DNA of 64,000 nucleotides from positions 10,654-74,653 of the forward strand of contig JBGSPL010000002.1 of assembly GCA_041738615.1 (NCBI GenBank). Direction: 5' to 3'. Below are positions 1 to 64,000 of the stretch, piece by piece. The notes beneath the pieces were generated by a model that had not been told where the DNA came from, did not search any database, and saw only the letters and a program-made list of their open reading frames with translations. Numbering within the stretch: position 1 is the first letter of the stretch; each line of letters starts with the position of its first letter. Made by a program: the position numbers and the translations under genes. The DNA is from Patescibacteria group bacterium (lineage in GTDB: Bacteria > Patescibacteriota > CPR2 > UBA1875 > CAIMLA01).

Positions 1-5
1 AGCCG

Positions 6-527
6 ATGATCGTGGAAAACGCAGGAGTGATCATCATCGCCCAGATGGGCGACAAGGTCGCACTCGTGCGCAACTTCCGCATGATCGGTCCTCGCCTGTT
101 ACCTGACGCCGGCGCGAGCTACATCAAGAAGCTCAACGAGACGAAGTCCTGGAGCAAGCTCCTCGACTCTCTCGGCCGTTGGAGCATCGAATGCCCCCGC
201 GGGCTGGCTCCTGGTAACGGCGAGGAAGACATGGAAGCCTTCCTCATCCGTACGGCCAAGCTCGAGGTTCTCGAAGAGGCTGGTCTGACGATCAAGAACG
301 CTAAGGTCGTCGGCAACCTCAACGCGAACACCACCTTTTTCGCTCACGCGCAAATGGTGGTACTCGCCGAGATCATCTCCATTGGTGAGGCAAACCCCGA
401 AGATCTGGAGATCATCGGTGGCGTCGACCTCTACACGATGGCGGAGCTCCGCGAGCTCAACGACTCGGGCGAGTTCACGGACGGCCTTACCTTGGCCGCG
501 CTCGCGCTCTGCGGGATGCACATCTAG
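6..527 (+). CDS. NUDIX hydrolase (ADP-ribose pyrophosphatase-like), lies in a ~60% GC islet
   Basis: Translation contains a Nudix-box-like segment (EDMEAFLIRTAKLEVLEEAGL). GC is far above the window average. A hairpin terminator follows. Confidence 0.55.
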   Translation: MIVENAGVIIIAQMGDKVALVRNFRMIGPRLLPDAGASYIKKLNETKSWSKLLDSLGRWSIECPRGLAPGNGEEDMEAFLIRTAKLEVLEEAGLTIKNAKVVGNLNANTTFFAHAQMVVLAEIISIGEANPEDLEIIGGVDLYTMAELRELNDSGEFTDGLTLAALALCGMHI

Positions 528-555
528 CCCGCCGGGGCTTCGCAAGAAGTCTCAA

Positions 556-600
556 AAACCAAGAAGCCCCTGATCGCATTTGCGGCCAGGGGCTTTCTCG
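556..600. terminator. Bidirectional rho-independent terminator between Nudix (+) and galU (-)
   Basis: AGCCCCTG...CAGGGGCT inverted repeat followed by a T-rich tract. Confidence 0.5.
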
Positions 601-614
601 TTATTTAGAATTAG

Positions 615-1478
615 TTATTTGATAGTTCCCAGATACTCCCTAAAATCAGCGCCCAACTTCTTGTGGGTAAGGGCCATATGTACCGTCGCCTTAAGAAACC
701 CTAGCTTATCTCCCGTATCAAAACGCTCATCGGTGAGTTTATAAGCGTACATCCCGTCATTTTTGATTAGCTCTAAGATACCATCGGTTAATTGAATTTC
801 ATCCCCTGCACCCGGCTTCGTCTCCTCGAGATAGTTGAATATCTCTGGCTTCAGGACATAGCGTCCGATAACAGCATAGTTTGATGGAGCGTCTGCCTTT
901 GCGGGTTTTTCAATAATACCTTTGAGCGCGAAGGAATCCTCTTCGCTCCCGTCGATTGGATCCACAATTCCATACGAAGAGACCTTGTCTTCTGGAATTT
1001 CCTCAGTCAGAATTACTGACTTACCGCTTCTCTCAAAGACTTCAATCATCTGGCCGATACATGGTTTGGACCCAACCACCAGGTCGTCTGGCAATATCAC
1101 TGCAAATGGCTCGTCGCCGATAAAGTCCTTGGCGCGGAGAACAGCGTGGCCAAGCCCTAACGGCTCCTTTTGCCTAATATATACGATATTCGCCATATCC
1201 GAGATGCTCTTTACCTCTGCGAGCACGTCAAGCTTGCCCTTGAGTTCCAGAGTGTGTTCGAGTTCATATGAGTGATCAAAGTAGTCTTCAATCGAATTCT
1301 TGCCGCGACCGGTAATGATAATGATATCGGTAATCCCCGACTTTACCGCCTCTTCTACAGCATAGTGAATCGCGGGACGGTCTATTATCGGTAGCATTTC
1401 CTTAGGCATCGACTTGGTCGCTGGTAAAAATCTAGTTCCAAAACCCGCGGCGGGAATTACTGCCTTACGAACTTTCAA
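615..1478 (-). CDS. galU: UTP--glucose-1-phosphate uridylyltransferase
   Basis: N-terminal AIPAAGFGTRFLPATKSMPKEMLPI and overall length are typical of GalU. Confidence 0.9.
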   Translation of the reverse strand: MKVRKAVIPAAGFGTRFLPATKSMPKEMLPIIDRPAIHYAVEEAVKSGITDIIIITGRGKNSIEDYFDHSYELEHTLELKGKLDVLAEVKSISDMANIVYIRQKEPLGLGHAVLRAKDFIGDEPFAVILPDDLVVGSKPCIGQMIEVFERSGKSVILTEEIPEDKVSSYGIVDPIDGSEEDSFALKGIIEKPAKADAPSNYAVIGRYVLKPEIFNYLEETKPGAGDEIQLTDGILELIKNDGMYAYKLTDERFDTGDKLGFLKATVHMALTHKKLGADFREYLGTIK

Positions 1479-1480
1479 TG

Positions 1481-1945
1481 CTATTCTCCTGATTTAGGCT
1501 TAATAATCAACACGCGTTCTTTACCGACTCCCGTGGAGTCAGACGTCAGGCCTTCTCTGTCAGCGATACTGTGCACTAGCCGTCTCTCGTATGAGTTTAG
1601 TCCGGTGAGACGCTCCGGGAAGCCGCTGGTCTGCACCTTTTTGATGGCCTCCAGGGCCATGGACTCGGTACGGGCGTCCTTATTCTTCATATAATCACCG
1701 GCGTCGATGCGAAGCACAAAATCCTTGTCAACCTGGTGCCTTACCATAATCCCAAGGATGTAGGAGAAATCTGCCAGTGTTTCGCCGTGAAAACCGATAA
1801 TAATAGAGGTATCATCGCCAACCAGCTTTATCCTCACGGCCTCCGTGTCGGCGCTAACCTCCGGGTGCAAAGAGAGCTTCATCCCTCGTAGTAGATCTAC
1901 AGTGATGTCTTCAATTCTTTTCAGATCGCCGTGTGTTACTGCCAT
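1481..1945 (-). CDS. jag: KH/R3H RNA-binding protein Jag/KhpB-like (short form)
   Basis: C-terminal R3H motif (YERRLVHSIADREGL). Sits immediately downstream of yidC, as in yidC-jag operons. Confidence 0.75.
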   Translation of the reverse strand: MAVTHGDLKRIEDITVDLLRGMKLSLHPEVSADTEAVRIKLVGDDTSIIIGFHGETLADFSYILGIMVRHQVDKDFVLRIDAGDYMKNKDARTESMALEAIKKVQTSGFPERLTGLNSYERRLVHSIADREGLTSDSTGVGKERVLIIKPKSGE

Positions 1946-1947
1946 GG

Positions 1948-2799
1948 CTACTTCTTTTTCTTCGCTGGTTTCTTTGATTTAGCGTCTTCGGCCGCAACCT
2001 CAATCGCTGCCTCTTTATCCAGCTCGACAACATCTTCTCGCATCGAAAGCCATTGTTGCAAGTAGGCAACCGCTGTGGTCACTGTCCAATATAGAGGCAA
2101 AGCCGCCGGCCAGATAAGTCCAATATATAAAATCATTAGGGGCATCATATACGAGAGCATGCCCAACGTTTGCGCACTCTGATTGTTCTTTTGATCCTTT
2201 GGTACCATAAGTCGCATCTGGAAGAACTGAGCCACCGCTGCTACGACTGCGAAAATGATTTCCTTGTTGATTACCAGTGGGCTTGTACTAACGAGTGCCT
2301 TTTGTGAGAGGTCAAAGAATCCCATAAAATGGGTATTGAACGTTCCGGCAAGCGCACTTTTTACAAAGGCGAGGCTATCGACCCAGCCATAGAGGTAATG
2401 CCAAATACCAGCATCCTTGTTGATAAGGTTTACGAATGCAGGCTCGCTGAATTTGATGATTGAATAATAGAGTGCAATCATTAGTGGCAACTGAATCAGT
2501 GAAGGCAAACAAGAAGAAAGCGGGTTGACCTCTTTTTCTTTATAAAGCTCCAGTGTCATCGCCTGCACCTTTTGTGGATCGTTCTTGTATTTTTCGCTGA
2601 TTTTTTTGATCTCTGGCTGCAGTGCTGTCAGGGCCTTCTGGTTTTTCATCGTCGTTGCCTGTAGCGGCCACAGGACGGCCCTAATCAGCAAGGTAAGAAG
2701 GATTATGGCGATACCAAAGTCGTGGAACGGAATAATACTATAGAGAAGGACTAAAACATTCACTAGGGGCTGAATAAGGATTGTTTCAAAAATGTTCAT
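1948..2799 (-). CDS. yidC: Membrane protein insertase YidC/Oxa1 family
   Basis: Multi-TM protein with the conserved YidC core (LLTLLIRAVLWPL...). Divergent from dnaA. Confidence 0.9.
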   Translation of the reverse strand: MNIFETILIQPLVNVLVLLYSIIPFHDFGIAIILLTLLIRAVLWPLQATTMKNQKALTALQPEIKKISEKYKNDPQKVQAMTLELYKEKEVNPLSSCLPSLIQLPLMIALYYSIIKFSEPAFVNLINKDAGIWHYLYGWVDSLAFVKSALAGTFNTHFMGFFDLSQKALVSTSPLVINKEIIFAVVAAVAQFFQMRLMVPKDQKNNQSAQTLGMLSYMMPLMILYIGLIWPAALPLYWTVTTAVAYLQQWLSMREDVVELDKEAAIEVAAEDAKSKKPAKKKK

Positions 2800-2893
2800 A
2801 TATTTCTTTCTACATTACACTACATCAGTGACCATTTTAGCACAGAATCTCGTCTCGGTTAAGTACCCCCGGCGAGGGCACGCAAACCCTGTC

Positions 2894-2935
2894 TTATCCC
2901 CCTAAATGTGGATAAGATAAAGGGGTTGTGGAAAA
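2894..2935. promoter_or_regulatory. DnaA-box cluster upstream of dnaA
   Basis: TGTGGATAA at 2907-2915 is a perfect reverse-complement of TTATCCACA. TGTGGAAAA at 2927-2935 has one mismatch. TTATCCCCC lies at 2894-2902. A TATAAT follows at about 2949. Confidence 0.6.
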
Positions 2936-3007
2936 CTATTTTTAGTACTATAATGAGCACAGATTTGACTAAATACGGGGTCTTGGGCGGCCCAAAAGAG
3001 GTGGAAA

Positions 3008-4378
3008 TTGGAAAAAGAACAGGTCTGGAAATCAGTCCTTGGCGAGCTTGAGGTTTCTCTCTCAAAAGCTAACTTTACAACCTGGTTCAAAAACACTCAG
3101 ATTGTGGCAATCACAGAGACGAGTGCCGTTGTTGGTGTTCCCAACGTTTTCACCAAGGAGTGGCTAGAAAAGAAGTACCATCCGCAGATTCTAGAGGCAA
3201 TCCGCAGCTCAGCGCCTGGGATTACCATAATTGAATACAAAGTGGGTTCTCTAAAGACCCTCGAGAAGGAAGTTGCTAAGGAACAGCCAGTTGTTGTACC
3301 GACCGTAGAGACAACCCCCACATACCAGCCACTCGCCGATAATAATGCCGTTGGCTCAAGCGGAATGAACCCACGCTACACGCTGGATACTTTCGTGGTT
3401 GGCTCTTCAAACAAGCTGGCCTTTGCTGCCTGCCAGAGTGTCGCAGAAAACCCAGGAACCAAATACAACCCTCTCTTTATCTATGGTGGTGTTGGCTTGG
3501 GAAAAACTCACCTGATGCAGGCAGTCGGAAACGCCATTCTAAAGGCGAACCCAAAGAAAAAGGTGGTTTACGTTACTAGCGAGAAGTTCACAAATGACTT
3601 CATCTCTTCTATTACCGACAAAAAAGTTGGCGGCTTCAAAGACAAGTATCGAAAAGTAGATGTTCTGATTGTTGACGACTTGCAGTTTCTCGCCAACAAG
3701 GAACAGACACAGGAAGAATTTTTTCATACTTTTAACGCTCTCCATCAGGCAAATAAGCAGATTATCCTTGCTAGCGACCGCCCACCGAAAGCAATACCTA
3801 CCTTGGAAGAAAGGCTACGTTCACGTTTCGAATGGGGGCTAATGGTGGACATCCAACCGCCTGATCTCGAAACTAGAATCGCAATCCTCCAACGCAAAAG
3901 CCAGGGCCGGGGCTACATAGTCCCACTAGATGTTCTCGACTACATCGCTCGCAATATCCAAAACAATATCCGAGAACTCGAGGGGGCGCTGAACCGCATT
4001 CTTGCATACTGCGAACTAAACGCCGGCGAACCGACACTAGAAGTGACCAAGTCCATCCTCAGCAACCTGATCGCGGGGGCCCGAAGGCGCGGCTTTACTG
4101 CGAGACAAATTGTCGAGAAAGTAGCAGCGTTCTACGACTTGTCGGTAAACGAAGTGTTGGGGTCAAAGAGAGACAAAGAAATTGTCTTCCCCCGCCAGAT
4201 TGCAATGTATCTGATGCGAGAAGAATTGCAACTTTCTTACCCAAAGATTGCTCGCGAGCTAGGCAAGAAGGATCACACTACAGCCATCCATTCGTGTGAC
4301 AAGATCGAAAAGGAACTCGACCATAACGAAGTTCTGCGGCACGAAATCGGTTTAATCAAAGAGCGTCTCTATGGTTAA
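3008..4378 (+). CDS. dnaA: Chromosomal replication initiator DnaA
   Basis: AAA+ Walker A GGVGLGKTHL; C-terminal DNA-binding domain (HTTAIHSCDKIE). TTG start with a GAGGTG SD. Confidence 0.95.
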   Translation: MEKEQVWKSVLGELEVSLSKANFTTWFKNTQIVAITETSAVVGVPNVFTKEWLEKKYHPQILEAIRSSAPGITIIEYKVGSLKTLEKEVAKEQPVVVPTVETTPTYQPLADNNAVGSSGMNPRYTLDTFVVGSSNKLAFAACQSVAENPGTKYNPLFIYGGVGLGKTHLMQAVGNAILKANPKKKVVYVTSEKFTNDFISSITDKKVGGFKDKYRKVDVLIVDDLQFLANKEQTQEEFFHTFNALHQANKQIILASDRPPKAIPTLEERLRSRFEWGLMVDIQPPDLETRIAILQRKSQGRGYIVPLDVLDYIARNIQNNIRELEGALNRILAYCELNAGEPTLEVTKSILSNLIAGARRRGFTARQIVEKVAAFYDLSVNEVLGSKRDKEIVFPRQIAMYLMREELQLSYPKIARELGKKDHTTAIHSCDKIEKELDHNEVLRHEIGLIKERLYG

Positions 4379-4650
4379 ACTGTGGATAAGCCTGTGCAGA
4401 ACCCCAGTATTCAGTGGAAAAGGTTGCGACAATAAAAAGTATAAATTATGCTCACTAAACATGGTCCAGAAAGTTAGAAACAGTTTTTGCAAGAACCTTA
4501 CCCCCTGTTGTACAGCCCCAAAACTGTAAGATGGTTACAAAGATAAGCACAAAAAGCGGCTTATACGCAGAATACACAGCCCCTATTACTACGATTACTA
4601 ATATATAAATAAGAAATTATATACACGAGCCTGTGGAAAGGGAAAACAAA
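4379..4650. promoter_or_regulatory. Candidate oriC (dnaA-dnaN intergenic): DnaA box plus AT-rich unwinding element
   Basis: Perfect TGTGGATAA at 4381-4389. A degenerate TGTGGAAAG lies at about 4614. An AT-rich stretch runs 4588-4620 (ttactaatatataaataagaaattatata). Confidence 0.5.
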
Positions 4651-5748
4651 ATGAAAGCATCAATACTCAGAGAGAATCTCGCTAAGGCACTATCCGTTTG
4701 CGGAAGAGTGGTAACCACTAGAGGAAGTCTAGAAATTCTTAGTAATGTTATGATCAGTACAGAATCTGGAAGAATGAAGATCTCGGCTACCAACCTAGAG
4801 GTCGGAGTGAACTATTGGGTTGGCGCAAAAGTAGAGAACGAAGGGGCGATTACTGTTCCTGCGAGACTAATCACTGACGTGGTGAGCTCCCTCAACTCGG
4901 AAAAAGTCTCCTTGGAATTAGAGGAGATGACCTTACACGTAAACTCCGATACGGACAAACTCTCGATAAAAGGCATCTCTATTGATGAATTTCCACTAAT
5001 CCCAAGCATAGAGACTACAGCTTTCAAGATTTCTGCGAAAGTACTTCGTGAAGCCCTCTCACAGGTTACATTTGCTGCGGCCCTAGATGAGGCAAGGCCA
5101 GTTCTCTCTGGAGTCTACTTCTTGGTAGACGGCGATAGCCTGACGCTTGCAGCCACTGACAGCTATAGATTGGCCGAGCGAGTGATTAAGCTAGAGAAGA
5201 AGGTTGCCGATAAGGTAGAGGTGATTATCCCTGCGCGTGCCCTTATAGAGCTAGCGAGAACCCTCGCTGACATTACCGGTGACATCAAAGTGTGCGTAAA
5301 CGATAATCAGGTCTTATTTGCAGCAGACGAAGTCGAGTTTACATCTCGCCTCATAGACGGGAATTTTCCGAATTATAAACAGATTATCCCAGAAGGGAAT
5401 GACACTAAAGCGGTTGTGGGAGTCTCGGCGCTCGCAGGTGTGCTCAAGGTGGCGAGTCTCTTTGCTCGAGAGAACGCGAATAGTGTAAATATCTTTGTTC
5501 GTTCCAAGGGGAAAATTGAAGTCAGTGCCACGAGTTCCCAAGTTGGTGACAGCTCGTCTACAATTGATGCACAGGTTGAGGGGAAAGATGGGGATATCTC
5601 CTTCAACGGAAAATATATTCTAGACGTGCTCTCAAATATCAAAGAAGAGAATGTAGAATTCGAAATTAGCGGCAAGTTGAATCCAGGGGTAATCCGTCTC
5701 GAGGGGAAAAAGGACTACACTTACATCATTATGCCACTACGCTCTTAG
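4651..5748 (+). CDS. dnaN: DNA polymerase III beta sliding clamp
   Basis: Classic position after dnaA; three-domain length. An ATG at 4651 is preferred over the upstream GTG at 4633. Confidence 0.9.
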   Translation: MKASILRENLAKALSVCGRVVTTRGSLEILSNVMISTESGRMKISATNLEVGVNYWVGAKVENEGAITVPARLITDVVSSLNSEKVSLELEEMTLHVNSDTDKLSIKGISIDEFPLIPSIETTAFKISAKVLREALSQVTFAAALDEARPVLSGVYFLVDGDSLTLAATDSYRLAERVIKLEKKVADKVEVIIPARALIELARTLADITGDIKVCVNDNQVLFAADEVEFTSRLIDGNFPNYKQIIPEGNDTKAVVGVSALAGVLKVASLFARENANSVNIFVRSKGKIEVSATSSQVGDSSSTIDAQVEGKDGDISFNGKYILDVLSNIKEENVEFEISGKLNPGVIRLEGKKDYTYIIMPLRS

Positions 5749-5764
5749 GGGAATACAGCGGAAA

Positions 5765-6844
5765 ATGCTGATTACAAAGTTACAACTTCAGAATTGGCGT
5801 AACCACGGCAAATTTAGTTTTGAGTTTGACGGGATTACGGTTCTTGTAGGCCCCAATGCTACAGGCAAGACAAACTTCCTAGAGGCGATTTATTACTTGG
5901 CCACAGGCAAGAGTTTTCGGGCTAAGGATGAAAGCCTCATCGGTTGGGATGAGCAATTTTCGCGAATCGAGGCGGATATTCAGAGAGAAGAAGGCTCAGA
6001 AAATCTACTGGTGGTGCTCGAAAATCAAGGGAGAACAGTAAAAACAGTGAAAATCAAAGAGCAAAAGGTGGCCTCGGCGAAGCTTTTGGGGCACCTGGGA
6101 GCCGTCCTTTTTACTCCTGAAGAGATTGAGCTTATTTCCACGCTGCCCGAGGCGCGCAGGCGCTACTTAAATATGATTATTAGCCAATCTGATCGGAAAT
6201 ATTCGTACTCGCTGATTCACTTTCGCCGTACTCTAGAGCAGCGCAATTCTCTCCTCAGGAGGATCTTCAACGGTGAGGCCAAGGAAGACGAGCTCGAGAT
6301 TTGGGATGGGCGGTTTGCTGAGTATAGCGAGCAGATTATTGCCGCGCGAGCTGGCTATGTGTCAGAGATCAACAAACACCTTACTGTACACTACCAAAGA
6401 CTCGCGGGGAATAAGCAGAAGCTGGAGCTTTTGTACATCCCAAGCATTGAGCCTACGCAGGGTTGGGCTGGCATCGTCACTAGGCTTACACAGAGCCGCC
6501 CCAGGGACATTTTGGCCCGAGTTACGACCATCGGCCCGCATCGTGATGATATGGGCTTCACACTCGACGGTAGGAACTTGCTGACTTTTGCCTCGCGCGG
6601 CGAGCTGAGGACTGTGATGTTGGCTCTAAAACTCGCAGAGGTAGATTTTCTGGAAAGCATCATGGGAGAACGCCCGGTGTTGTTACTCGATGACGTATTT
6701 AGTGAGCTCGACGAGAAGCGCCGAGATCTTCTCTCACAGGTATTCACCGAGCAGCAGACAATCATCACCACCACCGACCTAGATCATGTAAGCAAAAACA
6801 TTCTCGATAAAGCAAAGGTGATAAACTTGGGTTATGACAAATAA
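5765..6844 (+). CDS. recF: DNA replication and repair protein RecF
   Basis: Walker A GPNATGKTN, SMC-like signature, C-terminal LLLDDVFSELD. Confidence 0.9.
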   Translation: MLITKLQLQNWRNHGKFSFEFDGITVLVGPNATGKTNFLEAIYYLATGKSFRAKDESLIGWDEQFSRIEADIQREEGSENLLVVLENQGRTVKTVKIKEQKVASAKLLGHLGAVLFTPEEIELISTLPEARRRYLNMIISQSDRKYSYSLIHFRRTLEQRNSLLRRIFNGEAKEDELEIWDGRFAEYSEQIIAARAGYVSEINKHLTVHYQRLAGNKQKLELLYIPSIEPTQGWAGIVTRLTQSRPRDILARVTTIGPHRDDMGFTLDGRNLLTFASRGELRTVMLALKLAEVDFLESIMGERPVLLLDDVFSELDEKRRDLLSQVFTEQQTIITTTDLDHVSKNILDKAKVINLGYDK

Positions 6845-7112
6845 CATTTTCAAAAATAGGTTGGACCAGCTCGGCATCGGCCGGCAAGTGGACGCTGCCG
6901 TTATTGTGGCACGGTCACAAAAGATCATTCATGACCATTTTGGAGCTCATGGTGATAACAATCTACGGGCTGTCTCTTACAGAAACGGCGTTTTAAAGAT
7001 AGCAAGTAGTTCAAGCGCATGGTCAGCGGAATGTCGCGGTGCTTTATTAGAAATACAAAAACCGCCTGTGACCCGAGTGGTATTTACTTTTGCTAACACA
7101 CCAGAGGAGTAG
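6834..7112 (+). CDS. dciA: DUF721/DciA-like protein (putative replicative helicase loader)
   Basis: Small ORF directly after recF, as Rv0004 is in the Mycobacterium dnaA-dnaN-recF-Rv0004 locus. Carries a SSSAWSAE motif typical of DUF721. Confidence 0.55.
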   Translation: MTNNIFKNRLDQLGIGRQVDAAVIVARSQKIIHDHFGAHGDNNLRAVSYRNGVLKIASSSSAWSAECRGALLEIQKPPVTRVVFTFANTPEE

Positions 7113-7460
7113 CTATTCGGTAGTTAGGTCAGGATCGGAGGAGTCGTCATAATCGGGTGCAAAAATAACCGTTACTTCGGTGGTTTGGTCTTTAGAAACC
7201 ACTACTGCTTGAGAAGAAGCGGCTGCATCACTATCTTTTGCCTTTGCGGTTAATCGGTATTCACCCGGCTTAAGGGTAATTTCTTTGGCTGAACTAAGTT
7301 CTTTGTCTTTGCCGTCTATTTGCACGGTTTGGATATCAGTTGGTGATGAAACCTTAATTTTGCCCGTTGGGTTTAAGACAACCCAAATAAACGTACCGAT
7401 AATAATCAGCAGTGTTAGGGAGCTAAAAACAGCTATTTGTATAAGGGTTTTTCTATTCAT
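7113..7460 (-). CDS. Small membrane-anchored hypothetical protein (distal gene of the T4SS locus)
   Basis: N-terminal TM helix, then a soluble Ser/Asp-rich domain. Confidence 0.35.
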   Translation of the reverse strand: MNRKTLIQIAVFSSLTLLIIIGTFIWVVLNPTGKIKVSSPTDIQTVQIDGKDKELSSAKEITLKPGEYRLTAKAKDSDAAASSQAVVVSKDQTTEVTVIFAPDYDDSSDPDLTTE

Positions 7461-10158
7461 CTACATAAACTCCTACATGTATGTGGTTCGTATGTCCAGC
7501 AAGTGTCTGGGCAGAATAGTTGAAGGGTTTTCCGTTCCTTAAATTGTATTTATTTGCACTAACCCCAATCGCTGTATTCTTGTATATTAGTTCATCAATA
7601 CTGAGCTCATCAGCATGTGCATATGCCCAAGGCATTAGGGTTTTAGCCACGCTCTCATCACCTATATCGAAGGCGAGACCAATCCAGTGGAGGGTACCAG
7701 GCTTGTGTCCTGTTTTCATGACGGAAATTTCTAGGGGTCCTTTGTCCTTACTATCCAGGTAGTCTGCCATTTGCAGGGCGGTACGGATTGTTTGGGCTCG
7801 TACCTTACCGTTGGCAACATCACCGTCAATGTCACCTATGCTTTGTTTGGTGATTTTACCGACTTTACGATATTTTTTCCAAGTCTTGCGAAGCTCAGTG
7901 ATATCGCCGTCTAACGCTGCAGGATTATCCCCTGAGTCGTCTGTAGTATCGGTATCTACTTCCTCGGCGCAGTTATTATTTACAGCGGTACCTCCAGCCG
8001 CAGTAGGGTCCTTCCCATCAACGACGCGAACATGGAAGTGGTCATCATGTTGAGATAGTAGAGACATCTTTCCGGGGAGTTTCTTGTCGTCAGCATATTT
8101 ATTAACAGCGGTAACCACGGCTTGGTCGTAATAGAAGATAGTGTCTATAACGCCGGTGTCGATAAAGTCCTTTCCTAGCTCTATGGCGAGAGAGCGTTCG
8201 TAGTTTGAGTTATTTGAGTGACCCGGTAATGACATGAATAATTTACCTCTTGAGTAGATGTCTACGTCTATACCCTTTTTGTGACTTTTGTGTCCGGGTG
8301 CGTTCAGGTCTCCAACTCCAAACTTCTCCTCAGGGTGTTTGCTTGACCAAGTCTGCCCAACGGCAAGAATGGTATTAACTAGAGTTTTGCCTCCCCATTG
8401 CTGTGAAGGAGGTGAACCACCGTTGACGTTACGTTTGTAAAAGCTTGACTTTGGTAGCTGGTAGTAACCACTAGAGTTGGCTTTACCAAGGTCGTTTACA
8501 GTTGCTCCAGATTTTGGAAAGTATATTTCGACCCCGTCTGCTATCGCTATAGCTACTTTCTTTTGGTTTGAAGCGTCACCAATAAAGTCAGCGTCTTTTT
8601 TAACCTTCAAGCTAGCCATCTCGACTAAAGAAGTTGGGATGTTATATGTATAACCGAACCCGGCATTTGAAGGGTGTTCGCGGACTTCGCTTGGGTAAGC
8701 TGACCCGCTTGCATATGTTAACTTCGCAGCATCAAAGGCCTTGTTTAGGGCTTTGGCAAAACCGTTATCTTGTGAGATGGTTGAGTCTTTGCGTCTCGCG
8801 AAGTACTCTCCGTTAGCGCCTTTGGTGTCCCATTTATTCTTGATTACATCTGGGTTTGATCTGTAAAAGACAATGCCATCTTTGGGACCATTGCCGTCAT
8901 TGTGCAGCTTTATGATTGCGGTTGCATTCTTCTGTTTAGCTAACTGCCCTCGATCGTAGTTACTCATAAAGGTGTCAGCATTGTCTTTAGTAAGGATGGC
9001 GTCGTAGCCCCTGCTCTGTAGTTCGGTTTGAAGATAGTTGGCGACCTTTTGGTTAACTTCTCTTTCTGAGACACCATGGCCGGAAGTACCAGAGGTAGCG
9101 CCTGTTTTGCTTCTTAGCCAGTTTGCTAAGTCGTTGGCGTAGTCAGCAATCGAATTAGAACTGTCTAACTCACTTGGGTGTCCAGGATCAATAACTATAA
9201 CACTGCCATTAGCGGCATCTGCGCTTGCCTCGTCGCACTTTGTTGTTGGAAACGCCGCCGCCAGAGTTTGAAACATGAATAGCGTGAGGAAGAAGATAAT
9301 TATAGCGATAACGATAGAGACAACAAGTCCCCAACCACTGCCCAGAAATGCTGCAATACCGACCACAGTTTCAGTTTCAGCTGCTGCAGTTGCTGCTGCT
9401 GCGGCAGCCGTTTCCGCTGCAGCAGCACCCTCGGCGGCTTCTCCTAGCTTTGCGGCTTCGCCTCCGAGCTCTGCAGCCTTGGAGATGCCTGGACCTTCGG
9501 GCTTGGCTGGTCCCCCGGGGCCACCTTCCTTTTGGAATTCGGGGAGGTCGCTCTTTGCATCTGCGTCTTCGCCGATGCCCGGCTCTTCGTCGTCAGCTTG
9601 CTCTGCCTCCTCAGCGCGGTCCATCAGGTCGTTCTTATCGGCGTAGTTCTGCCGAGCGGCAGGGTCGGACGCTAAGTTGTAGCCGTCATCTGACTCCTCG
9701 GGCTTTACCGTCTCGTTGGGGTCGGTACTGCCAGCATCTTCTCCCGTATCTTCATCTTCTCCACCTGGAGCTTCCCCGTTTTCGGCTTCTTTCCCTTCCG
9801 CATCTGGTCTTCTGGTCTTACCGTCAGAGCGGTCTTTGCCTTGGCCGCTACCAAGGGGGTCTATCCAGTTGAAGGCGGGGCCGCCCGCTCCACCACCGAG
9901 ATAGTTTTCTAGTCCTTGCTGCTTCGCCCAGGACTTGTCGTCCATCAGGTCATGAGCAGCCCGATCGTCGGTTCCTGCTCTACGCCTATCCTTGGCACTG
10001 GTAAAACCTTCACGGCGAAGCTGACGTGCGGCCCAATCATGGGCATCATGCCAAACCTTGTCATCCATATGCTTACGAGGTTGGCCAATTAGCTCAGGAT
10101 GCCCCATGCCCCTGAGTCTTTCGTTGAACCAATAATCGTAATTTTTGTTGTTTACCAT
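7453..10158 (-). CDS. T4SS-associated bitopic cell-wall hydrolase: MurNAc-L-Ala amidase domain plus two LAS/M15-type metallopeptidase domains
   Basis: Acidic low-complexity and poly-Ala N-terminus, then a TM helix. An amidase_3-like motif follows (VIVIDPGHP...AIIKLHNDG). Two H-x6-D...H-x-H blocks follow: HKKGIDVDIY...HDDHFHV and TLHWIGLAFDIG...HTNHIHV. Confidence 0.65.
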   Translation of the reverse strand: MVNNKNYDYWFNERLRGMGHPELIGQPRKHMDDKVWHDAHDWAARQLRREGFTSAKDRRRAGTDDRAAHDLMDDKSWAKQQGLENYLGGGAGGPAFNWIDPLGSGQGKDRSDGKTRRPDAEGKEAENGEAPGGEDEDTGEDAGSTDPNETVKPEESDDGYNLASDPAARQNYADKNDLMDRAEEAEQADDEEPGIGEDADAKSDLPEFQKEGGPGGPAKPEGPGISKAAELGGEAAKLGEAAEGAAAAETAAAAAATAAAETETVVGIAAFLGSGWGLVVSIVIAIIIFFLTLFMFQTLAAAFPTTKCDEASADAANGSVIVIDPGHPSELDSSNSIADYANDLANWLRSKTGATSGTSGHGVSEREVNQKVANYLQTELQSRGYDAILTKDNADTFMSNYDRGQLAKQKNATAIIKLHNDGNGPKDGIVFYRSNPDVIKNKWDTKGANGEYFARRKDSTISQDNGFAKALNKAFDAAKLTYASGSAYPSEVREHPSNAGFGYTYNIPTSLVEMASLKVKKDADFIGDASNQKKVAIAIADGVEIYFPKSGATVNDLGKANSSGYYQLPKSSFYKRNVNGGSPPSQQWGGKTLVNTILAVGQTWSSKHPEEKFGVGDLNAPGHKSHKKGIDVDIYSRGKLFMSLPGHSNNSNYERSLAIELGKDFIDTGVIDTIFYYDQAVVTAVNKYADDKKLPGKMSLLSQHDDHFHVRVVDGKDPTAAGGTAVNNNCAEEVDTDTTDDSGDNPAALDGDITELRKTWKKYRKVGKITKQSIGDIDGDVANGKVRAQTIRTALQMADYLDSKDKGPLEISVMKTGHKPGTLHWIGLAFDIGDESVAKTLMPWAYAHADELSIDELIYKNTAIGVSANKYNLRNGKPFNYSAQTLAGHTNHIHVGVYVDE

Positions 10159-10228
10159 ATTCTTATTCCGTTAGGAAAATCGGTTTTATGTAGTTTACTG
10201 TCAGCGTTTATTCTTGCTGTTAAATTAC

Positions 10229-11212
10229 TCACGGTTTTCCTCCGCCGAGCCTTAGAAGTTTACCGACATAGCTGTCTCCGGAAAAATAAACAACCCCACT
10301 ATCGCTTAGCCCAAATAGCTTGTAGTAATCGATATTATTAACCCCATAGTTTATTTGGTATGTTGTGCTGTCCTTAGCTAGATAAATATAGTCTTTCTTG
10401 TATTGTGAATAGATAAAGCAGTTTGCACCCGCGGCGAACTGGTCGGAGGGAGTAATATTAATTTTCGAGGGCGCGTGATTAGCAGGGAAAAGTCTGATTG
10501 AACTACTGTCGGCATATATTAGGCCACCGTTATCAAATATTCTGATGCGGCTTGACTCAGCAAACTTTTGTTCCAGTACCCTTATTGTTTTCAGCTTTTC
10601 ATCATATATCGTGACTTTCCCATTGATGTAATCTGCGAAACTTCCTCCAGCAGTCGAAAGTATGGGGGGATTGCTTGATAATTTAGTGCCAGTCTTTTTC
10701 CACTGGTCTCCTGTATGTTGGTATACGTAGTTAGTGCCCAGGCTTAGTATTTGGCTACCGGTTAGCCACGTGAATCCGGGCGCAGAACCTAAAAATATTG
10801 GGAGGTTGTCACCTAGATTATATGTCGCGTAAACCATTGTAGTTTCGGGGTCCTTGTAGTTACTATATCCCTCCAGTGCGGCTGGATCATTAACAATCTC
10901 TAGCAGCACCTTCTGCTTGTCTGGGTACCAGTATAAGTTAGAAATCTCTCCGTTAATAACTTGCTCGCTAATATCTTTCGCGGTCGTTTCTCCATTATCT
11001 ATCTTAGCGAGTGCAGTGTTGCGGAAAGTCATAAATGAGACATCATTGTCCGAGATATTTATGTGTTCCATCTGACCTTCAAGTGAGGTGAGATCTATCT
11101 CGGACGTTACGGTTTGGAGCGGGGCCGTTTTGGTAGAAACCAGATAAGTCATGATAATAACAACGATAATTAATATGGTACTGATAATTGGAATAATAAT
11201 CTTTTTGTTCAT
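10229..11212 (-). CDS. Membrane-anchored T4SS component (VirB8/TcpC-like by size and position; unverified)
   Basis: Single N-terminal TM plus a ~290 aa beta-rich ectodomain. Its ATGA start/stop overlaps the upstream gene. Confidence 0.3.
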   Translation of the reverse strand: MNKKIIIPIISTILIIVVIIMTYLVSTKTAPLQTVTSEIDLTSLEGQMEHINISDNDVSFMTFRNTALAKIDNGETTAKDISEQVINGEISNLYWYPDKQKVLLEIVNDPAALEGYSNYKDPETTMVYATYNLGDNLPIFLGSAPGFTWLTGSQILSLGTNYVYQHTGDQWKKTGTKLSSNPPILSTAGGSFADYINGKVTIYDEKLKTIRVLEQKFAESSRIRIFDNGGLIYADSSSIRLFPANHAPSKINITPSDQFAAGANCFIYSQYKKDYIYLAKDSTTYQINYGVNNIDYYKLFGLSDSGVVYFSGDSYVGKLLRLGGGKP

Positions 11213-11835
11213 CTGATTACAGTTCCTTCTATCTTGCCCATGACCTTTGACCCGCCATTCAAGCCGCTGCCGCTGTCTAGTTTAAGTTTGTGTTTTTTCC
11301 AGTAGGCTACCATCTCCGGGCAATAATCCACACAGGCAAGGTCAAGTCGGTTCGGTTTGGTTACAGTGGAAGCAAAGTGGTCCCCTACAGGGGTCGCTTC
11401 GCTGTTATTGTAGCCGGGAATAATTATCTTGGCTTGCTTTAGGACTTTTTTGCTATGGATCAGTGGTACAGGAATCTTGTTTATATCAACATGCCCGCCA
11501 GAATGATACTTACTATCTTGGGGGACAGCTATAACACCAGTTGAGACCTTTTTGCCGTTGTACTTACCGATATATCCCGTGGGGCTTGACGAGTTTAGCC
11601 AAACTTTAAGCATAGACCCGCCGCCGTTGTGACCGTTGATACCCCCTTTGCCAGGGTCATAAGTAGTTATCCAAAACTCAACGTCACCGGTAATGGCTGC
11701 AGTATCCGTTTTGTCTTCCACCTCTCCTCCCCCGCCCATTAACCCGACCGTTAGGGCAACGATAAATATTATAAAGACGCTTGAGGCAAAACAGCCCCCC
11801 AGCGTGCAGCCTACCTGTGATTTCCCTCCTGCCAC
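11209..11835 (-). CDS. 3D-domain (MltA/RlpA-like) putative lytic transglycosylase, membrane-anchored
   Basis: N-terminal TM. TTYDPGKGGINGHNGGG...GVIAVPQD...RLDLAC resembles 3D-domain motifs. Weak, by-eye match. Confidence 0.35.
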   Translation of the reverse strand: MAGGKSQVGCTLGGCFASSVFIIFIVALTVGLMGGGGEVEDKTDTAAITGDVEFWITTYDPGKGGINGHNGGGSMLKVWLNSSSPTGYIGKYNGKKVSTGVIAVPQDSKYHSGGHVDINKIPVPLIHSKKVLKQAKIIIPGYNNSEATPVGDHFASTVTKPNRLDLACVDYCPEMVAYWKKHKLKLDSGSGLNGGSKVMGKIEGTVIR

Positions 11836-11838
11836 GTG

Positions 11839-13650
11839 TTATTTTCTCCCGAGTTCGTTCAGCTGTTCTGGGTTTGTGGTAATTAGCAGATCTTCCTGGT
11901 AGCTTGGAGTGACCTTCAGGGCGACATGATTTAGTCCGGCGAAGAAGAGCCCCTCTCCTTTATCTGCGTTCAGAAGAAAGTACTTTTCAGCCGTGGTTAG
12001 ATTGAAGACCCTAGAGATGATATCCGCAGTGGCCGGGTGCTGCTTGAGCAGCAAGGTCAGTGACGAGTTGTTCACAATCGCCCTTCCGTAGCTAGAGCTG
12101 ATAAACTCGTCAACATCCTGGCTGATAGTCGTAAGGCCGAGGTAATATTTACGAGCCCGCTTCGCAATAGAGTAGATAAACTGGGCAGAGTCTTCATATT
12201 TCATCATCAGCCACGCTTCGTCCACGATGAGCATGCGGCGTTTGCGTTCGCTCTTCACGCGGTTCCAGATAAAGTTTAGGATAATGTGCATTGCGATAGG
12301 TCGGAGCTCATCCTCAAGGTCGCGGATAGAAAAGACGATAAACTGATTATCCATCTTGATGTTAGACTGTTGATTGAAGAGCCCCGAGAAGGTACCTGTG
12401 GTGTATTTCTGCATTCTGATAGCCATGGTCTCTCCGCCCTGGATACTGCCAAGAATCTTCTCTAGGTCCCCCATGGTCGGAGGCGTAAGGCCGTGAGTCG
12501 ACGGGTCACTAGTGATACCACGCGAGGCATATGATTCGATAAGCGCACGGTCTAGGATATTGTCTTCTACGGCTGTCAGAGTGCCACCAAGCATGATACG
12601 CACGAGCCCGTGGATAAGTATTACGTTGCTTCGCAAGATGTCTTCACCGTCCTTGGAGCCGCTTGCGGATGTAGGCAAGTCAAATGGGTTTATGCGGTAG
12701 TCGGAGTTCAGGGAGACATTCAGATAACTTCCGGCTACTGATTCGCAGAGCGCCTCGTACTCGTTTTCTGGGTCAATGATGATGACTTCGGTGCCAAACA
12801 TCATAGAGCGCACCGCCTCTAGCTTGATAGCGTAACTTTTACCTGCACCAGACATAGCCAGTACTACCATGTTGGCATTTTCTAGAGTAAAGCGGTCAAA
12901 TAGAACCAAGCTGTTGTTGTGCCTGTTGATGCCGTAGAGCACGCCTTCGTTATTTGAAAGCTCGGAGGAAACAAATGGGAAGCTAGTAGAGAGAGCACCA
13001 GTGTCGAAGTTACGCGAGATATCCATGACATCGTTTCCGAGTGGAAGCCCAGAGTCAAAACAGTCCTCTTGCTGCAGAGTGGCCCTCTTGGTATATACCA
13101 GCATTCCGCCCAGGTTCGTCTCGAGCATGTCGGTAAGCTGGTCCAGCTCCTTCAGCGTTTTTGCATAGAGGTTGATGTATAGAGACATCTTGAAGAACTT
13201 CGATTCGCCGCGTTGCAGTAAATCGCGTAGTTCCTCTACGTCCTGGTAGGCCGTCTGAAGCATAGGATCGCGCACGGCGCCTTTTTCTTGTTGCTCGGAG
13301 TAAGTAGACTGGATTTGTCCTACCTTTGTCCTTAGCTTGTCCATGATCTCCTTATTGTCTATCGGGTAGATAAACATCGAGAGATCGCCTTCGAAGCTTC
13401 CATTGATGATTGGTGAGAGCCACTCGGTATATAGATAGCGAGGATATGTGTAGACAAAGAATGATCGAGCGTAGTAGCCGCCTATTTCTATGTGGTCGAG
13501 CTCCACGTTGATGCTGGAGGGCGCGATGATGTCACGCAGAGTGGCCATACCTTCACGATAGACGCGCTCTGCCTCGAGCTTGCGGGCTTCGTTTGCCTCC
13601 CTGGCCTGCTTTTCCGCTGCAGACTTGGGGTCAAAGATATTATCAAGCAT
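11839..13650 (-). CDS. virB4: VirB4/TraE-family T4SS ATPase, C-terminal ATPase part
   Basis: Walker A LAMSGAGKSY and Walker B MLIVDEAWLM. The likely start is the ATG at 13648-13650 with an AAGGAG SD, overlapping the stop of the upstream ORF. Confidence 0.85.
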   Translation of the reverse strand: MLDNIFDPKSAAEKQAREANEARKLEAERVYREGMATLRDIIAPSSINVELDHIEIGGYYARSFFVYTYPRYLYTEWLSPIINGSFEGDLSMFIYPIDNKEIMDKLRTKVGQIQSTYSEQQEKGAVRDPMLQTAYQDVEELRDLLQRGESKFFKMSLYINLYAKTLKELDQLTDMLETNLGGMLVYTKRATLQQEDCFDSGLPLGNDVMDISRNFDTGALSTSFPFVSSELSNNEGVLYGINRHNNSLVLFDRFTLENANMVVLAMSGAGKSYAIKLEAVRSMMFGTEVIIIDPENEYEALCESVAGSYLNVSLNSDYRINPFDLPTSASGSKDGEDILRSNVILIHGLVRIMLGGTLTAVEDNILDRALIESYASRGITSDPSTHGLTPPTMGDLEKILGSIQGGETMAIRMQKYTTGTFSGLFNQQSNIKMDNQFIVFSIRDLEDELRPIAMHIILNFIWNRVKSERKRRMLIVDEAWLMMKYEDSAQFIYSIAKRARKYYLGLTTISQDVDEFISSSYGRAIVNNSSLTLLLKQHPATADIISRVFNLTTAEKYFLLNADKGEGLFFAGLNHVALKVTPSYQEDLLITTNPEQLNELGRK

Positions 13651-14380
13651 TTTCTTCTCCTTCGGGATTGGCTGGATTTGGACCGATACCACCAGAGATA
13701 ATCTCCGCTTCAGATCCAGAAATGTCAGTGAGTTTCTCAGAGCTAGAAATGTCAGGGTTGTATATGGAGTAGTACAGCTCTATCAGCTCCTCGGTGTTCA
13801 GCGCTGCACATCGAACCCCGATGCCAGTAAGCCCGTTTATAATATGGTCTACGCGTTCTAGGAGCTCCATCTTCTGCGTTCCAAAGTCAACCGTAGCCAC
13901 GCCTTCTTTCCCTGAGAAAAGATTCTTTACTACGTTCACTTTCTCCGTCCCAGTGGGGTAGAAAGGAACCACCAGAAAGAAGCGTTTCTCCATAATGTTG
14001 GAAAACTGGAGAAGTTCAGCGATAAAGTCGATGTACTGAGTGGTTTGCAATTTCAAAAGCTCATTCGTCTGTAGGCTCAGCTGTTTCTCCAGAGAGTTTA
14101 CATAGGCATCTAGGTGAAGCTGTCGTGATTTTACGTATACCTGTATTGGAAAGCCGAGGGAATTCAGGAAGCTCTGGTACGAGGAAACTATCGCGTTCTT
14201 TTCATCATCGCTCTTTAGGGCAAAGTTTACAGAGGAAACCAAAAGTACGGCCCTCAAAGAACCGTTGCGCATCACGACTACACCTTCTTTGATTTCCTTG
14301 ATCGGAATAAATTGCTGAGTAGACGGTGCCTTTACCTTCTTGTTGTACTTTGTGTCAGACATAACCCTCGCTTCGTACAC
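13643..14380 (-). CDS. VirB4 N-terminal domain encoded as a separate ORF
   Basis: FIPIKEIKEGVVVMRNGSLRAVLLVSSVNFALKSDDEKNAIVSSYQSFLNSL matches the N-terminus of Gram-positive VirB4 proteins (Tn916 Orf16/PrgJ type). Ends in low complexity. Confidence 0.65.
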   Translation of the reverse strand: MYEARVMSDTKYNKKVKAPSTQQFIPIKEIKEGVVVMRNGSLRAVLLVSSVNFALKSDDEKNAIVSSYQSFLNSLGFPIQVYVKSRQLHLDAYVNSLEKQLSLQTNELLKLQTTQYIDFIAELLQFSNIMEKRFFLVVPFYPTGTEKVNVVKNLFSGKEGVATVDFGTQKMELLERVDHIINGLTGIGVRCAALNTEELIELYYSIYNPDISSSEKLTDISGSEAEIISGGIGPNPANPEGEENA

Positions 14381-14446
14381 TCATTTTAGCATAACTAATG
14401 AATACGAAGAAACTCTTATTTAGAAGCATCTTTGTGCGGGGTGAGG

Positions 14447-15202
14447 TTACCCCCTGTCAAATTTCTTGACCTTAGCACTATCGAGCTTTTCCTCTAGTAC
14501 TCGCTGGTTTTCTTGAATTTTATTCAGTGTGGATTCTAGCTTCTTTTCGTCTGCGAGCGAGAGCTTCGAGTATTCAAAGTCGTCCTTGTTGGTTTTCTTT
14601 GTTGCTAGCGTACTTACTGGGGTTTCCTTCTTGTTTTTTTCGACATACTCTTTCGCCTGAGAGATGATAGAGTCCATCATCGGAGCGGCTTCCTCGGTTT
14701 TTGCTAGAACGTCCTTGACTGCCTCGGGCTCCTCTACTTCTTTCACTTCTACGTTAGTCTGCCGGTTCACTGTAGAGTCCATCCCTGCGGCACCACCTGA
14801 GTCCACGACCATGGCTAGCCTCTCGAGACCACTCTTGATCTCGTGAATACTTTTCTTTGCAGCCACGGTTTTTCTAGTATGCGGTGTCTCGTCATGGGTG
14901 GGGATTTCGGGATCGTCGTCCTTGCGCCAAATTCGTTCATGGGGCGCAAACAGGGATTTGACACCGGCCATGATAAAGGTCTCAAACGGACGGTCGTTTA
15001 TTTTCACAAAGGCAAATGCGATACCAACGCATGCTGTTACAAGTGCGAATGGGATAAAGAGGAATTGCAAAGGTCCAACGAAGGCATAGAACTCCAGGAG
15101 TCCCACGCCACCAGCGACCATGACGAACATGAACTGTCTGAGCGTAAGCCCGGCAATTACCTTGTCTTCGATGTCTATGTTTTGGGGGACTTTATATTGC
15201 AT
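14447..15202 (-). CDS. PrgI/VirB3-like small membrane protein with a charged C-terminal extension
   Basis: N-terminal IDIEDKVIAGLTLRQFMF plus a two-TM hairpin typifies the PrgI family. Lies directly upstream of VirB4. Confidence 0.5.
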   Translation of the reverse strand: MQYKVPQNIDIEDKVIAGLTLRQFMFVMVAGGVGLLEFYAFVGPLQFLFIPFALVTACVGIAFAFVKINDRPFETFIMAGVKSLFAPHERIWRKDDDPEIPTHDETPHTRKTVAAKKSIHEIKSGLERLAMVVDSGGAAGMDSTVNRQTNVEVKEVEEPEAVKDVLAKTEEAAPMMDSIISQAKEYVEKNKKETPVSTLATKKTNKDDFEYSKLSLADEKKLESTLNKIQENQRVLEEKLDSAKVKKFDRG

Positions 15203-15220
15203 GGAACCTTAATTTCTGAT

Positions 15221-18058
15221 TTATTTCTGTCGTTTCTTTCCTTCCATTATATCCTTGATCTCTGCTACGGTGTCAGGTCTAAAGTTAGTAGCTCCAATCT
15301 CTGGATCTGTGGCGGCTTTGTACAGCTTGGTCATACGAGGAGCACCTTTTTTCTTTATCAGTTCGCTAGCCTGGAGGGGCGAAATATTAGAAGTGAACTC
15401 ATTTGCCAAGCCAGCCATGAGAACGTCTTGATCGCCTCCTGCTATGCTCCTGGTATCTAGCCCCCCATTTTTAATCTGATCGTTTTGGGCATCAACTTGG
15501 CCTCTCAGTTCTTTGGTTATTGGTTTGGCATAGTTTAATAGTCCACCAATTTCTGCCCCAGTAGATGCTGAAAGATCTCCATCTATCATCTTCTTTGCGG
15601 CCTTCCTTCTGAAGTCGGCAGTGACAGAATCGTTTTGACTACCAAAAATAAGTTCCTTGTGACTCTTGATGCCAAGGTTCTTCATGGCGTCACTCTTACC
15701 GATAAACTCATCAAATAGTCCCTGTGCACCCTGCTCGTTACCGTCTTTGTCAAGTACTGTGTTACCACCAAAGCGCTTCAATTCATTGGCATCCATGTCG
15801 AGTAGCCCTCGGCGCATTAGTTCTGTTGCCGCAGCCTCACGCGTATATTGGTCATGCTGTTTTCCTGTAAAAGACATAAGTTTTTCTTTTGAGGTACTTT
15901 CGTCGCCCATACCTGCGGCAGCATGGTGGGCTGCCACAGTTGCTACGTGGAGGTTATTTGCGGCCATTTGCCCTCTATTGCCGGCGACTCCTGTTGTGGC
16001 CCACGTAGAACCCGGGATGTTACTATTCGCGAGCTTATCCTGGAAGCCGAGCAGGTGGGCCTTGTCCTCTGCGGCTTGGTTCGCTCTTCTGTTTTCGAAA
16101 AAGCCCTTACCCTTACCAAGCATACGATTGACGGAGTACTTCCCTCCCACGCGGGTAGCTGCCCAGCCGGCACCTTTCAGGGCATTCCCCCCCGTAGCGC
16201 CCCAGAGTTTCTTGCCTGCGCCACTCCAGGATTTCATAATGCTGCCACCCCATTGCATAGGGAGAGTGGCAGCCATATATAGAGCAGCCGCAAAGATGAT
16301 TAGTCCTACCAAAGCACCCGTTCTGCCGGAAGAGCTGAAATCAGCAAGGGCAGCAGACGAGGTGAGGTCACTTGCTCCTTCATAACCGGCGCTGCTAGCT
16401 ATTAAGCCTCCGAGAGCAATGATTGCCATAGCGATCGGCCCCATGAACATCCACTTGAAGAATTCACTCCACCACTGCTTATACATATTGGCGGTGAATG
16501 GCATGATGTTTAGGATAAAGGCAAGCGGAGCTACTACTAGCAGGAAGCTAAGCATGACCATACGTATCAGAAGAGTAAAGAGTAGTACGATGCCACATGC
16601 GATGACTCCGAGCAGAATCACGATTACCATAATCAGTATGCCAAGGTTTGCTATAATGTCCCCCGTAGAGGGTGCGGATATGCTGAAGGAAGACAAAGTC
16701 CCTAGAATGTCTATGCCCCCAGCGAGACCTACGGCCTGGGCTTGTATCGCAGCGGTAAAGTCAAAAAAAAAGACTACGATAATCCAGCTAGCGTATGCCA
16801 TGACTATAGAAATGATGATACGGGGGATCATACGAGTAACGCCGTACTGCTCTAGGTTAATTTGCAGTACATTGGCAAAGGCAATAATAACGAGTGCCAT
16901 CACTAGCAGGGATAGTGCTACGTTCCTTACGCTGATCCATGGCCCCCGCATAGTTACCTCTTTGGCATTCCCGATATCTGCACCGACCTTGCCAACAACA
17001 AGGTCTGCAGTCCCAAGAAGCAAGGCATTGATTTGTTTCATGACAAACCCCAGGGTCGTTTCGACGCCGCTCATCACCCACTTGATAGCGTTGGAGATAG
17101 CCTTGTCTAGGGGGGAGTCAGTTTCTTGGGAAACAGTTATCCGAAACCCTGTGTACTTTTCGTCGGTATCAGGCAGTTGCTTACCGCCAATTGGAGATTT
17201 TGCCTCAGTGGTATCATTCTTGTCGGAAATTGTTACTTTTGCGTAGCCACCCTTTACGTAACTCAAGTGAAATGTTATTTCCCCAGTCAGAGTTGCAGTA
17301 CAGGAGATTTGGTCAGCTCCTCCACCCTTCATTTCTTTAGAGACGCAGTCGGCATGTTCAGAATATTTAAACTTTATCGTATAGTCGTCCTCGTAGATGC
17401 CTTTACCGCTGTTCATGGTTGGGATATCAAAAGACTGGAAATAGTATTTTCCACCTTCTTCATATACTTTCTTATTGCCAGTCGAGATCTTACCGCTCGT
17501 TTTGCTCCAAAGCTCGATCGTCCTGTCCTTCATTTGGACGGCATTGTTTTCGTTTACGCTGTCGTCAGGGATAAGCTGTCCTGTTATTTTGCCCTTTGTA
17601 ATAAGTTTTACTGGGGCCGACGCAACATCTTCGGGGTCGGAGATGGTAATTTTAACTGGCCTGCCGCCATTGCGATCTGTGTAAGTATAGGTACCGGTCA
17701 AGGGGTCCTCTGGGTCATATGCAATTATGGACCCCCATTGAGGGTTGGTTTTTTGTTCAAACTGCTCCACTAGCTGTTCATTAACATAACCATTTGAGCC
17801 GGCATTTGCCCAACCCTGGCTTAGAGCAGCGAGGCGCGGGCTTGTTATCGACAAAAACTTCGTGCCGCCACTAGGGCAATCAATTTCTTCTAGGCTGACC
17901 CAAACACAAGTAAAGCTTGATGAGCCGTCTGGAATCGCTGGTTCTTGCCCGGTGTTGTAAGTTTGAGCATGAGTAAAAAGCGGAAATACTAACGCAAACA
18001 ACAAAAAAGCACATATTTCTTTATAAAATACTGGCTTATTTGAAAACAACTTAGGCAC
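15221..18058 (-). CDS. VirB6/PrgH/TcpH-like polytopic T4SS channel protein (945 aa)
   Basis: Signal peptide, ~350 aa ectodomain, then 6 or more TM helices and a Gly/Ala-rich cytoplasmic tail. Position matches the Gram-positive T4SS gene order. Confidence 0.55.
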   Translation of the reverse strand: MPKLFSNKPVFYKEICAFLLFALVFPLFTHAQTYNTGQEPAIPDGSSSFTCVWVSLEEIDCPSGGTKFLSITSPRLAALSQGWANAGSNGYVNEQLVEQFEQKTNPQWGSIIAYDPEDPLTGTYTYTDRNGGRPVKITISDPEDVASAPVKLITKGKITGQLIPDDSVNENNAVQMKDRTIELWSKTSGKISTGNKKVYEEGGKYYFQSFDIPTMNSGKGIYEDDYTIKFKYSEHADCVSKEMKGGGADQISCTATLTGEITFHLSYVKGGYAKVTISDKNDTTEAKSPIGGKQLPDTDEKYTGFRITVSQETDSPLDKAISNAIKWVMSGVETTLGFVMKQINALLLGTADLVVGKVGADIGNAKEVTMRGPWISVRNVALSLLVMALVIIAFANVLQINLEQYGVTRMIPRIIISIVMAYASWIIVVFFFDFTAAIQAQAVGLAGGIDILGTLSSFSISAPSTGDIIANLGILIMVIVILLGVIACGIVLLFTLLIRMVMLSFLLVVAPLAFILNIMPFTANMYKQWWSEFFKWMFMGPIAMAIIALGGLIASSAGYEGASDLTSSAALADFSSSGRTGALVGLIIFAAALYMAATLPMQWGGSIMKSWSGAGKKLWGATGGNALKGAGWAATRVGGKYSVNRMLGKGKGFFENRRANQAAEDKAHLLGFQDKLANSNIPGSTWATTGVAGNRGQMAANNLHVATVAAHHAAAGMGDESTSKEKLMSFTGKQHDQYTREAAATELMRRGLLDMDANELKRFGGNTVLDKDGNEQGAQGLFDEFIGKSDAMKNLGIKSHKELIFGSQNDSVTADFRRKAAKKMIDGDLSASTGAEIGGLLNYAKPITKELRGQVDAQNDQIKNGGLDTRSIAGGDQDVLMAGLANEFTSNISPLQASELIKKKGAPRMTKLYKAATDPEIGATNFRPDTVAEIKDIMEGKKRQK

Positions 18059-18120
18059 CCTCCTTTGTTGAATTTATTATGAAGTATTTGATGAGCTCTT
18101 GCAAGGCTCAAAACGCGAAA

Positions 18121-18150
18121 GCGGCCACCACGGGATTCCGTGGTGGCCGC
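18121..18150. terminator. Perfect 13-bp-stem hairpin downstream of the high-GC ORF
   Basis: GCGGCCACCACGG gatt CCGTGGTGGCCGC, followed on the minus strand by a T-rich tract. Confidence 0.55.
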
Positions 18151-18171
18151 TAGGTGATGCCCGCGAAGCTG

Positions 18172-18618
18172 TTACTCGAGTATCTCTACCCATTTACCAT
18201 CGCGCTTTACGAGTGCCGAGATGCCGTGAGTCCCGTCAGCGCCGCTCCACTTGTAGACAGCCGTCGGTTCGTTGTCGACGGTGACGGTAATGCAGCGGAC
18301 CATGTCATCGGCGACCTGCTCGGCGAAACCGCCGGTGTAGAAGAAGTCCTGGATGTCGGTATCGGTCGCAGGGCGGAATTCCACGATTTCTGCGGTTGTG
18401 AATTCATGGATCTTCTGCCGTGCAAAAGGCTCGGCTTCTCGCAACAAAGCCTGCCTGTCGAGGGACTTCTTCGCCTCAGCGGCTTTGTTAGCACCAGCCT
18501 CGATTGCCTGGTTTGCCGTTTCTCCCGCTGGCTTCACGACTTCCTTGTAAAGGTAGGTCCCGAAGCCAAGTATGACGACTATGCCCACGAGGTAGACGAA
18601 CCACTTCGGGATCGCCAT
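18172..18618 (-). CDS. Hypothetical TM-anchored protein encoded in a ~60% GC islet inside the T4SS locus
   Basis: Probable start MAIPKWFVYLVGIVVILGF (TM helix) followed by a soluble domain. The plus-strand ORF 18154..18708 is judged a high-GC antisense artefact. Confidence 0.4.
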   Translation of the reverse strand: MAIPKWFVYLVGIVVILGFGTYLYKEVVKPAGETANQAIEAGANKAAEAKKSLDRQALLREAEPFARQKIHEFTTAEIVEFRPATDTDIQDFFYTGGFAEQVADDMVRCITVTVDNEPTAVYKWSGADGTHGISALVKRDGKWVEILE

Positions 18619-18837
18619 GGTTCCTCTGTGCTGGCTACCCGCAGGGCTTCCGTTCAAGTCGACCATGACAGCCTCCCTTGGTTTTGGCCCCCGCGGGGGC
18701 GGTGCTAGCGGACAATATACTTCCACGGCTACACATTTGTGAGCGCGTTGTTGCCTTGCTTGCCGCTATAATACAACAAAATTGGCGATATGGCAATGGT
18801 TTCTGTGAAGCCGGCAAACAAATTGATAAAATGAAAA

Positions 18838-18857
18838 AGCCGGCGAGCGCCGGCTTT
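18838..18857. terminator. Hairpin terminator after pilin gene 1 (minus) / bidirectional
   Basis: AAGCCGGC gagc GCCGGCTT, with TTTTTCATTTT on the minus strand. Confidence 0.55.
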
Positions 18858-18873
18858 AAAAGAGCAGAAGTGT

Positions 18874-19227
18874 TTAGTTAGTGATTACGCCACCTATGTT
18901 CTGGCGGATAAATCCAACGATGACGAACGATAGTAGGATCACTACAAGCCCGACGACTGCGTAAAGGATGGTACTCTTTGCGGCTTCGGCACGCTTCTCG
19001 TTGCCTGACGCAGTGATGTACTGTAGGCCGCCTACAATCAGGAAGAGCACAGCTACTACAGCCGAGAATCCTAGTACCCATCCGACGATGTCAGCAAGTA
19101 CCTTCCCGATAGTCAGTGAGCTGTCGTCCACTGTTATGGGAGTGATTGAGCTTGGTGTTTCTGCAAAGGCAGGGGTTGCTGCGAGTAGAGCGAAAGCAGC
19201 CAGGCTGATTTGATTTAGTTTTTTCAT
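18874..19227 (-). CDS. VirB2/TrbC-like T4SS pilin paralog 1
   Basis: Signal peptide plus two TM helices with a conserved GGLQYITASGNEKRAEAAKSTILYAVVGL core shared by all five paralogs. Confidence 0.7.
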   Translation of the reverse strand: MKKLNQISLAAFALLAATPAFAETPSSITPITVDDSSLTIGKVLADIVGWVLGFSAVVAVLFLIVGGLQYITASGNEKRAEAAKSTILYAVVGLVVILLSFVIVGFIRQNIGGVITN

Positions 19228-19255
19228 GTTTCCTCCGTTGTTTATATATTAACTT

Positions 19256-19642
19256 TTAGGACGCTTTTGTTATTGGTATCATGGCTTGAACTACTAGCTG
19301 CACTATCACATATGCTAGTAGTATTACTATAAGTCCCAGCACTGCGTAGGTCAAGGTTTGCTTGGCAGATTCTGCCTGCTTCTCGTTTCCTGCTGCTGTG
19401 ATGTACTGGATGCCGCCCCAAATGATGAAAAGAACTGCAATGGTTCCAGCAAATCCTAGTATCCAGGTTGTAATGTTGCTGATTATTTTGGCAAGGTCGG
19501 ACGTAGTTCCAGTCCCATCTGAGCCACAGGGTGTGATCTCACCGGTTACCCTGTTATACCCACATGCCGCCTGTGTTACTACTGGAGTAAGTGAAGTGAC
19601 ACCCCCGAGGGCAAGTAGCGACAATTTAGAGTTTAGTGACAT
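19256..19642 (-). CDS. VirB2/TrbC-like pilin paralog 2
   Basis: Core GGIQYITAAGNEKQAESAKQTLTYAVLGL. Confidence 0.7.
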   Translation of the reverse strand: MSLNSKLSLLALGGVTSLTPVVTQAACGYNRVTGEITPCGSDGTGTTSDLAKIISNITTWILGFAGTIAVLFIIWGGIQYITAAGNEKQAESAKQTLTYAVLGLIVILLAYVIVQLVVQAMIPITKAS

Positions 19643-19662
19643 GGTTTGTACCTCCTTATTGT

Positions 19663-20007
19663 TTAGTATGGCATCGAGCCGGAGAATACTGCACCAACAA
19701 AATCCCCAGCTATAATGTTTAATATTACGGTTGATAGTAGAACTGCAATTAATCCAATAATAGCATAAGTGAGGGTTTTTTTTGCATCCTCTAAACGTTT
19801 GGGGTTACCGGCAGAAGTCACTAGCTTCACGCCACCAATAACGATAAAGAGCACCGCTATAGCGCCGGCGATTCCCAGCAGCCAGGTACGAACAAATTTT
19901 AGAAATCCATCTAGGCTAGTGCCTTTGTATGTGTCTAGTTTGGCCGCGAAAGAGTAGCTGGGCATGGCTGCAACCGCAATATATAGCATTAGACTTAGCT
20001 TCTTCAT
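19663..20007 (-). CDS. VirB2/TrbC-like pilin paralog 3
   Basis: Core GGVKLVTSAGNPKRLEDAKKTLTYAIIGL. Confidence 0.7.
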   Translation of the reverse strand: MKKLSLMLYIAVAAMPSYSFAAKLDTYKGTSLDGFLKFVRTWLLGIAGAIAVLFIVIGGVKLVTSAGNPKRLEDAKKTLTYAIIGLIAVLLSTVILNIIAGDFVGAVFSGSMPY

Positions 20008-21182
20008 TATAATATCCCTCCACCAATTACCGATGCAAACAGTGAGACGATGAAGTACGAGAGGATAGTGATGAGTAATCCGATAATAGCTGCAGTTAGT
20101 ATCCCCTTTGCCTTGGTCGCCGTCTGTTCGTTTCCGTTAGATCCCATATAGGTAATCCCGCCCAAGATTATCATGATTGTGAATAGTGTTCCTACGATGG
20201 GTAGGAGGACATTATTCATAACATTCTTCACTACCTGTAATACCTCTTTCAGCTCTGTAATAGGTTTGTCGCAGGGTACGCCTGCCAGTATACCGTTGGT
20301 ATAGTAGGTTCCATCGCCTACGCCATCGCCGCACTTGGTCTCTGCATAGTCTGCAGTTTGCGTTTTTGCAGTAGCACTAGCAGAGGCCGGTCCGGAGTCG
20401 TCTTTGGGTGTGGCACCGCTACTACCGCCACTGTCACCACCATCACCACTGTCATCTTTGCCCGCATCAAGAACCTCACTGTCTTTTGGAGGAGTGTCGC
20501 CCTTTTTGCAGGATACTAGCTCTGGATTACTGAGGGTTCCAGTGTATTTGCAGCTATAGGTCGCACCAATGTCGGTGGACTTGGGGTCCCAAGCATAGTT
20601 TGAGTTAGAAAGACTTCTTCCCAGTAAAAGTGAACTTCCAGATGAAGGATTTACCCTATAAACCGTGGTCCCGGTGGAGGAATACTTCTCTAGCTTACCT
20701 TTGACTGGTCCCTTAACCTCTGGGATTGGGCAGACTGCGCAAGTACCCCCTCCCGATTTACTCCAGCTGTACACAACAAGATATCGTAAGCTCAGCTTGA
20801 AGGTTGGATTGCCACAGATAGTCTGATTAGTATATTGTTTTTGGCCTGTAGTACGAGCGTTGCCACCCAAGGACCCATTGGCTTCATAGGTAATCGTCCA
20901 TCCCACATCATTGATCTCAGGACTGTTACAGCGGTAGATTTTTTTTGTAAAGATAAAATACGACCCCTCTGTACGAGAATATATCGCACCATAGGATACG
21001 TTGCTCTTCGTTATCTTTACGACAACGTCACTTGAATTGTAACTATTTACAGGCACTTTAACAGTAACAGTGGTTTGTGTCATGACGGCGGCATTGCTTG
21101 AGCTTGGAGCCAAAATAAAACAAAACGCAATTGCAAAGTACAGCAAGATACGGTTTAGTTTTGCGTACTTTAATTCACCCAT
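20007..21182 (-). CDS. Pilin-fusion protein: ~300 aa Cys-containing beta-rich N-terminal domain, Gly/Ser/Asp linker, C-terminal VirB2-like pilin module
   Basis: C-terminus GGITYMGSNGNEQTATKAKGILTAAIIGL matches the pilin core. The N-terminal domain has a signal peptide and several Cys. Confidence 0.6.
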   Translation of the reverse strand: MGELKYAKLNRILLYFAIAFCFILAPSSSNAAVMTQTTVTVKVPVNSYNSSDVVVKITKSNVSYGAIYSRTEGSYFIFTKKIYRCNSPEINDVGWTITYEANGSLGGNARTTGQKQYTNQTICGNPTFKLSLRYLVVYSWSKSGGGTCAVCPIPEVKGPVKGKLEKYSSTGTTVYRVNPSSGSSLLLGRSLSNSNYAWDPKSTDIGATYSCKYTGTLSNPELVSCKKGDTPPKDSEVLDAGKDDSGDGGDSGGSSGATPKDDSGPASASATAKTQTADYAETKCGDGVGDGTYYTNGILAGVPCDKPITELKEVLQVVKNVMNNVLLPIVGTLFTIMIILGGITYMGSNGNEQTATKAKGILTAAIIGLLITILSYFIVSLFASVIGGGIL

Positions 21183-21547
21183 GGTACCCCCACCACATAT
21201 TGTAAAAAGAATCTACCGAGAACTATGACCGCTACTCCCGAAAGGGCTCCAAACATCAACTTCTTCGAAAGCTCTATCTGCTTACTATTACCCGCACTGC
21301 CCATATATATAATACCGGCCGCAATGAGAACTACGGTAGCGAGGAGCAAGATGGCGGTCTGTGACCAGCTAAAAACTTTTGCGATGTAGGCTGTAAGAGC
21401 CTCGTTGTCATCGGGTTTAAGGCTCTTGAAAAGTCTGAATTCTACAGTTTCTGCGAATGCGAAGTGAGGAGACAGGAGAAGAAGCAACCCGCAGGTTGTG
21501 CTGGCAAGCTTTGTGCATCTGAGTGTGGCCAGGAGTTTTCTAACCAT
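21170..21547 (-). CDS. VirB2/TrbC-like pilin paralog 5
   Basis: Core AGIIYMGSAGNSKQIELSKKLMFGALSGV. Confidence 0.6.
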   Translation of the reverse strand: MVRKLLATLRCTKLASTTCGLLLLLSPHFAFAETVEFRLFKSLKPDDNEALTAYIAKVFSWSQTAILLLATVVLIAAGIIYMGSAGNSKQIELSKKLMFGALSGVAVIVLGRFFLQYVVGVPWVN

Positions 21548-21557
21548 AATTCCTCGT

Positions 21558-22019
21558 TTAGCTTACTTTGAGCTTACGTAGCTTGTTTGTCTCGGCTTTT
21601 GGCACGCGGATAGTTAGGATGCCCTTGGAAAAATCAGCCCTTGCCTCGTCAGCGAGCCCCTTCTTTGGCAATGTAATTGTACGAGAGAAAGACCCCCAGT
21701 AGCACTCTTGTGCGTGGTAAGAGCCTAGGTCTACCTCTTTGATTTCCTTGCGTTCGCCCCGGATGATGACAATCTCGTCGGTAACCGTGATGTCGATGTC
21801 GTCTCCGCCCACTCCAGCAATTGGGGCTTTGATCACGACGTCCTTAACCGTTTCATAGACATCAACGGCCAGCTGCCCGTCAAGTGCTGGCTCTTCGGGT
21901 GCCTCTACCAGGGGGCCTTCCAGCCAATCTTCGGTCAGTATATTATCCTCGAGAAAAAAGCTCTCCTCTGTAACTGGGCTTGGAGCTGTTTTTACCTTTG
22001 GTTTTGGCATCATCATCAT
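21558..22019 (-). CDS. Small heat-shock protein, Hsp20/alpha-crystallin family
   Basis: ACD domain (GILTIRVPKAE C-terminal signature). Start at ATGATGATGATG with a GGAGGGG SD; the annotated longer ORF is an N-terminal over-extension. Confidence 0.85.
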   Translation of the reverse strand: MMMMPKPKVKTAPSPVTEESFFLEDNILTEDWLEGPLVEAPEEPALDGQLAVDVYETVKDVVIKAPIAGVGGDDIDITVTDEIVIIRGERKEIKEVDLGSYHAQECYWGSFSRTITLPKKGLADEARADFSKGILTIRVPKAETNKLRKLKVS

Positions 22020-22133
22020 TATGTCCCCTCCCTTAGTGTATTTGTTAAATCTATTGTGCCACGGGTAAATAATAATAGCAATAGGCAAAATATCCGTAAA
22101 AGCCAACTTTTGAGCACGAATTAGTTCAAAACT

Positions 22134-22220
22134 ATGCGGCCGCACAAGAATAGACTGGATGCGATATGTTGTAATGTTTGGATATTTAGCCACGAACCGC
22201 TCATTTGTATGCGGCCGCAT
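22134..22220. promoter_or_regulatory. Two copies of the palindrome ATGCGGCCGCA(T/C) in the Hsp20 / regulator divergent promoter region
   Basis: Copies at 22134-22145 and 22209-22220. The second overlaps the putative -35 of the regulator gene. Confidence 0.5.
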
Positions 22221-22278
22221 ATTATTAGACATTTACATTATCTGGGTATACTATAGTAGCAAGCTTGGGAGGGTGTTT

Positions 22279-22839
22279 ATGGTCAGCTCGCGTACAAAGG
22301 GTCGGATTCTGACCCGTATGATACTTATGACTCTAGCAGAAGCCGGCGGAGGCCTGGTGGAGTCATTTCTCGATCCTTACGGGAGGACTAGGTTTGCGAA
22401 CCAGTTTATCGAGAAAGGCAAGATTGATCGGATGCGCATGCGCAAGAAACTACTGGCCCTGGAAAAACAGGGTTTGCTTACGGTAAGGGAAAAGAAGAAC
22501 GAGATTACAATCTCCCTAGAGGCAGCAGGATTACTGCAGGCCCATAAATACAAGATCGAAGATATGAAGCTAGCGCGTCCTGACCACTGGGATCGCAAAT
22601 GGCGTATGGTTCTCTTTGACGTTCCGGAGGAAAGCCGTTCGGTGCGTAATATCTTCAAGAAGAAGCTCGACGATTTGGCCTTTGTGCAACTTCAACATAG
22701 CGTTTACGTACACCCTTACGCTTGCCATAACGAGATCGAATACATTCGTACGGCTTATGATATAAAACAATATGTGAAGATGGTAATCGTCGACAAGATA
22801 GAGGGCGATACCGTGCTCCGTAAGCACTTCGATTTATAA
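22279..22839 (+). CDS. Winged-helix transcriptional regulator with a Cas2/PaaX-C-like C-terminal domain (PaaX-like)
   Basis: N-terminal wHTH-like region (ILTRMILMTLAEAGGG...LEKQGLL). C-terminal block WRMVLFDVPEESRSVRNIFKKKLDDLAFVQLQHSVYV. GGGAGGG SD. Confidence 0.4.
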   Translation: MVSSRTKGRILTRMILMTLAEAGGGLVESFLDPYGRTRFANQFIEKGKIDRMRMRKKLLALEKQGLLTVREKKNEITISLEAAGLLQAHKYKIEDMKLARPDHWDRKWRMVLFDVPEESRSVRNIFKKKLDDLAFVQLQHSVYVHPYACHNEIEYIRTAYDIKQYVKMVIVDKIEGDTVLRKHFDL

Positions 22840-22867
22840 CAGTTTTGGTCACAAATGGTCCGTTTCT

Positions 22868-22879
22868 ATGCGGCCGCAT
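22868..22879. promoter_or_regulatory. Third ATGCGGCCGCAT palindrome, upstream of comFC
   Basis: Exact 12-mer match; flanks (tctATGCGGCCGCATcatatta) resemble copy 2. Confidence 0.45.
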
Positions 22880-22962
22880 CATATTAAACAACACCGAGTG
22901 CAATTGTTGCTTTCGGGAGGTAATCCATAAAAGAGCTATTTGTCTACCTTGCAGAGAATGCC

Positions 22963-23619
22963 GTGGAGGCGATCTTCCCCTACAAGTGTAGTTGTGGAAA
23001 GTGGGGGAAACCTCTTTGCGAAGCCTGTTTTGCTGCCATCCATGATACAAAGTCAGAGCTTTGCCCATTCTGCAAGAGGCTTTCCGACTTTGGCCGTGTG
23101 TGTAGCTCCTGCCGACATAAATCAAACCTCACAGGTGTGATGGTGGTAGGGCCGCACGATGGAGTGCTAAAGTCCTCAATATGGAGGCTCAAGTACGGCC
23201 CTTTAAAGGCAATAGCGGAGCCTCTGGCCGAAATAGTGGTCACAAAGTATGGAGAATTTCTTCGAGAGAAACGATTCGTGGTTACCTTCGCTCCGGCAAG
23301 CAAATACAGGCTAAATTTACGGGGTTATAATCAAGCAGAAGAGCTTGCAACCATAGTTGCAGGGCAGTCGGGTCTCCAGGTGCAAAGTAGCATGACAAGG
23401 CCAAAAGATGTGCTGCACCAAGTGGGACTAACTCGTAAGGAGAGGCTAGAGAACGTGGTGGGTACCATTATTTATAGTGGCCCTAGCGAGCTTGTGAGTA
23501 AAAAGATCATAGTCATCGACGATGTTTATACCACAGGCGCAACACTAGAGGAGTGCGCTAAAGTGTTACGGGCAGCCGGATATAGGGAGGTGTGGGGACT
23601 GGTGCTGAGTAGGGACTAG
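22963..23619 (+). CDS. comFC: ComF family protein (ComFC, phosphoribosyltransferase-like competence protein)
   Basis: N-terminal Cys4 zinc finger; C-terminal PRTase motif IVIDDVYTTGATL. Confidence 0.7.
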   Translation: MEAIFPYKCSCGKWGKPLCEACFAAIHDTKSELCPFCKRLSDFGRVCSSCRHKSNLTGVMVVGPHDGVLKSSIWRLKYGPLKAIAEPLAEIVVTKYGEFLREKRFVVTFAPASKYRLNLRGYNQAEELATIVAGQSGLQVQSSMTRPKDVLHQVGLTRKERLENVVGTIIYSGPSELVSKKIIVIDDVYTTGATLEECAKVLRAAGYREVWGLVLSRD

Positions 23620-24635
23620 TTGGCCTCTATGTCGATATGAGTGACTGTTGGCACTTCATCCTCTATGACTTCTTCTAGTTTGTCGATTTCTTTACCTAGA
23701 GTCCTGGTGACTTCATCGCTGAAGCCCACACAGAACTTTATGAAGTCATTGTAATCCTCAATAGACTCATACTCTTTCCTAAAATCACGGCTCTCCAGAA
23801 TTAAGTCGGCTAGGTAGTGGCCGTTGATTTCGACCTCTGCTTTTACTCTGTAGCCATCGGTGGTAATCATAATAGTCTTGAAGTCGTGGATTTCATCGAC
23901 TACAGGCTGATTAGAGAGGATAGTAAATATCTTCTTCCTAATGTGTTTGGGCACAGCTCTGCCCAGTAGGTATTCGCGGTTTACGTTCATAAGGATGATC
24001 GCAACGACGCCGAGGAGAAGACCAATAAGAATGGAACCATAGCTATCCCAATAACTCTGTCCAGTAAGGTTTACTAAGATTAGGGAGAAAATGGCGATGC
24101 CAACGCCGACTACGGCAGCCGAATCCTCATAAATAATTGCAAGTAATGTGGGGTCACCAGAGTGACGAACATATTTAAAGATATTCTCACCATCGGCGAT
24201 TCTTCTTAGCTCTCGTATAGCCATGAAAAGCGAGAAGCCCTCTAGCAGAGCCGAGACTAGAAGGACGGTTATGGTCCAGGTGCTAAAGTGAGATTCAGTA
24301 TGTGTGAGCAGGGTGTCGATTCCGTGGTAGATAGTGACTCCAGCACCAATGAAGAAAACACCACAGGCAGAGAGAAGAGACCAAAAGAACCGCTCATTCT
24401 TGTAGCCATAATTGTAGCTGTCGTCTGCTGGTTTGTGCGATCTCTCAATACCGATAAAGAGAAAAAGCTGATTCGCTGTATCCGCTATAGAGTGGATAAA
24501 CTCGGAAAGCATGACGCCAGAGCCGGTGAAGAGGAAGGCTACAAGCTTGGAGGCACCAACGATGCTGTTACTGATTATTGCTATCGTAACACTGCGCTTG
24601 CCTACTTTGTGCGGGTGATGTGCGGCTTCTGGCAT
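23616..24635 (-). CDS. Cation diffusion facilitator family transporter (CzcD/FieF-like)
   Basis: Six TM helices with HSIADT..., and a C-terminal cytoplasmic metal-binding domain. Confidence 0.8.
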   Translation of the reverse strand: MPEAAHHPHKVGKRSVTIAIISNSIVGASKLVAFLFTGSGVMLSEFIHSIADTANQLFLFIGIERSHKPADDSYNYGYKNERFFWSLLSACGVFFIGAGVTIYHGIDTLLTHTESHFSTWTITVLLVSALLEGFSLFMAIRELRRIADGENIFKYVRHSGDPTLLAIIYEDSAAVVGVGIAIFSLILVNLTGQSYWDSYGSILIGLLLGVVAIILMNVNREYLLGRAVPKHIRKKIFTILSNQPVVDEIHDFKTIMITTDGYRVKAEVEINGHYLADLILESRDFRKEYESIEDYNDFIKFCVGFSDEVTRTLGKEIDKLEEVIEDEVPTVTHIDIEAN

Positions 24636-24636
24636 C

Positions 24637-26256
24637 TTATTCCCTAACCACCCTTAGCACCTCACCGATGGTAGTTTCACCAGCGATGGCCTTTAGGATA
24701 CCATCCTGCTCCATGGTGGCAAACCCTAGCGAACCAGCAGCTTCGCGAAGTTCGTAGATCGAGGCGCGATCGTTAATGAGTTTTTGTAAGTCACCAGTCA
24801 TCTCGAGGACCTCGAAGATGCCAACGCGGCCTTTGAACCCTATGTGCTGGCAGCTCGGGCACCCGGCACCCTTGTAAAAGTGGACCTCGCTCGTAGGGCG
24901 TAGCTGAGCAGGCAGCTTGGCGGAAATTTTGTTGTACTCGCTAAACTCGAAATCACTCGGCTGATACTCTTCTTTGCAGTCTGGACAGATTTTACGTACC
25001 AGACGCTGAGCAATGATAATGTTGGTACTCGCTGTAATAAGAGTGGGATCGCCAATCATGTCATAGAGACGAGTGATGGCAGTGATGGCGTCGTTGGCAT
25101 GCAGAGTGGAAATCAGAAGGTGCCCGGTAAGTGCCGCCTGGATAGCAGTTTCTGCAGTACTGGCTTCGCGGATTTCACCAACCATGATGATGTCTGGGTC
25201 CTCACGGAGTACGGCTTTGAGCCTGTCGGCAAACGATTCCCCGTCATTAATCTGTGATTGTGTAGTTCCAGGCATCTCGTATTCGACCGGATCCTCAAGG
25301 GTGATGATTTTGACGTCCTCGGTGTTTAGAATGTTCAATATGGAATAGATGGTGGTAGTTTTACCAGCCCCTGTAGGTCCAACTACCAAAATCATGCCGT
25401 GAGGACGAGAAATAGCATTACGTACCGCCGGGAGGTCATGGTCAGAAAAACCGAGCTGTTCGATGTGAAGGGTCTGCGATTGAGTATTGAAAAGACGAAT
25501 TACGATGTCGTCGCCGTGAAGGGAAGGCATGGTTTCGATACGAACTCCGAGGTCGCGATCTTCGAATTTGATGGAGAAGCGTCCACCCTGAGGATAGGGG
25601 GCATTTAGCTTGATGTTTGCGTTTAGCTCTACCTGGGAGAGGACATAACCATACTTGTCAGCATCGAGTGTCGCAATCTCGTGTAGGGTGCCATCTAGGC
25701 GATAGCGAATGCGAGCATAGCCATCTCTTGGCTCCACATGAATGTCGGATGCACCGGCCTTGAAGGCGACTACTAGAATCATCTTTAGTAGATCCTGGAT
25801 AGGTGCTTTTTGTAGTTTGGTCGCAAGCTCTTCGAAGCTGGTGATATCCTCCATCTTTGTCAGGTCTATTCGCTCGTCATCAAGGTTGGTAGGTGCCATC
25901 TTGGTAATCTCGTTGTATTTAGGGAGCCAATCTAGGTAGGAAGGCTCGGAGATGAGGGCAATTGGCACCTCGCGAATGCCGTAATTCTTCTTCATGCCCT
26001 CGAATAGAAGCGAAAAGTCTTTCTCGGGATCAACGATGCCGATATATAGTTTTCTCTGCTCACTTTTTAACGGTATTGCCTTATATTTGATAACTTCATC
26101 ACGCGAGAGGAACTCCAGTACTTCCTTGGGGATAGAGGATTGGCGCAAATCTGCATAACCAATACCAAGTTGCGAAGCACGCGATCTCGTATCGGCTTCC
26201 TGACCATTTCGGTAAAGGTCGGTAGCTACATCATTAATTTGCTTCTTGTCCGCCAA
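24637..26256 (-). CDS. pilB: Type IV pilus assembly ATPase PilB (GspE family)
   Basis: T2SSE_N-type N-terminal domain; Walker A GPTGAGKTTT; tetracysteine motif CPDC...CPSC. Confidence 0.85.
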   Translation of the reverse strand: MADKKQINDVATDLYRNGQEADTRSRASQLGIGYADLRQSSIPKEVLEFLSRDEVIKYKAIPLKSEQRKLYIGIVDPEKDFSLLFEGMKKNYGIREVPIALISEPSYLDWLPKYNEITKMAPTNLDDERIDLTKMEDITSFEELATKLQKAPIQDLLKMILVVAFKAGASDIHVEPRDGYARIRYRLDGTLHEIATLDADKYGYVLSQVELNANIKLNAPYPQGGRFSIKFEDRDLGVRIETMPSLHGDDIVIRLFNTQSQTLHIEQLGFSDHDLPAVRNAISRPHGMILVVGPTGAGKTTTIYSILNILNTEDVKIITLEDPVEYEMPGTTQSQINDGESFADRLKAVLREDPDIIMVGEIREASTAETAIQAALTGHLLISTLHANDAITAITRLYDMIGDPTLITASTNIIIAQRLVRKICPDCKEEYQPSDFEFSEYNKISAKLPAQLRPTSEVHFYKGAGCPSCQHIGFKGRVGIFEVLEMTGDLQKLINDRASIYELREAAGSLGFATMEQDGILKAIAGETTIGEVLRVVRE

Positions 26257-26326
26257 GAATACCCTCCATTGTTACTTGTATTTTAGCACAAATCCAAAAG
26301 GATAATAATTATTACGCTACAAAGCG

Positions 26327-27075
26327 CTAACAGCTCAAAAGTTCGGTCAATGAGCGATAAGTGCCTGATATTTCCAGAGGTATTTCGTGATAGAGACCTT
26401 CTTTCCAGAATGTTTTGAAAGCCTGGCCGTCGCAACCTGAGGAGAGAAGGCGAAAATTGTCGTCCATAATTTCGATGGCGCTGCAGTTACTGAGCGCGAT
26501 AGCTACGCCAGATGTAGATTTCATCATTTCTTTTAGATCGTCTCGGCGGTCTGGTTCACTTATAAAGTGGGGACAAAGCAGAGCGTCAATAATTCCAAGA
26601 GCCACCACTTTTCTCAATGCAGCATCAGGGTCTTTGAACCTGCCAGAGTCCGAGTTACCATCGCGAAACCAGCAAATAGCACCAGCACTCAGTCCGGTCA
26701 TTAGTATCCCTTTCTCGTGTGCTTCCCTCAGGACCTTGTCTAACCCACATTGTCTCCAAACCTTTATCATCTTTGCCGTATTTCCACCGCCAACGTATAT
26801 GACGTCAGCACACATAACGCGCTTTCTCATCTCGGCAGGAGTCATTTCTTTATTGGGTAAGTATAAACAATCGGTAATGCAGCCAAGCTCCTGTCCAAAG
26901 TGTTTCTGAACGTCGGCGTAGTACTTCCTCTGATTTGTACTTGCTGTAGGTATAAAAAGAAGCTTCGGATTATTCTTTCCCGTAAGCTCGAGTATTTCTC
27001 TGTCTATCGACGTGGTTTCGTGCGGATGACCCGGTCTTCCTATCTCACCACCGCCTATAGCGACTATTCTACCCA
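26327..27075 (-). CDS. Peptidase S51 family (dipeptidase E / cyanophycinase-like)
   Basis: YVGGGNT and GLSAGA (Ser nucleophile) motifs. Probable GTG start. Confidence 0.65.
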
Positions 27076-27188
27076 CAACACATATCCATAACGACAACTT
27101 TAGCACGAATGTTTCGGCAACAAAACAGGGACTCAATCAAACGATTGAAAACGTGCACGGATTGCTGTATAATCAACGGGTTATTTAG

Positions 27189-27265
27189 GCGCCTGTAGCT
27201 CAGGGGATTAGAGCGTACGGTTGCGGTCCGTAAGGTCGGAGGTTCGATCCCTCCCAGGCGCACCA
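27189..27265 (+). tRNA. tRNA-Arg, anticodon GCG as read
   Basis: Cloverleaf: acceptor GCGCCTG/CAGGCGC; D-arm GCTC-AGGGGATTA-GAGC; anticodon stem TACGG/CCGTA with loop TTGCGGT; T-arm GGAGG-TTCGATC-CCTCC; encoded CCA. Confidence 0.7.
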
Positions 27266-27434
27266 CTTCGGATTTTGCTAACGTGTTCCGCGGATTGGCT
27301 AAGGCCAACCACTGCACACTTTCGCAAATCCTCGTTGTTCCGTGAAAATTACAAATTTCCACGGAAGGGAACGACGAGGGAACCGAAACATTCAAGGAAA
27401 AGTATATCGAAGTAGCATCAGCTATCGTTAACGT

Positions 27435-27523
27435 GGAGAGGTGCGAGAGTGGTTGAATCGAACGGTCTCGAACACCGTCATACCGCAAGGTATCGAGGGT
27501 TCGAATCCCTCCCTCTCCGCCAT
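27435..27523 (+). tRNA. tRNA-Ser (CGA), class II with long variable arm
   Basis: Acceptor GGAGAGG/CCTCTCC; anticodon loop CTCGAAC; long variable arm; GGTTCGAATCC T-loop; CCA. Confidence 0.85.
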
Positions 27524-27529
27524 AAAAAA

Positions 27530-27552
27530 AACCGGCCGTAGGCCGGGCTTTT
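27530..27552 (+). terminator. Rho-independent terminator after tRNA-Ser(CGA)
   Basis: CCGGCC gta GGCCGG followed by GCTTTTGTTATTT. Confidence 0.6.
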
Positions 27553-27557
27553 GTTAT

Positions 27558-28040
27558 TTACAGTCTGAACCACCGCATCAAAGTGTCTGCAATGTTCTCT
27601 GTGCGATTGCCTTCTTCGGGGATGTATTTCCCTATTGCTGCGCGAATTTTTACCGGATCTACATCACCAAGCATAATAGTAAGTTGTGGCAAATACTTCT
27701 TTTGAAAGATTATGTTCAACGAAGGGTGGTTCCGGTGTAGCAAGAACCAAAAGGAATACATTTCGTTATAGGGGTAGAAGCGAGTATCTATGTAAAGCCC
27801 AAGCTGTGAGAATCGGTAGGTTTTCTCGACAGGACTTTGCTGTTGGTACCAATACATAAAGCCGATGAGGACGACTATTATGGCAGCGCCATACCAATCT
27901 CCTGTGTACAGCGAGTATCCGATAACGCCCAAGAAAAATAAGCCGATTACTGCGTAGTATGCCGTAGAACGGGTATATTCTGGGTACTCTTTTGCCTTCC
28001 AGGCTACGAGTACGGTTTCTTTAGTGTCTTCCTCCGCCAT
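27558..28040 (-). CDS. Two-TM membrane protein with a PH-like C-terminal domain (hypothetical)
   Basis: Start MAEEDTKETV; two hydrophobic helices. The longer annotated ORF overlaps the rubrerythrin gene. Confidence 0.4.
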   Translation of the reverse strand: MAEEDTKETVLVAWKAKEYPEYTRSTAYYAVIGLFFLGVIGYSLYTGDWYGAAIIVVLIGFMYWYQQQSPVEKTYRFSQLGLYIDTRFYPYNEMYSFWFLLHRNHPSLNIIFQKKYLPQLTIMLGDVDPVKIRAAIGKYIPEEGNRTENIADTLMRWFRL

Positions 28041-28119
28041 GACTTCATTATACAAAGTATATTTGGAAAAGTAAAAGTTATAAAATGACCCACCTAGTGG
28101 TGGGTCATTCGGACTTTGT

Positions 28120-28701
28120 TTAGTAATTCTCGGAGAGGAGCTGATAGAAAGCTTGTGGGTGCTCACAGACTGGGCAAACTTTTGGTGGCTCGGTTCCTTC
28201 GTGGACGTATCCACATTCACGGCAGCACCACCACACTTTTTCGCCGCGCTTAAAGATCATGCCACTTTCCACAAGAGAAAGTAGTTTGGTGTATCTTTCC
28301 TCATGATGTGCCTCTGCCTCGGCAATATCGGTGAGTCGGTTGGAAATGATAGTGAGACCTTCCTCTTTGGCGACCTTAGCAAACTCTGGGTACATCTGGC
28401 TAGTCTCGAAGTGTTCACCGGCAATTGATGCCTTCAGGTTCTCTAGGGTCGTGTCCCAGACGTTTGGGACCTCTGTAGGAATTTGGATCGCAGGATAGTT
28501 CACGTCATTATTCTTGAGCTCCTGGATATGGCCCATGAGCATCTTGGCGTGAGTTTTTTCCTGGTTAGCAGTTTCCTCAAACACGCCAGCAATCTGTTCG
28601 TAACCTTCTTTGCGAGCAACCGATGCGTATATGGTGTAGCGATTGCGGGCTTGGCTTTCGCCAGCAAAAGCTTTGGCTAGATTCTCGATAGTTTTCTGCA
28701 T
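28120..28701 (-). CDS. rbr: Rubrerythrin
   Basis: Ferritin-like diiron domain with E...E..H motifs, plus a C-terminal rubredoxin-like CxxC...CxxC. Confidence 0.9.
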   Translation of the reverse strand: MQKTIENLAKAFAGESQARNRYTIYASVARKEGYEQIAGVFEETANQEKTHAKMLMGHIQELKNNDVNYPAIQIPTEVPNVWDTTLENLKASIAGEHFETSQMYPEFAKVAKEEGLTIISNRLTDIAEAEAHHEERYTKLLSLVESGMIFKRGEKVWWCCRECGYVHEGTEPPKVCPVCEHPQAFYQLLSENY

Positions 28702-28710
28702 ATCTTCTCC

Positions 28711-29139
28711 TTATGCTTTAATGATTTGTTCGCGCCTGTTCTCAGCGTCAGGGGTACCACTTAGGTTATCCCAAAGGCCGTGTACGTTACAGTAAATCGT
28801 CACCAGGTAATCTTCACCCTCCGGGAGTCTAAAAGTAGCTCTAGGGGCCTCTCCTGCGCTCAGGAACTTACGAAATGAGGTTGTGGCGGTGGCAAGTTCT
28901 ATCCACTCGATGTAATGCTCAGGCAACATTGGATGTTCCACAGTTCCCACGACTACTTCTACTTTACTGTCGAGAGCTGTAACCACCGGCACATGTTTCT
29001 CGTGACCCTCAGGGCCGTTGCTTGGTACGAGCAATACCATTGGTTCACCGCAGCATTTGAGTGTTCCGTGGCCTGCATCAAGCACGGAAACTATGTTTCC
29101 GCATTCCTCGCACTTGTAATAGTTTTTTCGTAATGCCAT
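28711..29139 (-). CDS. dfx: Desulfoferrodoxin-type superoxide reductase (2Fe-SOR)
   Basis: N-terminal desulforedoxin CxxC...CC. C-terminal SOR domain with His ligands and YCNVHGLW. Confidence 0.8.
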   Translation of the reverse strand: MALRKNYYKCEECGNIVSVLDAGHGTLKCCGEPMVLLVPSNGPEGHEKHVPVVTALDSKVEVVVGTVEHPMLPEHYIEWIELATATTSFRKFLSAGEAPRATFRLPEGEDYLVTIYCNVHGLWDNLSGTPDAENRREQIIKA

Positions 29140-29171
29140 TTCTACCTCGCTTTCCACTTCTATTTTAACAT

Positions 29172-29200
29172 AAGGGAGAAGAGGGTTGCCCCTCTTCTCC
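29172..29200. terminator. 12-bp perfect hairpin between the heliorhodopsin and SOR genes
   Basis: GGGAGAAGAGGG gttg CCCCTCTTCTCCC; weak T tract on the minus strand. Could be a terminator/attenuator or a processing site. Confidence 0.4.
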
Positions 29201-29220
29201 CTGTGATCAGATGTGGCTAA

Positions 29221-29982
29221 TTATCGTAGAGTTCCACCCCATACCTGCCAAGCAAGAAGCGCCTTGGCAACTAGTGAGAAGGTGATGTAAGCGTACTCAC
29301 CGTAGAGGTAATCCTGCCATTTACCAATCTTTTTGTATTGAAGAATCATATTTACCGAGAAGACGTTGAAGGCGATAAAAAGGCTCCAAAAGATTGCGTA
29401 GACAAAGTTAGGGACAGCATCTCCACCGGCGGCAAGGGCATTATAGAAATATAGTCCCATCACTACCCATGGCATCGCCCCGGCAAAACAACCGAAAAGA
29501 TACGCAGTCCAGTCGGTCTTCTTGGTGGTTTGGTTGTGGACTTCCATCATCCAGCCAAAGAGAATCATGCAGGCATTTAGTGAGAAGATCAGAATTAAGG
29601 TAGATAAATCGTAGATACCACAAAGTATGGCAATCACCACGACCATCATCGAAGATGTGATAGCATACTCTGCCCAGCGAAATAGATTGATGCCCTTCTG
29701 AATCTGCTCTTCGTACTTTTTGCGCCATACGAAAGCATTACCGAGTAGAAATAGCCCAGAAAGCAGTAGAAATGAAGCCACGATAGGACCGAGGCGCCAC
29801 TGCGCAAAATTCGCGACTAGGGTGGTTGGCATTCCTGGAATATTACTGTTCTTGCCTAGGTAGCTAGTAGTAATTTGTGCGGCGCTGTCGTTTGAAATCG
29901 CCCACATTAGCACACCCTGTGCAAACAGTAGTACTCCGACTACAGAATTGTAGATCCAGAGATTATTTAGTTTCTTTTCCAT
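29221..29982 (-). CDS. Heliorhodopsin (seven-TM retinal protein, inverted topology)
   Basis: As recalled (not searched), extensive identity to heliorhodopsin 48C12. Examples: NLFRWAEYAITSSMMVVVIAILCGI, NACMILFGW, FGCFAGAMPW. The Schiff-base lysine sits in YAYITFSLVAKALLAWQVWGGTL. Confidence 0.85.
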   Translation of the reverse strand: MEKKLNNLWIYNSVVGVLLFAQGVLMWAISNDSAAQITTSYLGKNSNIPGMPTTLVANFAQWRLGPIVASFLLLSGLFLLGNAFVWRKKYEEQIQKGINLFRWAEYAITSSMMVVVIAILCGIYDLSTLILIFSLNACMILFGWMMEVHNQTTKKTDWTAYLFGCFAGAMPWVVMGLYFYNALAAGGDAVPNFVYAIFWSLFIAFNVFSVNMILQYKKIGKWQDYLYGEYAYITFSLVAKALLAWQVWGGTLR

Positions 29983-30056
29983 ATTTCCCCCCTTTCGATA
30001 TGTGTATAATACACCGATTTAAATAACAAAAAAATACCCGTTTCAGGTATTCTTTA

Positions 30057-30146
30057 TGGCGGAAGGGGTGGGATTCGAACCCACGATACCATTGCTGGTA
30101 TGACGGTTTTCAAGACCGTTCGATTCAACCGCTCTCGCACCCTTCC
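30057..30146 (-). tRNA. tRNA-Ser (TGA)
   Basis: Reverse complement folds as a class II tRNA with anticodon loop CTTGAAA; near-identical to tRNA-Ser(CGA) at 27435. Confidence 0.85.
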
Positions 30147-30275
30147 ACGTCGCAACACGTTATGGGTTTCGCAAGTCGGCTTTGCCGATTGCTGCACCTC
30201 TGTACTGTTGCTCCTTTCCCCTTAAATCCTTCGGATTTCGGGGGCCCCACGACGAAGTAATTCGATAGAAATATA

Positions 30276-30368
30276 TGGCGGAGAGAGAGGGATTCGAACC
30301 CTCGCGCCAGGTTGCCCCGGCCTACAGGTTTAGCAAACCCGCCCCTTCAGCCACTTGGGTACCTCTCC
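30276..30368 (-). tRNA. tRNA-Ser (GCT)
   Basis: Reverse complement GGAGAGGTACCCAAGTGGCTGAAGGGGCGGGTTTGCTAAACCTG...GGTTCGAATCCCTCTCTCTCCGCCA. Confidence 0.8.
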
Positions 30369-30451
30369 GCGAACGCAAATTATCTGACAATTTGCCGCTA
30401 AATTATAGCTGATTTGTGGCTAAATAACAAGTGAATCTTGGATTGTAGCTG

Positions 30452-31291
30452 GTGTTGCCATATAATGACGGCATGAGCCAACCCAAGGTAGACCAGATTA
30501 ATAAGAGAGTTAACCGAGGATATATTTCTTTCGCGTTAGCTTTTGCAACTATGTCGGTCTTGATTGTGTTATCTGGTGTGCGAATATCTTCTTTTTACTT
30601 ACATAAGGCCGAAAAGTCAGCAAGGTCAGAAGAACATCTGCTCTATCTGTCTCTTTCCGATGCTTTCTGGAGAACGGAAGACTCTCAGTACAAGCTGGGA
30701 CAGTATTATCTAAAGCAGAAGGATTACGTCCGCGCAGCTGTGTATTTCTCGGGAAATAACGCTATATCAGCAAAAAATGCTTATGTGGAAGCAAAATATT
30801 ACGTTTCCGATTATCAGTCCGTGGTGAGTAGATATATGGGCGAGCCAACTCTATATGCTGAACCCAGCAGAATTTTGGTCGCCAAGAGTTACTTGAAGCT
30901 CGGAGACCTCAACGAGGCGAGAAAGTTACTTTCCCAGCTACCAGAGGCAGGGCTAAGTATTGGCGAGAAGTCGATTTTGGCTGTGGAAGATGAGGAAATG
31001 AATTATCAGCTCGTATATAAAGCACTAAATACAGAGGGTTTTCCACATGCAGCTACTGAGCTTCTCCGGGAAGGCGAAACGAAGAAGCATCTCGATAGAG
31101 ATGCTCTTCTCAGCCTTGCGCAAGCAGAAATATACGAAAGCCACAAGGATCGTGCATACGAAACACTCATTCAGGCGCTCGCCAAAGATGCCTATTATCC
31201 ACAGACTTATCGACAACTAATTACTACCGGTGGAGAACTTGGGAAAGACGTTTCGGTATACAAAAACCGCCTAGCCGAGCTTGAGTGGTAG
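30452..31291 (+). CDS. Membrane-anchored TPR-like repeat protein (hypothetical)
   Basis: N-terminal TM, then helical repeats rich in Y/L/A. Confidence 0.35.
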   Translation: MLPYNDGMSQPKVDQINKRVNRGYISFALAFATMSVLIVLSGVRISSFYLHKAEKSARSEEHLLYLSLSDAFWRTEDSQYKLGQYYLKQKDYVRAAVYFSGNNAISAKNAYVEAKYYVSDYQSVVSRYMGEPTLYAEPSRILVAKSYLKLGDLNEARKLLSQLPEAGLSIGEKSILAVEDEEMNYQLVYKALNTEGFPHAATELLREGETKKHLDRDALLSLAQAEIYESHKDRAYETLIQALAKDAYYPQTYRQLITTGGELGKDVSVYKNRLAELEW

Positions 31292-31323
31292 GCGGTTTAG
31301 GGATGTTTCACCCGACTCCGTTA

Positions 31324-31339
31324 TGTTTCACGTGAAACA
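31324..31339. promoter_or_regulatory. parS centromere-like site (perfect consensus TGTTTCACGTGAAACA)
   Basis: Exact 16-bp palindrome between convergent genes. An additional half-site ATGTTTCAC lies at 31302-31310. Confidence 0.75.
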
Positions 31340-31373
31340 TGACTTCGAACGGGCAAGCGCTAATTTGATAGAA

Positions 31374-33527
31374 TTACTTGGTCTCTGGCCACTTGCTAAT
31401 AATTAATGCTGCATCTTGGTCCATTGTTGACCAAATTGATTCCGTGACGAAAGGCATGAATGGATGAAGCAGCTTAAGAGATTCCAGCAAAACCGTATGG
31501 ATTGTGTACTGAGCAGCAAGTTTGCTTGATTCGTTATCACGAATTCTTACTTTGGTGTCTTCTATGCATAAGTCGCAGTAATCGTGCCAGAAAAAGTCGT
31601 AGAGAAGCTCAACTGCGTGCTGGAAGTCGTATTTGTTTAGGTAACGATCAACCTCTTTGGAGGTTTTATCCAGTTTTGCTAATATTTGCTTGTCTTCTTT
31701 GGTTAATTCTTTTTCAATTGTTTCACGTGAAACAATCTTGTAATCAGTAAGATTCATTTTAGTAAACTTACTCGCATTCCAGATTTTATTCACAAATCTT
31801 TGAGACATTAGTAAGGAGTCTTCGCTGAATTTCATATCTTGACCTTGGGCGACCTGCCAAAGCAGTCCGAAGCGAGTGGCATCCGTACCGTACTTATCGA
31901 TTAGAACCAGGGGGTCGACGCCCGTACCAAGCGATTTAGACATCCTTTTGCCTTCCGAGTTGAAAACTGTTGCATGGATGTATACGTCCTCGAAAGGGAT
32001 CTGACCGGTAAATTCTATCCCAGAGAAGATCATACGAGCCACCCAAAGATAGAGGATATCCCTAGCTGTAGATAGGAATGAGGTCGGATAAAATGTGGAT
32101 AAGTCAGGTGTCTTCTCCGGCCAGCCCAGAGTTGCGAAGGGCCACAGGGCACTGGAGAACCAAGTATCCAATACATCCTCGTCTCTTTTTAGCTTTGCAG
32201 AGCCGCATTCGTGACATTTAGGCGTTAGTTTAGGATCAAGTGCCCACTCTTTAGAAACAGTAATTTCACCACACTCGCAATACCAGGCTGGGATCTGGTG
32301 GCCCCACCAGATCTGACGTGATACGCACCAATCGCGAATGTTGTCCATCCAATCGAGGTAGACCTTTGTCCACTTGGCAGGGTGAAACTTTACTTTTCCA
32401 GAGCGAACAACCTCAATTGCAGGCTTTACAATTTCGTTCATCTTTACGAACCATTGTAGGGTAAGGAGCGGTTCTATCACGGTATGACAGCGGTAGCAAT
32501 GGCCAACTGCGTGAGTGTGTGGTTCGGCTTTTACTAGCCATTTACCCTCTTCAAGAAGTATGATTATGGCTTCGCGTACCTCATATCTGTCTTTCCCCAC
32601 AAATTGCTCGCCGGCTTCAGGGGTCATGTTTCCTTCGAGGTCGATTACGACAATCTTCTCTAGGTTGTGACGCTCGCCAATCTCAAAGTCGTTTGGATCA
32701 TGTGCCGGAGTGACTTTTACAGCTCCAGTTCCAAATTTTGCATCAACATAATCATCTGCAATAATCGGGATTTTGCGGCCAAGGATAGGCAAAATAGCAA
32801 AATTTCCGATTACTGATTTGTATCGTTTATCATTTGGGTTTACAGCTATGGCCGTATCTCCGAGCATTGTCTCTGGGCGGGTAGTGGCTACTACAATTTC
32901 ACCACCGCCCTCTATTTCGTACCGAATGTGCCACAAATTGTCCTGACGTTCTTCGTGCTCAACTTCTAGGTCAGAAAGTGACGTTCCACAGCGTGGGCAC
33001 CAGTTTGTAATTCTGTTTCCTCGGTAAAGATAACCCTTCTCGTAATAGTGGACAAAAGTTTCGATCACGGCCTTGGAGTAGCCCTCGTCCATAGTGAAAC
33101 GAGTGTGATCCCAGTCGCAACTACATCCCATAGTTTTCAGTTGCCCTAGGATTCGTGGTTCGTACTCCTCTTTCCACTTCCAGGTTTCCTTAATAAAATT
33201 CTCTCGGCCTAGGTCAAAACGAGTTTTACCCTTGGCAGCAAGTTTTTGTTCCACTTTGTTCTGGGTAGCAATGCCGGCGTGATCGGTGCCAGGAACCCAC
33301 AGAGTCTCGTTTCCCTTCATACGATTCCAGCGTACCAGAACATCCTGAACAGTATTGTTTAGAGCATGACCCATGTGTAGTACCCCAGTAACATTGGGTG
33401 GTGGGATTGTGACAACGAATGGTTTACTACCACCGCGCGAAACTGGCTTGAAATAGCCATTATCCGCCCATGACTGATAAATACCTGCTTCCATTTCCTT
33501 CGGTTTAAAGTTCTTGGGCATCTCCAT
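31374..33527 (-). CDS. valS: Valine--tRNA ligase (short form lacking the long C-terminal coiled coil)
   Basis: PPPNVTGVLHMGHAL (HIGH region) and KMSKS. Start MEMPKN with an AAGGAG SD at 33535-33540; the longer annotated N-terminus overlaps the T-box leader. Confidence 0.9.
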   Translation of the reverse strand: MEMPKNFKPKEMEAGIYQSWADNGYFKPVSRGGSKPFVVTIPPPNVTGVLHMGHALNNTVQDVLVRWNRMKGNETLWVPGTDHAGIATQNKVEQKLAAKGKTRFDLGRENFIKETWKWKEEYEPRILGQLKTMGCSCDWDHTRFTMDEGYSKAVIETFVHYYEKGYLYRGNRITNWCPRCGTSLSDLEVEHEERQDNLWHIRYEIEGGGEIVVATTRPETMLGDTAIAVNPNDKRYKSVIGNFAILPILGRKIPIIADDYVDAKFGTGAVKVTPAHDPNDFEIGERHNLEKIVVIDLEGNMTPEAGEQFVGKDRYEVREAIIILLEEGKWLVKAEPHTHAVGHCYRCHTVIEPLLTLQWFVKMNEIVKPAIEVVRSGKVKFHPAKWTKVYLDWMDNIRDWCVSRQIWWGHQIPAWYCECGEITVSKEWALDPKLTPKCHECGSAKLKRDEDVLDTWFSSALWPFATLGWPEKTPDLSTFYPTSFLSTARDILYLWVARMIFSGIEFTGQIPFEDVYIHATVFNSEGKRMSKSLGTGVDPLVLIDKYGTDATRFGLLWQVAQGQDMKFSEDSLLMSQRFVNKIWNASKFTKMNLTDYKIVSRETIEKELTKEDKQILAKLDKTSKEVDRYLNKYDFQHAVELLYDFFWHDYCDLCIEDTKVRIRDNESSKLAAQYTIHTVLLESLKLLHPFMPFVTESIWSTMDQDAALIISKWPETK
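31719..31734. promoter_or_regulatory. Second perfect parS site, located within the 3' part of valS
   Basis: Exact TGTTTCACGTGAAACA, 395 bp from the first. Confidence 0.75.
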
Positions 33528-33544
33528 GCTAGTGCTCCTTTTAT

Positions 33545-33712
33545 TTAAAAAAAATCCCCACTGCTTAGGGGCTCTCGCGAGCGGTACCACCCTAATTCTG
33601 TGCGGATACTTACTTTCCTGCTATTACGGGCTTACCCGTCTAGGTCTACTTTGCCTTTGCAAGGGCATTTCTGCTAGAAACTTACTGGTGACTGGCCAGC
33701 TCAAACGTTTAT
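33545..33712 (-). promoter_or_regulatory. T-box riboswitch leader of valS
   Basis: Reverse complement of 33579-33597 is AATTAGGGTGGTACCGCTC, a 17/19 match to the T-box consensus. A GC hairpin plus a T8 terminator lies at 33547-33575, then the SD. Confidence 0.7.
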
Positions 33713-33718
33713 GTGCAA

Positions 33719-33747
33719 ATTATACAACGGTAGGTGTAGGTAGTCAA
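33719..33747 (-). promoter_or_regulatory. Consensus sigma-70-type promoter for the valS T-box leader
   Basis: On the minus strand: TTGACT, a 17 nt spacer, then TATAAT. Confidence 0.6.
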
Positions 33748-33814
33748 TGGGCATTGACAAAACTCGTATAATGTGTTAGTATAAATAGTCCTGATATTCA
33801 GGGCCCTTGAAAGC

Positions 33815-34192
33815 TTGCCCGCCTGGCGGCGGGAAGATGTATCGGAGAGTCAAATGTATCTGCCTCCGGAGCTCGGCTCCCCGCTCAGCTACACGTACCT
33901 CGGCCTCACGCTTTTCGCATCATGGTCTTTTTACCTCCTTCTGTGGAAGGTCGTCAAGCATCGTGTTTGGCGCGTCGCTGTCTCCCTGGCAGGTCTCTGG
34001 GCGGCATTGTCGCTGCTGATCCAGATCATGGCACTTCTCCAGCACGGCAGCCAGCACGAATTCTGGTTTACCGTCGAGGTAGTCGTCTTGACGGCAGCCT
34101 GGGTCTGGGTTGGTCCTACGATAGAGATGCTTGGGGCTGATCTGAAGGCAATTTACAGGAACGCTGGCCGCGTGAGCGACCGCAGTTCTTAA
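33815..34192 (+). CDS. Hypothetical 3-4 TM membrane protein in a ~62% GC islet
   Basis: Long ORF with hydrophobic helices; strong GC contrast with its flanks. Confidence 0.35.
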   Translation: MPAWRREDVSESQMYLPPELGSPLSYTYLGLTLFASWSFYLLLWKVVKHRVWRVAVSLAGLWAALSLLIQIMALLQHGSQHEFWFTVEVVVLTAAWVWVGPTIEMLGADLKAIYRNAGRVSDRSS

Positions 34193-34291
34193 CCACCCAC
34201 TCTCGCGAACAAGTAGCTAGAAGCACGGCTTTCAGGGTCAACCGCCTCGTCCTTACCTATCTCATAGGTATTGGCCGGGGCGGTTTTCCAT

Positions 34292-35356
34292 TTACGCTAA
34301 TTTGTAGTTTGGGTCAGGAGTAAGGTCTTCTGGGTTTGTATAATCACTAATTTGGGCATGAAAATAGGCGGCGGCCGCGATCATGGCGGCATTATCGGTG
34401 CAACACGTAGGCTCCGGGTAAAAGAATTTCGAGTTTTGTGTTCCGAGTTTCGACTTGATCTGTTCCCTCAGGGAAACGTTGGCTGCCACGCCCCCAGAAA
34501 GTAAGATTGATGTTGGCTTGTGCTTTGTAACTGCACGTACGAGGTTGCGGGCCAATATCTCGTTTGCAGTGTATTGGAAAGAGGCTGCAATATCGGCTTT
34601 TTCGGCTTCGCCGAGGGTGTTGCCTTGTTTCTCGAGTTCTCTTACCTTGCGGATGACAGCACTTTTGAGCCCAGAATATGAAAAGTCTAGAGACTCCTCA
34701 GCTTCAACCATAAAGCCGTCTACACCTCTTTTGGGCGCTGCGGTCAGATCGACTAGAGGAAATGCGTATTTGTGTTTGTCGCCTTTTTGGCTTAAAAAGG
34801 ATATTAACGGCCCTCCTGGATAACCAAGTCCGAGCAGCTTGGCGACCTTATCGTAAGCTTCCCCAGCCGCGTCGTCGTGTGTTTCGCCGATGATCTTGTA
34901 CTCCAGGTGGCCTTTCATATAAAGCAGGTTGGTGTGCCCACCGGATACCGTTAGGCATACTAGAGGAAATGTGGGTACGTTGTTATCGTCTTTGTGCAGC
35001 CAATTAGCGTACACATGACCTTCCGTATGGTGAACCGCAATTAGTGGTTTCTGATGCAATAGTGCTAGAGTGCGAGCAGTATTTACCCCCACAATCAAAG
35101 AACCCACAAGGCCAGGGCCCTTGGTAACTGCTATCGCATCGATGTCTTCCCAGGTAACTGCAGCCTCGCGCAGGGCTTCGTCTAGCACTGGTATCATATT
35201 TTGTATATGGGCTCTTGCGGCGACTTCTGGTACCACCCCCCCATACTGAGAGTGTTCTAGCTGGGTAGCCACAACCGAACTTAGGACATAAGTGCCATCC
35301 TCAACGATTGCAACCGAGGTGTCATCACAGCTTGTTTCAATAGCAAGTATTTTCAT
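34292..35356 (-). CDS. tsaD: tRNA N6-adenosine threonylcarbamoyltransferase TsaD (Kae1/YgjD)
   Basis: MKILAIETSCDDTSVAIV N-terminus; conserved His pair HHTEGH. Confidence 0.9.
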   Translation of the reverse strand: MKILAIETSCDDTSVAIVEDGTYVLSSVVATQLEHSQYGGVVPEVAARAHIQNMIPVLDEALREAAVTWEDIDAIAVTKGPGLVGSLIVGVNTARTLALLHQKPLIAVHHTEGHVYANWLHKDDNNVPTFPLVCLTVSGGHTNLLYMKGHLEYKIIGETHDDAAGEAYDKVAKLLGLGYPGGPLISFLSQKGDKHKYAFPLVDLTAAPKRGVDGFMVEAEESLDFSYSGLKSAVIRKVRELEKQGNTLGEAEKADIAASFQYTANEILARNLVRAVTKHKPTSILLSGGVAANVSLREQIKSKLGTQNSKFFYPEPTCCTDNAAMIAAAAYFHAQISDYTNPEDLTPDPNYKLA

Positions 35357-35418
35357 GCGGTAATATTACCACAAATCACTCTGCTAAACACAAAATTGTG
35401 CGCGAATGTTCTATTCTG

Positions 35419-35430
35419 ATGCGGCCGCAC
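35419..35430. promoter_or_regulatory. Fourth ATGCGGCCGCA palindrome, in the tsaD / femAB divergent region
   Basis: ctgATGCGGCCGCAcagg. Confidence 0.4.
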
Positions 35431-35438
35431 AGGAATGA

Positions 35439-36461
35439 TTGGCCAATATCTGTAATGACATTGACCGTTTGCGCGTGCTAGAATTACACCACATGGATAA
35501 ATTACTCTCGATTCTAACAGACCCAAAAAATAACCTCTTTCAATCGGCGACCTGGGAAGAGTACCAGGAGGCGCTGGGGAATAAGGTTTTTCGTGTTAGT
35601 TGCGATGACAACGCCGCCCTGCTTGTAAAATTGCCGCTGTATAAGGATAAGAGCTATCTTTACTGTCCTAGGGGCCCGATGTGCATGAAAGAGGGCTGGC
35701 ACGTACTTCTCAGGAAAGCACGCGAAATTGCCGCGGCCGAGAATTGCGTTTTCTTGCGAGTAGAACCATACCAACTACCTGCGAAAACTGTAAAAGAGCT
35801 TCGATTCCGCGAAGTTATTTCTTACACGCCTCTTTCTCGCCAATATTCACCCATGGATACCCAGATTCTTGATATAGATAAACGAGATGACGATCTACTG
35901 GCCGAGATGAAACCAAAGTGGCGATATAACATCAAGCTGGGTTACCGCAAGGGAGTACAGATTCGGCAAAGTACAAAACTTACTGATCTGCACAAATTTC
36001 ACGAGCTCTCGTTAGGTATGAAAGACCGCGGTTATACACCATTTGAGCTTGAGCATTACGAGCGATTGCTCTATACGCTGACTCATGGAAAGAACGTGAC
36101 AATGTTCGTTGCGGAGCACAAAAAGAAGGTCCTATCCGTCATTCTAGTGACTTTCTGTGGTGAAGTGGCAACATATCTACACGGCGCCTCTAGTGACGAA
36201 TCCAGAGAGTTAATGCCAAACCACCTAGCGCAATGGGAAGCGATCCTGGAGGCGCAGAGGCGCGGTTGCAAGCTCTATGACTTTTGGGGAGTAGCGCCCG
36301 AGGGAGCAGAGAATCATAGTTGGTCGGGGATCACTCGTTTTAAACAGGGTTTCGGGGGTCGCACCGTACATTTTGTAGGCGCCTACGACGCAGTATTTGA
36401 CGCTAAGTGGTATAATACTTTCTGTTTGGCGAACTTGTTTCGCAAGCTGATAAAGAAATGA
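35439..36461 (+). CDS. FemAB-family aminoacyltransferase (peptidoglycan interpeptide bridge formation)
   Basis: C-terminal block ATYLHGASSDESRELMPNHLAQWEAILEAQRRGCKLYDFWGV matches the FemAB/FemX family core. Confidence 0.6.
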   Translation: MANICNDIDRLRVLELHHMDKLLSILTDPKNNLFQSATWEEYQEALGNKVFRVSCDDNAALLVKLPLYKDKSYLYCPRGPMCMKEGWHVLLRKAREIAAAENCVFLRVEPYQLPAKTVKELRFREVISYTPLSRQYSPMDTQILDIDKRDDDLLAEMKPKWRYNIKLGYRKGVQIRQSTKLTDLHKFHELSLGMKDRGYTPFELEHYERLLYTLTHGKNVTMFVAEHKKKVLSVILVTFCGEVATYLHGASSDESRELMPNHLAQWEAILEAQRRGCKLYDFWGVAPEGAENHSWSGITRFKQGFGGRTVHFVGAYDAVFDAKWYNTFCLANLFRKLIKK

Positions 36462-37771
36462 ATTTAGATAAATTACTCTCAATTTGCAGGAAACTCATAC
36501 CGAAAAAGATATTTAGGTTTTTTCAGCCTGGTTACCACTTGTTGCTAGCTATCACCGGTAATCTTCGCTATGTGTTCCCGGGTAAAAAGCTGATTGTTGT
36601 GGGCATTACAGGGACAAACGGTAAATCTACAACTGCAGAGCTTACGAACTCGGTACTAAAAACAGCAGGCTTCACAACGGGAATGCTTTCTACTGTTTCC
36701 TTCGAGATTGCTGGGAAGAAGGAAGAGAATACTACTAGCCGGACCACTCTAGGCAGATGGCAGCTCCAGAAACGTTTACGTCAAATGGTAGATACGGGAT
36801 GTACCCACGCTGTGTTAGAGGTGGCAAGTGAGGGGCTCTTGATGCACCGTCTTTGGGGGATCCCATTTGACATTGCAGTATTTACGAATCTATCACCAGA
36901 GCATCTAAATACCCACAAAACGATGGATAATTATCGTGAAGCAAAGGGATTACTCTTTGCAGGGCTTGCTAGAGGACTCAAAAAGAATGTACCGAAAACG
37001 ATTATCGTAAACGCGGATGACAAGGTTGCCAAGTATTTCTATTCCTTCGAGGCAGACAGGAAGATTAGCTATGGCCTGTCGAATGGCGAAATCTGGGCAA
37101 CTAATATGGTTTTTGGCGAAAAAACGCAGTTTGAACTTGTAGACGAGGACAAGAAGCACTTGGTAATGTCCGATCTTCCTGCGAAATTTAATATTTACAA
37201 CATACTCGCTGCTTATGCGGTGGGTAAGGCTCTCGAGATAGAACCGAAGAAGATTGTCTCTGGCCTCGAGAAAGTAAAGGCGGTTCGGGGCAGAATGGAA
37301 GAGATTCCAAATACGCGAGACATCAAAATCATGATTGACTATGCTGTGACCCCAGATGCCTTTGAGCTGCTATTCACCGAGCTTCGTCGCGTCAGTAAGG
37401 GTAGGCTAATCGCCGTTTTTGGGGCTACTGGAGACAGGGATAAGGAGAAACGACCCCTGCTAGGACAGGTGGCAGCAAAGATGACGAACTACATTATCCT
37501 AACCGACGAGGAGTCGTACAGCGAGAATCCAGCCGTGATCGTGGATAGCATAGCTGCAGGTGTGGAGAAGGTACGAAAATCAAACTATGAGATTATCTTA
37601 GACCGCCGCGAAGCTCTGAAGCGTGCCATCGAGATTGCAGAGACTGGAGACACGGTGGTGGCAACCGGCATGGGACATGAGAAATATCGGAATCTTGGTG
37701 GGGATAAGAAGGTGGAGTGGGATGAGGCGGAGGTGATTCGCGGGATTCTAGCCGAACTAAATAATAAGTAG
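36458..37771 (+). CDS. murE: Mur ligase family, MurE-like (UDP-MurNAc-L-Ala-D-Glu : diamino-acid ligase)
   Basis: VGITGTNGKSTT, LEVASEGL, FTNLSPEHLNTHKTMDNYREAK. The C-terminal DNPR motif is not conserved (EESY), so specificity is uncertain. ATGA overlap with femAB. Confidence 0.55.
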   Translation: MNLDKLLSICRKLIPKKIFRFFQPGYHLLLAITGNLRYVFPGKKLIVVGITGTNGKSTTAELTNSVLKTAGFTTGMLSTVSFEIAGKKEENTTSRTTLGRWQLQKRLRQMVDTGCTHAVLEVASEGLLMHRLWGIPFDIAVFTNLSPEHLNTHKTMDNYREAKGLLFAGLARGLKKNVPKTIIVNADDKVAKYFYSFEADRKISYGLSNGEIWATNMVFGEKTQFELVDEDKKHLVMSDLPAKFNIYNILAAYAVGKALEIEPKKIVSGLEKVKAVRGRMEEIPNTRDIKIMIDYAVTPDAFELLFTELRRVSKGRLIAVFGATGDRDKEKRPLLGQVAAKMTNYIILTDEESYSENPAVIVDSIAAGVEKVRKSNYEIILDRREALKRAIEIAETGDTVVATGMGHEKYRNLGGDKKVEWDEAEVIRGILAELNNK

Positions 37772-38074
37772 GTATATTTGCCTTGCTGAAGCAAGGTGTA
37801 CTCGATACTTTTGCCCATAGTCACAAAAGCCCGTCCGAATTGGTAGTCCGGGCGGATATCCAAAAAGACATTTTGAATGCGTCGAGCTGAGGCTCTCCGC
37901 AACGGCTAGCCATATATATTTATAAATCAATGACCAACTGCTATTTGTGACAAATCCAAGAAATCTATCTGCGGGCGGTTGATTCTGTGCTGGTTTGTGC
38001 TTGACAGGATAGATACTGGGGTGTATTATTACGAGTCGCATTAAATCTGGTGGGTATTAGTTTCGGGAGCCATT

Positions 38075-39700
38075 ATGGAGTTATCACCAAAGCAGCAGAT
38101 TGCTGAACTAGTAAAGAACAACCAGAGAATTCTAATCGTTGGGCATAAAAACCATGGCGGAGATTGTGTCGGTTCGATGCTTGCCCTTGAGAGCGTTCTC
38201 ACCGCGCAGGGAAAAGAAGTTGGGCTTGTACTATCAGAGATGATAGACCAGACCCTACTGTTTTTGCCGAATGTGGATCGAATTCAACGAGATGTCCCTG
38301 CAAGAGATCTCATAATCCAGATAGATAAGGCCAAGAACGACGTCGAAAAGATTGGCTACAACGAAGATAATGGCATTCTTAGTATTGTGATCTCTCCTAA
38401 AGGGAAGCTACTTTCGGCAAAAGATCTAAAGATCGTAGCTGGTAACTATAACTATGACCTGATTATCGTGCTCGATACACCTGACGTAGAGAAGATAGAC
38501 AGTGTTTATGATAAGTACACTGAGCTTTTCTTCGAAGTGCCGATAATTAATATCGACCACCACAGTGGTAATGACTATTTTGGCACCGTGAACCTTGTGG
38601 ACATGACAGCGACCTCTACTGCGGAAATTCTGGTCTCAATCATCGAAGCGATGGGGCCAAACTACTTTGATGCAGACGTAGCTACCTGCTTGCTCACTGG
38701 GCTTATAGCTGATACAGCTAGTTTCAAGAGCACGAACACGACTCCAAAATCACTTACTATTTCTGCGCAGATGCTCGCGGCCGGGGCTAGGCAGCAAGAA
38801 ATTATCCAGAACTTATACAAGACTAGACCACTGCAGACCCTGAAGCTTTGGGGCAAAGTGCTTTCAAATATTGTTTATGACCATGAATATCGGATGGTTG
38901 TCTCCGTTGTGCCAGGAAGTGACCTTGTGGACGCAAATGCTTCTCCAGAAGCAGTAAACGGCGTCCTGGACGAACTGCTTGCTAGTGCGCCAGGTACTGA
39001 TGTCGTATTAGTTCTGACAGAGGAAAAGAACCGAGTCTACGGATTCCTAAAGGGGCTAAACGGACAAGACGTTCTCTCTCTGGCAGAGAAATTTGGAGGT
39101 CATGGGAATGCCTTGGCATCTTCTTTTGTGCTGCCAAACTCTACTATCGATAAAAACACAGCTGCCATTCTAGAAAAGATTAAGTTGCTGCGTAACAATC
39201 AGCTAGGTAAAGAGAACTTAAGCGCAGTAGAAAAGGTTGCTCCCGAGCAAGCTACTCCGAAAAATGTGCACCCGAAGGTCGTCGAGAATCCCTCTCGTAT
39301 ACACGAACACGAGAAGGTAATCGTAGAAGTTGACCTCAAGGCGAAGAGTATTGAGGATCTGAATGAGCTGCTCTCTATCGAAAAATTGATAGAATCGGAA
39401 CATACAGTGGAAGTAGAGCCAATCTTTGAGGAGCTATTTACAGAGAAACCGCTCGTGCCAGTGAACGTAGAGGTTCAGCCTGCGAATGATGACATCGAGA
39501 AAGCCTTGCAGTCAATCGATTTCGAAATTGAAAGCGGTGGGACACCAAAAAATGAAGTTACGCCAAATATCGATGTTGAGGATGTGAGGGACAAAAAAGA
39601 AGCCCTTCGTCAGCTGGGTGATGTTATGCGAGGCTATACTCCAGGGAAGGCCCTAGACGAAAAGGGAAACCAACCGATAGACGCTAAGCTTTGGAAGTAA
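38075..39700 (+). CDS. nrnA: DHH/DHHA1 phosphoesterase (NrnA-like nanoRNase) with a ~200 aa acidic C-terminal extension
   Basis: DHH motif (NIDHHSGND) and a DHHA1-like region (GGHGNALASSF). A TTGACA-17-TATTAT promoter lies at about 38000. Confidence 0.65.
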   Translation: MELSPKQQIAELVKNNQRILIVGHKNHGGDCVGSMLALESVLTAQGKEVGLVLSEMIDQTLLFLPNVDRIQRDVPARDLIIQIDKAKNDVEKIGYNEDNGILSIVISPKGKLLSAKDLKIVAGNYNYDLIIVLDTPDVEKIDSVYDKYTELFFEVPIINIDHHSGNDYFGTVNLVDMTATSTAEILVSIIEAMGPNYFDADVATCLLTGLIADTASFKSTNTTPKSLTISAQMLAAGARQQEIIQNLYKTRPLQTLKLWGKVLSNIVYDHEYRMVVSVVPGSDLVDANASPEAVNGVLDELLASAPGTDVVLVLTEEKNRVYGFLKGLNGQDVLSLAEKFGGHGNALASSFVLPNSTIDKNTAAILEKIKLLRNNQLGKENLSAVEKVAPEQATPKNVHPKVVENPSRIHEHEKVIVEVDLKAKSIEDLNELLSIEKLIESEHTVEVEPIFEELFTEKPLVPVNVEVQPANDDIEKALQSIDFEIESGGTPKNEVTPNIDVEDVRDKKEALRQLGDVMRGYTPGKALDEKGNQPIDAKLWK

Positions 39701-39788
39701 TTGAGCCGAGATAAGGGGCCATACTGGCCCTAGATTTCGTTTCAAAGGGAAACGGGAGTAGTACCCCGACTAGCTGGGAGGCGAGGGC

Positions 39789-40103
39789 ATGCTGGAGGTT
39801 ACCGATAGCAATTTCCAGGAAACAGTGGAAAAGCAGGGAGACAAGCCGTTGTTCGTCGATTTCTGGGCACCTTGGTGCGGCCCATGCCGCATGATGGAGC
39901 CGGTGTACAAGGAGCTTTGCGCCGAAAACCCAGAACTTGCATTCGGACGGGTGAACGTCGACGAGAACCCCGATCTGGGCAGGCGATTTGAGATCCTTTC
40001 GATTCCGACGGTCCTCGTGTTCGTCGGCGGCAGGGTGGTCAAGAAGTGCGTCGGCGCGATGCCGAAAAAGTGGTTCCAGCAGGAATTCGCAGAGTGGCTG
40101 TAG
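39789..40103 (+). CDS. trxA: Thioredoxin (in a ~60% GC islet)
   Basis: WCGPC active site, 104 aa. Confidence 0.85.
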   Translation: MLEVTDSNFQETVEKQGDKPLFVDFWAPWCGPCRMMEPVYKELCAENPELAFGRVNVDENPDLGRRFEILSIPTVLVFVGGRVVKKCVGAMPKKWFQQEFAEWL

Positions 40104-40143
40104 CCATATAAGCCACTACTCAGGCGCCAAAGGAGGTGTAGGC

Positions 40144-40434
40144 GTGGGAGCACATTTCGGATACGTCGCCTTCATGGTGGTTCGGGGTGAGAAGCGATAT
40201 CTCTGCTTCCGGGACGGAGGCGAGGTCATCGATCTTGACCGCCTGAGGATGCTCAAGCGAGCAGCCTCAGTACCATGCAAGGAGGCCGATGCTGACGCGC
40301 AAGCGCGACTGGAGACGCTCACTGTCAGCATCAAGGATGACGGCAAACTGACCTATGACGGTGGTAAGGCCCACCCTCGGTCAGTTCCCGCCAAGATCGA
40401 AGTCTCGTACTTCGAATGGAGACTGAGCCCTTAA
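40144..40434 (+). CDS. Hypothetical protein (high GC; GTG start with an AGGAGG SD)
   Basis: ORF in the same GC islet as trx; no recognisable motif. Confidence 0.3.
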   Translation: MGAHFGYVAFMVVRGEKRYLCFRDGGEVIDLDRLRMLKRAASVPCKEADADAQARLETLTVSIKDDGKLTYDGGKAHPRSVPAKIEVSYFEWRLSP

Positions 40435-40547
40435 CGGGCGGTGATGAAGTGGTGAGCCCACCTCTAGGTGTGGGACACCGAAGACCCCTGCGGCTAGAAG
40501 GCGACGAGCACTCTAGCCGCCTTTCGTAAATAAGGTACAATATAACT

Positions 40548-41246
40548 ATGAATAAGATATTCTTGATAGATAAGCCTACCGGCTGGACTAGCTTCGACGT
40601 GGTGGCCAAGATTCGGGGAGCAGCAAATGCGGCCGCGCAGTCTGCTGGTTTGCCCAAGACAAAGCACGGGGTGAGAGTGGGTCACGCTGGGACACTGGAT
40701 CCCTTTGCTTCCGGTCTTCTCATTGTCCTTGTTGGCAAAGAAAACACCGCGAAGCAAGATACTTTTATGAAGCAAGACAAAGAATATGAAGCTACCCTAA
40801 AGCTAGGATATACGAGTACGACAGGAGATCCTGAAGGTGTCATCGAAAAGGTCATTAGCGGTGCACCTCGTTTCTCAGCTAAAGATATAGAACGGGTTCT
40901 GAAGCAGCTCACAGGGCAAAACAGCCAAATTCCTCCTATATACAGCGCTATCAAAGTAGATGGTAAACGAGCTTACAAGCTTGCGAGGGCTGGTGAGACA
41001 CCAGTTATGAAACCGCGCACAGTCACTATTCACAACTTGAAAATTGAAAATTACGAATATCCAGAATTGAAAATTCTAGTGGAGTGCAGTAGTGGGACCT
41101 ACATCCGTACTCTAGCAGAAGACATTGGGAAATCGCTTGGAACGGGGGCATATCTGACGGCATTACGTCGCACCAAGATTGGCGGCTATCGTCTAGAGGA
41201 CGCAAGAAGGATCGAAGAAGCGGTCACACAGCTCGTTGCCACTTGA
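40548..41246 (+). CDS. truB: tRNA pseudouridine(55) synthase
   Basis: GHAGTLDPFASGLL catalytic Asp motif. Confidence 0.9.
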   Translation: MNKIFLIDKPTGWTSFDVVAKIRGAANAAAQSAGLPKTKHGVRVGHAGTLDPFASGLLIVLVGKENTAKQDTFMKQDKEYEATLKLGYTSTTGDPEGVIEKVISGAPRFSAKDIERVLKQLTGQNSQIPPIYSAIKVDGKRAYKLARAGETPVMKPRTVTIHNLKIENYEYPELKILVECSSGTYIRTLAEDIGKSLGTGAYLTALRRTKIGGYRLEDARRIEEAVTQLVAT

Positions 41247-41338
41247 AAATAATGCCCAAATACGCTATAATCTACATATAAATTAAGTAACACCCTCCCT
41301 GGTGCAGTGCACTTCGGGACGGGCAAGAAGGAGCCAAA

Positions 41339-41608
41339 ATGGCAATCCAAAAGGAAGAAAAAGAAAAGATCGTCAAGGAAATCGGTCGAAGCGAAAAGGA
41401 CACTGGTTCTCCAGAGGTTCAGGTAGCTATTTTTACTGAGAAAATCAAACAGCTCACAGATCACCTAAAGACTCACAAAAAAGACGAGCACAGCCGTCGC
41501 GGCCTGCTAAAGATGGTTGGTAAACGTCGCAGACTGCTCGATTACCTTTCAAAGAAAAACAAGGAAGCTTACGAACTAATTATCAAAAAGCTCGGCCTTC
41601 GTAAATAA
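41339..41608 (+). CDS. rpsO: 30S ribosomal protein S15
   Basis: 89 aa, [20 protein letters not shown]. Confidence 0.95.
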
Positions 41609-41619
41609 TATACTGATAA

Positions 41620-41648
41620 GGGCCTCAGTCTAGGGGCCCTAGTTAGTA
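41620..41648 (+). terminator. Hairpin between rpsO and pnp (terminator / processing site)
   Basis: AGGGCC tcagtctag GGGCCCT. Confidence 0.5.
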
Positions 41649-41767
41649 CATTAAGTAAAAACGGATAGGAAACAGAGACAGGAAGACTACAAAGCCTTCT
41701 TACCCTGGCTCCTATCCACAACGACCCGCCTACGCCTAACGGCTACGGACGGGCAGGAAGGAGCAAT

Positions 41768-43876
41768 ATGAGCTCAAAGAACAAAGTTTCGACATTCGAA
41801 ACTGATTTTAACGGGACAAAGATGTCTTTTGAAGTAGGCAAGATGGGCCTGCTCGCCGATGGCGCCGTAGTAGTTCGCTACAACGACTCTGTCGTACTTG
41901 CCACCGTGGTGGTTGCGAAGAAAGCCAAGGTAGGACAGAGTTTCTTTCCTCTATCGGTAGAGTTCCAAGATAAATGGTACGCAACCGGTAAGATTAGCGG
42001 TTCCCGTTTTATTAAACGTGAGGGGCGTCCTTCAGAGCTAGCAATGCTACGTTCTCGTATGATTGACCGTCCTATCCGTCCAATGTTTCCAAAAGGATAC
42101 CTAAACGAAGTACAGATTATCGTCTCTCCTTTGTCGCTTGATCTTACGATTGATCCTGCAGTTCTTGGCCTAAATGCTGCTTCGGCAGCCCTGATGCTGA
42201 CAGGTGCTCCATTTGAGGGGCCGCTCGGTGCAGTACGTATTGGACAAGTAGATGGCAAGTTCATCATTAATCCTACTAAGGAAGAGGAGGAAGCGAGTGA
42301 GCTTGATCTTCTTGTTGCCGGTTCTGCGGAAGCAATTACGATGATCGAGGGCGGCGCACAACAGATCCCTGAAGATAGAATTGTAGAAGCCCTGGAGCTT
42401 GCACACAAAGCCATGCAACCTGCAATCCAGGTACAGAAAGAGATGCTGAAGGCGCTAGACGTGAGGGCAAAAGAATTTTCTTTGCAGCTTCCAGACGAAG
42501 ATGCTTACAAAGCAGTTTCTGATTACTTGTCTACAAAACTGGGTGAGGCTATCCGTCACAGTGACAAGATTGCTCGAAATCTGATTCTTTCGGACCTTGA
42601 GGACGAGGTTCAGGTAGAGTTCGACGAAAAATACGAAGACGCTGATATCACTGAATCATTCGAGAAGGTTATCAAATCCGAGGTACGTCGCTCGGTCCTT
42701 ATGGACGGAATTCGTCCAGACCACAGGGCGATGGACCAGGTTCGCGATCTTTCGGCCGAAGTTGGCATATTGCCACGGACCCACGGTAGTGGACTTTTCC
42801 AACGCGGACAAACACAAATCCTTTCTATTGTTACCCTGGCTTCACCTTCGAAGGCACAGCTAGTGGAGAGCATGGACCAGGAATTCAGCAAGCGATATAT
42901 GCATCACTACATCGATACGCCAGCTAGCTACGGCGACACAGGCCGTATTGGCGCAGGGCGCAGAGCCATCGGGCACGGCTTCTTGGCGGAGAAATCTCTA
43001 GAAGCAGTGCTTCCAGATGAGAAAGACTTCCCATACACTATCCGTGTAGCCTCGGAGATCCTAAGCTGTAATGGTTCCAGTTCCATGGGTTCAGTCTGCG
43101 GTTCATCCCTCGCTCTTATGGACGCAGGCGTTCCTCTAAAGGCCTCTGTCGCTGGTATCGCTATGGGTCTTATGACGACAGAAGGTGATCTATCGAAGAA
43201 GTACGAAATCCTGACAGACATTCAGGGTGCTGAGGACTTCGCCGGCGATATGGACTTCAAACTAGCAGGTACTCGTGCTGGTGTCACCGCAGTTCAAATG
43301 GACATTAAGGTAAAGGGTCTTACCATTGAATTTCTAAAGGAAGTAATCAGACGCGGTACAGTTGCAAAAGCTGAGATACTCGACGTGATGGATGCGGCAA
43401 TCAAGGTGCCAAGTGCCGAACTTTCCAAGTACGCACCACGTCTTACCTCTTTCCAGATTGCTCCAGAGAAAATTCGTGAAGTCATCGGTAAGGGTGGCGA
43501 GGTGATCAACAAGATTATCGCTGAAACTGGAGTAGAAATTGACATCGATGATGACGGAACTGTTGTAGTTGCCGCTGTTGATGGCGAAGCCGCTGACAAG
43601 GCCGTCGCCTGGATTCAGTCCATAGTTGCGGAGCCAGAAGTAGGTAAAATCTATGATGGTCGAGTAGTGAAACTGATGGACTTTGGCGCATTCGTCGAGT
43701 TTATGCCTGGCAAAGAAGGCTTGGTACACGTTTCACAGATCAGTAATGACCGCGTAGAGAAGGTCTCTGACGTTCTGAAGGAAGGTCAGGAAGTACGCGT
43801 AAAGCTTACAGAAATCGACTCCCAAGGACGTAAAAACCTGTCGATGAAGGCAGCACTACCAAAAGATAGCAAATAG
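41768..43876 (+). CDS. pnp: Polyribonucleotide nucleotidyltransferase (PNPase)
   Basis: Two RNase PH domains, a KH domain and an S1 domain; 702 aa. Confidence 0.95.
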   Translation: MSSKNKVSTFETDFNGTKMSFEVGKMGLLADGAVVVRYNDSVVLATVVVAKKAKVGQSFFPLSVEFQDKWYATGKISGSRFIKREGRPSELAMLRSRMIDRPIRPMFPKGYLNEVQIIVSPLSLDLTIDPAVLGLNAASAALMLTGAPFEGPLGAVRIGQVDGKFIINPTKEEEEASELDLLVAGSAEAITMIEGGAQQIPEDRIVEALELAHKAMQPAIQVQKEMLKALDVRAKEFSLQLPDEDAYKAVSDYLSTKLGEAIRHSDKIARNLILSDLEDEVQVEFDEKYEDADITESFEKVIKSEVRRSVLMDGIRPDHRAMDQVRDLSAEVGILPRTHGSGLFQRGQTQILSIVTLASPSKAQLVESMDQEFSKRYMHHYIDTPASYGDTGRIGAGRRAIGHGFLAEKSLEAVLPDEKDFPYTIRVASEILSCNGSSSMGSVCGSSLALMDAGVPLKASVAGIAMGLMTTEGDLSKKYEILTDIQGAEDFAGDMDFKLAGTRAGVTAVQMDIKVKGLTIEFLKEVIRRGTVAKAEILDVMDAAIKVPSAELSKYAPRLTSFQIAPEKIREVIGKGGEVINKIIAETGVEIDIDDDGTVVVAAVDGEAADKAVAWIQSIVAEPEVGKIYDGRVVKLMDFGAFVEFMPGKEGLVHVSQISNDRVEKVSDVLKEGQEVRVKLTEIDSQGRKNLSMKAALPKDSK

Positions 43877-43888
43877 TATCAAGGAAAA

Positions 43889-43915
43889 GAGGCCAAACGG
43901 CCTCTTTTTTGTTAG
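43889..43915 (+). terminator. Rho-independent terminator after pnp
   Basis: AAGAGGCC aaac GGCCTCTT followed by TTTTTT. Confidence 0.7.
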
Positions 43916-43941
43916 AATATATGCAAAATAAGGAGAATAAT

Positions 43942-44619
43942 ATGAGCGCTATTCAAGATGGTTCTAGCAGCCCAGAAGCAGCCGAGATGGGTACAGAGCG
44001 TAATGGTCAAGAGGGTGACAGGTTCAAACCGGAAGAGCTTGAAGAAATCGGAAAAATCGTAGACCAGCTATACGACGAGAATGATAATTTGCTTCCGGAG
44101 GGAACTCTGGCGGAAATGAAGCCCAACCCCCTTAATGAGCTCGTGAATAATCACTGTGACTATGACTGGGCATACAGAATCGGCGCAAAACGGGACGAAA
44201 TGCTTCGATATATCGACGAACAGAAGAAAGCCCCGGGAGTCACGGAAGCTAATCCGAGCAGTGAGGGCACTCCGGAAACTGAGCTTAAGAGGCATAATAT
44301 TCGCATTCCGCTTCAAAAGAATTACCCTGTTGAAGCAATAACCTCCGAGTCTAAGATCATGTTTGTGCGCGATGACGGGATAAAGAGTGGTCTCCGCATA
44401 GAATTGTATAGCCTAGAAACTGGTGCCAAAATCAAAGAAGTTCCCTTCGAAGAAGGCGTAAATTTGATAGAGGCCGCGGATATTCCGACCATTACTGTAG
44501 AAACGGGCAAGATATCACCAGGCGCTAAGTCGGTAGACGTGTCTATCTATCAAGAAAATGTAGACGTAAAAGCTTTGAACGAAAGGAAGACCAAGGCTGC
44601 TCTCTCCCTAGCCGCCTAG
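43942..44619 (+). CDS. Hypothetical acidic protein
   Basis: AAGGAG SD 7 nt upstream of the ATG; no recognisable domain. Confidence 0.35.
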   Translation: MSAIQDGSSSPEAAEMGTERNGQEGDRFKPEELEEIGKIVDQLYDENDNLLPEGTLAEMKPNPLNELVNNHCDYDWAYRIGAKRDEMLRYIDEQKKAPGVTEANPSSEGTPETELKRHNIRIPLQKNYPVEAITSESKIMFVRDDGIKSGLRIELYSLETGAKIKEVPFEEGVNLIEAADIPTITVETGKISPGAKSVDVSIYQENVDVKALNERKTKAALSLAA

Positions 44620-44652
44620 CAGCGCTGTAGCAAAACAGTGAATCCCGTGGCC

Positions 44653-45378
44653 TTATTTTTGTATCATTACTATGTTCGCAAAGCGCCCTGTTTTCTTCCC
44701 GTCGGCGCGGTAAGAGAAAAAGATATCGTTATTGCAGGAGGTACATATCCCGGATTCTTCGATATTCTCTGGTTTAACGCCAGACTCTAATAATTGCGCT
44801 TTGATTAAGCTTGGCAAATCCATATCATAGCAGCATGGGTAAATGCATGGGCCTATACTGACAACAAGATTCTCGGTACAAGTGCCATAGATATCGTGCA
44901 TCTCTTCTGTTGTTTTGATAACTATTTCTGATTCTGTTCCCTTCCGCCCTGCATGGGCAATGCCTATGGCATGGTTTACGGGGTCATAAAGAGAAACCGC
45001 TGCACAATCTGCAGTTTGAATCAGTAGGGGAACCTTTGGCACATTAGTTATCAGTGAATCAGTGTCTGTGAAGGCATCCTGTAGAGATCTAGAGCCCTTA
45101 CCAGCGCTTTTCTCCGTAACCGCCTCTACTTGAGCGCCGTGCACTTGCTCGCCACAGGTAAGGGTATCTGCGTCAATGGAGAGTGCCTTGCATAGTAATT
45201 TACGGTTTTCGAGTACTGCATTCTCGTTATCATCTACATGGAAGGCAATGTTTAAGCTGCTATAGCTTCCTTGGCTTATGCCGCCCAGCCGCGACGAAGC
45301 AATATTTAGCATCTCAGGGTATTCAGCAAAAGCATCAAAGGAATATGTGGATATATTGTCGTTTGTGGTCGGTTTCAT
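44653..45378 (-). CDS. pgeF: YfiH/PgeF family (DUF152, purine nucleoside phosphorylase / peptidoglycan editing factor)
   Basis: Conserved HG...C...H motifs (VHGAQVE, ADCAAVSL, GIAHAGRKG). Confidence 0.8.
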   Translation of the reverse strand: MKPTTNDNISTYSFDAFAEYPEMLNIASSRLGGISQGSYSSLNIAFHVDDNENAVLENRKLLCKALSIDADTLTCGEQVHGAQVEAVTEKSAGKGSRSLQDAFTDTDSLITNVPKVPLLIQTADCAAVSLYDPVNHAIGIAHAGRKGTESEIVIKTTEEMHDIYGTCTENLVVSIGPCIYPCCYDMDLPSLIKAQLLESGVKPENIEESGICTSCNNDIFFSYRADGKKTGRFANIVMIQK

Positions 45379-45392
45379 ACTATAATATTAGC

Positions 45393-45887
45393 ATGAAGAT
45401 GGCAGTGATGGCGGATATCCACGGTAATATGGCGTATCTTGAGCGTGCAAAGAAGATAATTGACGGAGAGAAACTCGAGATTGTGATAGTCTGCGGAGAC
45501 GTGCAGGACATAGAGGCGCTGCAGGAGCTAGATACATGGGAGCAAAAGGTGTATATCGCGCTAGGAAATGCGGACTACGAGATACGCCACAAGCTAGATG
45601 CAGGGCTGATTTGGACGGAAAGGGTAGAGATATTCCTGGACTATGGGGTGCTCAACATCGGGGGCACTAAGCTAGCTTTTTGTCATTATCCGAAGTTTGC
45701 TCGGAAACTGGCCGAGGGCGGTAGGTTTGACGTCGTGTTTTACGGTCACAACCACAAACCATGGGAAGAAAAGGTGGGCCGCACGGTGATGCTTAACCCG
45801 GGCGAGATTCAGGCCAGGGATGGCAAGCCAACATTCGCAATATATGACCTAGTTGCGATGAAGGCTGAGCTTAGGCTGCTAGTATAA
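45393..45887 (+). CDS. Metallophosphoesterase, YfcE/MJ0936 family
   Basis: MAVMADIHGN, GDVQD, GNAD, GHNHKP motifs. Confidence 0.7.
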   Translation: MKMAVMADIHGNMAYLERAKKIIDGEKLEIVIVCGDVQDIEALQELDTWEQKVYIALGNADYEIRHKLDAGLIWTERVEIFLDYGVLNIGGTKLAFCHYPKFARKLAEGGRFDVVFYGHNHKPWEEKVGRTVMLNPGEIQARDGKPTFAIYDLVAMKAELRLLV

Positions 45888-45985
45888 CCATTGACATTTA
45901 GCCGATTATTTGCTAGAATATACGCAACGTAGTAGAACTCTCTCAATAGCCATTAACCAACGAAAAGGATTTTTGCGTCCGACGC

Positions 45986-46585
45986 ATGCAGATTACTGAC
46001 GAACAGATTGATAGTGCTCAAAGTATAGCTGAGATCGCAGAGCTGGTTAGTAATTGCCAGAGATGTTCTTTATACGAGACGAAAACCATGGATGTGGTTG
46101 GCGTAGGATCAGATGCCGCTGAGATATTCTTTATAGGCGAAGCTCCTGGTAAGAAGGAGGATCTCGAAGGAGAGCCCTTTATCGGAGCGGCTGGTAAGTT
46201 TTTGAACGAGCTTCTATCTACCATAGGATTGGAGCGAAAAGACATATATATCGCAAACGTGCTGAAGCACCGCCCACCGAACAACCGTGATCCCAAACCT
46301 AGCGAGGCAGAGATATGCTGGCCATATCTGAGACGTCAAATAGAGCTCATCAACCCTACGTTGATTATCTTTCTTGGACGCCATGCAATGAACAGATTCT
46401 TTCCGGAGCTTAAAATTTCGGAGGCCCATGGGAATGAATTTACCAAGCAAATGTGGGGCAGAGACCAGACTTTCCTTGCGCTCTACCACCCAGCAGCAGC
46501 AATGTACAACGGCTCACTGCGAGAGACGCTAAAGGGCGACTTCGCGCGGATACCAGAAATAATCAAAACTATTAAAACCAACTAA
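45986..46585 (+). CDS. Uracil-DNA glycosylase, family 4/5
   Basis: GEAPG motif and the HPAAAM/HPS-like C-terminal motif. Confidence 0.75.
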   Translation: MQITDEQIDSAQSIAEIAELVSNCQRCSLYETKTMDVVGVGSDAAEIFFIGEAPGKKEDLEGEPFIGAAGKFLNELLSTIGLERKDIYIANVLKHRPPNNRDPKPSEAEICWPYLRRQIELINPTLIIFLGRHAMNRFFPELKISEAHGNEFTKQMWGRDQTFLALYHPAAAMYNGSLRETLKGDFARIPEIIKTIKTN

Positions 46586-46639
46586 ATTATGCCGTGCATA
46601 TTGTCACGGGATAGACGACCCGCCTACGCTTAATGTGCT

Positions 46640-48478
46640 ATGGACGGGCAGAAAGGTACTAGAAAACCAAATATGGAAAAAGTACAAAAGAAACCAGAAA
46701 AGAAGCAGCGTCGGCAGAACAAACCATTTAACGACAATGCATTAAAGAACAAAAATATTCGCACGAACAGTGACCCTGTTCAGCAGTCTTCGCATACAAA
46801 GGATCCGAAGAAGGGGCTCCTCAAGATTACTCCACTGGGTGGTCTTGGCGAAGTCGGCAAGAATCTCACCATATATGAATACGAGAACGACATCATCATC
46901 GTCGATATGGGATTCAAGTTCCCAGATAGCGAGATGCTTGGTATCGACTATATCATCCCAGATATCGCTTATCTCGAAGACAAGAAAGATAAGATTCGTG
47001 GAATCTTCATTACCCATGGCCACGAGGATCACATCGGCGCAATCCCATTCATTTGGCCGAAACTCGGCTGTCCGATCTATGGGACCAAGCTGACTATCGG
47101 CATGATCGAGGCTAAGCTCTCTGAGTACAGCTTTGACACCGGTGGAGTCCTGAAGGTGATTGATCCCGAGAAGGATGTCCTTCGCATGGGCGCCTTTGAG
47201 GTAGAGGCTTTCAGAGTAACGCATTCCATCCCAGACGCTGTCGGCTATGGAGTAAAGACGCCACTGGGACGAATTATATACACGGGTGACTTTAAGATAG
47301 ATCACTCACCGCTTGACGATAAATTTATCGATTGGGACAAGCTAGCTCGTTTCAGTAACGAAGGGGTACTGTTATTAATGTCTGACAGTACAAACGCCGA
47401 GCAGCCAGGATTCTCGATGAGTGAGAAGAAGCTCGAAAAGTGTTTCGAAGACATGTTCGATAATGCTAAGGGGCGCGTAATTGTGGCTTCTTTTGCTTCA
47501 CAGATTAATCGTATACAGATGGTGGTAGACTCTGCTCGTGACCATGGTCGCAAGCTTGCCTTTGCAGGGCGTTCGATGCTCAAAAACGTTGAAATTGCAG
47601 TAAGGCTCGGATATCTAAAGGTGCCTGCCGGCATGATTGTCAGAATCCAGGAAATTGACAAGTTTCCAGATCACATGGTCACGGTAATGGCTACCGGTTC
47701 CCAGGGACAGGCGATGTCGGCTCTTGGAAGAATGGCAAGTGGTTCACACAAGAACATTCGCATCAAACCAAGCGACACCGTGATTTTCTCTAGTTCTCCG
47801 ATACCAGGGAATGAGCGTGAAGTTGTAGCGGTGATGGACGATCTCTTTCGTCAGGGCGCAAATGTGCTCTTTGATGCAGAAAAAAGTCGCACTCACGTTA
47901 CTGGTCACCCTTGTCGTGAGGAGCTGAAGATGATGATCGCCATGATTCGGCCAAAGTACTTTGCGCCCTTCCACGGTGAAAGACACATGCTCGTACGCCA
48001 TGCTGAGATAGCCAAGGAGCTTGGTATCCAGGACCAGAATATCTTTATTCTAGACAACGGCGAACAAATCTTGATTGATGCAAACAGGGCTAGAAAGTCA
48101 GAGAACAAGGTCGCTAACGGAATTATCCTCATCGACGGCCTCGGTATCGGTGATGTCGGTGAAATCGTTCTTCGCGAACGAAAATCGATGTCGACAGAAG
48201 GCATCTTTGTTGTCATCTGCACGCTCGATCGTAAGACAGGTAAGATGATGACTAGCCCAGATATCATTTCTCGCGGGTTCATCTATATGCGTGAGAACGA
48301 GAAACTCGTCAGTAGTGCTAGGGCGGAAATTAAGAGAACCGTAGAAGTCCTGGGTAAAGAGGGCTCCGGCCAGAACTACCAAAACCTAAAAGTGCGTTTG
48401 CGTGATGGGATCAGTGAACTTTTGTACAATGAGACACAGCGTCGACCACTGGTATTGCCAGTAGTTATTGAAGTCTAA
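46640..48478 (+). CDS. rnj: Ribonuclease J (metallo-beta-lactamase / beta-CASP) with a Lys-rich N-terminal extension
   Basis: HGHEDHIG plus beta-CASP motifs. Start ambiguous between 46640 and 46673. Confidence 0.9.
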   Translation: MDGQKGTRKPNMEKVQKKPEKKQRRQNKPFNDNALKNKNIRTNSDPVQQSSHTKDPKKGLLKITPLGGLGEVGKNLTIYEYENDIIIVDMGFKFPDSEMLGIDYIIPDIAYLEDKKDKIRGIFITHGHEDHIGAIPFIWPKLGCPIYGTKLTIGMIEAKLSEYSFDTGGVLKVIDPEKDVLRMGAFEVEAFRVTHSIPDAVGYGVKTPLGRIIYTGDFKIDHSPLDDKFIDWDKLARFSNEGVLLLMSDSTNAEQPGFSMSEKKLEKCFEDMFDNAKGRVIVASFASQINRIQMVVDSARDHGRKLAFAGRSMLKNVEIAVRLGYLKVPAGMIVRIQEIDKFPDHMVTVMATGSQGQAMSALGRMASGSHKNIRIKPSDTVIFSSSPIPGNEREVVAVMDDLFRQGANVLFDAEKSRTHVTGHPCREELKMMIAMIRPKYFAPFHGERHMLVRHAEIAKELGIQDQNIFILDNGEQILIDANRARKSENKVANGIILIDGLGIGDVGEIVLRERKSMSTEGIFVVICTLDRKTGKMMTSPDIISRGFIYMRENEKLVSSARAEIKRTVEVLGKEGSGQNYQNLKVRLRDGISELLYNETQRRPLVLPVVIEV

Positions 48479-48480
48479 TG

Positions 48481-48508
48481 AAATGCCCACATTGTGGGCA
48501 TTTTTTAT
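48481..48508 (+). terminator. Rho-independent terminator after rnj
   Basis: AATGCCCAC att GTGGGCATT followed by TTTTTT. Confidence 0.7.
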
Positions 48509-48573
48509 TCCAGAACACTATGTTTATCGTAAGGGGCGTTTGTGCTATAATCAGGAAGAATAAGTAGGTGAAA

Positions 48574-50691
48574 ATGGCTCGACATCGCAAACCAGGTCGC
48601 CCGAAGGGCTCCAAGAACAAATCAGCAGCAGGTAGCGGGTCCCCAATCCTAACAGGAGTGGATCCGATAGTTCGAAATCAGATAATCGCGGTTCTTCTTT
48701 TCGTTTTAGCATTTGTCATTCTCGTTAGTTCCTTCGGTTTTGGAGGGCCTCTGGGGATTGTTATTAGTAAATACCTTCGGGTAGGGATCGGTTGGACTAT
48801 CTTTGTTCTACCACTGATACTTGCTGGGGTCGCCTACTCACTTTTCAACCCAGAGGACTATGAGATTACAACGGCTACAATAATCGGTTTGTTTCTGGCC
48901 ACTATTTCCTTTTCCGGGGTATTCCATATCTTTGTTAATGTTTCAAATGCGGGAGCGCTCGCTGCCGCGGGTAGCAATGGTGGTTACGTTGGTTTTTATC
49001 TTCAGAAGCTTTTGCTGATGGTTTTCAACGCGCCAGTCTCTTTCGTTTTACTAATTGCAACGTCCACCATCGGGATGCTTCTGGCAACGAATACTCCATT
49101 TACTGGTATCAGCAATGTCTTCAAAAAGAAGGACGAGGAAGAATCAGCGCCAAAAAACGACATAAAGATACACGAAACCGCGCCTGCTTCCAGGGCTCCA
49201 CTGGTTGATCCAAGAAAGGCCGCACTGAAAGATCATTCCGAACAGGCGGTAATGTCCACGGTAGATACCTCAGGTTGGAAACTGCCCCCGCTAAATCTGT
49301 TTGAAGAGATGACAACCCGGGCAGACAGTGGGAATGTGCGCGAGAATGCTGCCACGATTCAAAAAACCCTTTCCAATTTTGGCATAGAGGTCAGCATGAG
49401 CGACGTCAATGTCGGGCCTACGGTGACGCAATATACTCTGAAACCCAACGACGGGGTGAAATTAGAGAAGATTACTAGCCTCGACAAAAACCTGGCACTA
49501 TCGCTAGCGGCGCATCCTATCCGTATCGAGGCCCCGATACCAGGAAAGAGCCTTGTAGGCGTGGAAATGCCAAACAAGTCAGCGCAGATTGTACGCATGC
49601 GGAATATCCTCGCCTCTCAGACTTTCAAAGACCGTAAGTCCAAACTTTCTATCGTGCTCGGGCTCGATGTTGCCGGACACCCTCAGATTGCAGACATTAC
49701 CAAAATGCCTCATCTGTTAATCGCGGGGTCCACCGGGTCGGGTAAATCGGTTTGCATCAACGCGCTACTTCTGAGTCTTATTTACCAGAATACGCCACAA
49801 GACCTGAAGCTGATTCTAGTCGATCCGAAACGAGTAGAGCTGACGCTTTACAACGGGATCGCTCACTTACTCACTCCTGTGATTGTGGATCCAGATAAAA
49901 CTGTTTCAGCACTAAAATGGGCGGTAGCAGAGATGGAGAGACGTTACCATGTGCTTTCGCAAGCAGGAAAAAGGAATATTACTGAGTACAACCAGGCCAA
50001 AACCAAGGAGGCAATGCCCTTTATTGTCATCGTTATTGATGAGCTTGCCGACCTGATGGCAGTCTCTGCAAACGAGGTGGAGGGTCTTATCTGTCGCCTT
50101 GCGCAGATGGCGCGCGCTGTCGGGATGCACCTCGTCGTTGCCACGCAGAGGCCTTCGGTAGACGTTATAACGGGTCTTATCAAGGCCAACATTCCTACTC
50201 GTATTGCTTTCTCTGTGGCTTCAAACACAGACTCCAGAACCATTTTGGATCAAAGCGGTGCCGAGAAATTACTGGGGATGGGAGACATGCTCTTCCTTTC
50301 TGCCGAGCTTTCCAAGCCGCGTCGCATTCAGGGTGCCTATGTTTCAGAACAGGAGGTCAAGGAGGTCACTGAGTTCGTGAAAACGCAGGCAGAACCAGAT
50401 TACAACGAGGAAATATTGATGCAAAACGCCAAAGCTTCACACGGTGGGGACATGGCTGATATAGACGATGACCTCTTTTATGATGCGGCAGAGACTGTGA
50501 TCCGTGCCGGCAAGGCGTCCGCGTCCTTACTTCAGAGACGACTGCGCATCGGTTATGCACGAGCAGCTCGTCTGCTAGACATCCTGGAAGACAGAGGGGT
50601 TGTGGGCCCACAAGACGGAGCAAGACCTCGAGACGTGCTAGTAGATGATATGAACGATATTACTGGAGAGGGAGATGGGGGCGATTATTAA
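48574..50691 (+). CDS. ftsK: DNA translocase FtsK/SpoIIIE
   Basis: N-terminal TM helices; Walker A GSTGSGKSV; C-terminal gamma (winged-helix) domain. Confidence 0.9.
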   Translation: MARHRKPGRPKGSKNKSAAGSGSPILTGVDPIVRNQIIAVLLFVLAFVILVSSFGFGGPLGIVISKYLRVGIGWTIFVLPLILAGVAYSLFNPEDYEITTATIIGLFLATISFSGVFHIFVNVSNAGALAAAGSNGGYVGFYLQKLLLMVFNAPVSFVLLIATSTIGMLLATNTPFTGISNVFKKKDEEESAPKNDIKIHETAPASRAPLVDPRKAALKDHSEQAVMSTVDTSGWKLPPLNLFEEMTTRADSGNVRENAATIQKTLSNFGIEVSMSDVNVGPTVTQYTLKPNDGVKLEKITSLDKNLALSLAAHPIRIEAPIPGKSLVGVEMPNKSAQIVRMRNILASQTFKDRKSKLSIVLGLDVAGHPQIADITKMPHLLIAGSTGSGKSVCINALLLSLIYQNTPQDLKLILVDPKRVELTLYNGIAHLLTPVIVDPDKTVSALKWAVAEMERRYHVLSQAGKRNITEYNQAKTKEAMPFIVIVIDELADLMAVSANEVEGLICRLAQMARAVGMHLVVATQRPSVDVITGLIKANIPTRIAFSVASNTDSRTILDQSGAEKLLGMGDMLFLSAELSKPRRIQGAYVSEQEVKEVTEFVKTQAEPDYNEEILMQNAKASHGGDMADIDDDLFYDAAETVIRAGKASASLLQRRLRIGYARAARLLDILEDRGVVGPQDGARPRDVLVDDMNDITGEGDGGDY

Positions 50692-51662
50692 TGGCAGCGG
50701 CCGTAAAATTTACACGTAAGACTCTCCCTCAGAAGGAAGGCTTAGGGGAGAAGTTAGCAAAAAAGCGAATCTCCCAAGGGCTAGACCTCAAAGATATTGA
50801 GAAAGCGATCCGAATCCGTTGGAAGTACGTAGAAGCGATAGAGAACGGCAGATATGACATCTTACCGCCTGATGTTTATGTTCGTGGCTTTGTCCGAACT
50901 TATGCTACTTTTTTGCAGCTAGACCCGGATAAGGTAATGAAGCTATACGAGCGCGAAAGAGGACTTATCGAGAACGTACGCAAGGCCAAGGCAGGAGCTC
51001 CAGTTGTAAAACCTATAGAAGCGCCAAGGGTGGTGATTACCCCAAAGACCTTAACGGTAGGAAGCATAGTATTTGCCAGCCTGCTGATACTTCTATACAT
51101 TGGATGGCAGGTTGGAATCCTTACCGCGCCACCCAAGTTAAGCGTCACAACGCCGAAGGACAACATCAACATCGCTAGTAGTACGACGACTGTAGAAGGT
51201 ACGACCGACAACGGGGCCACGGTTACGATAAACGATGTTGGTGTGGGGATAGACCAGGAAGGTAGGTTCAAGGAAAAGATTAGTTTACAGAATGGCGTGA
51301 ACATTATTCATATCAAGGCCCAAAACAAACTGGGGAAAAATACACAGCAGACGCGAACAGTGGTCGCTCAAACAACAACGGCTGCCGTAGCGGCAACCAA
51401 CGGAGAGGTAGAAGTCAGATTGGTTGTGGGTCCACGTTCGGCCTCGCTTTTTGTAGAAGTTGATGGGAAGAAGCTTACTGAAAAACCAACGGTCGTCGTA
51501 TCGGGGGTAAGCCAGGTTTACAAAGCAGTAAACAGTGTAAAGATTACAACGACGGATGGCGGCACAGTCCAGGCTACCTATAATGGTCAAAGTGTCGGTC
51601 CACTAGGTAAAGATAACGAAACAGTCAGCCGAGAATTTATTAAAGGTATGAAAATACAGTAG
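50691..51662 (+). CDS. rodZ: RodZ-like protein (HTH domain, TM, C-terminal beta domain)
   Basis: N-terminal XRE-like HTH (LGEKLAKKRISQGLDLKDIEKAIRI), TM helix, Thr/Val-rich C-terminal domain. Confidence 0.55.
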   Translation: MAAAVKFTRKTLPQKEGLGEKLAKKRISQGLDLKDIEKAIRIRWKYVEAIENGRYDILPPDVYVRGFVRTYATFLQLDPDKVMKLYERERGLIENVRKAKAGAPVVKPIEAPRVVITPKTLTVGSIVFASLLILLYIGWQVGILTAPPKLSVTTPKDNINIASSTTTVEGTTDNGATVTINDVGVGIDQEGRFKEKISLQNGVNIIHIKAQNKLGKNTQQTRTVVAQTTTAAVAATNGEVEVRLVVGPRSASLFVEVDGKKLTEKPTVVVSGVSQVYKAVNSVKITTTDGGTVQATYNGQSVGPLGKDNETVSREFIKGMKIQ

Positions 51663-51670
51663 GAGAAGCC

Positions 51671-52171
51671 ATGGCAAGTGATTATTCATTTGATATTACG
51701 TGTGATTTTGACCACCAAGAAATGGCAAACGCCATAGATCAGCTCAGACGCGAAATAGTTGGAAGATTTGACTTCAAAGGCGTACTTGCAGACGTAGAGT
51801 ATTCAGAGAAAGACAACCTGATTACAGTCCATACAGAAAGTGACTATAAACTAGAGGCTATCATCGACATTCTGGAATCTAAGATGGTCAAGCGTGACCT
51901 GAGTTTGAAGATTCTGGATAAGAGTACTGATTTTGAGTTAGCTAGCGGTAGCACAGTACGAAAGAAAATCACTTTGCGCAGCGGGCTGTCTTCGGAGAAT
52001 GCCAAGAAGATTAGCAAACTGATTCGTGATGATTTCCCTAAAGCAAAGCCCGTCATCCAAGGAGATGAAGTCCGTGTGGTTTCAAAGTCCAAGGACGAAT
52101 TGCAGCAAATCATGGACTTGCTGAGGGGTGCCGAACTAGAGATGCCACTACAATTTGGTAACTACAGATAG
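51671..52171 (+). CDS. yajQ: YajQ family (UPF0234/DUF520) nucleotide-binding protein
   Basis: SFDI(T/V)...RFDFKG N-terminal signature. Confidence 0.8.
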   Translation: MASDYSFDITCDFDHQEMANAIDQLRREIVGRFDFKGVLADVEYSEKDNLITVHTESDYKLEAIIDILESKMVKRDLSLKILDKSTDFELASGSTVRKKITLRSGLSSENAKKISKLIRDDFPKAKPVIQGDEVRVVSKSKDELQQIMDLLRGAELEMPLQFGNYR

Positions 52172-52178
52172 CACTAGC

Positions 52179-53399
52179 ATGTATGACTTAGTTGTAATCG
52201 GTGGTGGTGCGGCTGGGATGATGGGTGCAATTGCTGCGGCCGAAAACGGCGGACGCGTTCTTTTGATAGAGAAAAATGCCAACTTGGGGAAGAAGGTTCT
52301 TGCTACAGGCAATGGTCGTTGCAATATTTCCAACCGTAATATTAACGAAAAAAGATACCATGGCAGCGTAAGTCGCCTTTTTAATGACGTATATTCAAAA
52401 TTGGATATTGATCAAACGGAGAAGTTTTTCGGTTCTCTCGGAGTCGAACTCAAGGAAGAGAACAACGGCAGGCTTTTCCCTACTACCGACAAGGCATCAA
52501 CTGTTGTGGAGGCAATGCGTCTTCGCCTAGAGGCCCTAGATGTAAAAGTATGCTCTGGTTTTGCAGTCAAAGACATTACACATGAGGGGTCATGGAAAAC
52601 AGTGCTTGCTGACGGCAAGGAAATAATGTCTCGAGCGTTGCTTCTAGCGACTGGGGGTAAGGCAGCTCACACCCTAGGCTCTAGCGGAGATGGCTTGTTT
52701 TGGGCGATGAAGCTAGGGCATAAACCAACTCCAATTTTTGCGGCCCTAGTTGCGATGGAAACCGAGGAAGAATTCGTCAAGAATGTTATGGGGGTCAAAC
52801 TGGGCGTCATTGCCTCCTCTTTTGTCGATGGCGTAGAGCGCAGATCACAAAAAGGCGATATGCTCTTTACACATTACGGTGTTTCGGGACCTGCGGTAAT
52901 GGGCTTGGCAGGATCTCTGTCTCCCTACATTGGGGAAGCAAAGACCACCCTTACGATAAATTTACTCCCAGAATACGACACGCGATATCTAGACAGCTTT
53001 TTGCAGCAAAGCTTTGCTAACTCACCCAAGAAGCAGCTCGGGAGCATTCTTTCTGAGCTTTTGCCCTTGAAACTGGCAAAAGAGTGCGTTTCGTTGTTGC
53101 GACTCGCAGAAAGGAATGTTTCAGAGATATCAAAAACGGAACGTAAAAGCATTGTGGATTTACTACAGCATTTTCCACTTACAGTACGAAAGGTGAGGCC
53201 GCTAAAAGAGGCTCAGGTGACATCAGGAGGGATACCAGTAGACGAAGTTACGGCTCAGCTTGAATCAAGGGTTCACTCTGGCTTGTATTTCGCAGGTGAA
53301 ATCCTGGACATCGATGGAGATTCGGGTGGATATAATTTACAGTGGGCTTGGTCTAGCGGTTATATTGCTGGGAAAGCCGCAATAGAGGAGATGAGATGA
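52179..53399 (+). CDS. HI0933/YhiN/BaiN-family FAD-dependent oxidoreductase
   Basis: YDLVVIGGGAAGMMGAIAAAENG dinucleotide-binding motif; family-typical length. Confidence 0.75.
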   Translation: MYDLVVIGGGAAGMMGAIAAAENGGRVLLIEKNANLGKKVLATGNGRCNISNRNINEKRYHGSVSRLFNDVYSKLDIDQTEKFFGSLGVELKEENNGRLFPTTDKASTVVEAMRLRLEALDVKVCSGFAVKDITHEGSWKTVLADGKEIMSRALLLATGGKAAHTLGSSGDGLFWAMKLGHKPTPIFAALVAMETEEEFVKNVMGVKLGVIASSFVDGVERRSQKGDMLFTHYGVSGPAVMGLAGSLSPYIGEAKTTLTINLLPEYDTRYLDSFLQQSFANSPKKQLGSILSELLPLKLAKECVSLLRLAERNVSEISKTERKSIVDLLQHFPLTVRKVRPLKEAQVTSGGIPVDEVTAQLESRVHSGLYFAGEILDIDGDSGGYNLQWAWSSGYIAGKAAIEEMR

Positions 53400-54070
53400 G
53401 AGTCTGGCTAGAAAAACGAACCAATATGTTACTGGTTACCATGATTTACATACTTATACTGATTCAGTACCCAGCAGGAATTGCGATTACTCAACTCATT
53501 TTGCACAAAAACCTCACAGCGGCTATGGAGCCAAGTTATCTGTTACTATGGGGTCTAACAAGAATCGTTGTGGTCCTACCTTTGATATTTGTTTTAATGC
53601 AGCGTCTCTCTTGGGACAACAACAACATATTTATGCGCTTTGGGGACTACAAGAAAGTAACGGCGATTACATTTTGGTTGACCTTTGGGTTTATGCTGCT
53701 TGGTCTCGGCCTGTATCCTTGGTTTCTCCATTCAACAAACTTGAACCCCATCTTGCTCTTAGAGTACTTGCCGGTATTTTTACTTTATGCTATTTCAAAT
53801 GCTTTCGTAGAGGAAACATTTTTTCGGGGAATAATGCAAAATTACTTTTCCTTAAAGTTGCCGATTTCTTTTGCAATTATTGTCCAGGCGATTCTTTTTG
53901 CCGGTATTCACTTCTATAGTCCTATGAGTAGTAATCTTCTTCTGTTCGTGGGCCTGACCCTGGTACTAGGTCTCATTTGGGGCTACCTCACCAACAAATA
54001 TAGAAGCTTATTGCCCGCGATTGTTTTGCATGTAGTTGCAGATATATTTGTCGCTGTCAGCCTGTTTTAA
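53396..54070 (+). CDS. CPBP family intramembrane metalloprotease (CAAX protease / Abi)
   Basis: EETFFRG and FAGIHF motifs in TM helices. Confidence 0.75.
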   Translation: MRVWLEKRTNMLLVTMIYILILIQYPAGIAITQLILHKNLTAAMEPSYLLLWGLTRIVVVLPLIFVLMQRLSWDNNNIFMRFGDYKKVTAITFWLTFGFMLLGLGLYPWFLHSTNLNPILLLEYLPVFLLYAISNAFVEETFFRGIMQNYFSLKLPISFAIIVQAILFAGIHFYSPMSSNLLLFVGLTLVLGLIWGYLTNKYRSLLPAIVLHVVADIFVAVSLF

Positions 54071-54096
54071 GCACGGAATCGTGCTATAATTGACCA

Positions 54097-54939
54097 ATGG
54101 CGACTCTAAAAGAACAAGTGCATCATCAGCTGCCACAACTTTCAAAGGCAGATCTCCACATCCACAGCAACTTTTCTGACGGTATTCCTACAGTCGAGGA
54201 AATTTTAGAGTACGTAGAAAATGAGACTGACCTCGCAGTAATTGCCATCACCGATCACGATACTATAGATGGTGCCCTGCTTGCGAAGAAACTGATGAAG
54301 GGTAAGAATTACCGTTTTGATTTGATGATTGGGGAAGAGGTATCGGCCAAAGAAGGGCATATCCTCGCTTTAGATATCCAGGAACGCATCTCCCCGAATC
54401 AGAGTGCTCATGAGACACTAAAGGAGATTCATGCCCAAGGAGGGATAGCTATCGCTGCACATCCGCTCTATGTATCTCGGATGAATCACCGACTACCGAC
54501 ACCAGTCAATGGAGTCGGCGCAAAAGAGCTGTTGCACGACAAGCTGCATTTTGATGGAATTGAAACAGTGAATGCCACACCAATGATGGGTGAGGAAAAT
54601 CTGCGTGCCAAGTATCTTAATCGGCTGCTCCTTTTTCGCACCGAGACTGGATCCAGTGACGCTCACATCCTGGATGCTATCGGCAAGGGATACACTCTTT
54701 TTGAAGGGCATTCCGCCAGGGACCTACGCGAAGCTATTCTTACTTTCCAAACTCAGTCTATGAATGACAAGTGGAATCTTCTCGGTGTGCTAAAATATGG
54801 TTTCTTCTTTTTACCGATGGGTTTTCGCACGACGTTCCACACTTTAGTATTTGGACCGAGCAGAACAAGCCCAGATATTATCAAATTTCCAAATCGCTTC
54901 AGATTGAAGAAAGAATTGTCAGGAGAACAGGATGAATAA
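54097..54939 (+). CDS. PHP-domain phosphoesterase
   Basis: DLHIHSNFSDG...ITDHD motifs. Confidence 0.75.
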   Translation: MATLKEQVHHQLPQLSKADLHIHSNFSDGIPTVEEILEYVENETDLAVIAITDHDTIDGALLAKKLMKGKNYRFDLMIGEEVSAKEGHILALDIQERISPNQSAHETLKEIHAQGGIAIAAHPLYVSRMNHRLPTPVNGVGAKELLHDKLHFDGIETVNATPMMGEENLRAKYLNRLLLFRTETGSSDAHILDAIGKGYTLFEGHSARDLREAILTFQTQSMNDKWNLLGVLKYGFFFLPMGFRTTFHTLVFGPSRTSPDIIKFPNRFRLKKELSGEQDE

Positions 54940-55477
54940 GAGATTGCTAGTGGTACTACCACATGATAACTTTCGGGACAAAGAATACGGTTGGCTCATA
55001 GAGCGGCTGGCGGCAGCTGGAATCGGATACACAGTAGTGTCCAGCCATCTGACGGCGGCGAAAGGACGTTTTGGAGAGGTTGTCATGCCTGATTTGCTAC
55101 TCCGAGAAGCTATTCTAGAGGGGTACGAGGGGATTGTCTTTATCGGTGAGGAAAGCGCCCAAGAGTTTGTTGGGCTTCACGAAGTCACGAAAATTTTGGA
55201 GTATGCCAGAGGGCATAACAAAATGGTAGCAGCGATAGGTCACGCAGTTTCGGTATTGCTCGATAACCACCTGGTCGCAGGGATTAAGCTTACCGGTCCA
55301 GCCCAGCTGAAAGTGAAGATAGAGGAGGCGGGGGCATTTTATAGGGGCAAACTGGTTGAGGTTGATCACAACGTTATCACTGCAGATGGCTCTCACGCTG
55401 TAAGAGAGTTTGCCGAAGAAATCATCCGATGGGTTCACGACGAGAAAAACATAGAGGGTAGAAAGTTTTTGAGATAA
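54932..55477 (+). CDS. DJ-1/PfpI family protein with the nucleophile Cys replaced by Gly
   Basis: Aligns to the PfpI nucleophile elbow (VAAICHGP), but the sequence reads VAAIGHAV. Confidence 0.6.
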   Translation: MNKRLLVVLPHDNFRDKEYGWLIERLAAAGIGYTVVSSHLTAAKGRFGEVVMPDLLLREAILEGYEGIVFIGEESAQEFVGLHEVTKILEYARGHNKMVAAIGHAVSVLLDNHLVAGIKLTGPAQLKVKIEEAGAFYRGKLVEVDHNVITADGSHAVREFAEEIIRWVHDEKNIEGRKFLR

Positions 55478-55478
55478 A

Positions 55479-56333
55479 ATGCCAGAACTACCAGAAGTAG
55501 AAACTATAGCAAGACAGCTCAACGCAAAGCTGGCAGGCCAAATAATTACCGATATCGAGGTCCTAAATGAAGGCTCATTTGTGGGTGTTGCTCAAAACAT
55601 CATAGGCGATAAAGTCCTGAGCGTTACTAGAAGGGCAAAAACCCTAGTATTCGCTTTGGAGAGGGGTCTAAATTTGCTTGTTCATCTCAAGATGACCGGC
55701 CAGCTCATATACCAGGAAGAGGAAATGAGAGTAGCGGGGGGACATCCTTCACACGATTTCCATGCTGATCTGCCGAACAAACACACGCGCGTAATCCTGT
55801 ACTTCGATGATAAGGAGCTCTTCTTTAACGACCTCAGAAAGTTTGGTTGGATCAAGGTAGTCACAAACGCACAGTCAGATCAATATTTCTCTACCTATGG
55901 CCCAGACGCAATCCCGAAGATAGACAAGGAGTATTTCCTAACTAGGGCAAAGCGCATGGGGAAATCTAGCATCAAGAGGTTTATTCTTGACCAAGGGGTA
56001 GTGTCGGGAGTTGGGAATATTTATGCGGACGAAGTGCTTTATGAAGCTAGCATACATCCGATGACTTTGGTCTCCAAGATTTCTACAGAAAAGATGATCA
56101 ATCTTGCCGATCTGATTTCGGAGAAACTGGAGTTTGCTATAGAAAAAGGCGGGACCACAGACAACGATTACGTAAATGCCTACGGAGAAAAAGGGGGCAT
56201 GCAGGGCTACCTCAATGTTTACCATCGCACTGGCGAGCCGTGTCCTAGAAATTGCGGGGGTACCGTTACACGTATAAAAGTTGCTGGGCGTGGTACACAT
56301 TTTTGCCCAGTGTGCCAGAAGGAGGCCCGGTGA
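55479..56333 (+). CDS. mutM: Formamidopyrimidine-DNA glycosylase
   Basis: MPELPEVE N-terminus; C-terminal zinc finger CPRNCGG...CPVCQ. Confidence 0.9.
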   Translation: MPELPEVETIARQLNAKLAGQIITDIEVLNEGSFVGVAQNIIGDKVLSVTRRAKTLVFALERGLNLLVHLKMTGQLIYQEEEMRVAGGHPSHDFHADLPNKHTRVILYFDDKELFFNDLRKFGWIKVVTNAQSDQYFSTYGPDAIPKIDKEYFLTRAKRMGKSSIKRFILDQGVVSGVGNIYADEVLYEASIHPMTLVSKISTEKMINLADLISEKLEFAIEKGGTTDNDYVNAYGEKGGMQGYLNVYHRTGEPCPRNCGGTVTRIKVAGRGTHFCPVCQKEAR

Positions 56334-57262
56334 TATATCTTCTGTTTGGCCCGGATAAAGCACGCTTGCAAAACCGCATCAAGAAAATCAAGGAAGAAGC
56401 TGGAGTCACCGACGATGGTATTAACTATCGCGAGATTTCCGCAGATTTTGACGCATCCGCAATAATCAGTGAGTGCTCGGCAATGCCTTTTTTGGCAGAG
56501 AAAAGGGTGGTTCTGCTGCGGGGCTTACTAGCTAGCAAAAACAAAGAGCTTCTCACAAAGATAGCGGAGTGGCTGCCTGCAGTGCCACTGGAGACAGAAT
56601 TGGTGCTCGTAGAGAACGAAGCGCCAGATCAGAGGCTCGTAATTACTAAGACCTTACACAAGGTCGGTAAAGTAGAGCTCTTCGCAAATATGACGCCTGT
56701 AGAGGCCGTAAGGAATATTGAAAATCAGGTTGCAAAGGCCGGGGGTAGTATCGATAAAGCAACCGCTACTTTACTGCAAATGTATCTGGGTACAGATTCA
56801 CTAAGGGTCAACAATGAGGTGAATAAACTGGTGGCCTATGACAAGAAAGTGACTCGGGAGAATGTGGAGCTGTTGGTTAATGCGGGCTACTTTAATACAA
56901 TATTTGACCTTACGGATGCGATTGCCACAAGAAATACAAAGAAGGCTTTGCATAATTTGGAGAAAATTCTTGAAGGCGGTGAGAGCGAAGTATACCTAGT
57001 CTCTATGATTGCGATGCAAGTGCGGAACTTGCTGATTATTCAGGACCTGAAATCACATGGTCTTTCGGAGTCGGAGATGGTTTCGAGAAGTAAGCTTCAC
57101 CCATTTGTTGTAAAGAAGTGCCTAGGGCAGACCCGTAACTTCACCGAGGAGCAGCTAGTATCGATGCACAAGGGGCTTCTCGACTTGGATATAGCACTCA
57201 AGAGTGGCGTTGCCGACCCCAAGACACTCCTCACTAAGTATATATTGGACTCTATAATCTAA
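56330..57262 (+). CDS. holA: DNA polymerase III delta subunit
   Basis: GTG start overlapping the mutM stop (GTGA) with an AGGAGG SD. VIYLLFGPD N-terminus typical of HolA. Confidence 0.7.
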   Translation: MIYLLFGPDKARLQNRIKKIKEEAGVTDDGINYREISADFDASAIISECSAMPFLAEKRVVLLRGLLASKNKELLTKIAEWLPAVPLETELVLVENEAPDQRLVITKTLHKVGKVELFANMTPVEAVRNIENQVAKAGGSIDKATATLLQMYLGTDSLRVNNEVNKLVAYDKKVTRENVELLVNAGYFNTIFDLTDAIATRNTKKALHNLEKILEGGESEVYLVSMIAMQVRNLLIIQDLKSHGLSESEMVSRSKLHPFVVKKCLGQTRNFTEEQLVSMHKGLLDLDIALKSGVADPKTLLTKYILDSII

Positions 57263-57284
57263 AAGACCCCCGAAGGGGTCTTTG

Positions 57285-57659
57285 CTATTTCTTGGTTGTT
57301 TTTGCTGTCTTTGCGGCTGGTTTCTTTGCTGCTGCTTTTGCCTTAGGTGTGGCCTTTGCTTTTGGTGTTGTCTTGGAAGAGACAAGCTCTAGAGCTTTGC
57401 CGAGAGACTTGTTAAGAGCAACTACTAGTCTAGATTTCCTGCGAGAAGCTGTGTTCTTGTGAATCACACCCTTTTTAGCGGCCTTATCAATTGCGGAGAT
57501 AGCTTCAGCAGTAATTTTACCGAGATCTTTCTCTCCGGCAGCAACTGCCTTCTTCACTGCTTTTACCTTACCACGAAAATCGGCCTTGGTCGCTTTATTG
57601 CGCTCGTTAGCCTTGCGGTTCTGTTTCATTGCCTTGATGGCGGACTTTGTTACTGGCAT
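57285..57659 (-). CDS. rpsT: 30S ribosomal protein S20 with a Lys/Ala-rich C-terminal tail
   Basis: MPVTKSAIKAMKQNRK...; the upstream ORF extension was discarded. Confidence 0.85.
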   Translation of the reverse strand: MPVTKSAIKAMKQNRKANERNKATKADFRGKVKAVKKAVAAGEKDLGKITAEAISAIDKAAKKGVIHKNTASRRKSRLVVALNKSLGKALELVSSKTTPKAKATPKAKAAAKKPAAKTAKTTKK

Positions 57660-57813
57660 ATTAGAATCCTTTTGTTTACGCCTAATGATTTTAGCACAGA
57701 GAGGGGAATTTGTAAATAATATGCTGCTAGAATGAATACGACCTGCGTGTTTATCCACAGTGCCAAAAAGGCTTTGCAAGGGCAAAAACAACAACATTTG
57801 GGCTATAAATACC

Positions 57814-57842
57814 TTGACAATTACCTTGCTTAAGAGTAAAAT
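57814..57842 (+). promoter_or_regulatory. Sigma-70-like promoter for the small ORF (TTGACA-17-TAAAAT)
   Basis: Consensus -35 and a near-consensus -10 with a 17-nt spacer. A perfect DnaA box TTATCCACA lies at 57751-57759 upstream. Confidence 0.5.
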
Positions 57843-57875
57843 CGTAAGCACGCCGAAATGCGTAGAGGAGGTAGG

Positions 57876-57944
57876 ATGTTACCATTACTCATGTGGGGAG
57901 CCGCTTTTGCGTTTACCTACAAGGTGCTGAGCATTCAAAGCTAA
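57876..57944 (+). CDS. Candidate 22-aa hydrophobic peptide (MLPLLMWGAAFAFTYKVLSIQS)
   Basis: Strong SD GAGGAGGT 5 nt upstream, own promoter, and a perfect hairpin terminator directly after the stop codon. Confidence 0.3.
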   Translation: MLPLLMWGAAFAFTYKVLSIQS

Positions 57945-57965
57945 AATATAGCGAAAGCACAAAAT

Positions 57966-57998
57966 AAGACCACTGCTAGTCAGTGGTCTTATTTATTT
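57966..57998. terminator. Bidirectional rho-independent terminator (small ORF / recX)
   Basis: AAGACCACTG ctagt CAGTGGTCTT followed by ATTTATTT. Confidence 0.7.
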
Positions 57999-58599
57999 CA
58001 AGCAGTTTTGCAAATGTTGCTTTCGCTACTGAATAGCTATAACCTTTACGAGTAAGAAACGATATCACTCTGGAGTAGTTTTCGTCTCGGGTTGCTGTTA
58101 TTTTGTATTTCTTAGAGCCTAGCACAAGCGCAGCTGATTGCTGTCTCGCTGGTTCTATTTGTGCTAGTAAGTTTTCAATGATCCCTTTATCGATACCTTT
58201 TAGCTTTAGCTCCTGGCTGAGAAGCCGGACACCCCGTGTTCCGCTACGTTCCCGTACCCACATCTGAGCGAATTCCTGATCGTTCGCATACCCCAGCTCG
58301 CGTAAACGGTCTAGACAACGACCGATGAGCGGTTTGTCATACTTCTTACCCAGTTTCTGCCAATACTCGCGCTCTGATTGCATCCTACGAGATGCTAGGC
58401 CCAATGCTGAATTCATACATTTTTGATACTCGTCCTCGCTGTCTATACTTGAAATTTCAAGGGCAGTTACTTCTTTGCCCTCATAGAGGCCTAATCTTGC
58501 TGCCGTCCCGACATCGAGACCAGAGTGAAAGACCCTATCTACGTATAGATTGAGTCTTTCTTTATTCTTTCTTTGCGGTTCGAGTGAAGTTACCTTCAT
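57976..58599 (-). CDS. recX: Recombination regulator RecX
   Basis: Three-helix repeat architecture; lies immediately downstream of recA. Confidence 0.8.
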   Translation of the reverse strand: MKVTSLEPQRKNKERLNLYVDRVFHSGLDVGTAARLGLYEGKEVTALEISSIDSEDEYQKCMNSALGLASRRMQSEREYWQKLGKKYDKPLIGRCLDRLRELGYANDQEFAQMWVRERSGTRGVRLLSQELKLKGIDKGIIENLLAQIEPARQQSAALVLGSKKYKITATRDENYSRVISFLTRKGYSYSVAKATFAKLLEINKTTD

Positions 58600-58604
58600 G
58601 GCGC

Positions 58605-59627
58605 TTACTTTGCAGCTATAGCGGCTTCGCGTACCTGTTTTTCTATTTCACCCGCGAGCTTAGGATTGTCGCGAAGGAATTGCTTACTTGCCTCCCGACC
58701 TTGCCCGATTTTTTCTTCCTTGTAGTCGTACCAGGCGCCAGCTTTGCCTACGATGCCATACTTTACCCCTAGGTCGATGATTTCCCCAACCTTAGAAATA
58801 CCTTCGTTGTACATGATATCAAATTCTGCGGTTCGGAATGGAGGCGCTACCTTGTTTTTTACAACCTTTACTTTCACGCGGTTGCCGATAATGTTATCGC
58901 CGTCTTTGAGCTGCTCACTACGGCGAATATCCATACGTACTGAGGAGAAAAACTTGAGCGCCTGACCTCCAGAAGTAGTCTCTGGGTTACCAAACATCAC
59001 ACCAATCTTCATACGAATCTGGTTGATAAAGATAACTACGGTGTTGGACTTGGAGATAGCTCCTGTCATCTTGCGTAATGCCTGAGACATAAGTCTGGCT
59101 TGGAGACCCATATGCGAGTCACCCATATCGCCTTCGATCTCAGCTCGTGGTACCAGTGCTGCGACAGAGTCTATTACAAGCACATCAATCGAGTTGGAGC
59201 GCACTAGTGTCTCCGCAATTTCTAGAGCTTGCTCGCCAGTATCTGGCTGAGAGATGAGAAGTTTATCAATGTCCACTCCGATATTCTTGGCATACTCCGG
59301 ATCTAGGGCATGCTCGGCATCGATAAAGGCGGCGATTCCACCATTCCTCTGTGCCTGAGCCACAACGTGGTAAGCAAGAGTAGTCTTACCAGATGATTCT
59401 GGCCCATAGATCTCGATTATACGCCCCTTGGGAACGCCGCCACCCAGGGCTAAGTCCAGTGATAGCGAACCTGTAGAGACGGTCTCTACGTGACACCTGT
59501 TGGCCTCTCCAAGCTTCATGATGGCACCTTTACCAAACTGTTTCTCGATAGCATCAACAGCGGTTTGTATGTCTTCTATTCTATGATCAGGGGTTACTGC
59601 TACTTTGTCTTCTTTTTTAGCGGTCAT
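58605..59627 (-). CDS. recA: Recombinase RecA
   Basis: Walker [10 protein letters not shown]; L1/L2 loops. Confidence 0.95.
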
Positions 59628-59648
59628 TACGTATTCCTCCAGTATTTA

Positions 59649-60281
59649 CTAAAAGTTATTCTTTACAACGCCAATGACCTTGCCCTGGATCATGAAGGTA
59701 CCAAGATCGGGGATGATGGGGGCATGCATGGGGTTGTCACTCATAGGTTGGAACACGATACGTTTGTGCTCCTTGTCTACGCGATATCTCTTCACGGTGG
59801 CTTCACTTCCTATAAGAACGACGACCTTGTCACCTTCTTCGGCTGTGTCCTGTTTGTGAAAAATGATGTAGTCATCCTCATCAATGCCGGCTAGATTCAT
59901 AGAGTCTCCCACCGCCTTGAGCATAAATACATCGGAGGTGTACTTTACGAAGGCTTTCGGCAATGGAATGATCTCCTCAATCATCTCTTCCGCCCAGATT
60001 GGCATACCGCAAGCGACAGATCCGACTAGAGGGACCTGAACGATATCGTCGTCGCTCTTGATGCCATCACCGGTGTTGAGCATGATGCCGCGGGCCTTGC
60101 CGTCGACCTTAGTGATGTAGCCTTTTGCCTCCAGCGCGTTCAGGTGAGCCACAGCCCCCATAGGCGATGAGCAACCCAGCTTCTCTTGGAGTTCGCGAAC
60201 AGTCGGTGCCTGTCCTGTTTTCTGAACCGAGGTCTCGATCCAGCCGAGTACTTTTTCTTGTTTGTCTGTGAGAGCTTTCAT
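59649..60281 (-). CDS. lexA: LexA repressor
   Basis: N-terminal wHTH; S24 peptidase domain with an AG cleavage site (VACG) and a Ser/Lys dyad (GDSM...KRY). Confidence 0.9.
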   Translation of the reverse strand: MKALTDKQEKVLGWIETSVQKTGQAPTVRELQEKLGCSSPMGAVAHLNALEAKGYITKVDGKARGIMLNTGDGIKSDDDIVQVPLVGSVACGMPIWAEEMIEEIIPLPKAFVKYTSDVFMLKAVGDSMNLAGIDEDDYIIFHKQDTAEEGDKVVVLIGSEATVKRYRVDKEHKRIVFQPMSDNPMHAPIIPDLGTFMIQGKVIGVVKNNF

Positions 60282-60294
60282 GGCCCCTCCAATT

Positions 60295-60317
60295 AGTATA
60301 CCAAAAGTGTATACTAC
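60295..60317. promoter_or_regulatory. Candidate SOS operator in the lexA promoter: TAGTATAC-N7-GTATACTA
   Basis: Perfect 8-bp inverted repeat between a TTGACA -35 (60331-60336 on the minus strand) and the SD. A perfect DnaA box TTATCCACA lies at 60322-60330. Confidence 0.4.
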
Positions 60318-60365
60318 CACTTATCCACATGTCAAGTACTTTGTATGGTGTACAAAAATAGTATG

Positions 60366-61127
60366 CTATTTTGAGATAGTTAGCATCACGCGACCTTGAT
60401 TCATTTTGCTGGTTTGGGCGTCGATTGCCTGCCACAGGATGGCCCAATCATAATGGTGGTCTGCGCCGTTGCCGACGCCTGCATCATTTGTGATTACTCC
60501 GGTGGCGTCAAAGCCCTTTATCAGAAGCACATGATAGACGCTCACGGGGCCATACATGCTGTTTTGTAAGGAGTGGGTCATCACGGGCACGACTACAGGA
60601 TTGCCACCAGCCAATGCGGTTTTGATGCTAGTTTCGTCTGCTGCCGCTGTCTTGTAGGAAAAGCCGTAGTACTCTTTGTTGAATTTGCCCAGCGCTTCCA
60701 TGGTGAGGTCGGGTTCGCTGCCATAGTGAGCTACCTGCCACGTCTTCATAGTTCGGTAAATAGGGTCGACTGTAGCATCTGGAATCCGGTTGTCGCTATA
60801 TTTGATACCTGCAAGGTGCTCATGGACCATGAAACTGGCTGCTTCTTCGCAGGATTCCTCATGCACTGTCCAGTTGCCAAAGGGTGCCTGTGCCGCGTAG
60901 GGAACAGCTAAGCTCACGGTGGCTGGGAGAACTGCCGGCTTATGTTCCTTGTTAGTTACCTTTAGGGTAGTCTCTTTTGGCTTTGATGCAGTAGTCGATA
61001 TGCGGGCTAGATTTCCTATGTAGTAGCTGTAAAGACCCACAGAGGCACCAGCAAGAAGAATTCCTAGAACAAGCAGTATAGCTACTTGTCTGGGCTGTGA
61101 ACTTTGTTTGGAGGATTTATGTTTCAT
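60366..61127 (-). CDS. Membrane-anchored C39-like (YvpB-type) putative cysteine peptidase
   Basis: N-terminal TM helix; candidate catalytic Cys in ...ESCEEAAS... and a downstream His pair (HHYDW). Confidence 0.4.
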   Translation of the reverse strand: MKHKSSKQSSQPRQVAILLVLGILLAGASVGLYSYYIGNLARISTTASKPKETTLKVTNKEHKPAVLPATVSLAVPYAAQAPFGNWTVHEESCEEAASFMVHEHLAGIKYSDNRIPDATVDPIYRTMKTWQVAHYGSEPDLTMEALGKFNKEYYGFSYKTAAADETSIKTALAGGNPVVVPVMTHSLQNSMYGPVSVYHVLLIKGFDATGVITNDAGVGNGADHHYDWAILWQAIDAQTSKMNQGRVMLTISK

Positions 61128-61128
61128 G

Positions 61129-62193
61129 TTAGAGTAGCCTGTTTACTACTTGATTATACACTAGACGACCAGCTGGAGTGAGTTTGTAACCCGGAGACAC
61201 AAGACCAGCGACCAGCAATTCGTCTGGAATAATTTCACATGGGTTGTAGGTTTGCAGCTCAGTTTTGAAAGGTTTGTCCAAACGCATCGCAGCCAATAGA
61301 TTTAATCGATTAATTTCACTTGTGGAGAGCGTAACCTTTGCAGCCAGCGGACCGCCCGTTAGGTATTTCTCGAAAGTACGAGCATTTGTGCTAACAGTGT
61401 TTCCTACGCGTGAAGTGGCACCTAGACCGAAACCAAGATAGTCTTTCCCTTCCCAGAAGTCGAGGTTATGGCGACAATATTGCTGATTTCTTGCAAAATT
61501 AGAGATTTCGTATTGCTCATAGCCGAGTCTGACAAGAAGCTCCCAGGCCGAGGTGAGCATTTCGGTCGCCTTATCGTCGCAGGGTAATGGGAATTTTTCG
61601 GGACGCATGCCGATTGCCGATGAGTTGTCTGTTTCTAGGTCATAGAGTGATATGTGGTTTATACCCATCCTAGTTAGCTGATTAATCGCTCCTAGGAGTG
61701 AGGTTTTTGTTTCGTGCGGCAGACCAGAAATAAGGTCTACACCAACATTTTCGAAATGTTTCTTGGTGAGTGCTACTCGCTCCAAGACCGCTGCGGCTGT
61801 GAGTGCGCGATTCACAGAGACTCTAGTAGTATCGTTTAGACTCTGAACCCCAATACTAACCCTCGTTATCCCAGACTCCTTCCAAGCCACAAGTTTCTTG
61901 TCCGTAATGTCCTCGGGGTTAGACTCGAGCGTAATCTCGAAATTATCTGTAAAACTGGTTCTGCGTTTGAATGTCTCGATAATTCTTCTAACATTCCTTG
62001 GGCTTAGTAGGCTGGGCGTACCGCCGCCGAAGTAGAGGGTGTTTACCAAATTATCAGTATTAAATGTATAATGTTCTATTTCTCTACAAAGCGCTGCAAC
62101 GTATTCGTCTTCTTTGTCTAAGTCGCAGTGACTCAAAAATGCGCAGTAAGCGCATTTTGAGTGGCAGAACGGAATATGGATGTAGATATTCAT
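61129..62193 (-). CDS. hemW: Radical SAM heme chaperone HemW (CPO-III oxidase-like)
   Basis: CHSKCAYC radical-SAM cluster motif; HemN_C-like C-terminus. Confidence 0.85.
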   Translation of the reverse strand: MNIYIHIPFCHSKCAYCAFLSHCDLDKEDEYVAALCREIEHYTFNTDNLVNTLYFGGGTPSLLSPRNVRRIIETFKRRTSFTDNFEITLESNPEDITDKKLVAWKESGITRVSIGVQSLNDTTRVSVNRALTAAAVLERVALTKKHFENVGVDLISGLPHETKTSLLGAINQLTRMGINHISLYDLETDNSSAIGMRPEKFPLPCDDKATEMLTSAWELLVRLGYEQYEISNFARNQQYCRHNLDFWEGKDYLGFGLGATSRVGNTVSTNARTFEKYLTGGPLAAKVTLSTSEINRLNLLAAMRLDKPFKTELQTYNPCEIIPDELLVAGLVSPGYKLTPAGRLVYNQVVNRLL

Positions 62194-62705
62194 TATTTAT
62201 GCTTAGAAATGGCCTCTTTTGTGGCGCGGTAAACCTTGATGGTCCAAAGTATAAGCCAGAGAATCATGCCACTGACAAAAGCAAGAAGTAGCCAGGGATT
62301 CATGCCGAGTGATTTATCGAGCGCTGCGGCATTCATGGCGTAGACCATGTAGGTAAGGAGCACACCAACCCAGAGGCCAGTGCCGACAAGCATGGTACGA
62401 ATAAGGTCAAAGGCGTGATCCTTGACTTTGTCTTCCATCGTCATAAGCCACATAGTGGTTGGCATATCGGAGTATTGAGGTTTCCAGTAAAGAAAACCAA
62501 ACATAGCGACCATCAAGGTTTGAATAGCCGGCAGTAGAAACGCCCAGAGAATGGACTTGTTTTGCCAGTCGTCGGCCATTCCGTTTACCCCGAAATGTGT
62601 AGGGATAACGTCGGGAAGCTTTCCCCAATAGATTAGCGCTATTGCCCAGCTAGCGGTAGCTAGTAGTATACCTATCCCGAGTCCCCACTTATGCGTTTTC
62701 TTCAT
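62193..62705 (-). CDS. DUF1648/SdpI-like membrane protein
   Basis: LPDVIPTHFGVNGMADDWQNKS motif and four TM helices. Confidence 0.45.
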   Translation of the reverse strand: MKKTHKWGLGIGILLATASWAIALIYWGKLPDVIPTHFGVNGMADDWQNKSILWAFLLPAIQTLMVAMFGFLYWKPQYSDMPTTMWLMTMEDKVKDHAFDLIRTMLVGTGLWVGVLLTYMVYAMNAAALDKSLGMNPWLLLAFVSGMILWLILWTIKVYRATKEAISKHK

Positions 62706-63037
62706 TTTTTGACAGCCTTTCTAGCTACAACTGTTGCTAAGTACGATAATATCGACCAAAAAAAGATGTTGCCCACTAACCCTATATAATTTTCATAATC
62801 ATCTGTAACAATATGTACCCCTGGACATGGCGTATTCGTATAGGTTGTGACAAACACGAGTGGTAAACCACGAAATGAACGTTCGCTTTCAAAGCAGCCA
62901 TCTGTGACTATCTTCTGACTAAATTCGATTGCAGTATTGTATACTGGCGGTGTTGTACTGCTCACATAGAAAGCGCTAACAGCTGTGATGGTAATACCGA
63001 TTATGGTAGACCAAACAATATATTTATATTGAATCAC
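62702..63037 (-). CDS. Small two-TM hypothetical protein
   Basis: ORF with two hydrophobic helices. Confidence 0.3.
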   Translation of the reverse strand: MIQYKYIVWSTIIGITITAVSAFYVSSTTPPVYNTAIEFSQKIVTDGCFESERSFRGLPLVFVTTYTNTPCPGVHIVTDDYENYIGLVGNIFFWSILSYLATVVARKAVKK

Positions 63038-64000
63038 TTTGTATCTCCCCAGTTATCACCTACGCCAATCTCGACCTCTATCGGGACGTCGAGCTTAGCT
63101 ATATTTTCCATCTTTTCCTTCACAAATGCACGTACTTTCTCGACATCCGCGTCTGGGACCTCAAGCACGATTTCATCGTGGACTGTGAGTAGAAGCTTTG
63201 TCCTGGGACTAACGTCAGCTATCGAGTGGTCGATCTCAATCATGGCGAGTTTCATGAGGTCTGCTGCAGTTCCCTGGATAGGCATATTGCTAGCCATACG
63301 CTCGGCACTGCCACGCACTGCGAAGTTGGAGCTGGCGAGTTCTGGTAGATAGCGTCTACGGCCGAAAAGGGTTTCTGCAAAACCGCGCTCCTTGGCAACT
63401 TTGATCACGTCATCCATGTATAATTTGATGCCTGCATGGGTAACGAAGTATTTCTGGATAAAATCCTTGGCTTCGCCATAAGTGAGAGTGCTTTGACGTT
63501 GAAGACCATGAGCCGAGACGCCATAAACGATACCAAAGTTCACGACTTTTGCGGTGCGGCGCATCTCTTTGGTGACCTTATCTTCCAGTACCCCGTAAAC
63601 TCTAGCTGCAGTGGCAGTATGGACATCAATTCCTTCTCGGAAGGCACGGGTCATTTCCTTATCTTCTGACATGTGGGCAATCACGCGTAGTTCTATCTGC
63701 GAATAGTCTGCTGACATAATCTGGTATCCCGGGTCAGCGACAAATGCTTTGCGAATCAGCATGCCGGTCTCTGTTCGGACGGGAATGTTTTGCAGATTCG
63801 GGTTTGTAGAGGAAAGCCGGCCGGTAGCAGCAATTGTCTGGTTGAAGCTAGTGTGGATGCGGCCAGTCTTTCTATTCACAAGTTTTGGCAAGGCATCGAT
63901 ATAGGTACTTTTGAGCTTCGAAAGCTCGCGATATTCGAATATTTTAGCAATTATCGCGTGCCCAGACTCTTGAAGTTTTTCGAGCTGCTCCGCCCCCGTG
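63034..64000 (-). CDS. polA: DNA polymerase I, C-terminal polymerase domain (5' part beyond the window end)
   Basis: Motifs A, B and C (DYSQIELR, RRTAKVVNFGIVYG, VHDEIVLE); the reading frame continues to the window edge. Confidence 0.9.
   Translation of the reverse strand, partial: TGAEQLEKLQESGHAIIAKIFEYRELSKLKSTYIDALPKLVNRKTGRIHTSFNQTIAATGRLSSTNPNLQNIPVRTETGMLIRKAFVADPGYQIMSADYSQIELRVIAHMSEDKEMTRAFREGIDVHTATAARVYGVLEDKVTKEMRRTAKVVNFGIVYGVSAHGLQRQSTLTYGEAKDFIQKYFVTHAGIKLYMDDVIKVAKERGFAETLFGRRRYLPELASSNFAVRGSAERMASNMPIQGTAADLMKLAMIEIDHSIADVSPRTKLLLTVHDEIVLEVPDADVEKVRAFVKEKMENIAKLDVPIEVEIGVGDNWGDTK

Follow-up and report, generated by a model that had tools for sequence, protein, structure and literature searches.

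The question raised by this locus is whether a short palindrome, recurring around a regulator gene that is divergent from hsp20, is the operator of that regulator and, if so, what the pair controls. The data comprise ~64 kb from an uncultured Saccharibacteria bacterium, referred to here as the window, and ~100 kb of relatives. The 11-mer ATGCGGCCGCA occurs at four places in the window, giving 6 strand matches where 0.04 are expected from dinucleotide shuffles, and 6 is not reached in any of 100 shuffles. An earlier note on this DNA had called the motif much more frequent than expected by chance, and this is confirmed. With the true gene starts, ie ATG 22019 for hsp20 and ATG 22279 for the regulator, all four places fall outside coding sequence; each of these starts is preceded by a GGGAGG ribosome binding site and matches the starts of the orthologs. 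The earlier note gave the exact 12-bp palindrome at all four positions. The positions stand; the exact palindrome, ATGCGGCCGCAT, is found only at 22209-22220 and 22868-22879, and the sites at 22134 and 35419 read ATGCGGCCGCAC, ie 11/12 of it. The intergenic DNA, described there as AT-leaning, is not especially so overall, the window having a GC content of ~47% (and a coding fraction of ~93-94%). The NotI-type sequence GCGGCCGC occurs 6 times in the window against 0.8 expected. The two extra copies, at 34371 (tsaD) and 40629 (truB), are in coding sequence and lack the ATGC...GCAT arms.

Comparison of orthologous loci led to an operator model, GTYYA-N5-ATGC-N4-GCAT-N5-TAGAC, of about 32 bp, in which the invariant part is ATGC-N4-GCAT plus the outer arms, and not the NotI 12-mer that had been taken for the element. 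Measured between centres, the inner arms are separated by 8 bp and the outer arms by 27 bp. The sites are held at the same positions in at least nine orthologous Saccharibacteria loci. Over a range of 45-91% regulator identity, two sites are retained between hsp20 and the regulator, and in most loci another is retained 3' of the regulator gene. The ATGC/GCAT arms are invariant, becoming degenerate in the most distant orthologs. The central four bases vary between genomes, being GGCC in the window, L006/L016 and L010, GACC/GGTC in L003/L014 and L008, and TATA-like in L004 (TATA, TACA and CATA), so the NotI site is incidental. Within a genome the centre is common to all sites, including the remote one between tsaD and femAB, 12.5 kb away. 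The sites in the window fold no better than shuffled sequence (z -0.1 to +0.6) and are therefore not RNA structure; a terminator or hairpin at these sites was rejected on the same values, with no terminator-like site at op3. On this comparative evidence the sites are very probably protein-binding cis elements. The two intergenic sites, op1 and op2, are 75 bp apart (centre to centre) in the window and 54 to 228 bp apart among orthologs. With a distance so variable and without helical phasing, a fixed repression loop between them is disfavoured, and that model was dropped. Coordinates are collected in Table 1.

Table 1. Features of the regulator locus and of the remote tsaD/femAB region (window coordinates).
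Feature	Position	Strand	Details
Five T4SS-pilin-like genes	18836..21547	-	PF18895/PF04956; 10-nt gap after hsp20
hsp20, first gene of operon	21558..22019	-	153 aa; PF00011, E 1.6e-15
hsp20 promoter (inferred)	22053..22081	-	-35 TTGCTA 22081-22076, 17-nt spacer, TG-extended -10 CACAAT 22058-22053; conserved alignment blocks
hsp20 promoter (alternative)	22100-22072	-	TTTACG-17-TATTAT, from scan
Companion element	22112..22121	+	GAGCACGAAT; 18-19 nt 5' of op1 core
op1	22124..22155		Core ATGCGGCCGCAC 22134-22145, outer arms GTTCA and TAGAC; hsp20 side of divergent region
op2	22199..22230		Core ATGCGGCCGCAT 22209-22220, outer arms GCTCA and TAGAC
Regulator promoter (predicted)	22226..22254	+	-35 TAGACA 22226-22231, 17-nt spacer, -10 TACTAT 22249-22254; consensus scan
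Regulator gene	22279..22839	+	186 aa; Pfam PF20803, AlphaFold model, conserved start
op3	22858..22889		Core ATGCGGCCGCAT 22868-22879, right arm TAAAC; between regulator stop codon and comFC
comFC (ComF family)	22927..23619	+	TIGR00201, E 1.4e-21; N-terminus aligned to orthologs
tsaD	34292..35356	-	PF00814, E 2.8e-89
Remote operator (candidate)	35409..35440		Core ATGCGGCCGCAC 35419-35430; midway between divergent tsaD and femAB promoters
femAB-family transferase	35493-36461	+	PF02388; orthologs start at ATG 35493
Mur ligase	36458-37771	+	PF08245; same side of remote operator as femAB

The regulator had been thought to be of an unfamiliar type. It is a PaaX-family protein in the broad sense, consisting of a winged helix followed by PaaX_M, without PaaX_C. 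Residues 102-175 match PF20803, the Cas2-like PaaX_M domain, with an E-value of 2.4e-21 (76 bits, cut-off 24). The AlphaFold model (pLDDT 85.7) has the N-terminal order H-S-H-H-S-S, with a wing at 67-80 and a modelled recognition helix at about residues 51-63; the N-terminal PaaX domain of Pfam gave no match at E <= 0.01. In the structure search the best match was E. coli PaaX, 8a39 (E 4e-6, aligned over 189 columns), other matches being 3kfw (Rv0674), Cas2 and VapD. A sequence search of the PDB found no relative, and PaaX was obtained only by fold. The protein is not PaaX proper. It scores 29.4 bits with TIGR02277, the PaaX equivalog model, against a cut-off of 264.55, and has no match to PaaX_C, the chain ending at residue 186. 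The window contains no paralog. The family numbers about 2,800 clusters at 50% identity, and nearly all of the best 150 matches are ~185 aa long. In the family alignment the DNA-binding half is variable and the Cas2-like half strongly conserved, with D114 (FD[VI]PE), which aligns with the catalytic aspartate of Cas2, invariant. On few data points, the identity of residue 53, with which the recognition helix begins, follows that of the operator centre.

PaaX is the phenylacetyl-CoA-responsive repressor of the paa genes in E. coli W and Pseudomonas (PDB 8a39), with a 15-bp WWTRTGATTCGYGWT operator motif. The operator in E. coli has been given as TGATTC-N27-GAATCA, and PaaX represses its own promoter by steric hindrance of RNA polymerase (PMC9493321). 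Like the regulator, PaaX has a winged helix followed by the Cas2-like PaaX_M, and its inverted-repeat operators have widely spaced arms. It differs in length (~305-316 aa, compared with 186 aa without PaaX_C), and neither of its operator sequences is matched by the operator model derived here. The gene context also differs, PaaX being found with paa genes, which are its targets, whereas hsp20, T4SS pilins, comFC and pilB adjoin the present regulator, no paa gene is present among those examined, and the candidate targets are hsp20/T4SS pilins, comFC and tsaD/femAB. Rv0674 of M. tuberculosis (3kfw) and a PaaX-like protein of Jannaschia (3l09) share the same two N-terminal domains (E 5e-3 and 2e-2, respectively), but are longer (234-253 aa) and carry a C-terminal helical domain which the regulator lacks. 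Cas2 and VapD resemble the regulator in the fold of its C-terminal half and in a conserved aspartate that follows the first strand; the regulator differs from Cas2 in the added N-terminal winged helix and in a TIGR01573 score of 21.2 bits, under the cut-off of 24.5. The window lacks a CRISPR-like repeat array, the genes examined do not include cas1, and a CRISPR link was rejected on the missing array and the sub-threshold Cas2 score. Family members appear in public sources as 'CRISPR-associated endonuclease Cas2'. That label is probably a mis-annotation, and the present assignment corrects it for a large protein family.

The -35 and -10 hexamers of the regulator promoter line up with conserved counterparts in the intergenic regions of five orthologous loci, and the spacing core-N5-TAGACA-17 nt-(-10) is fixed in every ortholog. 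The ribosome binding site GGGAGGG (22267-22273) is likewise kept. The right outer arm of op2, TAGAC, coincides with the predicted -35 hexamer; the overlap with the -35 noted earlier is thus true of the outer arm and not of the 12-mer, which ends short of the hexamer. This coincidence makes autorepression the preferred interpretation of the site, and it is likely, from the arrangement of the promoter, that the regulator represses its own gene at op2. Bound op2 would, from its position, exclude RNA polymerase and repress the regulator-comFC transcript. comFC, directly 3' of the regulator, is probably co-transcribed with it, in which case op3 would be carried within the transcript, ahead of comFC. 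op3 is at the same place in L003, L008, L010, L004 and L011 and is missing in L006, L013 and L040. A second regulator promoter after op1 was considered and rejected; the distance from TAGACT to TAATGT/TGTAAT is only 13-15 nt and is unconserved.

The conserved positions in at least nine loci, the co-varying centres and the palindromes of distant family members support the earlier proposal that the sites belong to the adjacent regulator and that it controls its own gene. It probably binds them, and the four ATGCGGCCGCA sites are quite probably operators of this PaaX-family protein, as far as comparison can tell. The ~32-bp element would probably be bound by a dimer or a pair of dimers.

All Saccharibacteria orthologs examined, down to 45% identity, have hsp20 and the regulator gene in divergent orientation. 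The five pilin genes that follow hsp20 are probably co-transcribed with it; their end is marked by AAAGCCGGCGCTCGCCGGCTTT and a T run, a strong intrinsic terminator at 18857-18836, and the hsp20-pilin arrangement is repeated in orthologs. The distance of op1 from the hsp20 promoter block is conserved among orthologs. Its centre is ~75-93 bp upstream of the predicted hsp20 start site, not over the core promoter, and op1 and the tsaD/femAB site together lie roughly 68-93 bp upstream of predicted starts. Since neither site is over a core promoter, simple steric repression fails for both, and control from these upstream positions might be repression from a distance or activation. The hsp20-pilin operon is slightly favoured as a target of the regulator. 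The remote site has an orthologous counterpart with the genome-specific centre in L016 (GGCC) and L014 (GACC), and is absent from L015, where the gene order is rearranged.

The earlier note had read the locus as a candidate stress regulon, ie a dedicated heat-shock repressor-operator system in which the protein keeps hsp20 off until heat or proteotoxic stress. The constant divergence of hsp20 and the fixed position of op1 would fit such a system. So would the hsp20 leader, which has no RNA-thermometer structure, so that control would be transcriptional: an RNA thermometer or other RNA element was rejected there, with no consensus structure among orthologs (n = 6) and a single-sequence fold at z +0.76, and Rfam gave nothing at E <= 1 apart from a chance sub-threshold CRISPR-repeat match inside the regulator coding sequence. 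However, the window has no chaperone gene other than hsp20, which heads an operon with five T4SS-pilin genes, op1 is far upstream of the hsp20 core promoter, the other sites are at comFC and tsaD/femAB, and no hsp20 neighbour is found beside distant members of the family. CIRCE (TTAGCACTC-N9-GAGTGCTAA) has no match in the window at up to 3 mismatches. An inverted-repeat operator at a chaperone gene and a self-controlling regulator do recall HrcA/CIRCE and HspR/HAIR, but the folds differ, the regulator having no HrcA or MerR domain; CIRCE and HAIR lie over or after the core promoter, whereas op1 is upstream of it; and most of the targets here are not chaperones. On balance a heat-shock regulon appears unlikely. 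Heat as the releasing signal is equally doubtful, the sole pointer to it being the hsp20 neighbour. Phenylacetyl-CoA is also an unlikely signal, because the C-terminal domain of PaaX is absent and there is no paa gene among the genes examined.

Relatives of the regulator from other CPR lineages, 30-39% identical to it, each have their own palindrome over or next to a predicted promoter. In 7 of 13 the palindrome has arms of 14-21 bp, which 0 of 200 shuffles reach, and 7 of 13 have a second copy just 3' of the gene, which in five of those seven cases lies between convergent genes. The bracketing palindromes are perfect over 30-40 bp, identical on the two sides of the gene, and fold at z -6 to -8. 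As read from the upstream sequences, the palindromes of distant homologs overlap the predicted -35 or -10 in L019, L026, L027, L032 and L038. Long perfect hairpins on both sides of a gene are unusual for plain operators and could have another function. We have considered whether these winged helix-Cas2-like proteins form a CPR-wide class of palindrome-directed control, each gene lying between its own long palindromes and the Cas2-like half doing more than dimerisation. That half could then act on hairpin or cruciform DNA or RNA by cutting or remodelling it, or else serve as the sensor of a signal, whether nucleic acid or nucleotide. Such a class is a rather long shot at present. If it were real, Saccharibacteria would have recruited the module to switch the T4SS-pilin/hsp20 operon and comFC, plausibly in connection with their epibiotic lifestyle.

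The link between the protein and the sites comes here from comparison of sequences, and the remote tsaD/femAB site requires a factor acting in trans, so the sites might be cis-regulatory and yet bound by another protein, with the PaaX-like gene as just one of its targets. Against this, three of the four sites flank the regulator gene in every ortholog, and in unrelated lineages different palindromes again flank the homologous gene. The winged-helix half, moreover, varies along with the palindrome, residue 53 tracking the centre on the few data points available. Binding by a different protein is accordingly improbable.

The distant genes, bracketed by identical perfect hairpins, also suggest a reading in which the palindromes are selfish or structural hairpin repeats and the Cas2-like protein is a nuclease, a mobiliser or a binder of its own mRNA hairpin rather than a transcription factor. 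Cas2 and VapD folds are nuclease folds, and D114 is invariant. In the present clade, however, there is no self-complementarity between the arms and no folding, op2 is upstream of the -35 and so outside the regulator mRNA, and 64 kb contains just 3-4 of the sites, in promoter positions shared among orthologs and at a fixed spacing to the -35. The gene order of the locus is stable across 45-91% identity, with nothing to indicate mobility, and the same domain occurs in PaaX, whose role as a repressor is proven (PMC9493321). The nearest precedent is REP/RAYT, in which a gene is likewise bracketed by palindromes found at other intergenic places, and repeat and protein change together. RAYT, however, is a Y1 (IS200/IS605-like) transposase with many dispersed REP hairpins, whereas the regulator has no transposase domain and the window has four copies, with no stable hairpin in this clade, at conserved promoter positions in a locus that is syntenic across genomes. 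We regard the hairpin-repeat interpretation as very improbable.

That the sites are not operators at all can be dismissed: the GCGGCCGC core, the nearby comFC and pilus genes and the position of op3 after a stop codon might suggest NotI-type restriction-modification targets, DNA-uptake sequences or intrinsic terminators, but GCGGCCGC is enriched rather than avoided and orthologs have non-palindromic GCGACCGC or TATA centres (no NotI-type restriction site), four copies in 64 kb, clustered in one or two places, are far too few for an uptake sequence, and the sites have neither a stable stem nor a T run.

As operators of the adjacent regulator, the candidate sites would most likely control its own gene, the hsp20/pilin operon, comFC and two cell-envelope genes. 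Such a switch is of an ordinary type, a variant of the known repressor-operator system, of which none has been described for Saccharibacteria; should the protein be no more than a repressor, the PaaX superfamily gains a useful but unremarkable member. CPR/Patescibacteria have small genomes and few regulators, and to our knowledge no transcription factor-operator pair has been experimentally defined in Saccharibacteria or other members of the group. Literature searches found no paper linking PaaX-like proteins to Patescibacteria/Saccharibacteria or to Cas2 or Cas2-like proteins, and none on Saccharibacteria with Hsp20. The locus provides a definite pair that is open to experiment, namely the 186-aa protein and a site of 32 bp, together with a natural specificity series in which the centre is GGCC, GACC or TATA according to the genome. 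The predicted regulon is small, comprising T4SS pilins, a small heat-shock protein, the competence gene comFC and cell-wall genes. Attachment to host bacteria, and the acquisition of DNA from them, are commonly attributed to these functions.

One feature for which a symmetric dimer model does not account is the companion element conserved beside most of the sites. Elements similar to GAGCACGAAT are found beside op2 (22187-22196) and op3 (22846-22856), an anchored alignment of 22 sites gave the consensus TAAGCACRAA, and the copy beside op1 is retained even at 45% regulator identity. It was rejected as a minus-strand promoter, since its hexamer lacks the essential A at position 2 and there is no properly spaced -35. 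The element resembles the organism's TTTGTGCT-TATAAT extended -10 context, seen for example at 48539 and 26285.

The four sites of the regulator system are all present, and the observation made in the earlier note holds with two corrections, because the sites are both non-coding and enriched. The 12-bp palindrome had been described as occurring four times in exact form; reading 21300-23200 directly places the perfect sequence, ATGCGGCCGCAT, only at 22209 and 22868, while the copies at 22134 and 35419 are ATGCGGCCGCAC, an 11/12 match. The second copy had also been placed over the -35 of the regulator, but the 12-mer at 22209 falls 5 nt short of that hexamer. The claimed excess over chance was borne out, as the 11-mer common to all four sites has 6 strand matches where 0.04 would be expected, a number reached in none of 100 shuffles. 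GCGGCCGC is found 6 times in the window (0.8 expected), the two extra copies lying within tsaD and truB without flanking arms. Once the true gene starts are applied, none of the four sites falls in coding sequence, which makes up about 93-94% of the window. The starts of hsp20 and the regulator, each with a GGGAGG ribosome-binding site, agree with those of orthologs.

Loci with regulator orthologs of 45-91% identity were retrieved together with flanking sequence. The order T4SS genes-pilins-hsp20, then divergent regulator-comFC, is kept wherever these loci extend far enough. The sites keep their positions too: two between hsp20 and the regulator and, for most of the loci, a further one downstream of the regulator. 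Core-anchored alignment of 22 sites reveals conserved outer arms as well and gives the full element as GTYYA-N5-ATGC-N4-GCAT-N5-TAGAC, which in locus L011 is a perfect 34-bp palindrome. ATGC and GCAT alone are invariant; the four central bases depend on the genome (see Table), and since they vary the NotI site in the core is incidental. The tsaD/femAB intergenic site is found in two other genomes, each time with that genome's own centre (ATGCGGCCGCAC in L016, ATGCGACCGCAT in L014), and is absent from L015, where femAB is not divergent from tsaD. L015, which is of the TATA type, has an extra site at 505-516 (ATGTTATAGCAT) inside a longer AT-rich palindrome, between metallophosphatase and uracil-DNA glycosylase genes. 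The window lacks a site at the corresponding position, which indicates that membership of the predicted regulon varies among genomes. A shift of centre common to all the sites of a genome, one of them 12.5 kb off, is what would be expected of one trans-acting protein drifting in specificity. In the Saccharibacteria clade residue 53, at the start of the recognition helix, is Arg where the centre is GGCC or TATA, and Ile or Gln where it is GACC; residues 52-53 may be a specificity determinant, though this is only a hint, the data points being few and phylogenetically confounded.

Features of the window and of related loci (L numbers denote fetched loci)
Feature	Position or locus	Strand	Remark
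hsp20, 153 aa	start ATG 22019	-	divergent from regulator; domain match
hsp20 and five pilin-like genes	18836-22019	-	unit ends at strong terminator 18857-18836
Regulator, 186 aa	22279-22839	+	start ATG 22279
comFC			downstream of regulator
op1 core	22134-22145
op2 core	22209-22220
op3 core	22868-22879
Fourth site	35419-35430		between tsaD and femAB-family gene; Mur ligase next after femAB
Companion elements	22112-22121, 22187-22196, 22846-22856; also L003, L006, L008, L010, L004, L011, L014, L040
Centre GGCC	window, L006, L010
Centre GACC or complement GGTC	L003, L008, L011
Centre TATA, TACA or CATA	L004
Degenerate GCGAYARCA	L013, L040
Regulator residues 51-55	22429-22443		GGCC type RMRMR or RYRLR; TATA type RFRLR; GACC type RSIMR, RSQMR or RTQMR
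Upstream palindrome TATTTGCTATAGCAAATA	L002, L023, L025
Upstream palindrome TTATGCTGGAGCATAA	L019
Upstream palindrome TATATGCGACCGCATATA	L027
Upstream palindrome TTGCTCGCGACCGCGAGCAA	L032
Other upstream palindromes	L021, L026, L034, L038
Palindrome pairs bracketing gene	L002 4112/4848; L021 3934/4588; L027 718/1408; L032 588/1227; L034 3714/4354; L038 3715/4353; L029 3953/4563

Most operator cores have a one-sided companion element, consensus TAAGCACRAA, 18-19 nt to their 5' side, and it never switches sides with respect to the regulator's strand. Beside op1 it is kept down to 45% regulator identity. It resembles the upstream part of the organism's extended -10 promoters (TTTGTGCT-TATAAT); as a promoter in itself it was rejected, no credible promoter being formed at the sites.

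The layout of the regulator promoter, core-N5-TAGACA-17 nt-TACTAT, is fixed in every ortholog, and because of this spacing we take the outer arm of op2 to be the -35 hexamer of the predicted promoter. Regulator bound at op2 would exclude RNA polymerase from the regulator's own promoter, the mechanism by which E. coli PaaX represses its Px promoter (PMC9493321). Autorepression of the regulator-comFC transcript is the most likely function, and op3 would be an internal second site in that transcript, ahead of comFC. The op1-op2 distance varies from 54 to 228 bp whereas that from op1 to a conserved hsp20 promoter block is constant, so op1 appears to belong to the hsp20-pilin promoter, which we infer to be TTGCTA-17-TG-CACAAT (22081-22053, minus strand). 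This puts the centre of op1 near -93, or near -75 if an alternative promoter from the scan is used; for the tsaD/femAB site the centre falls near -68 of either predicted promoter. From op1 and the tsaD/femAB site the regulator could act either as an activator or as a repressor at a distance. Both tsaD and femAB appear to be preceded by TG-extended -10 elements (TGTGGTAATAT, TGCTAGAAT; 35354-35495), with only 6-8 nt between these and the ATG, which suggests leaderless mRNAs for both.

Only 10 nt separate hsp20 from the first of the five T4SS-pilin-like genes, the gaps across the unit are -13 to 28 nt and the run ends at a terminator; hsp20 therefore heads a pilin operon. A small heat-shock protein gene leading a VirB2-like pilin operon is kept in all orthologous loci examined. 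Beyond the terminator are T4SS machinery genes, preceded by a promoter-like site. A preprint on the TM7x transcriptome discusses the T4SS region and names no regulator. Heat may control the hsp20/regulator system, the sole point in favour being the hsp20 neighbour. The candidate stress or heat-shock regulon put forward in the earlier note was, however, not sustained: the window has no chaperone gene other than hsp20 and no CIRCE element, the hsp20 leader has no thermometer-like structure, and the other targets are concerned with pilins, DNA uptake, tRNA modification and the cell wall.

The regulator, previously called an unfamiliar type, matches Pfam PaaX_M, the Cas2-like central domain of PaaX, with an E of 2.4e-21. 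It scores only 29 bits against the PaaX equivalog model (cut-off 265 bits) and is below the Cas2 model cut-off. Its AlphaFold model (pLDDT 85.7) has a winged helix with recognition helix 51-63 and wing 67-80, a linker helix and a ferredoxin-like domain. Among solved structures E. coli PaaX matches best (8a39, E 4e-6), with Rv0674, Cas2 and VapD next; a PDB sequence search gave no match. Because of these domain, model and structure matches, the regulator is a truncated, two-domain member of the PaaX superfamily, lacking the PaaX C-terminal domain, and not a new fold. The system would work like that of PaaX, a winged-helix/Cas2-like repressor with inverted-repeat operators and autorepression, but differs from PaaX proper in architecture, operator and gene context, and no paa genes are among those examined. 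In the literature library that was searched, no paper connects PaaX-like proteins to CPR bacteria, Saccharibacteria included, or PaaX to Cas2.

An exhaustive family search gave 2,849 clusters (50% identity) at E <= 1e-3 and 1,590 at E <= 1e-10; among the best 150 of the 2,849, nearly all are 175-200 aa. Public labels are 'CRISPR-associated endonuclease Cas2' or 'PaaX', the former given by NCBI and JGI to relatives P0129 and P0281. The Cas2 label is probably a systematic mis-annotation, because the window protein falls below the Cas2 cut-off and has a winged helix, and there is no CRISPR array near it in the window. Aligning the family shows strong conservation in the Cas2-like half (WDRKWR, FD[VI]PE, R123, Q139, S141, P146) and variation in the winged-helix half, which fits DNA specificity diverging on a constant scaffold.

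Twenty-three metagenome loci carrying relatives were fetched, the relatives being 30-39% identical except for two close Saccharibacteria matches (69% and 83%). By tblastn none of the distant loci has an hsp20 neighbour. Most have a palindrome of the same build directly upstream of the gene, with perfect arms of 14-21 bp in 7 of 13 distinct loci (0/200 shuffles reach such arms), and by our reading of the upstream sequences it appears to overlap a recognisable -35 or -10 in L019, L026, L027, L032 and L038. Since homologs of the regulator gene in these other lineages are likewise flanked by unrelated palindromes, binding of the sites by a different trans-acting factor is unlikely. Unexpectedly, seven loci have a second copy from a few to about 85 nt past the stop codon, five of the seven between convergent genes. 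Upstream copies among the bracketing pairs have arms of up to 21 bp, and the two downstream copies that were folded (L002, L021) form very stable hairpins (z -6 to -8). In L034 both the start and the stop codon of the gene fall within the arms of the palindromes.

Such bracketing, together with a nuclease-type fold that has a conserved aspartate, could point to a REP/RAYT-like or hairpin-processing system. As the main explanation here we consider this improbable, as gene order is stable, copy number very low and promoter spacing fixed, the sites of the Saccharibacteria clade do not fold, and op2 lies upstream of the regulator's own promoter. It is retained, at low probability, as the most novel of the readings. 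A restriction site, an uptake sequence and a terminator all fail direct tests.

The nearest genome to the window is an uncultured Candidatus Saccharibacteria MAG. All orthologs start comFC with ATG (MKEL/MQEL...) where the window has ATA (22927-22929). An in-frame TAA immediately precedes this ATA, with a GGGAGG ribosome-binding site 6 nt ahead of it. The first canonical start beyond it, GTG 22963, lies 12 codons on, and no ribosome-binding site is obvious there. The ATA could be a non-canonical start, a sequencing error or the mark of an N-terminally shortened ComFC. The presence of dnaA (3008-4378) may mean that the window is near the replication origin. A heliorhodopsin gene (29221-29982) is also present, and the ORFs just upstream of it, at 27558-29157, are by synteny with L003 and L016 likely to encode rubrerythrin and desulfoferrodoxin.

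Follow-up and report, generated by a model that had tools for sequence, protein, structure and literature searches.

Organization of the locus

The window, which is the whole stretch of DNA analyzed in the present work (64 kb), comes from a Saccharibacteria (TM7)/CPR bacterium, in agreement with an earlier assignment of the organism as CPR-type. Four minus-strand protein genes fill the 2534 bp between a tRNA-Ser(CGA) gene and a tRNA-Ser(TGA) gene, and the content that a sequence-only reading of this DNA had proposed for the 2.5-kb segment, namely a protein with two transmembrane helices (the 2-TM protein), a rubrerythrin, a desulfoferrodoxin and a heliorhodopsin, is corroborated by Pfam matches and an AlphaFold model. 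The cassette lies about 25 kb from dnaA, with dnaA, dnaN and recF at 3-6.8 kb in the window. One flank carries a T4SS pilin cluster, HSP20, a CDF transporter and PilB, the other carries TPR, ValRS, TsaD, FemAB, Mur ligase and DHH genes, and both are syntenic with L081, L086, L090, L091, L092 and L173. An S51 peptidase gene adjoining tRNA-Arg is peculiar to the window; none of the relatives compared has it. The features of the cassette and its borders are listed below.

27145-27173, plus strand: sigma-70-like predicted promoter TTGAAA-17-TATAAT of the tRNA-Arg/tRNA-Ser(CGA) operon (11/12 consensus match)
27189-27265, plus strand: tRNA-Arg(GCG) (ARAGORN; Rfam, 64 bits)
27266-27434, plus strand: hairpin-rich spacer of 169 nt between tRNA-Arg and tRNA-Ser(CGA), homologous to the L173 and L091 spacers
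27435-27522, plus strand: tRNA-Ser(CGA), left bracket (ARAGORN, Rfam)
27532-27546, unstranded: predicted bidirectional intrinsic terminator, 6 G-C pairs, T runs on both strands (motif scan)
27558-28040, minus strand: 160-aa membrane protein, the 2-TM gene (AlphaFold model)
28047-28075, minus strand: promoter-like site TTTACT-17-TATAAT for the 2-TM gene (motif scan)
28083-28110, minus strand: predicted intrinsic terminator 3' of rubrerythrin (12-bp stem and T tail)
28120-28701, minus strand: rubrerythrin, rbr (PF02915, 1e-33; PF21349, 6e-11)
28711-29139, minus strand: desulfoferrodoxin, dfx, a 2Fe superoxide reductase (PF06397, 3e-15; PF01880, 4e-18)
29162-29170, minus strand: putative extended -10 element TGTTAAAAT upstream of dfx (conservation)
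29173-29202, minus strand: 13-bp perfect hairpin 3' of heliorhodopsin, terminator-like (repeat and motif scans)
29221-29982, minus strand: heliorhodopsin, 253 aa (PF18761, 2e-87)
30006-30031, minus strand: putative heliorhodopsin promoter region TTGTTA ... TG-TATTAT (conservation only)
30029-30055, minus strand: predicted terminator downstream of tRNA-Ser(TGA) (motif scan)
30057-30146, minus strand: tRNA-Ser(TGA), right bracket (ARAGORN, Rfam)
30276-30368, minus strand: tRNA-Ser(GCT), first gene of the GCT-TGA operon (ARAGORN, Rfam)
30402-30430, minus strand: predicted promoter TTGTTA-17-TATAAT of the tRNA-Ser(GCT)/(TGA) operon (10/12 match)

Flanking tRNA operons

The plus-strand tRNA-Ser(CGA) and minus-strand tRNA-Ser(TGA) genes had been described as a pair of inverted repeats, and this description holds: both genes are identified by ARAGORN and Rfam, and they align with 79 of 90 positions identical (88%), the inverted repeats comprising 54 nt at 91% identity and 45 nt at 87%. 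The similarity ends within a few bases of the tRNA ends, and the longest exact run common to the two genes is 18 nt. The likeness exists because the genes encode homologous isoacceptors charged by the same synthetase, and for the same reason a chance test of the repeat is not really applicable; unrelated bacterial and phage tRNA-Ser genes are already about 80-82% identical to them. Identity between the CGA and TGA isoacceptors (84-89%) is lower than that between orthologous tRNAs (91-100%), with tRNA-Ser(CGA) 98-100% identical to its L091 and L092 orthologues and tRNA-Ser(TGA) 91-100% identical to its own. Because orthologues are closer than paralogues, there is no sign of exchange (concerted evolution) between the tRNA-Ser copies.

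The flanking tRNA pairs are flipped in place between relatives. Because one pair is flipped, the tRNA-Ser genes are direct repeats in L081, L091 and L092; in L081 and L092 the homologous promoter moves along with the pair, and repeat searches produced no convincing inverted repeats that would explain the flips. The 169-nt spacer matches the spacers of the relatives with an nhmmer E-value of 6e-41, and RNAalifold predicts 47 pairs, 5 of them with compensatory changes, from an alignment of only three sequences; an Rfam search of the cassette and the tRNA spacers returned no family beyond the tRNAs and their antisense artefacts. The motif scan predicts that the bidirectional terminator at 27532-27546 closes both the tRNA-Arg/Ser(CGA) operon and the 2-TM gene.

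Rubrerythrin, desulfoferrodoxin and the membrane protein

The rubrerythrin covers the PF02915 profile from end to end (positions 1-137 of 137), with the paired ExxH motifs (E-K-T-H and E-A-H-H) of a di-iron four-helix bundle, and its C-terminus carries a rubredoxin-like CxxC...CxxC pattern that reads C-R-E-C ... C-P-V-C in the translation. It is found at the same position in six relatives, at 80-95% identity, and the hairpin that follows it has counterparts in L081, L173 and L090. The dfx gene lies 9 nt upstream of rbr, and the residues of both iron centres of its product are invariant in the alignment: Cys10, Cys13, Cys29 and Cys30 in the desulforedoxin-like FeCys4 centre I, and Glu47-Lys48-His49 (the E-K-H-x-P motif), His69, His75, Cys117 and His120 in the Fe(His)4Cys centre II. 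Among the relatives compared, dfx is found only in the clade of the window; close relatives of the protein are very few, the next ones being about 50% identical. Searches for a rubredoxin, an NADH:rubredoxin oxidoreductase and a PerR-type regulator found none within the 64-kb window.

The sequence TGnTAAAAT precedes dfx in the window, L081, L173 and L090, and TGTTAAAAT precedes rbr itself in L091; the extended -10 element before dfx is, on this comparison, probably the ancestral rubrerythrin promoter. The 2-TM protein, which has neither a Pfam family nor a PDB sequence relative, is modelled by AlphaFold as an N-terminal strand, two TM helices and a PH-like beta-sandwich, and the promoter-like site of its gene is confined to the heliorhodopsin-bearing clade.

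Heliorhodopsin

The heliorhodopsin matches the whole of the PF18761 profile (positions 1-242 of 242) and the PDB entries 6IS6 (1e-58) and 6SU3 (7e-53). Its retinal (Schiff-base) lysine in TM7 lies in S236-L-V-A-K240, which aligns with SLVAK in TaHeR, and its TM3 counterion lies in R102-W-A-E105-Y, which aligns with RWFEY; both are invariant in 10 of 10 Saccharibacteria heliorhodopsins. The His23/His80(82) pair, which has been discussed as a proton-accepting group and is not strictly defining, is replaced by leucine at both positions (L19 and L79) in all 10 aligned sequences. The end-to-end homology to 6IS6 suggests an inverted membrane topology, with the N-terminus inside. No blh or crt retinal-synthesis gene is present among the scanned window ORFs; rhodopsin-bearing Saccharibacteria have been reported to lack blh, and they probably take up retinal (PMC9296517). 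The cassette contains no transducer, kinase or regulator, and no conserved small partner gene lies downstream of heliorhodopsin across its slots.

The putative promoter region of the gene contains TAAATCG(G)TGTATTATA, which also occurs in L090, and a consensus scan gave no call there. The hairpin 3' of the gene is present in all four genomes that have the heliorhodopsin-dfx-rbr arrangement, with a T run in L090 and L173; in the window the T tail is weak, and in both the window and L081 the hairpin is a weak terminator. Because the U tract of the window hairpin is poor, transcription may continue past it into dfx-rbr.

Comparison with related genomes

A comparison of the locus across relatives, which the sequence-only reading had proposed as a check, shows that the presence of heliorhodopsin and dfx varies and that orientation is constant in the seven genomes of the comparative set, on which the polarity of events was assigned by parsimony. 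The order and spacing of heliorhodopsin-dfx-rbr are kept in four species-level lineages (the window, L081, L086/L173 and L090), and marker genes group all four genomes with this arrangement as one clade. A ValRS search of genome contigs gave mostly distant phyla among the at least 600 matches listed, together with three short Saccharibacteria or Patescibacteria contigs; ValRS identity to the window is 79-80% for L091 and L092 (BLASTP).

In L091 and L092 the gene order is TPR, tRNA-Ser GCT and TGA, rbr, the 2-TM gene, tRNA Arg and Ser CGA, PilB. The gap between rbr and the 2-TM gene is 2-4 nt, which makes a tight operon, and rubrerythrin probably had the 2-TM protein as its original operon partner. 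Neither heliorhodopsin nor dfx occurs at this tRNA-bracketed site, and the heliorhodopsin of these genomes lies between AspRS and SMC (L085 is on the L092 contig, and L082 is matched to L091). A third heliorhodopsin slot, FtsA/AlaRS, is found in L088 and L175. The window heliorhodopsin is 83-87% identical to the copies at other sites in sister genomes, and the AspRS-SMC and FtsA-AlaRS slot genes were not found in the window by tblastn. Heliorhodopsin is a nomadic single gene in this bacterial family, with at least three chromosomal slots.

One relative, L090, has a second heliorhodopsin allele type in the same slot, which groups at 100% bootstrap with L174, a locus from a rice-root iron-plaque study, and shares indels with it. 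A single insertion is therefore too simple a history for the slot, and repeated recruitment of heliorhodopsin to it would argue for selection on adjacency. Among the matches listed, 80 other metagenomic heliorhodopsin loci (579 kb; seven Saccharibacteria-like and 73 distant) served as a background, and Dfx or Rbr was near heliorhodopsin in none of them.

Origin of the cassette

The best explanation, which is considered probable, is that the locus is ordinary origin-proximal core chromosome with two additions in one subclade, and that it is neither mobile nor invertible. Two tRNA operons, Ser(GCT)-Ser(TGA) and Arg(GCG)-Ser(CGA), each with its own predicted promoter and terminator, would long have bracketed an operon of rbr and the gene for the PH-like protein. 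In one subclade dfx would have entered the gap that separates rbr from the rubrerythrin promoter (TGnTAAAAT), giving a dfx-rbr operon whose products could convert superoxide to H2O2 and the H2O2 to water, and a self-contained heliorhodopsin unit, with its own putative promoter and terminator hairpin, would have been placed directly upstream of dfx-rbr; the subclade with both additions would comprise the window, L081, L086/L173 and L090. Motif scans and conservation suggest these transcription units, and parsimony points to addition rather than loss, the formal alternative being that heliorhodopsin and dfx were lost in the L091/L092 lineage and then re-inserted elsewhere.

A genomic island integrated in a tRNA-Ser gene, with the four genes arriving as a block, would account for the tRNA borders of the cassette, for the lack of heliorhodopsin and dfx at the L091 and L092 site, for the scarcity of close Dfx relatives and for the S51 peptidase gene that only the window has beside tRNA-Arg. 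Such an origin, which the sequence-only reading had raised, is nevertheless very improbable, because ORF and Pfam scans of the window, which extends at least 10 kb around the cassette, found no integrase or recombinase, and because a tRNA 3'-end direct repeat is absent, the brackets being two complete, different isoacceptors with orthologues in the relatives. The sole direct repeat beyond chance-size matches (12-19 nt) is that between the 3' ends of the adjacent tRNA-Ser(TGA) and tRNA-Ser(GCT). GC content shows no shift (0.44-0.49 in the cassette and 0.43-0.50 in the flanks), searches of viral, phage and plasmid collections gave matches at the tRNA level only, plus one distant heliorhodopsin, and the identity of heliorhodopsin to the sister-genome copies fits intragenomic relocation or within-family exchange. 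What survives of the island is a lineage-specific addition of heliorhodopsin and dfx beside a tRNA gene; the mobile block does not, since both L091 and L092 have rbr and the 2-TM gene as a fixed feature between the same tRNAs. The locus therefore resembles tRNA-targeted integrative islands in having variable gene content next to tRNA genes, but differs from them in lacking an integrase, att direct repeats and a compositional shift, and in the conservation of the segment core.

Even less credence can be given to the companion claim of an invertible cassette, whose 2.5 kb would flip when the tRNA-Ser(CGA) gene recombines with the inverted tRNA-Ser(TGA) copy. The two stretches of inverted repeat speak for it, as does a shared end point of the L081 and L090 MAG contigs, which both break off at one and the same base within tRNA-Ser(CGA), perhaps through ambiguous assembly. 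However, the protein genes face the same way with respect to ValRS and PilB in each of the seven genomes, an outcome that the sequence-only reading had itself named as contrary to its claim, and uninterrupted identity between the copies does not exceed 18 nt, while efficient RecA recombination in E. coli needs about 23-27 bp. In three relatives the tRNA-Ser genes are direct rather than inverted, their sequences carry no exchange signal, and no invertase gene was found in the window scans.

Heliorhodopsin and oxidative stress

The adjacency of heliorhodopsin to enzymes that detoxify reactive oxygen species (ROS) makes a functional coupling possible. In one form of coupling, heliorhodopsin would act as a light sensor that raises the expression or activity of the superoxide reductase and rubrerythrin next to it (or of the PH-like protein), either through direct contact between the proteins or because transcription reads through, so that ROS defence anticipates photo-oxidative stress. 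Several observations are in its favour: the order and spacing retained in four lineages, the two distinct allele types in the same slot, the weak hairpin in the window and L081, and the intact retinal-binding Lys and Glu counterion. A precedent exists in a heliorhodopsin that binds glutamine synthetase, encoded by the gene beside it, and regulates that enzyme (PMC9529153), and redox genes have been reported to be enriched near heliorhodopsins (PMC8612252), an idea extended to CPR bacteria in a later study (PMC9166423). The light-gated module is nonetheless unlikely. The heliorhodopsin gene comes with a promoter-like region and a terminator hairpin of its own, with dfx-rbr apparently on the older rubrerythrin promoter; in sister lineages rbr stays at the site and heliorhodopsin lies at AspRS/SMC or FtsA/AlaRS; the 80 other heliorhodopsin loci among the matches listed have no Dfx or Rbr nearby; and the cassette lacks a transducer, kinase or regulator, with no retinal-synthesis gene in the window. 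Retention is weak evidence because gene order is generally sticky in small genomes. Somewhat less likely again is the evolutionary version, in which heliorhodopsin was recruited upstream of dfx-rbr, possibly twice with two allele types, to couple light with ROS detoxification in these epibionts, which are sensitive to oxygen; this could operate through binding of Dfx, Rbr or the PH-like protein, or through light-dependent read-through past the leaky hairpin.

Photolyase is one known partner of heliorhodopsin. In the literature searched, the sole partner was glutamine synthetase, in Actinobacteria bacterium IMCC26103 (PMC9529153), where, as here, heliorhodopsin lies beside the gene for a soluble enzyme; there, however, both belong to one operon and their binding has been measured, whereas here a hairpin and a separate predicted promoter precede dfx. 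Adjacency to oxidative-stress genes was described by Bulzu et al. (2021), who found heliorhodopsin neighbourhoods enriched in redox and two-component genes, with catalase, peroxidase, thioredoxin and glyoxalase (PMC8612252); the present locus differs in having anaerobe-type Dfx and Rbr, in lacking a histidine kinase or response regulator, and in being confined to one small clade. The Saccharimonadia/CPR heliorhodopsins of Chiriac et al. (2022) belong to the same family, with SLVAK as the most common motif, and in the available part of that text a role in mitigating oxidative stress is suggested from the genome-wide co-occurrence of redox enzymes, with the heliorhodopsin-dfx-rbr locus unmentioned there (PMC9166423). 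A full-text literature search for heliorhodopsin and superoxide reductase gave one unrelated review only.

Desulfovibrio and Clostridium have desulfoferrodoxin/rubrerythrin loci of the kind that anaerobes use against oxidative stress. The chemistry here would be the same as at the Clostridioides difficile rubrerythrin locus (bioRxiv 10.1101/2024.09.17.613384), from superoxide through H2O2 to water. In contrast to the anaerobe loci, the 64-kb window contains no rubredoxin, NADH:rubredoxin oxidoreductase or PerR-type regulator, dfx appears to have been inserted behind an existing rbr promoter, and the probable ancestral partner of rbr is a PH-like membrane protein.

A link between heliorhodopsin and oxidative stress has already been proposed in print, with CPR bacteria included (PMC8612252, PMC9166423), and the heliorhodopsin-Dfx-Rbr adjacency lends it weak, clade-limited support. 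Because heliorhodopsin is a self-contained relocating unit in Saccharibacteria, caution is needed in reading function from a single neighbourhood, and as the evidence stands the pairing is anecdotal, drawn from a single small clade. A role of heliorhodopsins in oxidative stress has so far been argued from loose neighbourhood statistics only. The locus offers a compact and specific candidate pairing, of heliorhodopsin with superoxide reductase and rubrerythrin, in a genome nearly devoid of regulators. If the coupling is real, it would supply a first concrete effector pair for the role in photo-oxidative stress that has been proposed for heliorhodopsins.

Gene content and chromosomal setting

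The interval between tRNA-Ser(CGA) and tRNA-Ser(TGA) holds four protein genes, all on the minus strand, and each of the four tRNA genes detected in the window by ARAGORN, with which Rfam agrees, lies at this locus:

27189-27265 (+), tRNA-Arg(GCG), ARAGORN and Rfam
27435-27522 (+), tRNA-Ser(CGA), ARAGORN and Rfam
27558-28040 (-), 160-aa two-TM protein (2TM), without a Pfam family
28120-28701 (-), rubrerythrin (Rbr), PF02915 and rubredoxin-like PF21349
28711-29139 (-), desulfoferrodoxin (Dfx), PF06397 and PF01880
29221-29982 (-), heliorhodopsin (HeR), PF18761, E 2e-87
30057-30146 (-), tRNA-Ser(TGA), ARAGORN and Rfam
30276-30368 (-), tRNA-Ser(GCT), ARAGORN and Rfam

The bracketing tRNA-Ser genes match at 79 of 90 positions (88%) and are detected as inverted repeats. 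Given these tRNA calls, the gene identities from Pfam and the inverted match, the observation made in the sequence-only reading, that a HeR, Dfx, Rbr and 2TM cassette lies between inverted tRNA-Ser genes, is correct in every particular.

The genes dnaA, dnaN and recF are present at 3008-6844, so the replication-origin region falls inside the window, about 25 kb from the cassette. The window also encodes a T4SS pilin cluster, HSP20, a CDF transporter, PilB, ValRS, TsaD, FemAB, a Mur ligase, PNPase, FtsK, RecA and LexA; the setting of the cassette is housekeeping chromosome near the origin. Among the matches listed, the nearest relatives of ValRS and HeR are from Saccharibacteria and Patescibacteria MAGs. 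Pfam scans of the window found no integrase, transposase, rubredoxin or PerR-like regulator, nor a retinal-synthesis gene, a search for which the sequence-only reading had proposed.

Comparison with related genomes

The locus was retrieved from six further genomes by exact-protein look-ups.

Layouts of the locus in the window and on contigs of related genomes (L numbers), drawn with ValRS on the plus strand; percentages are identities
Window: TPR(-), Ser-GCT(+), Ser-TGA(+), HeR, Dfx, Rbr, 2TM (all +), Ser-CGA(-), Arg(-), S51 peptidase, PilB
L081 (ValRS and HeR 94%): the window's gene set, with the GCT/TGA pair on the opposite strand
L173/L086 (HeR 89%): as the window, minus S51
L090 (ValRS 85%, HeR 79%): as the window up to the contig end
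L091 and L092 (ValRS 80% and 79%): TPR, tRNA pair, Rbr, 2TM, tRNA pair, PilB

By the identities of TsaD, FemAB, Mur ligase, 2TM and ValRS, one clade unites L081, L173 and L090 with the window and leaves out L091 and L092. In the latter two, HeR and Dfx are both missing from between the tRNA pairs, and a word-indexed search, as far as its sensitivity goes, also found no Dfx on their large contigs. By parsimony, the ancestral locus would have been [tRNA pair]-P-rbr-2TM-[tRNA pair], and dfx and HeR would then have been gained in one subclade. The intergenic space beside these tRNAs took in insertions: HeR, dfx and, in the window only, a peptidase gene of family S51 (cyanophycinase/dipeptidase E; 26327-27136, minus strand) which sits between tRNA-Arg and PilB and is absent from that position in L173, L091 and L092.

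The HeR of the L092 contig (locus L085) lies 180 kb off, between AspRS and SMC, a slot that also holds HeR in L082-84, L087 and L174, while a third slot, FtsA/AlaRS, is occupied in L088, L089 and L175. At L085, a pyrimidine-dimer DNA glycosylase gene (PF03013, 9657-9986) directly precedes HeR, and UvrB and UvrA (17074-20765) lie 6-9 kb downstream of it, a distinct light-damage-related context for the same HeR family.

The HeR of L090 (13435-14196, dfx-rbr slot) represents another allele type, recognisable by indels and a C-terminal ILRG that also occur in that of L174 (8001-8762, SMC slot), with which it groups at 100% bootstrap. The region upstream of HeR in L090 matches that of the window, and housekeeping markers place L090 within the window's clade; the combination points to either allelic replacement of a resident HeR by recombination or a second recruitment to the slot. 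The ValRS of L173 (5476-7599) and L086 (6330-8453), in the same position as that of the window (31374-33590), is only 48-49% identical to it, with neighbours at 72-89%, and looks like an in-place swap for a foreign ValRS.

Island and inversion readings

Two readings of the cassette, both proposed from the tRNA bracket, fail. An island integrated at a tRNA gene is rejected on the flat GC level across the locus, the lack of an integrase and of a far-end direct repeat (besides short chance-size matches, the only direct repeats are the adjacent TGA/GCT tRNA 3' ends), and the fixation of the segment core, rbr and 2TM, between the same tRNAs in relatives; nothing related to the cassette was found in viral contigs, phages or plasmids. 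An invertible cassette is likewise rejected, because the comparison across genomes that had been suggested as its check shows a single orientation, with protein genes inverted in none of the seven genomes (the window and six others). The longest uninterrupted CGA-TGA identity in a pairwise alignment is 18 nt, which is short for homologous recombination. CGA orthologues in relatives are 98-100% identical and TGA orthologues 91-100%, against 82-92% for CGA versus TGA in the same or different genomes, so the two copies give no indication of gene conversion. Their likeness is nothing special: tRNA-Ser genes from Rhizobium, from Shinella and from jumbo phages are already about 80-82% identical to those of the cassette.

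What has inverted in place between relatives is whole tRNA pairs, with every flanking protein gene keeping its orientation. The pair sites and the copies of a hairpin-rich spacer element of about 170-206 nt are as follows:

Window 30057-30430, GCT/TGA pair
Window 27145-27522, Arg/CGA pair
L081 9616-9876, GCT/TGA pair, flipped
L092 13084-13280, GCT/TGA pair, flipped
L091 14852-15036, Arg/CGA pair, flipped
Window 27266-27434 (+), spacer element
L173 11748-11952 (-), spacer element
L091 13353-13524 (+), spacer element
L173 8618-8737, weaker copy of the spacer element
L086 9472-9591, weaker copy of the spacer element

The GCT promoter travels with the flipped pair and the post-TGA terminator stays behind, so that transcripts of the pair would run on into the TPR gene in L081 and L092. 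Such a pattern cannot arise by recombination of one tRNA-Ser copy with another, and inverted repeats flanking the flipped pairs were looked for and not found. The spacer element lies between Arg and Ser(CGA) in the window and L173 and between Ser(GCT) and Ser(TGA) in L091, and is missing wherever the tRNA spacers are 3-78 nt. Its copies are homologous (nhmmer E 1e-41 to 1e-48), RNAalifold, run on only 3 sequences, predicts 47 pairs, of which 5 show compensatory changes, and no Rfam family matched; possible roles are a stable RNA made from the spacer or a structure used in processing. The independent MAG contigs L081 (at 12511) and L090 (at 15905) both end at the identical nucleotide within tRNA-Ser(CGA), just past the anticodon at the start of the 18-nt stretch common to tRNA-Ser(TGA); the coincidence reflects an assembly-graph artefact or else heterogeneity in the population.

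Transcription signals

Transcription units were assigned at motif level. For each tRNA pair a strong sigma-70-like promoter is predicted, as is a terminator. In all four clade genomes, a hairpin 3' of HeR is followed by an extended -10, TGnTAAAAT, before dfx, which is placed 9-20 nt upstream of rbr; in L091, TGTTAAAAT stands before rbr at the corresponding position, and dfx therefore appears to have been inserted just downstream of the original rbr promoter. HeR would have arrived as a unit separate from this insertion, and the sequence upstream of it, TAAATCG(G)TGTATTATA, is common to the window and L090. In the window the T tail of the post-HeR hairpin is poor, which may allow a degree of read-through. 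In this clade, rbr and 2TM are separated by a terminator and a TATAAT promoter; in L091 and L092, 2TM starts 2-4 nt past Rbr, a spacing that makes them a predicted long-standing operon and hints at a common role for both products.

Predicted protein activity

HeR, Dfx and Rbr look functional, with key residues intact. HeR aligns end to end with TaHeR, the heliorhodopsin of PDB 6IS6 (E 1e-58), and retains the Glu counterion E105 and the SLVAK lysine K240. Leu occupies positions 19 and 79, invariantly in 10 aligned Saccharibacteria sequences, in place of His23 and His80/82 of studied heliorhodopsins, which are discussed as proton acceptors; the photochemistry may thus depart from that of 48C12, another studied heliorhodopsin, and TaHeR. 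Dfx retains the Cys4 centre I and the E-K-H...H...H...C..H centre II ligands, and Rbr carries two ExxH motifs and a CxxC...CxxC tail. For 2TM, a PH-like fold is confidently predicted atop a two-helix membrane anchor; its large family has no Pfam model, and a few members weakly match DUF5673 or DUF6232.

Dfx has diverged much more quickly than its neighbours (identities of 85, 60 and 50%, against 94, 89 and 79% for HeR and 95, 89 and 81% for Rbr), and a word-indexed search returned very few close homologues. In the Dfx tree the Saccharibacteria copies cluster, L090 being basal with weak support, which fits one acquisition followed by rapid change.

Coupling of HeR to Dfx and Rbr

A functional coupling of HeR to Dfx and Rbr, which the sequence-only reading had proposed as a light/ROS link, is unlikely. 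The HeR-dfx-rbr order persists in four lineages among which the identity of housekeeping proteins is only 72-94%, and the slot was either refilled by recombination or filled twice, as the L090 allele type indicates; sister lineages, however, retain rbr at this site with HeR placed elsewhere, and the predicted promoters of HeR and dfx-rbr are separate. A heliorhodopsin is known to regulate the product of a neighbouring gene (PMC9529153), and photo-oxidative-stress sensing is a standing hypothesis for the family (PMC8612252) that a further report carries over to CPR bacteria (PMC9166423). Against this, among the matches listed, neither a Dfx nor an Rbr homologue lies near any of 80 other HeR loci (579 kb), no partner gene is conserved across the HeR slots, and no signalling component is present.

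Dfx-Rbr loci are textbook in anaerobes, and a literature search did not turn up this particular heliorhodopsin-dfx-rbr adjacency. Redox-gene neighbourhoods of heliorhodopsins have already been published (PMC8612252), as have the Saccharimonadia heliorhodopsins with their SLVAK motif and a proposed part in oxidative stress (PMC9166423). The present locus is a fresh instance of an already known pattern.

Follow-up and report, generated by a model that had tools for sequence, protein, structure and literature searches.

A heliorhodopsin with a double His-to-Leu exchange beside a superoxide reductase-rubrerythrin gene pair in a probable Saccharibacteria genome

Heliorhodopsins (HeRs) are found in monoderm prokaryotes (Bulzu et al. 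2021), and their physiological role is largely unresolved with few partners shown so far. OcHeR regulates an ABC transporter via arginine residues of its cytoplasmic loops, and glutamine synthetase as well as photolyase are cited as additional HeR partners (PMC11109279). Proton transport occurs in some HeRs of giant viruses (Hososhima 2022, as cited in PMC11109279). In addition, HeRs have been linked to the mitigation of oxidative stress as a hypothesis (PMC8612252, PMC9166423). For Saccharimonadia, the latter article reports 80 HeRs with SLVAK as the most common motif of transmembrane helix 7 (TM7) and suggests protection from oxidative stress in these reduced genomes. Rhodopsin-bearing Saccharibacteria lack blh, and HeR takes up external retinal quickly (PMC9296517). 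The HeR HULAa30F3 (H25L/H81L) absorbs at 562 nm and forms little M intermediate, and the TaHeR variant H23F/H82F resembles it in behavior (bioRxiv 10.1101/2021.02.16.431466).

The window, i.e., the whole 64-kb stretch of DNA analyzed here, encodes one such protein:

29221..29982, minus strand: HeR coding sequence, 253 amino acids from ATG to TAA, with seven TM helices and a beta-hairpin in extracellular loop 1 (ECL1; residues 34-63)

The original prediction that this ORF encodes a heliorhodopsin is borne out by family profiles, PDB searches, and the predicted fold, which all agree. The Pfam profile PF18761 (Heliorhodopsin) is matched over its full length (positions 1-242 of 242; E=2.3e-87; 292.8 bits, with the cut-off at 26.7), and the NCBIfam equivalog NF038020 "HeR" scores 293.1 bits against a cut-off of 100. 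Among PDB entries, phmmer retrieved TaHeR (6IS6, 1e-58) and 48C12 (6SU3/6UH3, 7e-53), and Foldseek superposed the AF2 model (pLDDT 84.6, pTM 0.79; seven helices, strands 34-43 and 53-63) on TaHeR 6IS6 with TM 0.91 and an rmsd of 1.7 Å and on 48C12 6SU3 with TM 0.86. The ORF is an intact, strongly conserved heliorhodopsin. Assignment to the type-1 microbial rhodopsins (PF01036) was rejected because PF18761 is the sole Pfam match, TM7 carries SxxxK and not DxxxK, and type-1 structures reach only TM 0.52-0.65 at 9-15% identity in Foldseek. With the N-terminus inside, 11 lysine and arginine residues would lie on cytoplasmic segments versus 3 outside (positive-inside rule), a charge distribution that fits the inverted HeR topology with a cytoplasmic N-terminus.

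Two codons specify the predicted Schiff-base lysine and its counterion:

29263..29265, minus strand: codon of K240, predicted retinal Schiff-base lysine in SLVAK (48C12 K241, TaHeR K238)
29668..29670, minus strand: codon of E105, predicted Schiff-base counterion in FRWAEY (48C12 E107)

When aligned to 6SU3 and 6IS6, K240 falls on the Schiff-base lysine of both 48C12 and TaHeR, and the phmmer and MAFFT alignments agree on K240=K241 and E105=E107 for 48C12. K240 with its SLVAK motif is invariant across 31 relatives, and E105 is invariant in the relatives' alignment A1. Long identical stretches with 48C12, as had originally been claimed, were an overstatement: the two proteins are 43% identical (105/246), and their longest identical run is the six residues MILFGW, followed by SLVAK (5) and by LAWQ and LQYK (4 each). 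Similarly, a TM7 context SLVAKxLLAWQ had been given as shared, of which the lysine context holds and the exact pattern does not, as SLVAKALLAWQ in the window HeR and SLVAKSALAWQ in 48C12 have SLVAKxxLAWQ in common.

Identity with 48C12 extends to S75, N99, F101, R102, W103, E105, Y106, S110, N136, E147, and W172 and further to L201, F202, F205, Y225, E229, I233, S236, A239, K240, and W245, with S75, N99, R102, S110, E147, E229, and S236 corresponding to 48C12 S76, N101, R104, S112, E149, E230, and S237. The single TM3 glutamate counterion and the Ser/Asn/Arg polar network (E105, S75, S110, N99, R102, N136, E147, E229) are therefore kept, and M212 agrees with TaHeR where 48C12 has Q213. A motif proposed in a preprint for carotenoid binding at a lateral fenestration (in 48C12 numbering, aromatic residues 162 and 206, small residues 166 and 210, G169, and N207) is present by alignment as Y161, C165, G168, F205, N206, and S209, which map to 48C12 positions 162, 166, 169, 206, 207, and 210, respectively.

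Two otherwise conserved histidines are replaced by leucine in the alignment:

29926..29928, minus strand: codon of L19, at the site of the conserved TM1 histidine (48C12 H23)
29746..29748, minus strand: codon of L79, at the site of the conserved TM2 histidine (48C12 H80, TaHeR H82)

Of 115 full-length close relatives, 114 have leucine at position 19, and absence of the TM2 histidine co-varies perfectly with it; among 80 HeRs of greater distance, 75 keep both histidines. The TM1 and TM2 histidines are typical of prokaryotic HeRs and not strictly defining. As the double-leucine (LL) state is fixed in the close relatives and also occurs in HULAa30F3, it marks a subfamily, and the family membership of the window HeR stands. 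By analogy to HULAa30F3, the sole basis for this prediction, the window HeR is predicted to absorb further to the red, at about 560 nm, and to accumulate little M. A second HeR lineage of Saccharibacteria (L016, L017, L023), about 50% identical to the window HeR, is of the H/H type.

The closest named RecA matches belong to "Patescibacteria group bacterium", and a 65%-identical HeR carries the name "Candidatus Saccharibacteria bacterium", so that the host is placed in the Patescibacteria and probably in the Saccharibacteria. Its reduced genome, part of the original prediction, finds indirect support in these RecA and HeR names, in the CPR-like gene content of the window (no biosynthetic genes were seen in the 64 kb), and in the longest contigs of close relatives, which measure 0.51-0.85 Mb; contigs of related genomes extend to 0.72-0.85 Mb. 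The peptidoglycan genes FemAB and Mur ligase are encoded in the window (Pfam). No gene for retinal or carotenoid synthesis (blh/crt) and no type-1 rhodopsin was found by Pfam among the ca. 60 ORFs of the 64-kb window.

The single usable dN/dS estimate for the HeR gene comes from the nearest relative, L086, with dS being saturated in every other comparison; dN=0.037 and dS=1.39 give a ratio of 0.026, and HeR is under strong purifying selection. Compared to a more distant relative, L002, HeR is with 86% identity at the top of a syntenic block in which rubrerythrin (Rbr) ranks second at 80%, while ValS, PilB, DHH, TsaD, FemAB, and Mur reach 47-72%. Both the low dN/dS and this rank speak for the earlier argument that retention in a tiny genome indicates importance. 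Recent horizontal transfer was considered as the cause of the gap between HeR at 86% and ValS at only 47% in L002, but the whole block is syntenic. Because of this synteny and because the identities of RecA and HeR run broadly in parallel among the relatives (RecA/HeR 95/94, 92/83, 90/85, 88/79, 81/70, and 78/82%, with contigs paired by length), vertical descent under strong constraint appears preferable to horizontal transfer.

The surroundings of the HeR gene comprise tRNA-Ser genes, dfx, rbr, and genes for a TPR protein and ValS. From upstream to downstream, we annotated the following elements:

30057..30368, minus strand: pair of tRNA-Ser genes (tga, gct) lying upstream of HeR; L002 and L086 have this positional landmark as well
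30029..30055, minus strand: terminator-like hairpin and T-run after tRNA-Ser(tga), parting the tRNA genes from HeR
29983..30028, minus strand: HeR 5' region directly after this terminator, with a putative extended -10-like GGTGTATTATA and a Shine-Dalgarno-like AAAGGGGGG
29173..29202, minus strand: GC-rich hairpin of 13 bp, GGGAGAAGAGGGG-CAAC-CCCUCUUCUCCC, in the gap from the HeR stop codon to the start of dfx
28711..29139, minus strand: dfx, 2Fe superoxide reductase (SOR, desulfoferrodoxin), 142 amino acids, PF06397 and PF01880, 81 bp downstream of HeR
28120..28701, minus strand: rbr, rubrerythrin, 193 amino acids, PF02915 and PF21349, 9 nt after dfx (dfx-rbr operon)
28083..28110, minus strand: strong intrinsic-terminator-like hairpin ending dfx-rbr, with a 12-bp stem and T-rich tail

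The GGTGATATTATA...GAAAGGGGG arrangement of the HeR 5' region, as read from the sequence, recurs in L086. The hairpin between HeR and dfx folds with -33.4 kcal/mol (z=-4.55), appears as a weak entry in the terminator listing, and is kept in L086, where one G-C pair is exchanged for A-U in a compensatory manner and the tail is rich in U; it is probably a terminator or an RNA-stabilizing element. A strict HeR-dfx-rbr operon is disfavored by the conservation of this 13-bp hairpin together with a separate -10/RBS-like sequence before dfx. Going by these elements and the comparison of loci, dfx-rbr appears to be a transcription unit apart from HeR and is not a conserved HeR neighbor.

This comparison relied on tblastn searches of 81 HeR loci, with Dfx, Rbr, the downstream membrane protein, TPR, ValS, the S51 peptidase, and PilB as queries. 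Dfx turned up solely in L001, the window's own second copy, and Rbr solely in L001 and L002, whereas neither lies within 10 kb at any of the 79 more distant loci, and a family-wide link of SOR/Rbr to HeR was rejected on these grounds. Direct adjacency of HeR and dfx is limited to the window sequence (with L001 as second copy) and its nearest relative L086. In L002, dfx is absent and rbr lies 3.5 kb downstream of HeR with two opposite-strand genes between them. None of five other relatives (74-87% identity) has SOR or Rbr nearby. The eight related loci fall into three unrelated housekeeping contexts (ValS/tRNA, AspRS/SMC, and FtsA/AlaRS). Small ORFs downstream of HeR in L084, L085, and L087 were considered as a hidden partner and dismissed, as they have no common family; a weak resemblance (26% identity, E ~1e-7) exists only between those of L084 and L087, and none resembles window genes.

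Overall, we consider it fairly probable that the protein is a functional retinal-binding HeR that acts as a non-pumping, slow light sensor, modulates a partner protein, and uses scavenged retinal. K240 would bind all-trans retinal as a protonated Schiff base with E105 balancing the charge, and by analogy to characterized prokaryotic HeRs the protein would sense light in a slow cycle without pumping ions. The original prediction had stated that HeRs have no proven ion-pumping activity, which is true of prokaryotic HeRs and not of some giant-virus HeRs that transport protons (PMC11109279). A long-lived photo-intermediate may alter the conserved, positively charged cytoplasmic loops (WRKKYEEQIQKG, HNQTTKK, and QYKKIGKW), which would then modulate the partner protein. 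Retinal would most likely be scavenged from hosts or the environment because the organism seems to be an episymbiont of the Patescibacteria/Saccharibacteria type and the window holds no gene for retinal or carotenoid synthesis. The physiological output would most plausibly be a light-triggered stress response. The downstream dfx-rbr pair fits the published photo-oxidative-stress hypothesis; we give this adjacency little weight because rhodopsin pumps are bordered equally often by genes for oxidative stress and translation (Chazan et al.). Glutamine synthetase, photolyase, an ABC transporter, or a two-component system are encoded neither adjacent to HeR nor anywhere else in the 64-kb window, Pfam scans of its ca. 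60 ORFs found no DegV or DUF2177, and the partner groups of PMC11109279 (including MerR, TerC, SDR, DUF2177, and DUF2238) were found neither in the window nor at the eight related loci.

Alternatively, HeR, SOR, and rubrerythrin could form a dedicated photo-oxidative defense module in which the illuminated HeR binds or switches on SOR/Rbr or their expression, and with which an oxygen-sensitive fermenter would detoxify light-generated superoxide and peroxide. The three genes share one strand within 1.9 kb, the block is kept in L086, syntenic L002 retains Rbr (80% identity) 3.5 kb downstream of HeR, and hypotheses connecting HeRs to oxidative stress have been published (PMC8612252, PMC9166423); our literature search found no pairing of a heliorhodopsin with rubrerythrin or SOR, so that such a module would be new. 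However, we regard it as unlikely in view of the conserved strong hairpin and apparently separate -10/RBS between HeR and dfx, the lack of dfx and the two intervening opposite-strand genes in L002, the absence of SOR/Rbr near HeR in the five relatives (74-87% identity) and the 79 distant loci, and the presence of comparable stress genes also beside proton pumps. We further see only a slim chance that the LL HeRs are a distinct subfamily that serves as a sensor of photo-oxidative danger, loaded with host retinal, in retinal-auxotrophic Saccharibacteria and is coupled here to SOR-rubrerythrin, though, if it were true, no earlier HeR would have been connected with an anaerobe-type system of ROS detoxification.

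The absence of a conserved neighbor is also compatible with stand-alone activity, e.g., a light-dependent enzymatic or lipid role (membrane remodeling, repair) or a light-independent structural role instead of partner signaling. Chazan et al. proposed membrane-lipid remodeling from DegV/DUF2177 neighbors, HeRs can bind fatty acids, and the window HeR has kept the conserved cavity of polar residues at E147 and E229, yet such a role appears quite unlikely with neither DegV nor DUF2177 in the window or the eight related loci and no HeR with demonstrated enzymatic activity found in our literature search. An energy-related function seems highly improbable, be it as a proton transporter like giant-virus HeRs or as a "two-antenna" harvester recruiting exogenous xanthophylls via the lateral fenestration. 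The nearest proteins, TaHeR and 48C12 (43-45% identity), are described in the literature as being without demonstrated ion transport, the ion-transporting HeRs sit in a group lacking the carotenoid motif according to the preprint whereas the window HeR has this motif, and the antenna idea is a docking-based hypothesis of a preprint in which an energy output is not demonstrated. Against these points stand the presence of the motif residues in the sequence, the known proton transport by viral HeRs, and the gain for an organism with minimal energy metabolism. A decaying, non-functional remnant or chance ORF, for which only the loss of the two histidines would speak, is effectively refuted by the data on selection and conservation: the family profile is matched over its full length, dN/dS is 0.026, no protein of the syntenic block is more conserved, and the double His-to-Leu exchange is fixed in >110 relatives and compatible with a pigment in HULAa30F3.

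The presence of HeRs in Saccharimonadia, their SLVAK motif, and the idea of a role in oxidative stress are already published (2022, PMC9166423), and our finding adds confirmation and a slight refinement to what is known of HeRs without opening a new question. The original prediction mentioned neither these earlier publications nor the exchange of both histidines nor the dfx-rbr pair downstream. Modest novelty lies in the LL subtype in a Saccharibacteria-type lineage, which leads to the testable prediction of absorption at ~560 nm with weak M, and in a HeR next to a superoxide reductase-rubrerythrin pair in two close genomes. A genome presumably of less than ~1 Mb that keeps a strongly constrained HeR without apparent retinal synthesis in 64 kb is a clean natural example that speaks for an important light response of a non-energetic kind, and also points to scavenging of the chromophore from hosts.

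Among known systems, the SacR type-1 rhodopsins of Saccharibacteria (Jaffe et al. 2022, PMC9296517) share the host phylum and the presumed dependence on external retinal, but they are type-1 DTS proton pumps while the window HeR has no Bac_rhodopsin match in Pfam. The HeRs paired with the OmrDE ABC transporter (OcHeR), glutamine synthetase, or photolyase are of the same family, and their positive cytoplasmic loops are kept here; the light-dependent protein-protein modulation that we propose is borrowed from these partnered HeRs (PMC11109279), though their operons with a co-transcribed partner after a short gap differ from the architecture seen at the window locus. The HeRs of Chiriac et al. 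2022 (PMC9166423) belong to the same family and the same host group (Saccharimonadia), and the accessible part of that article does not describe a double loss of histidines or a SOR/rubrerythrin neighbor. HULAa30F3 from Dehalococcoidia (Chloroflexi), compared by description only, likewise has leucine in place of both the TM1 and TM2 histidine and forms a pigment; it is the only characterized LL HeR that we found in the literature and comes from a different phylum than the window host. The founding heliorhodopsin 48C12 (6SU3/6SU4/6UH3; 43% identity, E=7e-53, TM 0.86) differs by H23 and H80 in place of the leucines and Q213 in place of methionine, and relative to it the window HeR has an ECL1 hairpin that is longer by three residues and a one-residue deletion at the border of TM2 and ICL1. 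The best match in both sequence and structure is TaHeR of a Thermoplasmatales archaeon (6IS6/7U55/7CLJ; 45% identity), which differs in its archaeal origin, in H23 and H82 where the window HeR has L19 and L79, and in a shorter extracellular loop between TM5 and TM6, but shares the SLVAK lysine, the glutamate counterion, the methionine at 48C12 position 213, HNQTT, the C-terminal GTLR, and LQYKKIGKW, the longest run of identical residues (9) between the two proteins.

The 253-aa ORF at 29221-29982 matches the Pfam heliorhodopsin profile over its whole length (PF18761; E=2.3e-87, 293 bits with a cut-off of 26.7) as well as the NCBIfam equivalog NF038020 "HeR" (293 bits; cut-off 100), and a phmmer search of all PDB chains returned heliorhodopsins (HeRs) only: TaHeR of a Thermoplasmatales archaeon (6IS6; E=1e-58), the founding member 48C12 (6UH3/6SU3; 6-7e-53), and the eukaryotic 9VFC (5e-38). 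Both the phmmer alignments and a separate MAFFT alignment place K240 on the Schiff-base lysine K241 of 48C12 and E105 on its counterion E107. The original prediction of a heliorhodopsin is therefore right at its core. Its "long identical stretches" shared with 48C12 were overstated, because identity is 43% (105/246 aligned positions) and the longest common runs are MILFGW (6 residues), SLVAK (5), and LAWQ and LQYK (4); TaHeR is marginally nearer (45%; longest run LQYKKIGKW). Of the TM7 lysine context given in the original prediction, SLVAK is indeed common to both proteins, but the full segment reads SLVAKSALAWQ in 48C12 and SLVAKALLAWQ here.

An AlphaFold2 model computed from an alignment of 31 relatives (mean pLDDT 84.6, pTM 0.79) shows seven helices and a beta-hairpin (residues 34-43 and 53-63) that joins TM1 to TM2, the hallmark HeR loop. 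Its top Foldseek match in the PDB is TaHeR (TM 0.91, rmsd 1.7 Å) followed by 48C12 (TM 0.86), with type-1 rhodopsins far lower (TM 0.52-0.65, 9-15% identity). Under an N-in topology, 11 Lys/Arg residues lie on cytoplasm-facing segments vs. 3 on outward-facing ones, a distribution in line with the positive-inside rule. The protein is identical to 48C12 at S75, N99, F101, R102, W103, E105, Y106, S110, N136, E147, W172, L201, F202, F205, Y225, E229, I233, S236, A239, K240, and W245 (query numbering); with residue roles taken from bioRxiv 10.1101/2025.11.27.691015, almost all positions around the Schiff base, the polar cavity, and the region of 48C12 E149 are identical. Q213 of 48C12 is replaced by M212, and TaHeR also has Met there. 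The residues proposed in the same study for a lateral fenestration or carotenoid site are present as a motif match only (Y161, C165, G168, F205, N206, S209). The HeR is intact, and all chromophore-binding and polar-network residues are kept except two histidines.

These histidines of TM1 and TM2 (H23/H80 in 48C12, H23/H82 in TaHeR), which are regarded as conserved in prokaryotic HeRs, align with L19 and L79. Among the 115 N-terminally full-length sequences drawn from the 121 closest database homologues, 114 combine a Leu at position 19 with a TM2 segment that lacks His, and 75 of 80 more distant HeRs from GTDB genomes carry both histidines. Each of the two positions predicts the other without exception (His/His vs. 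Leu/no-His), and in a neighbor-joining tree, with a sample biased towards relatives of our protein, one clade of 124 takes in all 118 Leu/Leu sequences. Three Candidatus Saccharibacteria MAGs (loci L016, L017, and L023) encode HeRs that are ca. 50-52% identical to ours and keep both histidines, so that there is more than one HeR lineage in the phylum, with an H/H and an L/L type. The His-less state has been characterized once, in HULAa30F3 from a Dehalococcoidia fosmid (H25L/H81L), which absorbs at 562 nm and builds up little M intermediate, as does the TaHeR H23F/H82F mutant for the latter (Chazan et al., bioRxiv 10.1101/2021.02.16.431466). From this precedent we predict similar behavior for the HeR studied here.

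The features around the gene, with L086 (GCA_964501135.1) denoting the locus of the nearest relative, are as follows:

30057-30368, minus strand: tRNA-Ser(gct) and tRNA-Ser(tga), upstream of HeR
30029-30055, minus strand: terminator-like hairpin after tRNA-Ser(tga)
Minus strand: short HeR 5' region with GGTGTATTATA and AAAGGGGGG; similar arrangement in L086
29221-29982, minus strand: HeR ORF, ATG to stop, at exactly these coordinates
29173-29202, minus strand: 13-bp GC-rich hairpin 3' of HeR
28711-29139, minus strand: 2Fe superoxide reductase (SOR)/desulfoferrodoxin gene (dfx)
28120-28701, minus strand: rubrerythrin gene (rbr), 9 nt after dfx
28083-28110, minus strand: strong terminator-like hairpin after rbr

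The hairpin directly 3' of HeR (fold -33.4 kcal/mol, z=-4.55) is conserved in L086, where a compensatory change turns G-C into A-U and the tail is rich in U. Because of the flanking hairpins and this layout, HeR looks like its own transcription unit beside a dfx-rbr operon. Directly 3' of rbr, a ca. 160-aa predicted membrane protein (MAEEDTKETVLVAWKAKEYPEY...; 27558-28040, minus strand) without a Pfam match has its own promoter-like site and is 89% identical in L086 (9887-10423). Between ValS and the tRNA-Ser genes lies a TPR-repeat membrane-anchored protein (30452-31291, plus strand; L086 counterpart at 6722-7651) that is evolving unusually fast, with 45% identity to L086 where ValS, FemAB, and HeR reach 94%. 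The tRNA-Ser pair itself (7616-7876 in L086) is on the opposite strand and in reversed order there compared to the window and the more distant syntenic locus L002, a small local inversion.

Between our HeR and that of L086, dN is 0.037 and dS 1.39 (dN/dS=0.026). HeR is 86% identical in L002 and thus the best-conserved gene of the shared block, ahead of Rbr (80%), Mur ligase (72%), FemAB (68%), TsaD (66%), DHH protein (60%), PilB (59%), and ValS (47%). The original argument that retention in a tiny genome signals importance gains from both results, which back active retention. RecA identity roughly tracks HeR identity across relatives, whose contigs were paired solely by length, a pattern more in line with vertical descent of a strongly constrained gene than with a recent transfer event.

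The window is part of a 114,149-bp contig; its nearest named RecA homologues are from "Patescibacteria group bacterium" (76-80% identity), and a HeR named "Candidatus Saccharibacteria bacterium" is 65% identical. Pfam annotation of ca. 60 ORFs gave yidC-dnaA-dnaN-recF, PilB, FemAB, Mur ligase, aminoacyl-tRNA synthetases, DNA-repair genes, and a type IV secretion cluster that contains four paralogous pilin genes, with no biosynthetic pathway genes seen among them. Together with the named homologues and the contigs of close relatives' HeRs (507, 721, and 848 kb), this content agrees with a CPR/Saccharibacteria genome of at most about 1 Mb. The chromosomal origin region is probably within the window, at an origin-type cluster of yidC (minus strand) and dnaA, dnaN, and recF (plus strand) at 1948-6844. 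The secretion-like cluster (10229-21182, all minus strand) includes a VirB4/TraG-type ATPase (11839-13692), a PrgI-family protein (14447-15202), a 945-aa ORF without Pfam match (15221-18058), and the four T4SS-pilin/TrbC paralogues in a row (18874-21182), one of 391 aa. Damage-response genes are dense at 45986-46585 and 54932-60320 (uracil-DNA glycosylase, DJ-1/PfpI, Fpg, and LexA-RecA-RecX at 57976-60320), a set notable for a reduced genome and in keeping with a lifestyle under exposure to oxidative damage or photo-damage. The 188-aa ribosomal protein S20 ORF (57285-57851, minus strand) has its S20 domain at residues 68-147 only and has either an over-extended start or N- and C-terminal extensions.

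No blh, crt, type-1 rhodopsin, two-component system, glutamine synthetase, or photolyase gene is found in the 64-kb window. In Saccharibacteria that carry rhodopsins, blh was not found by Jaffe et al. (PMC9296517), who proposed that retinal is taken up from Actinobacteria hosts and noted that HeR rapidly binds external retinal. Scavenged all-trans retinal would bind at K240, and photoisomerization would bring the HeR into a long-lived state in which its Schiff base stays largely protonated. It would transport no ions and would pass the signal to a partner protein via its cytoplasmic loops, which are conserved and positively charged. Such signaling has been demonstrated between OcHeR and an ABC transporter, and further reported partners are glutamine synthetase and photolyase (PMC11109279). 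We regard a response to light or photo-oxidative stress as the likeliest output, which agrees with Bulzu et al. (PMC8612252) as well as Chiriac et al. (PMC9166423).

The adjacent operon raises the possibility that HeR is directly coupled to SOR/Rbr, which we consider improbable. The HeR-dfx-rbr adjacency recurs in L086 only; in L002, Rbr is 3.5 kb from HeR with two opposite-strand genes between, and Dfx is absent from the locus. In relatives at 74-87% HeR identity, HeR lies between AspRS and SMC (L082, L084, L087) or between FtsA and AlaRS (L085, L088), and at 79 more distant HeR loci, neither Dfx nor Rbr occurs within 10 kb. The adjacency is phylogenetically shallow, and genes for translation and oxidative stress are as frequent beside proton pumps as beside HeRs (Chazan et al.). 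Small ORFs 3' of HeR in other genomes were considered as one conserved family and rejected, as they are not a single family. At only one of eight loci, L084 (JGI 3300033565, 721-kb contig), where HeR is 83% identical to ours, the gene of a pyrimidine-dimer DNA glycosylase (PF03013, Pyr_excise; 5657-5986) runs in the same direction as HeR and ends 15 bp before HeR begins; this UV-repair neighbor recalls the published HeR-photolyase pairing.

The CPR survey of Chiriac et al. (2022) found 98 HeRs in 1,326 genomes, of which 80 were from Saccharimonadia; the most frequent TM7 motif was SLVAK, and protection from oxidative stress was suggested as a role in these reduced genomes. Bulzu et al. as well as Chazan et al. 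also covered Patescibacteria in their HeR neighborhood analyses. Our literature search found no paper that pairs a SOR-rubrerythrin neighbor with HeRs. Since HeRs of Saccharimonadia, the SLVAK motif, and the His-less state are already published, what this gene adds is small: the placement of a Saccharibacteria-type lineage in the Leu/Leu subfamily and a lineage-specific SOR-rubrerythrin neighbor of HeR.
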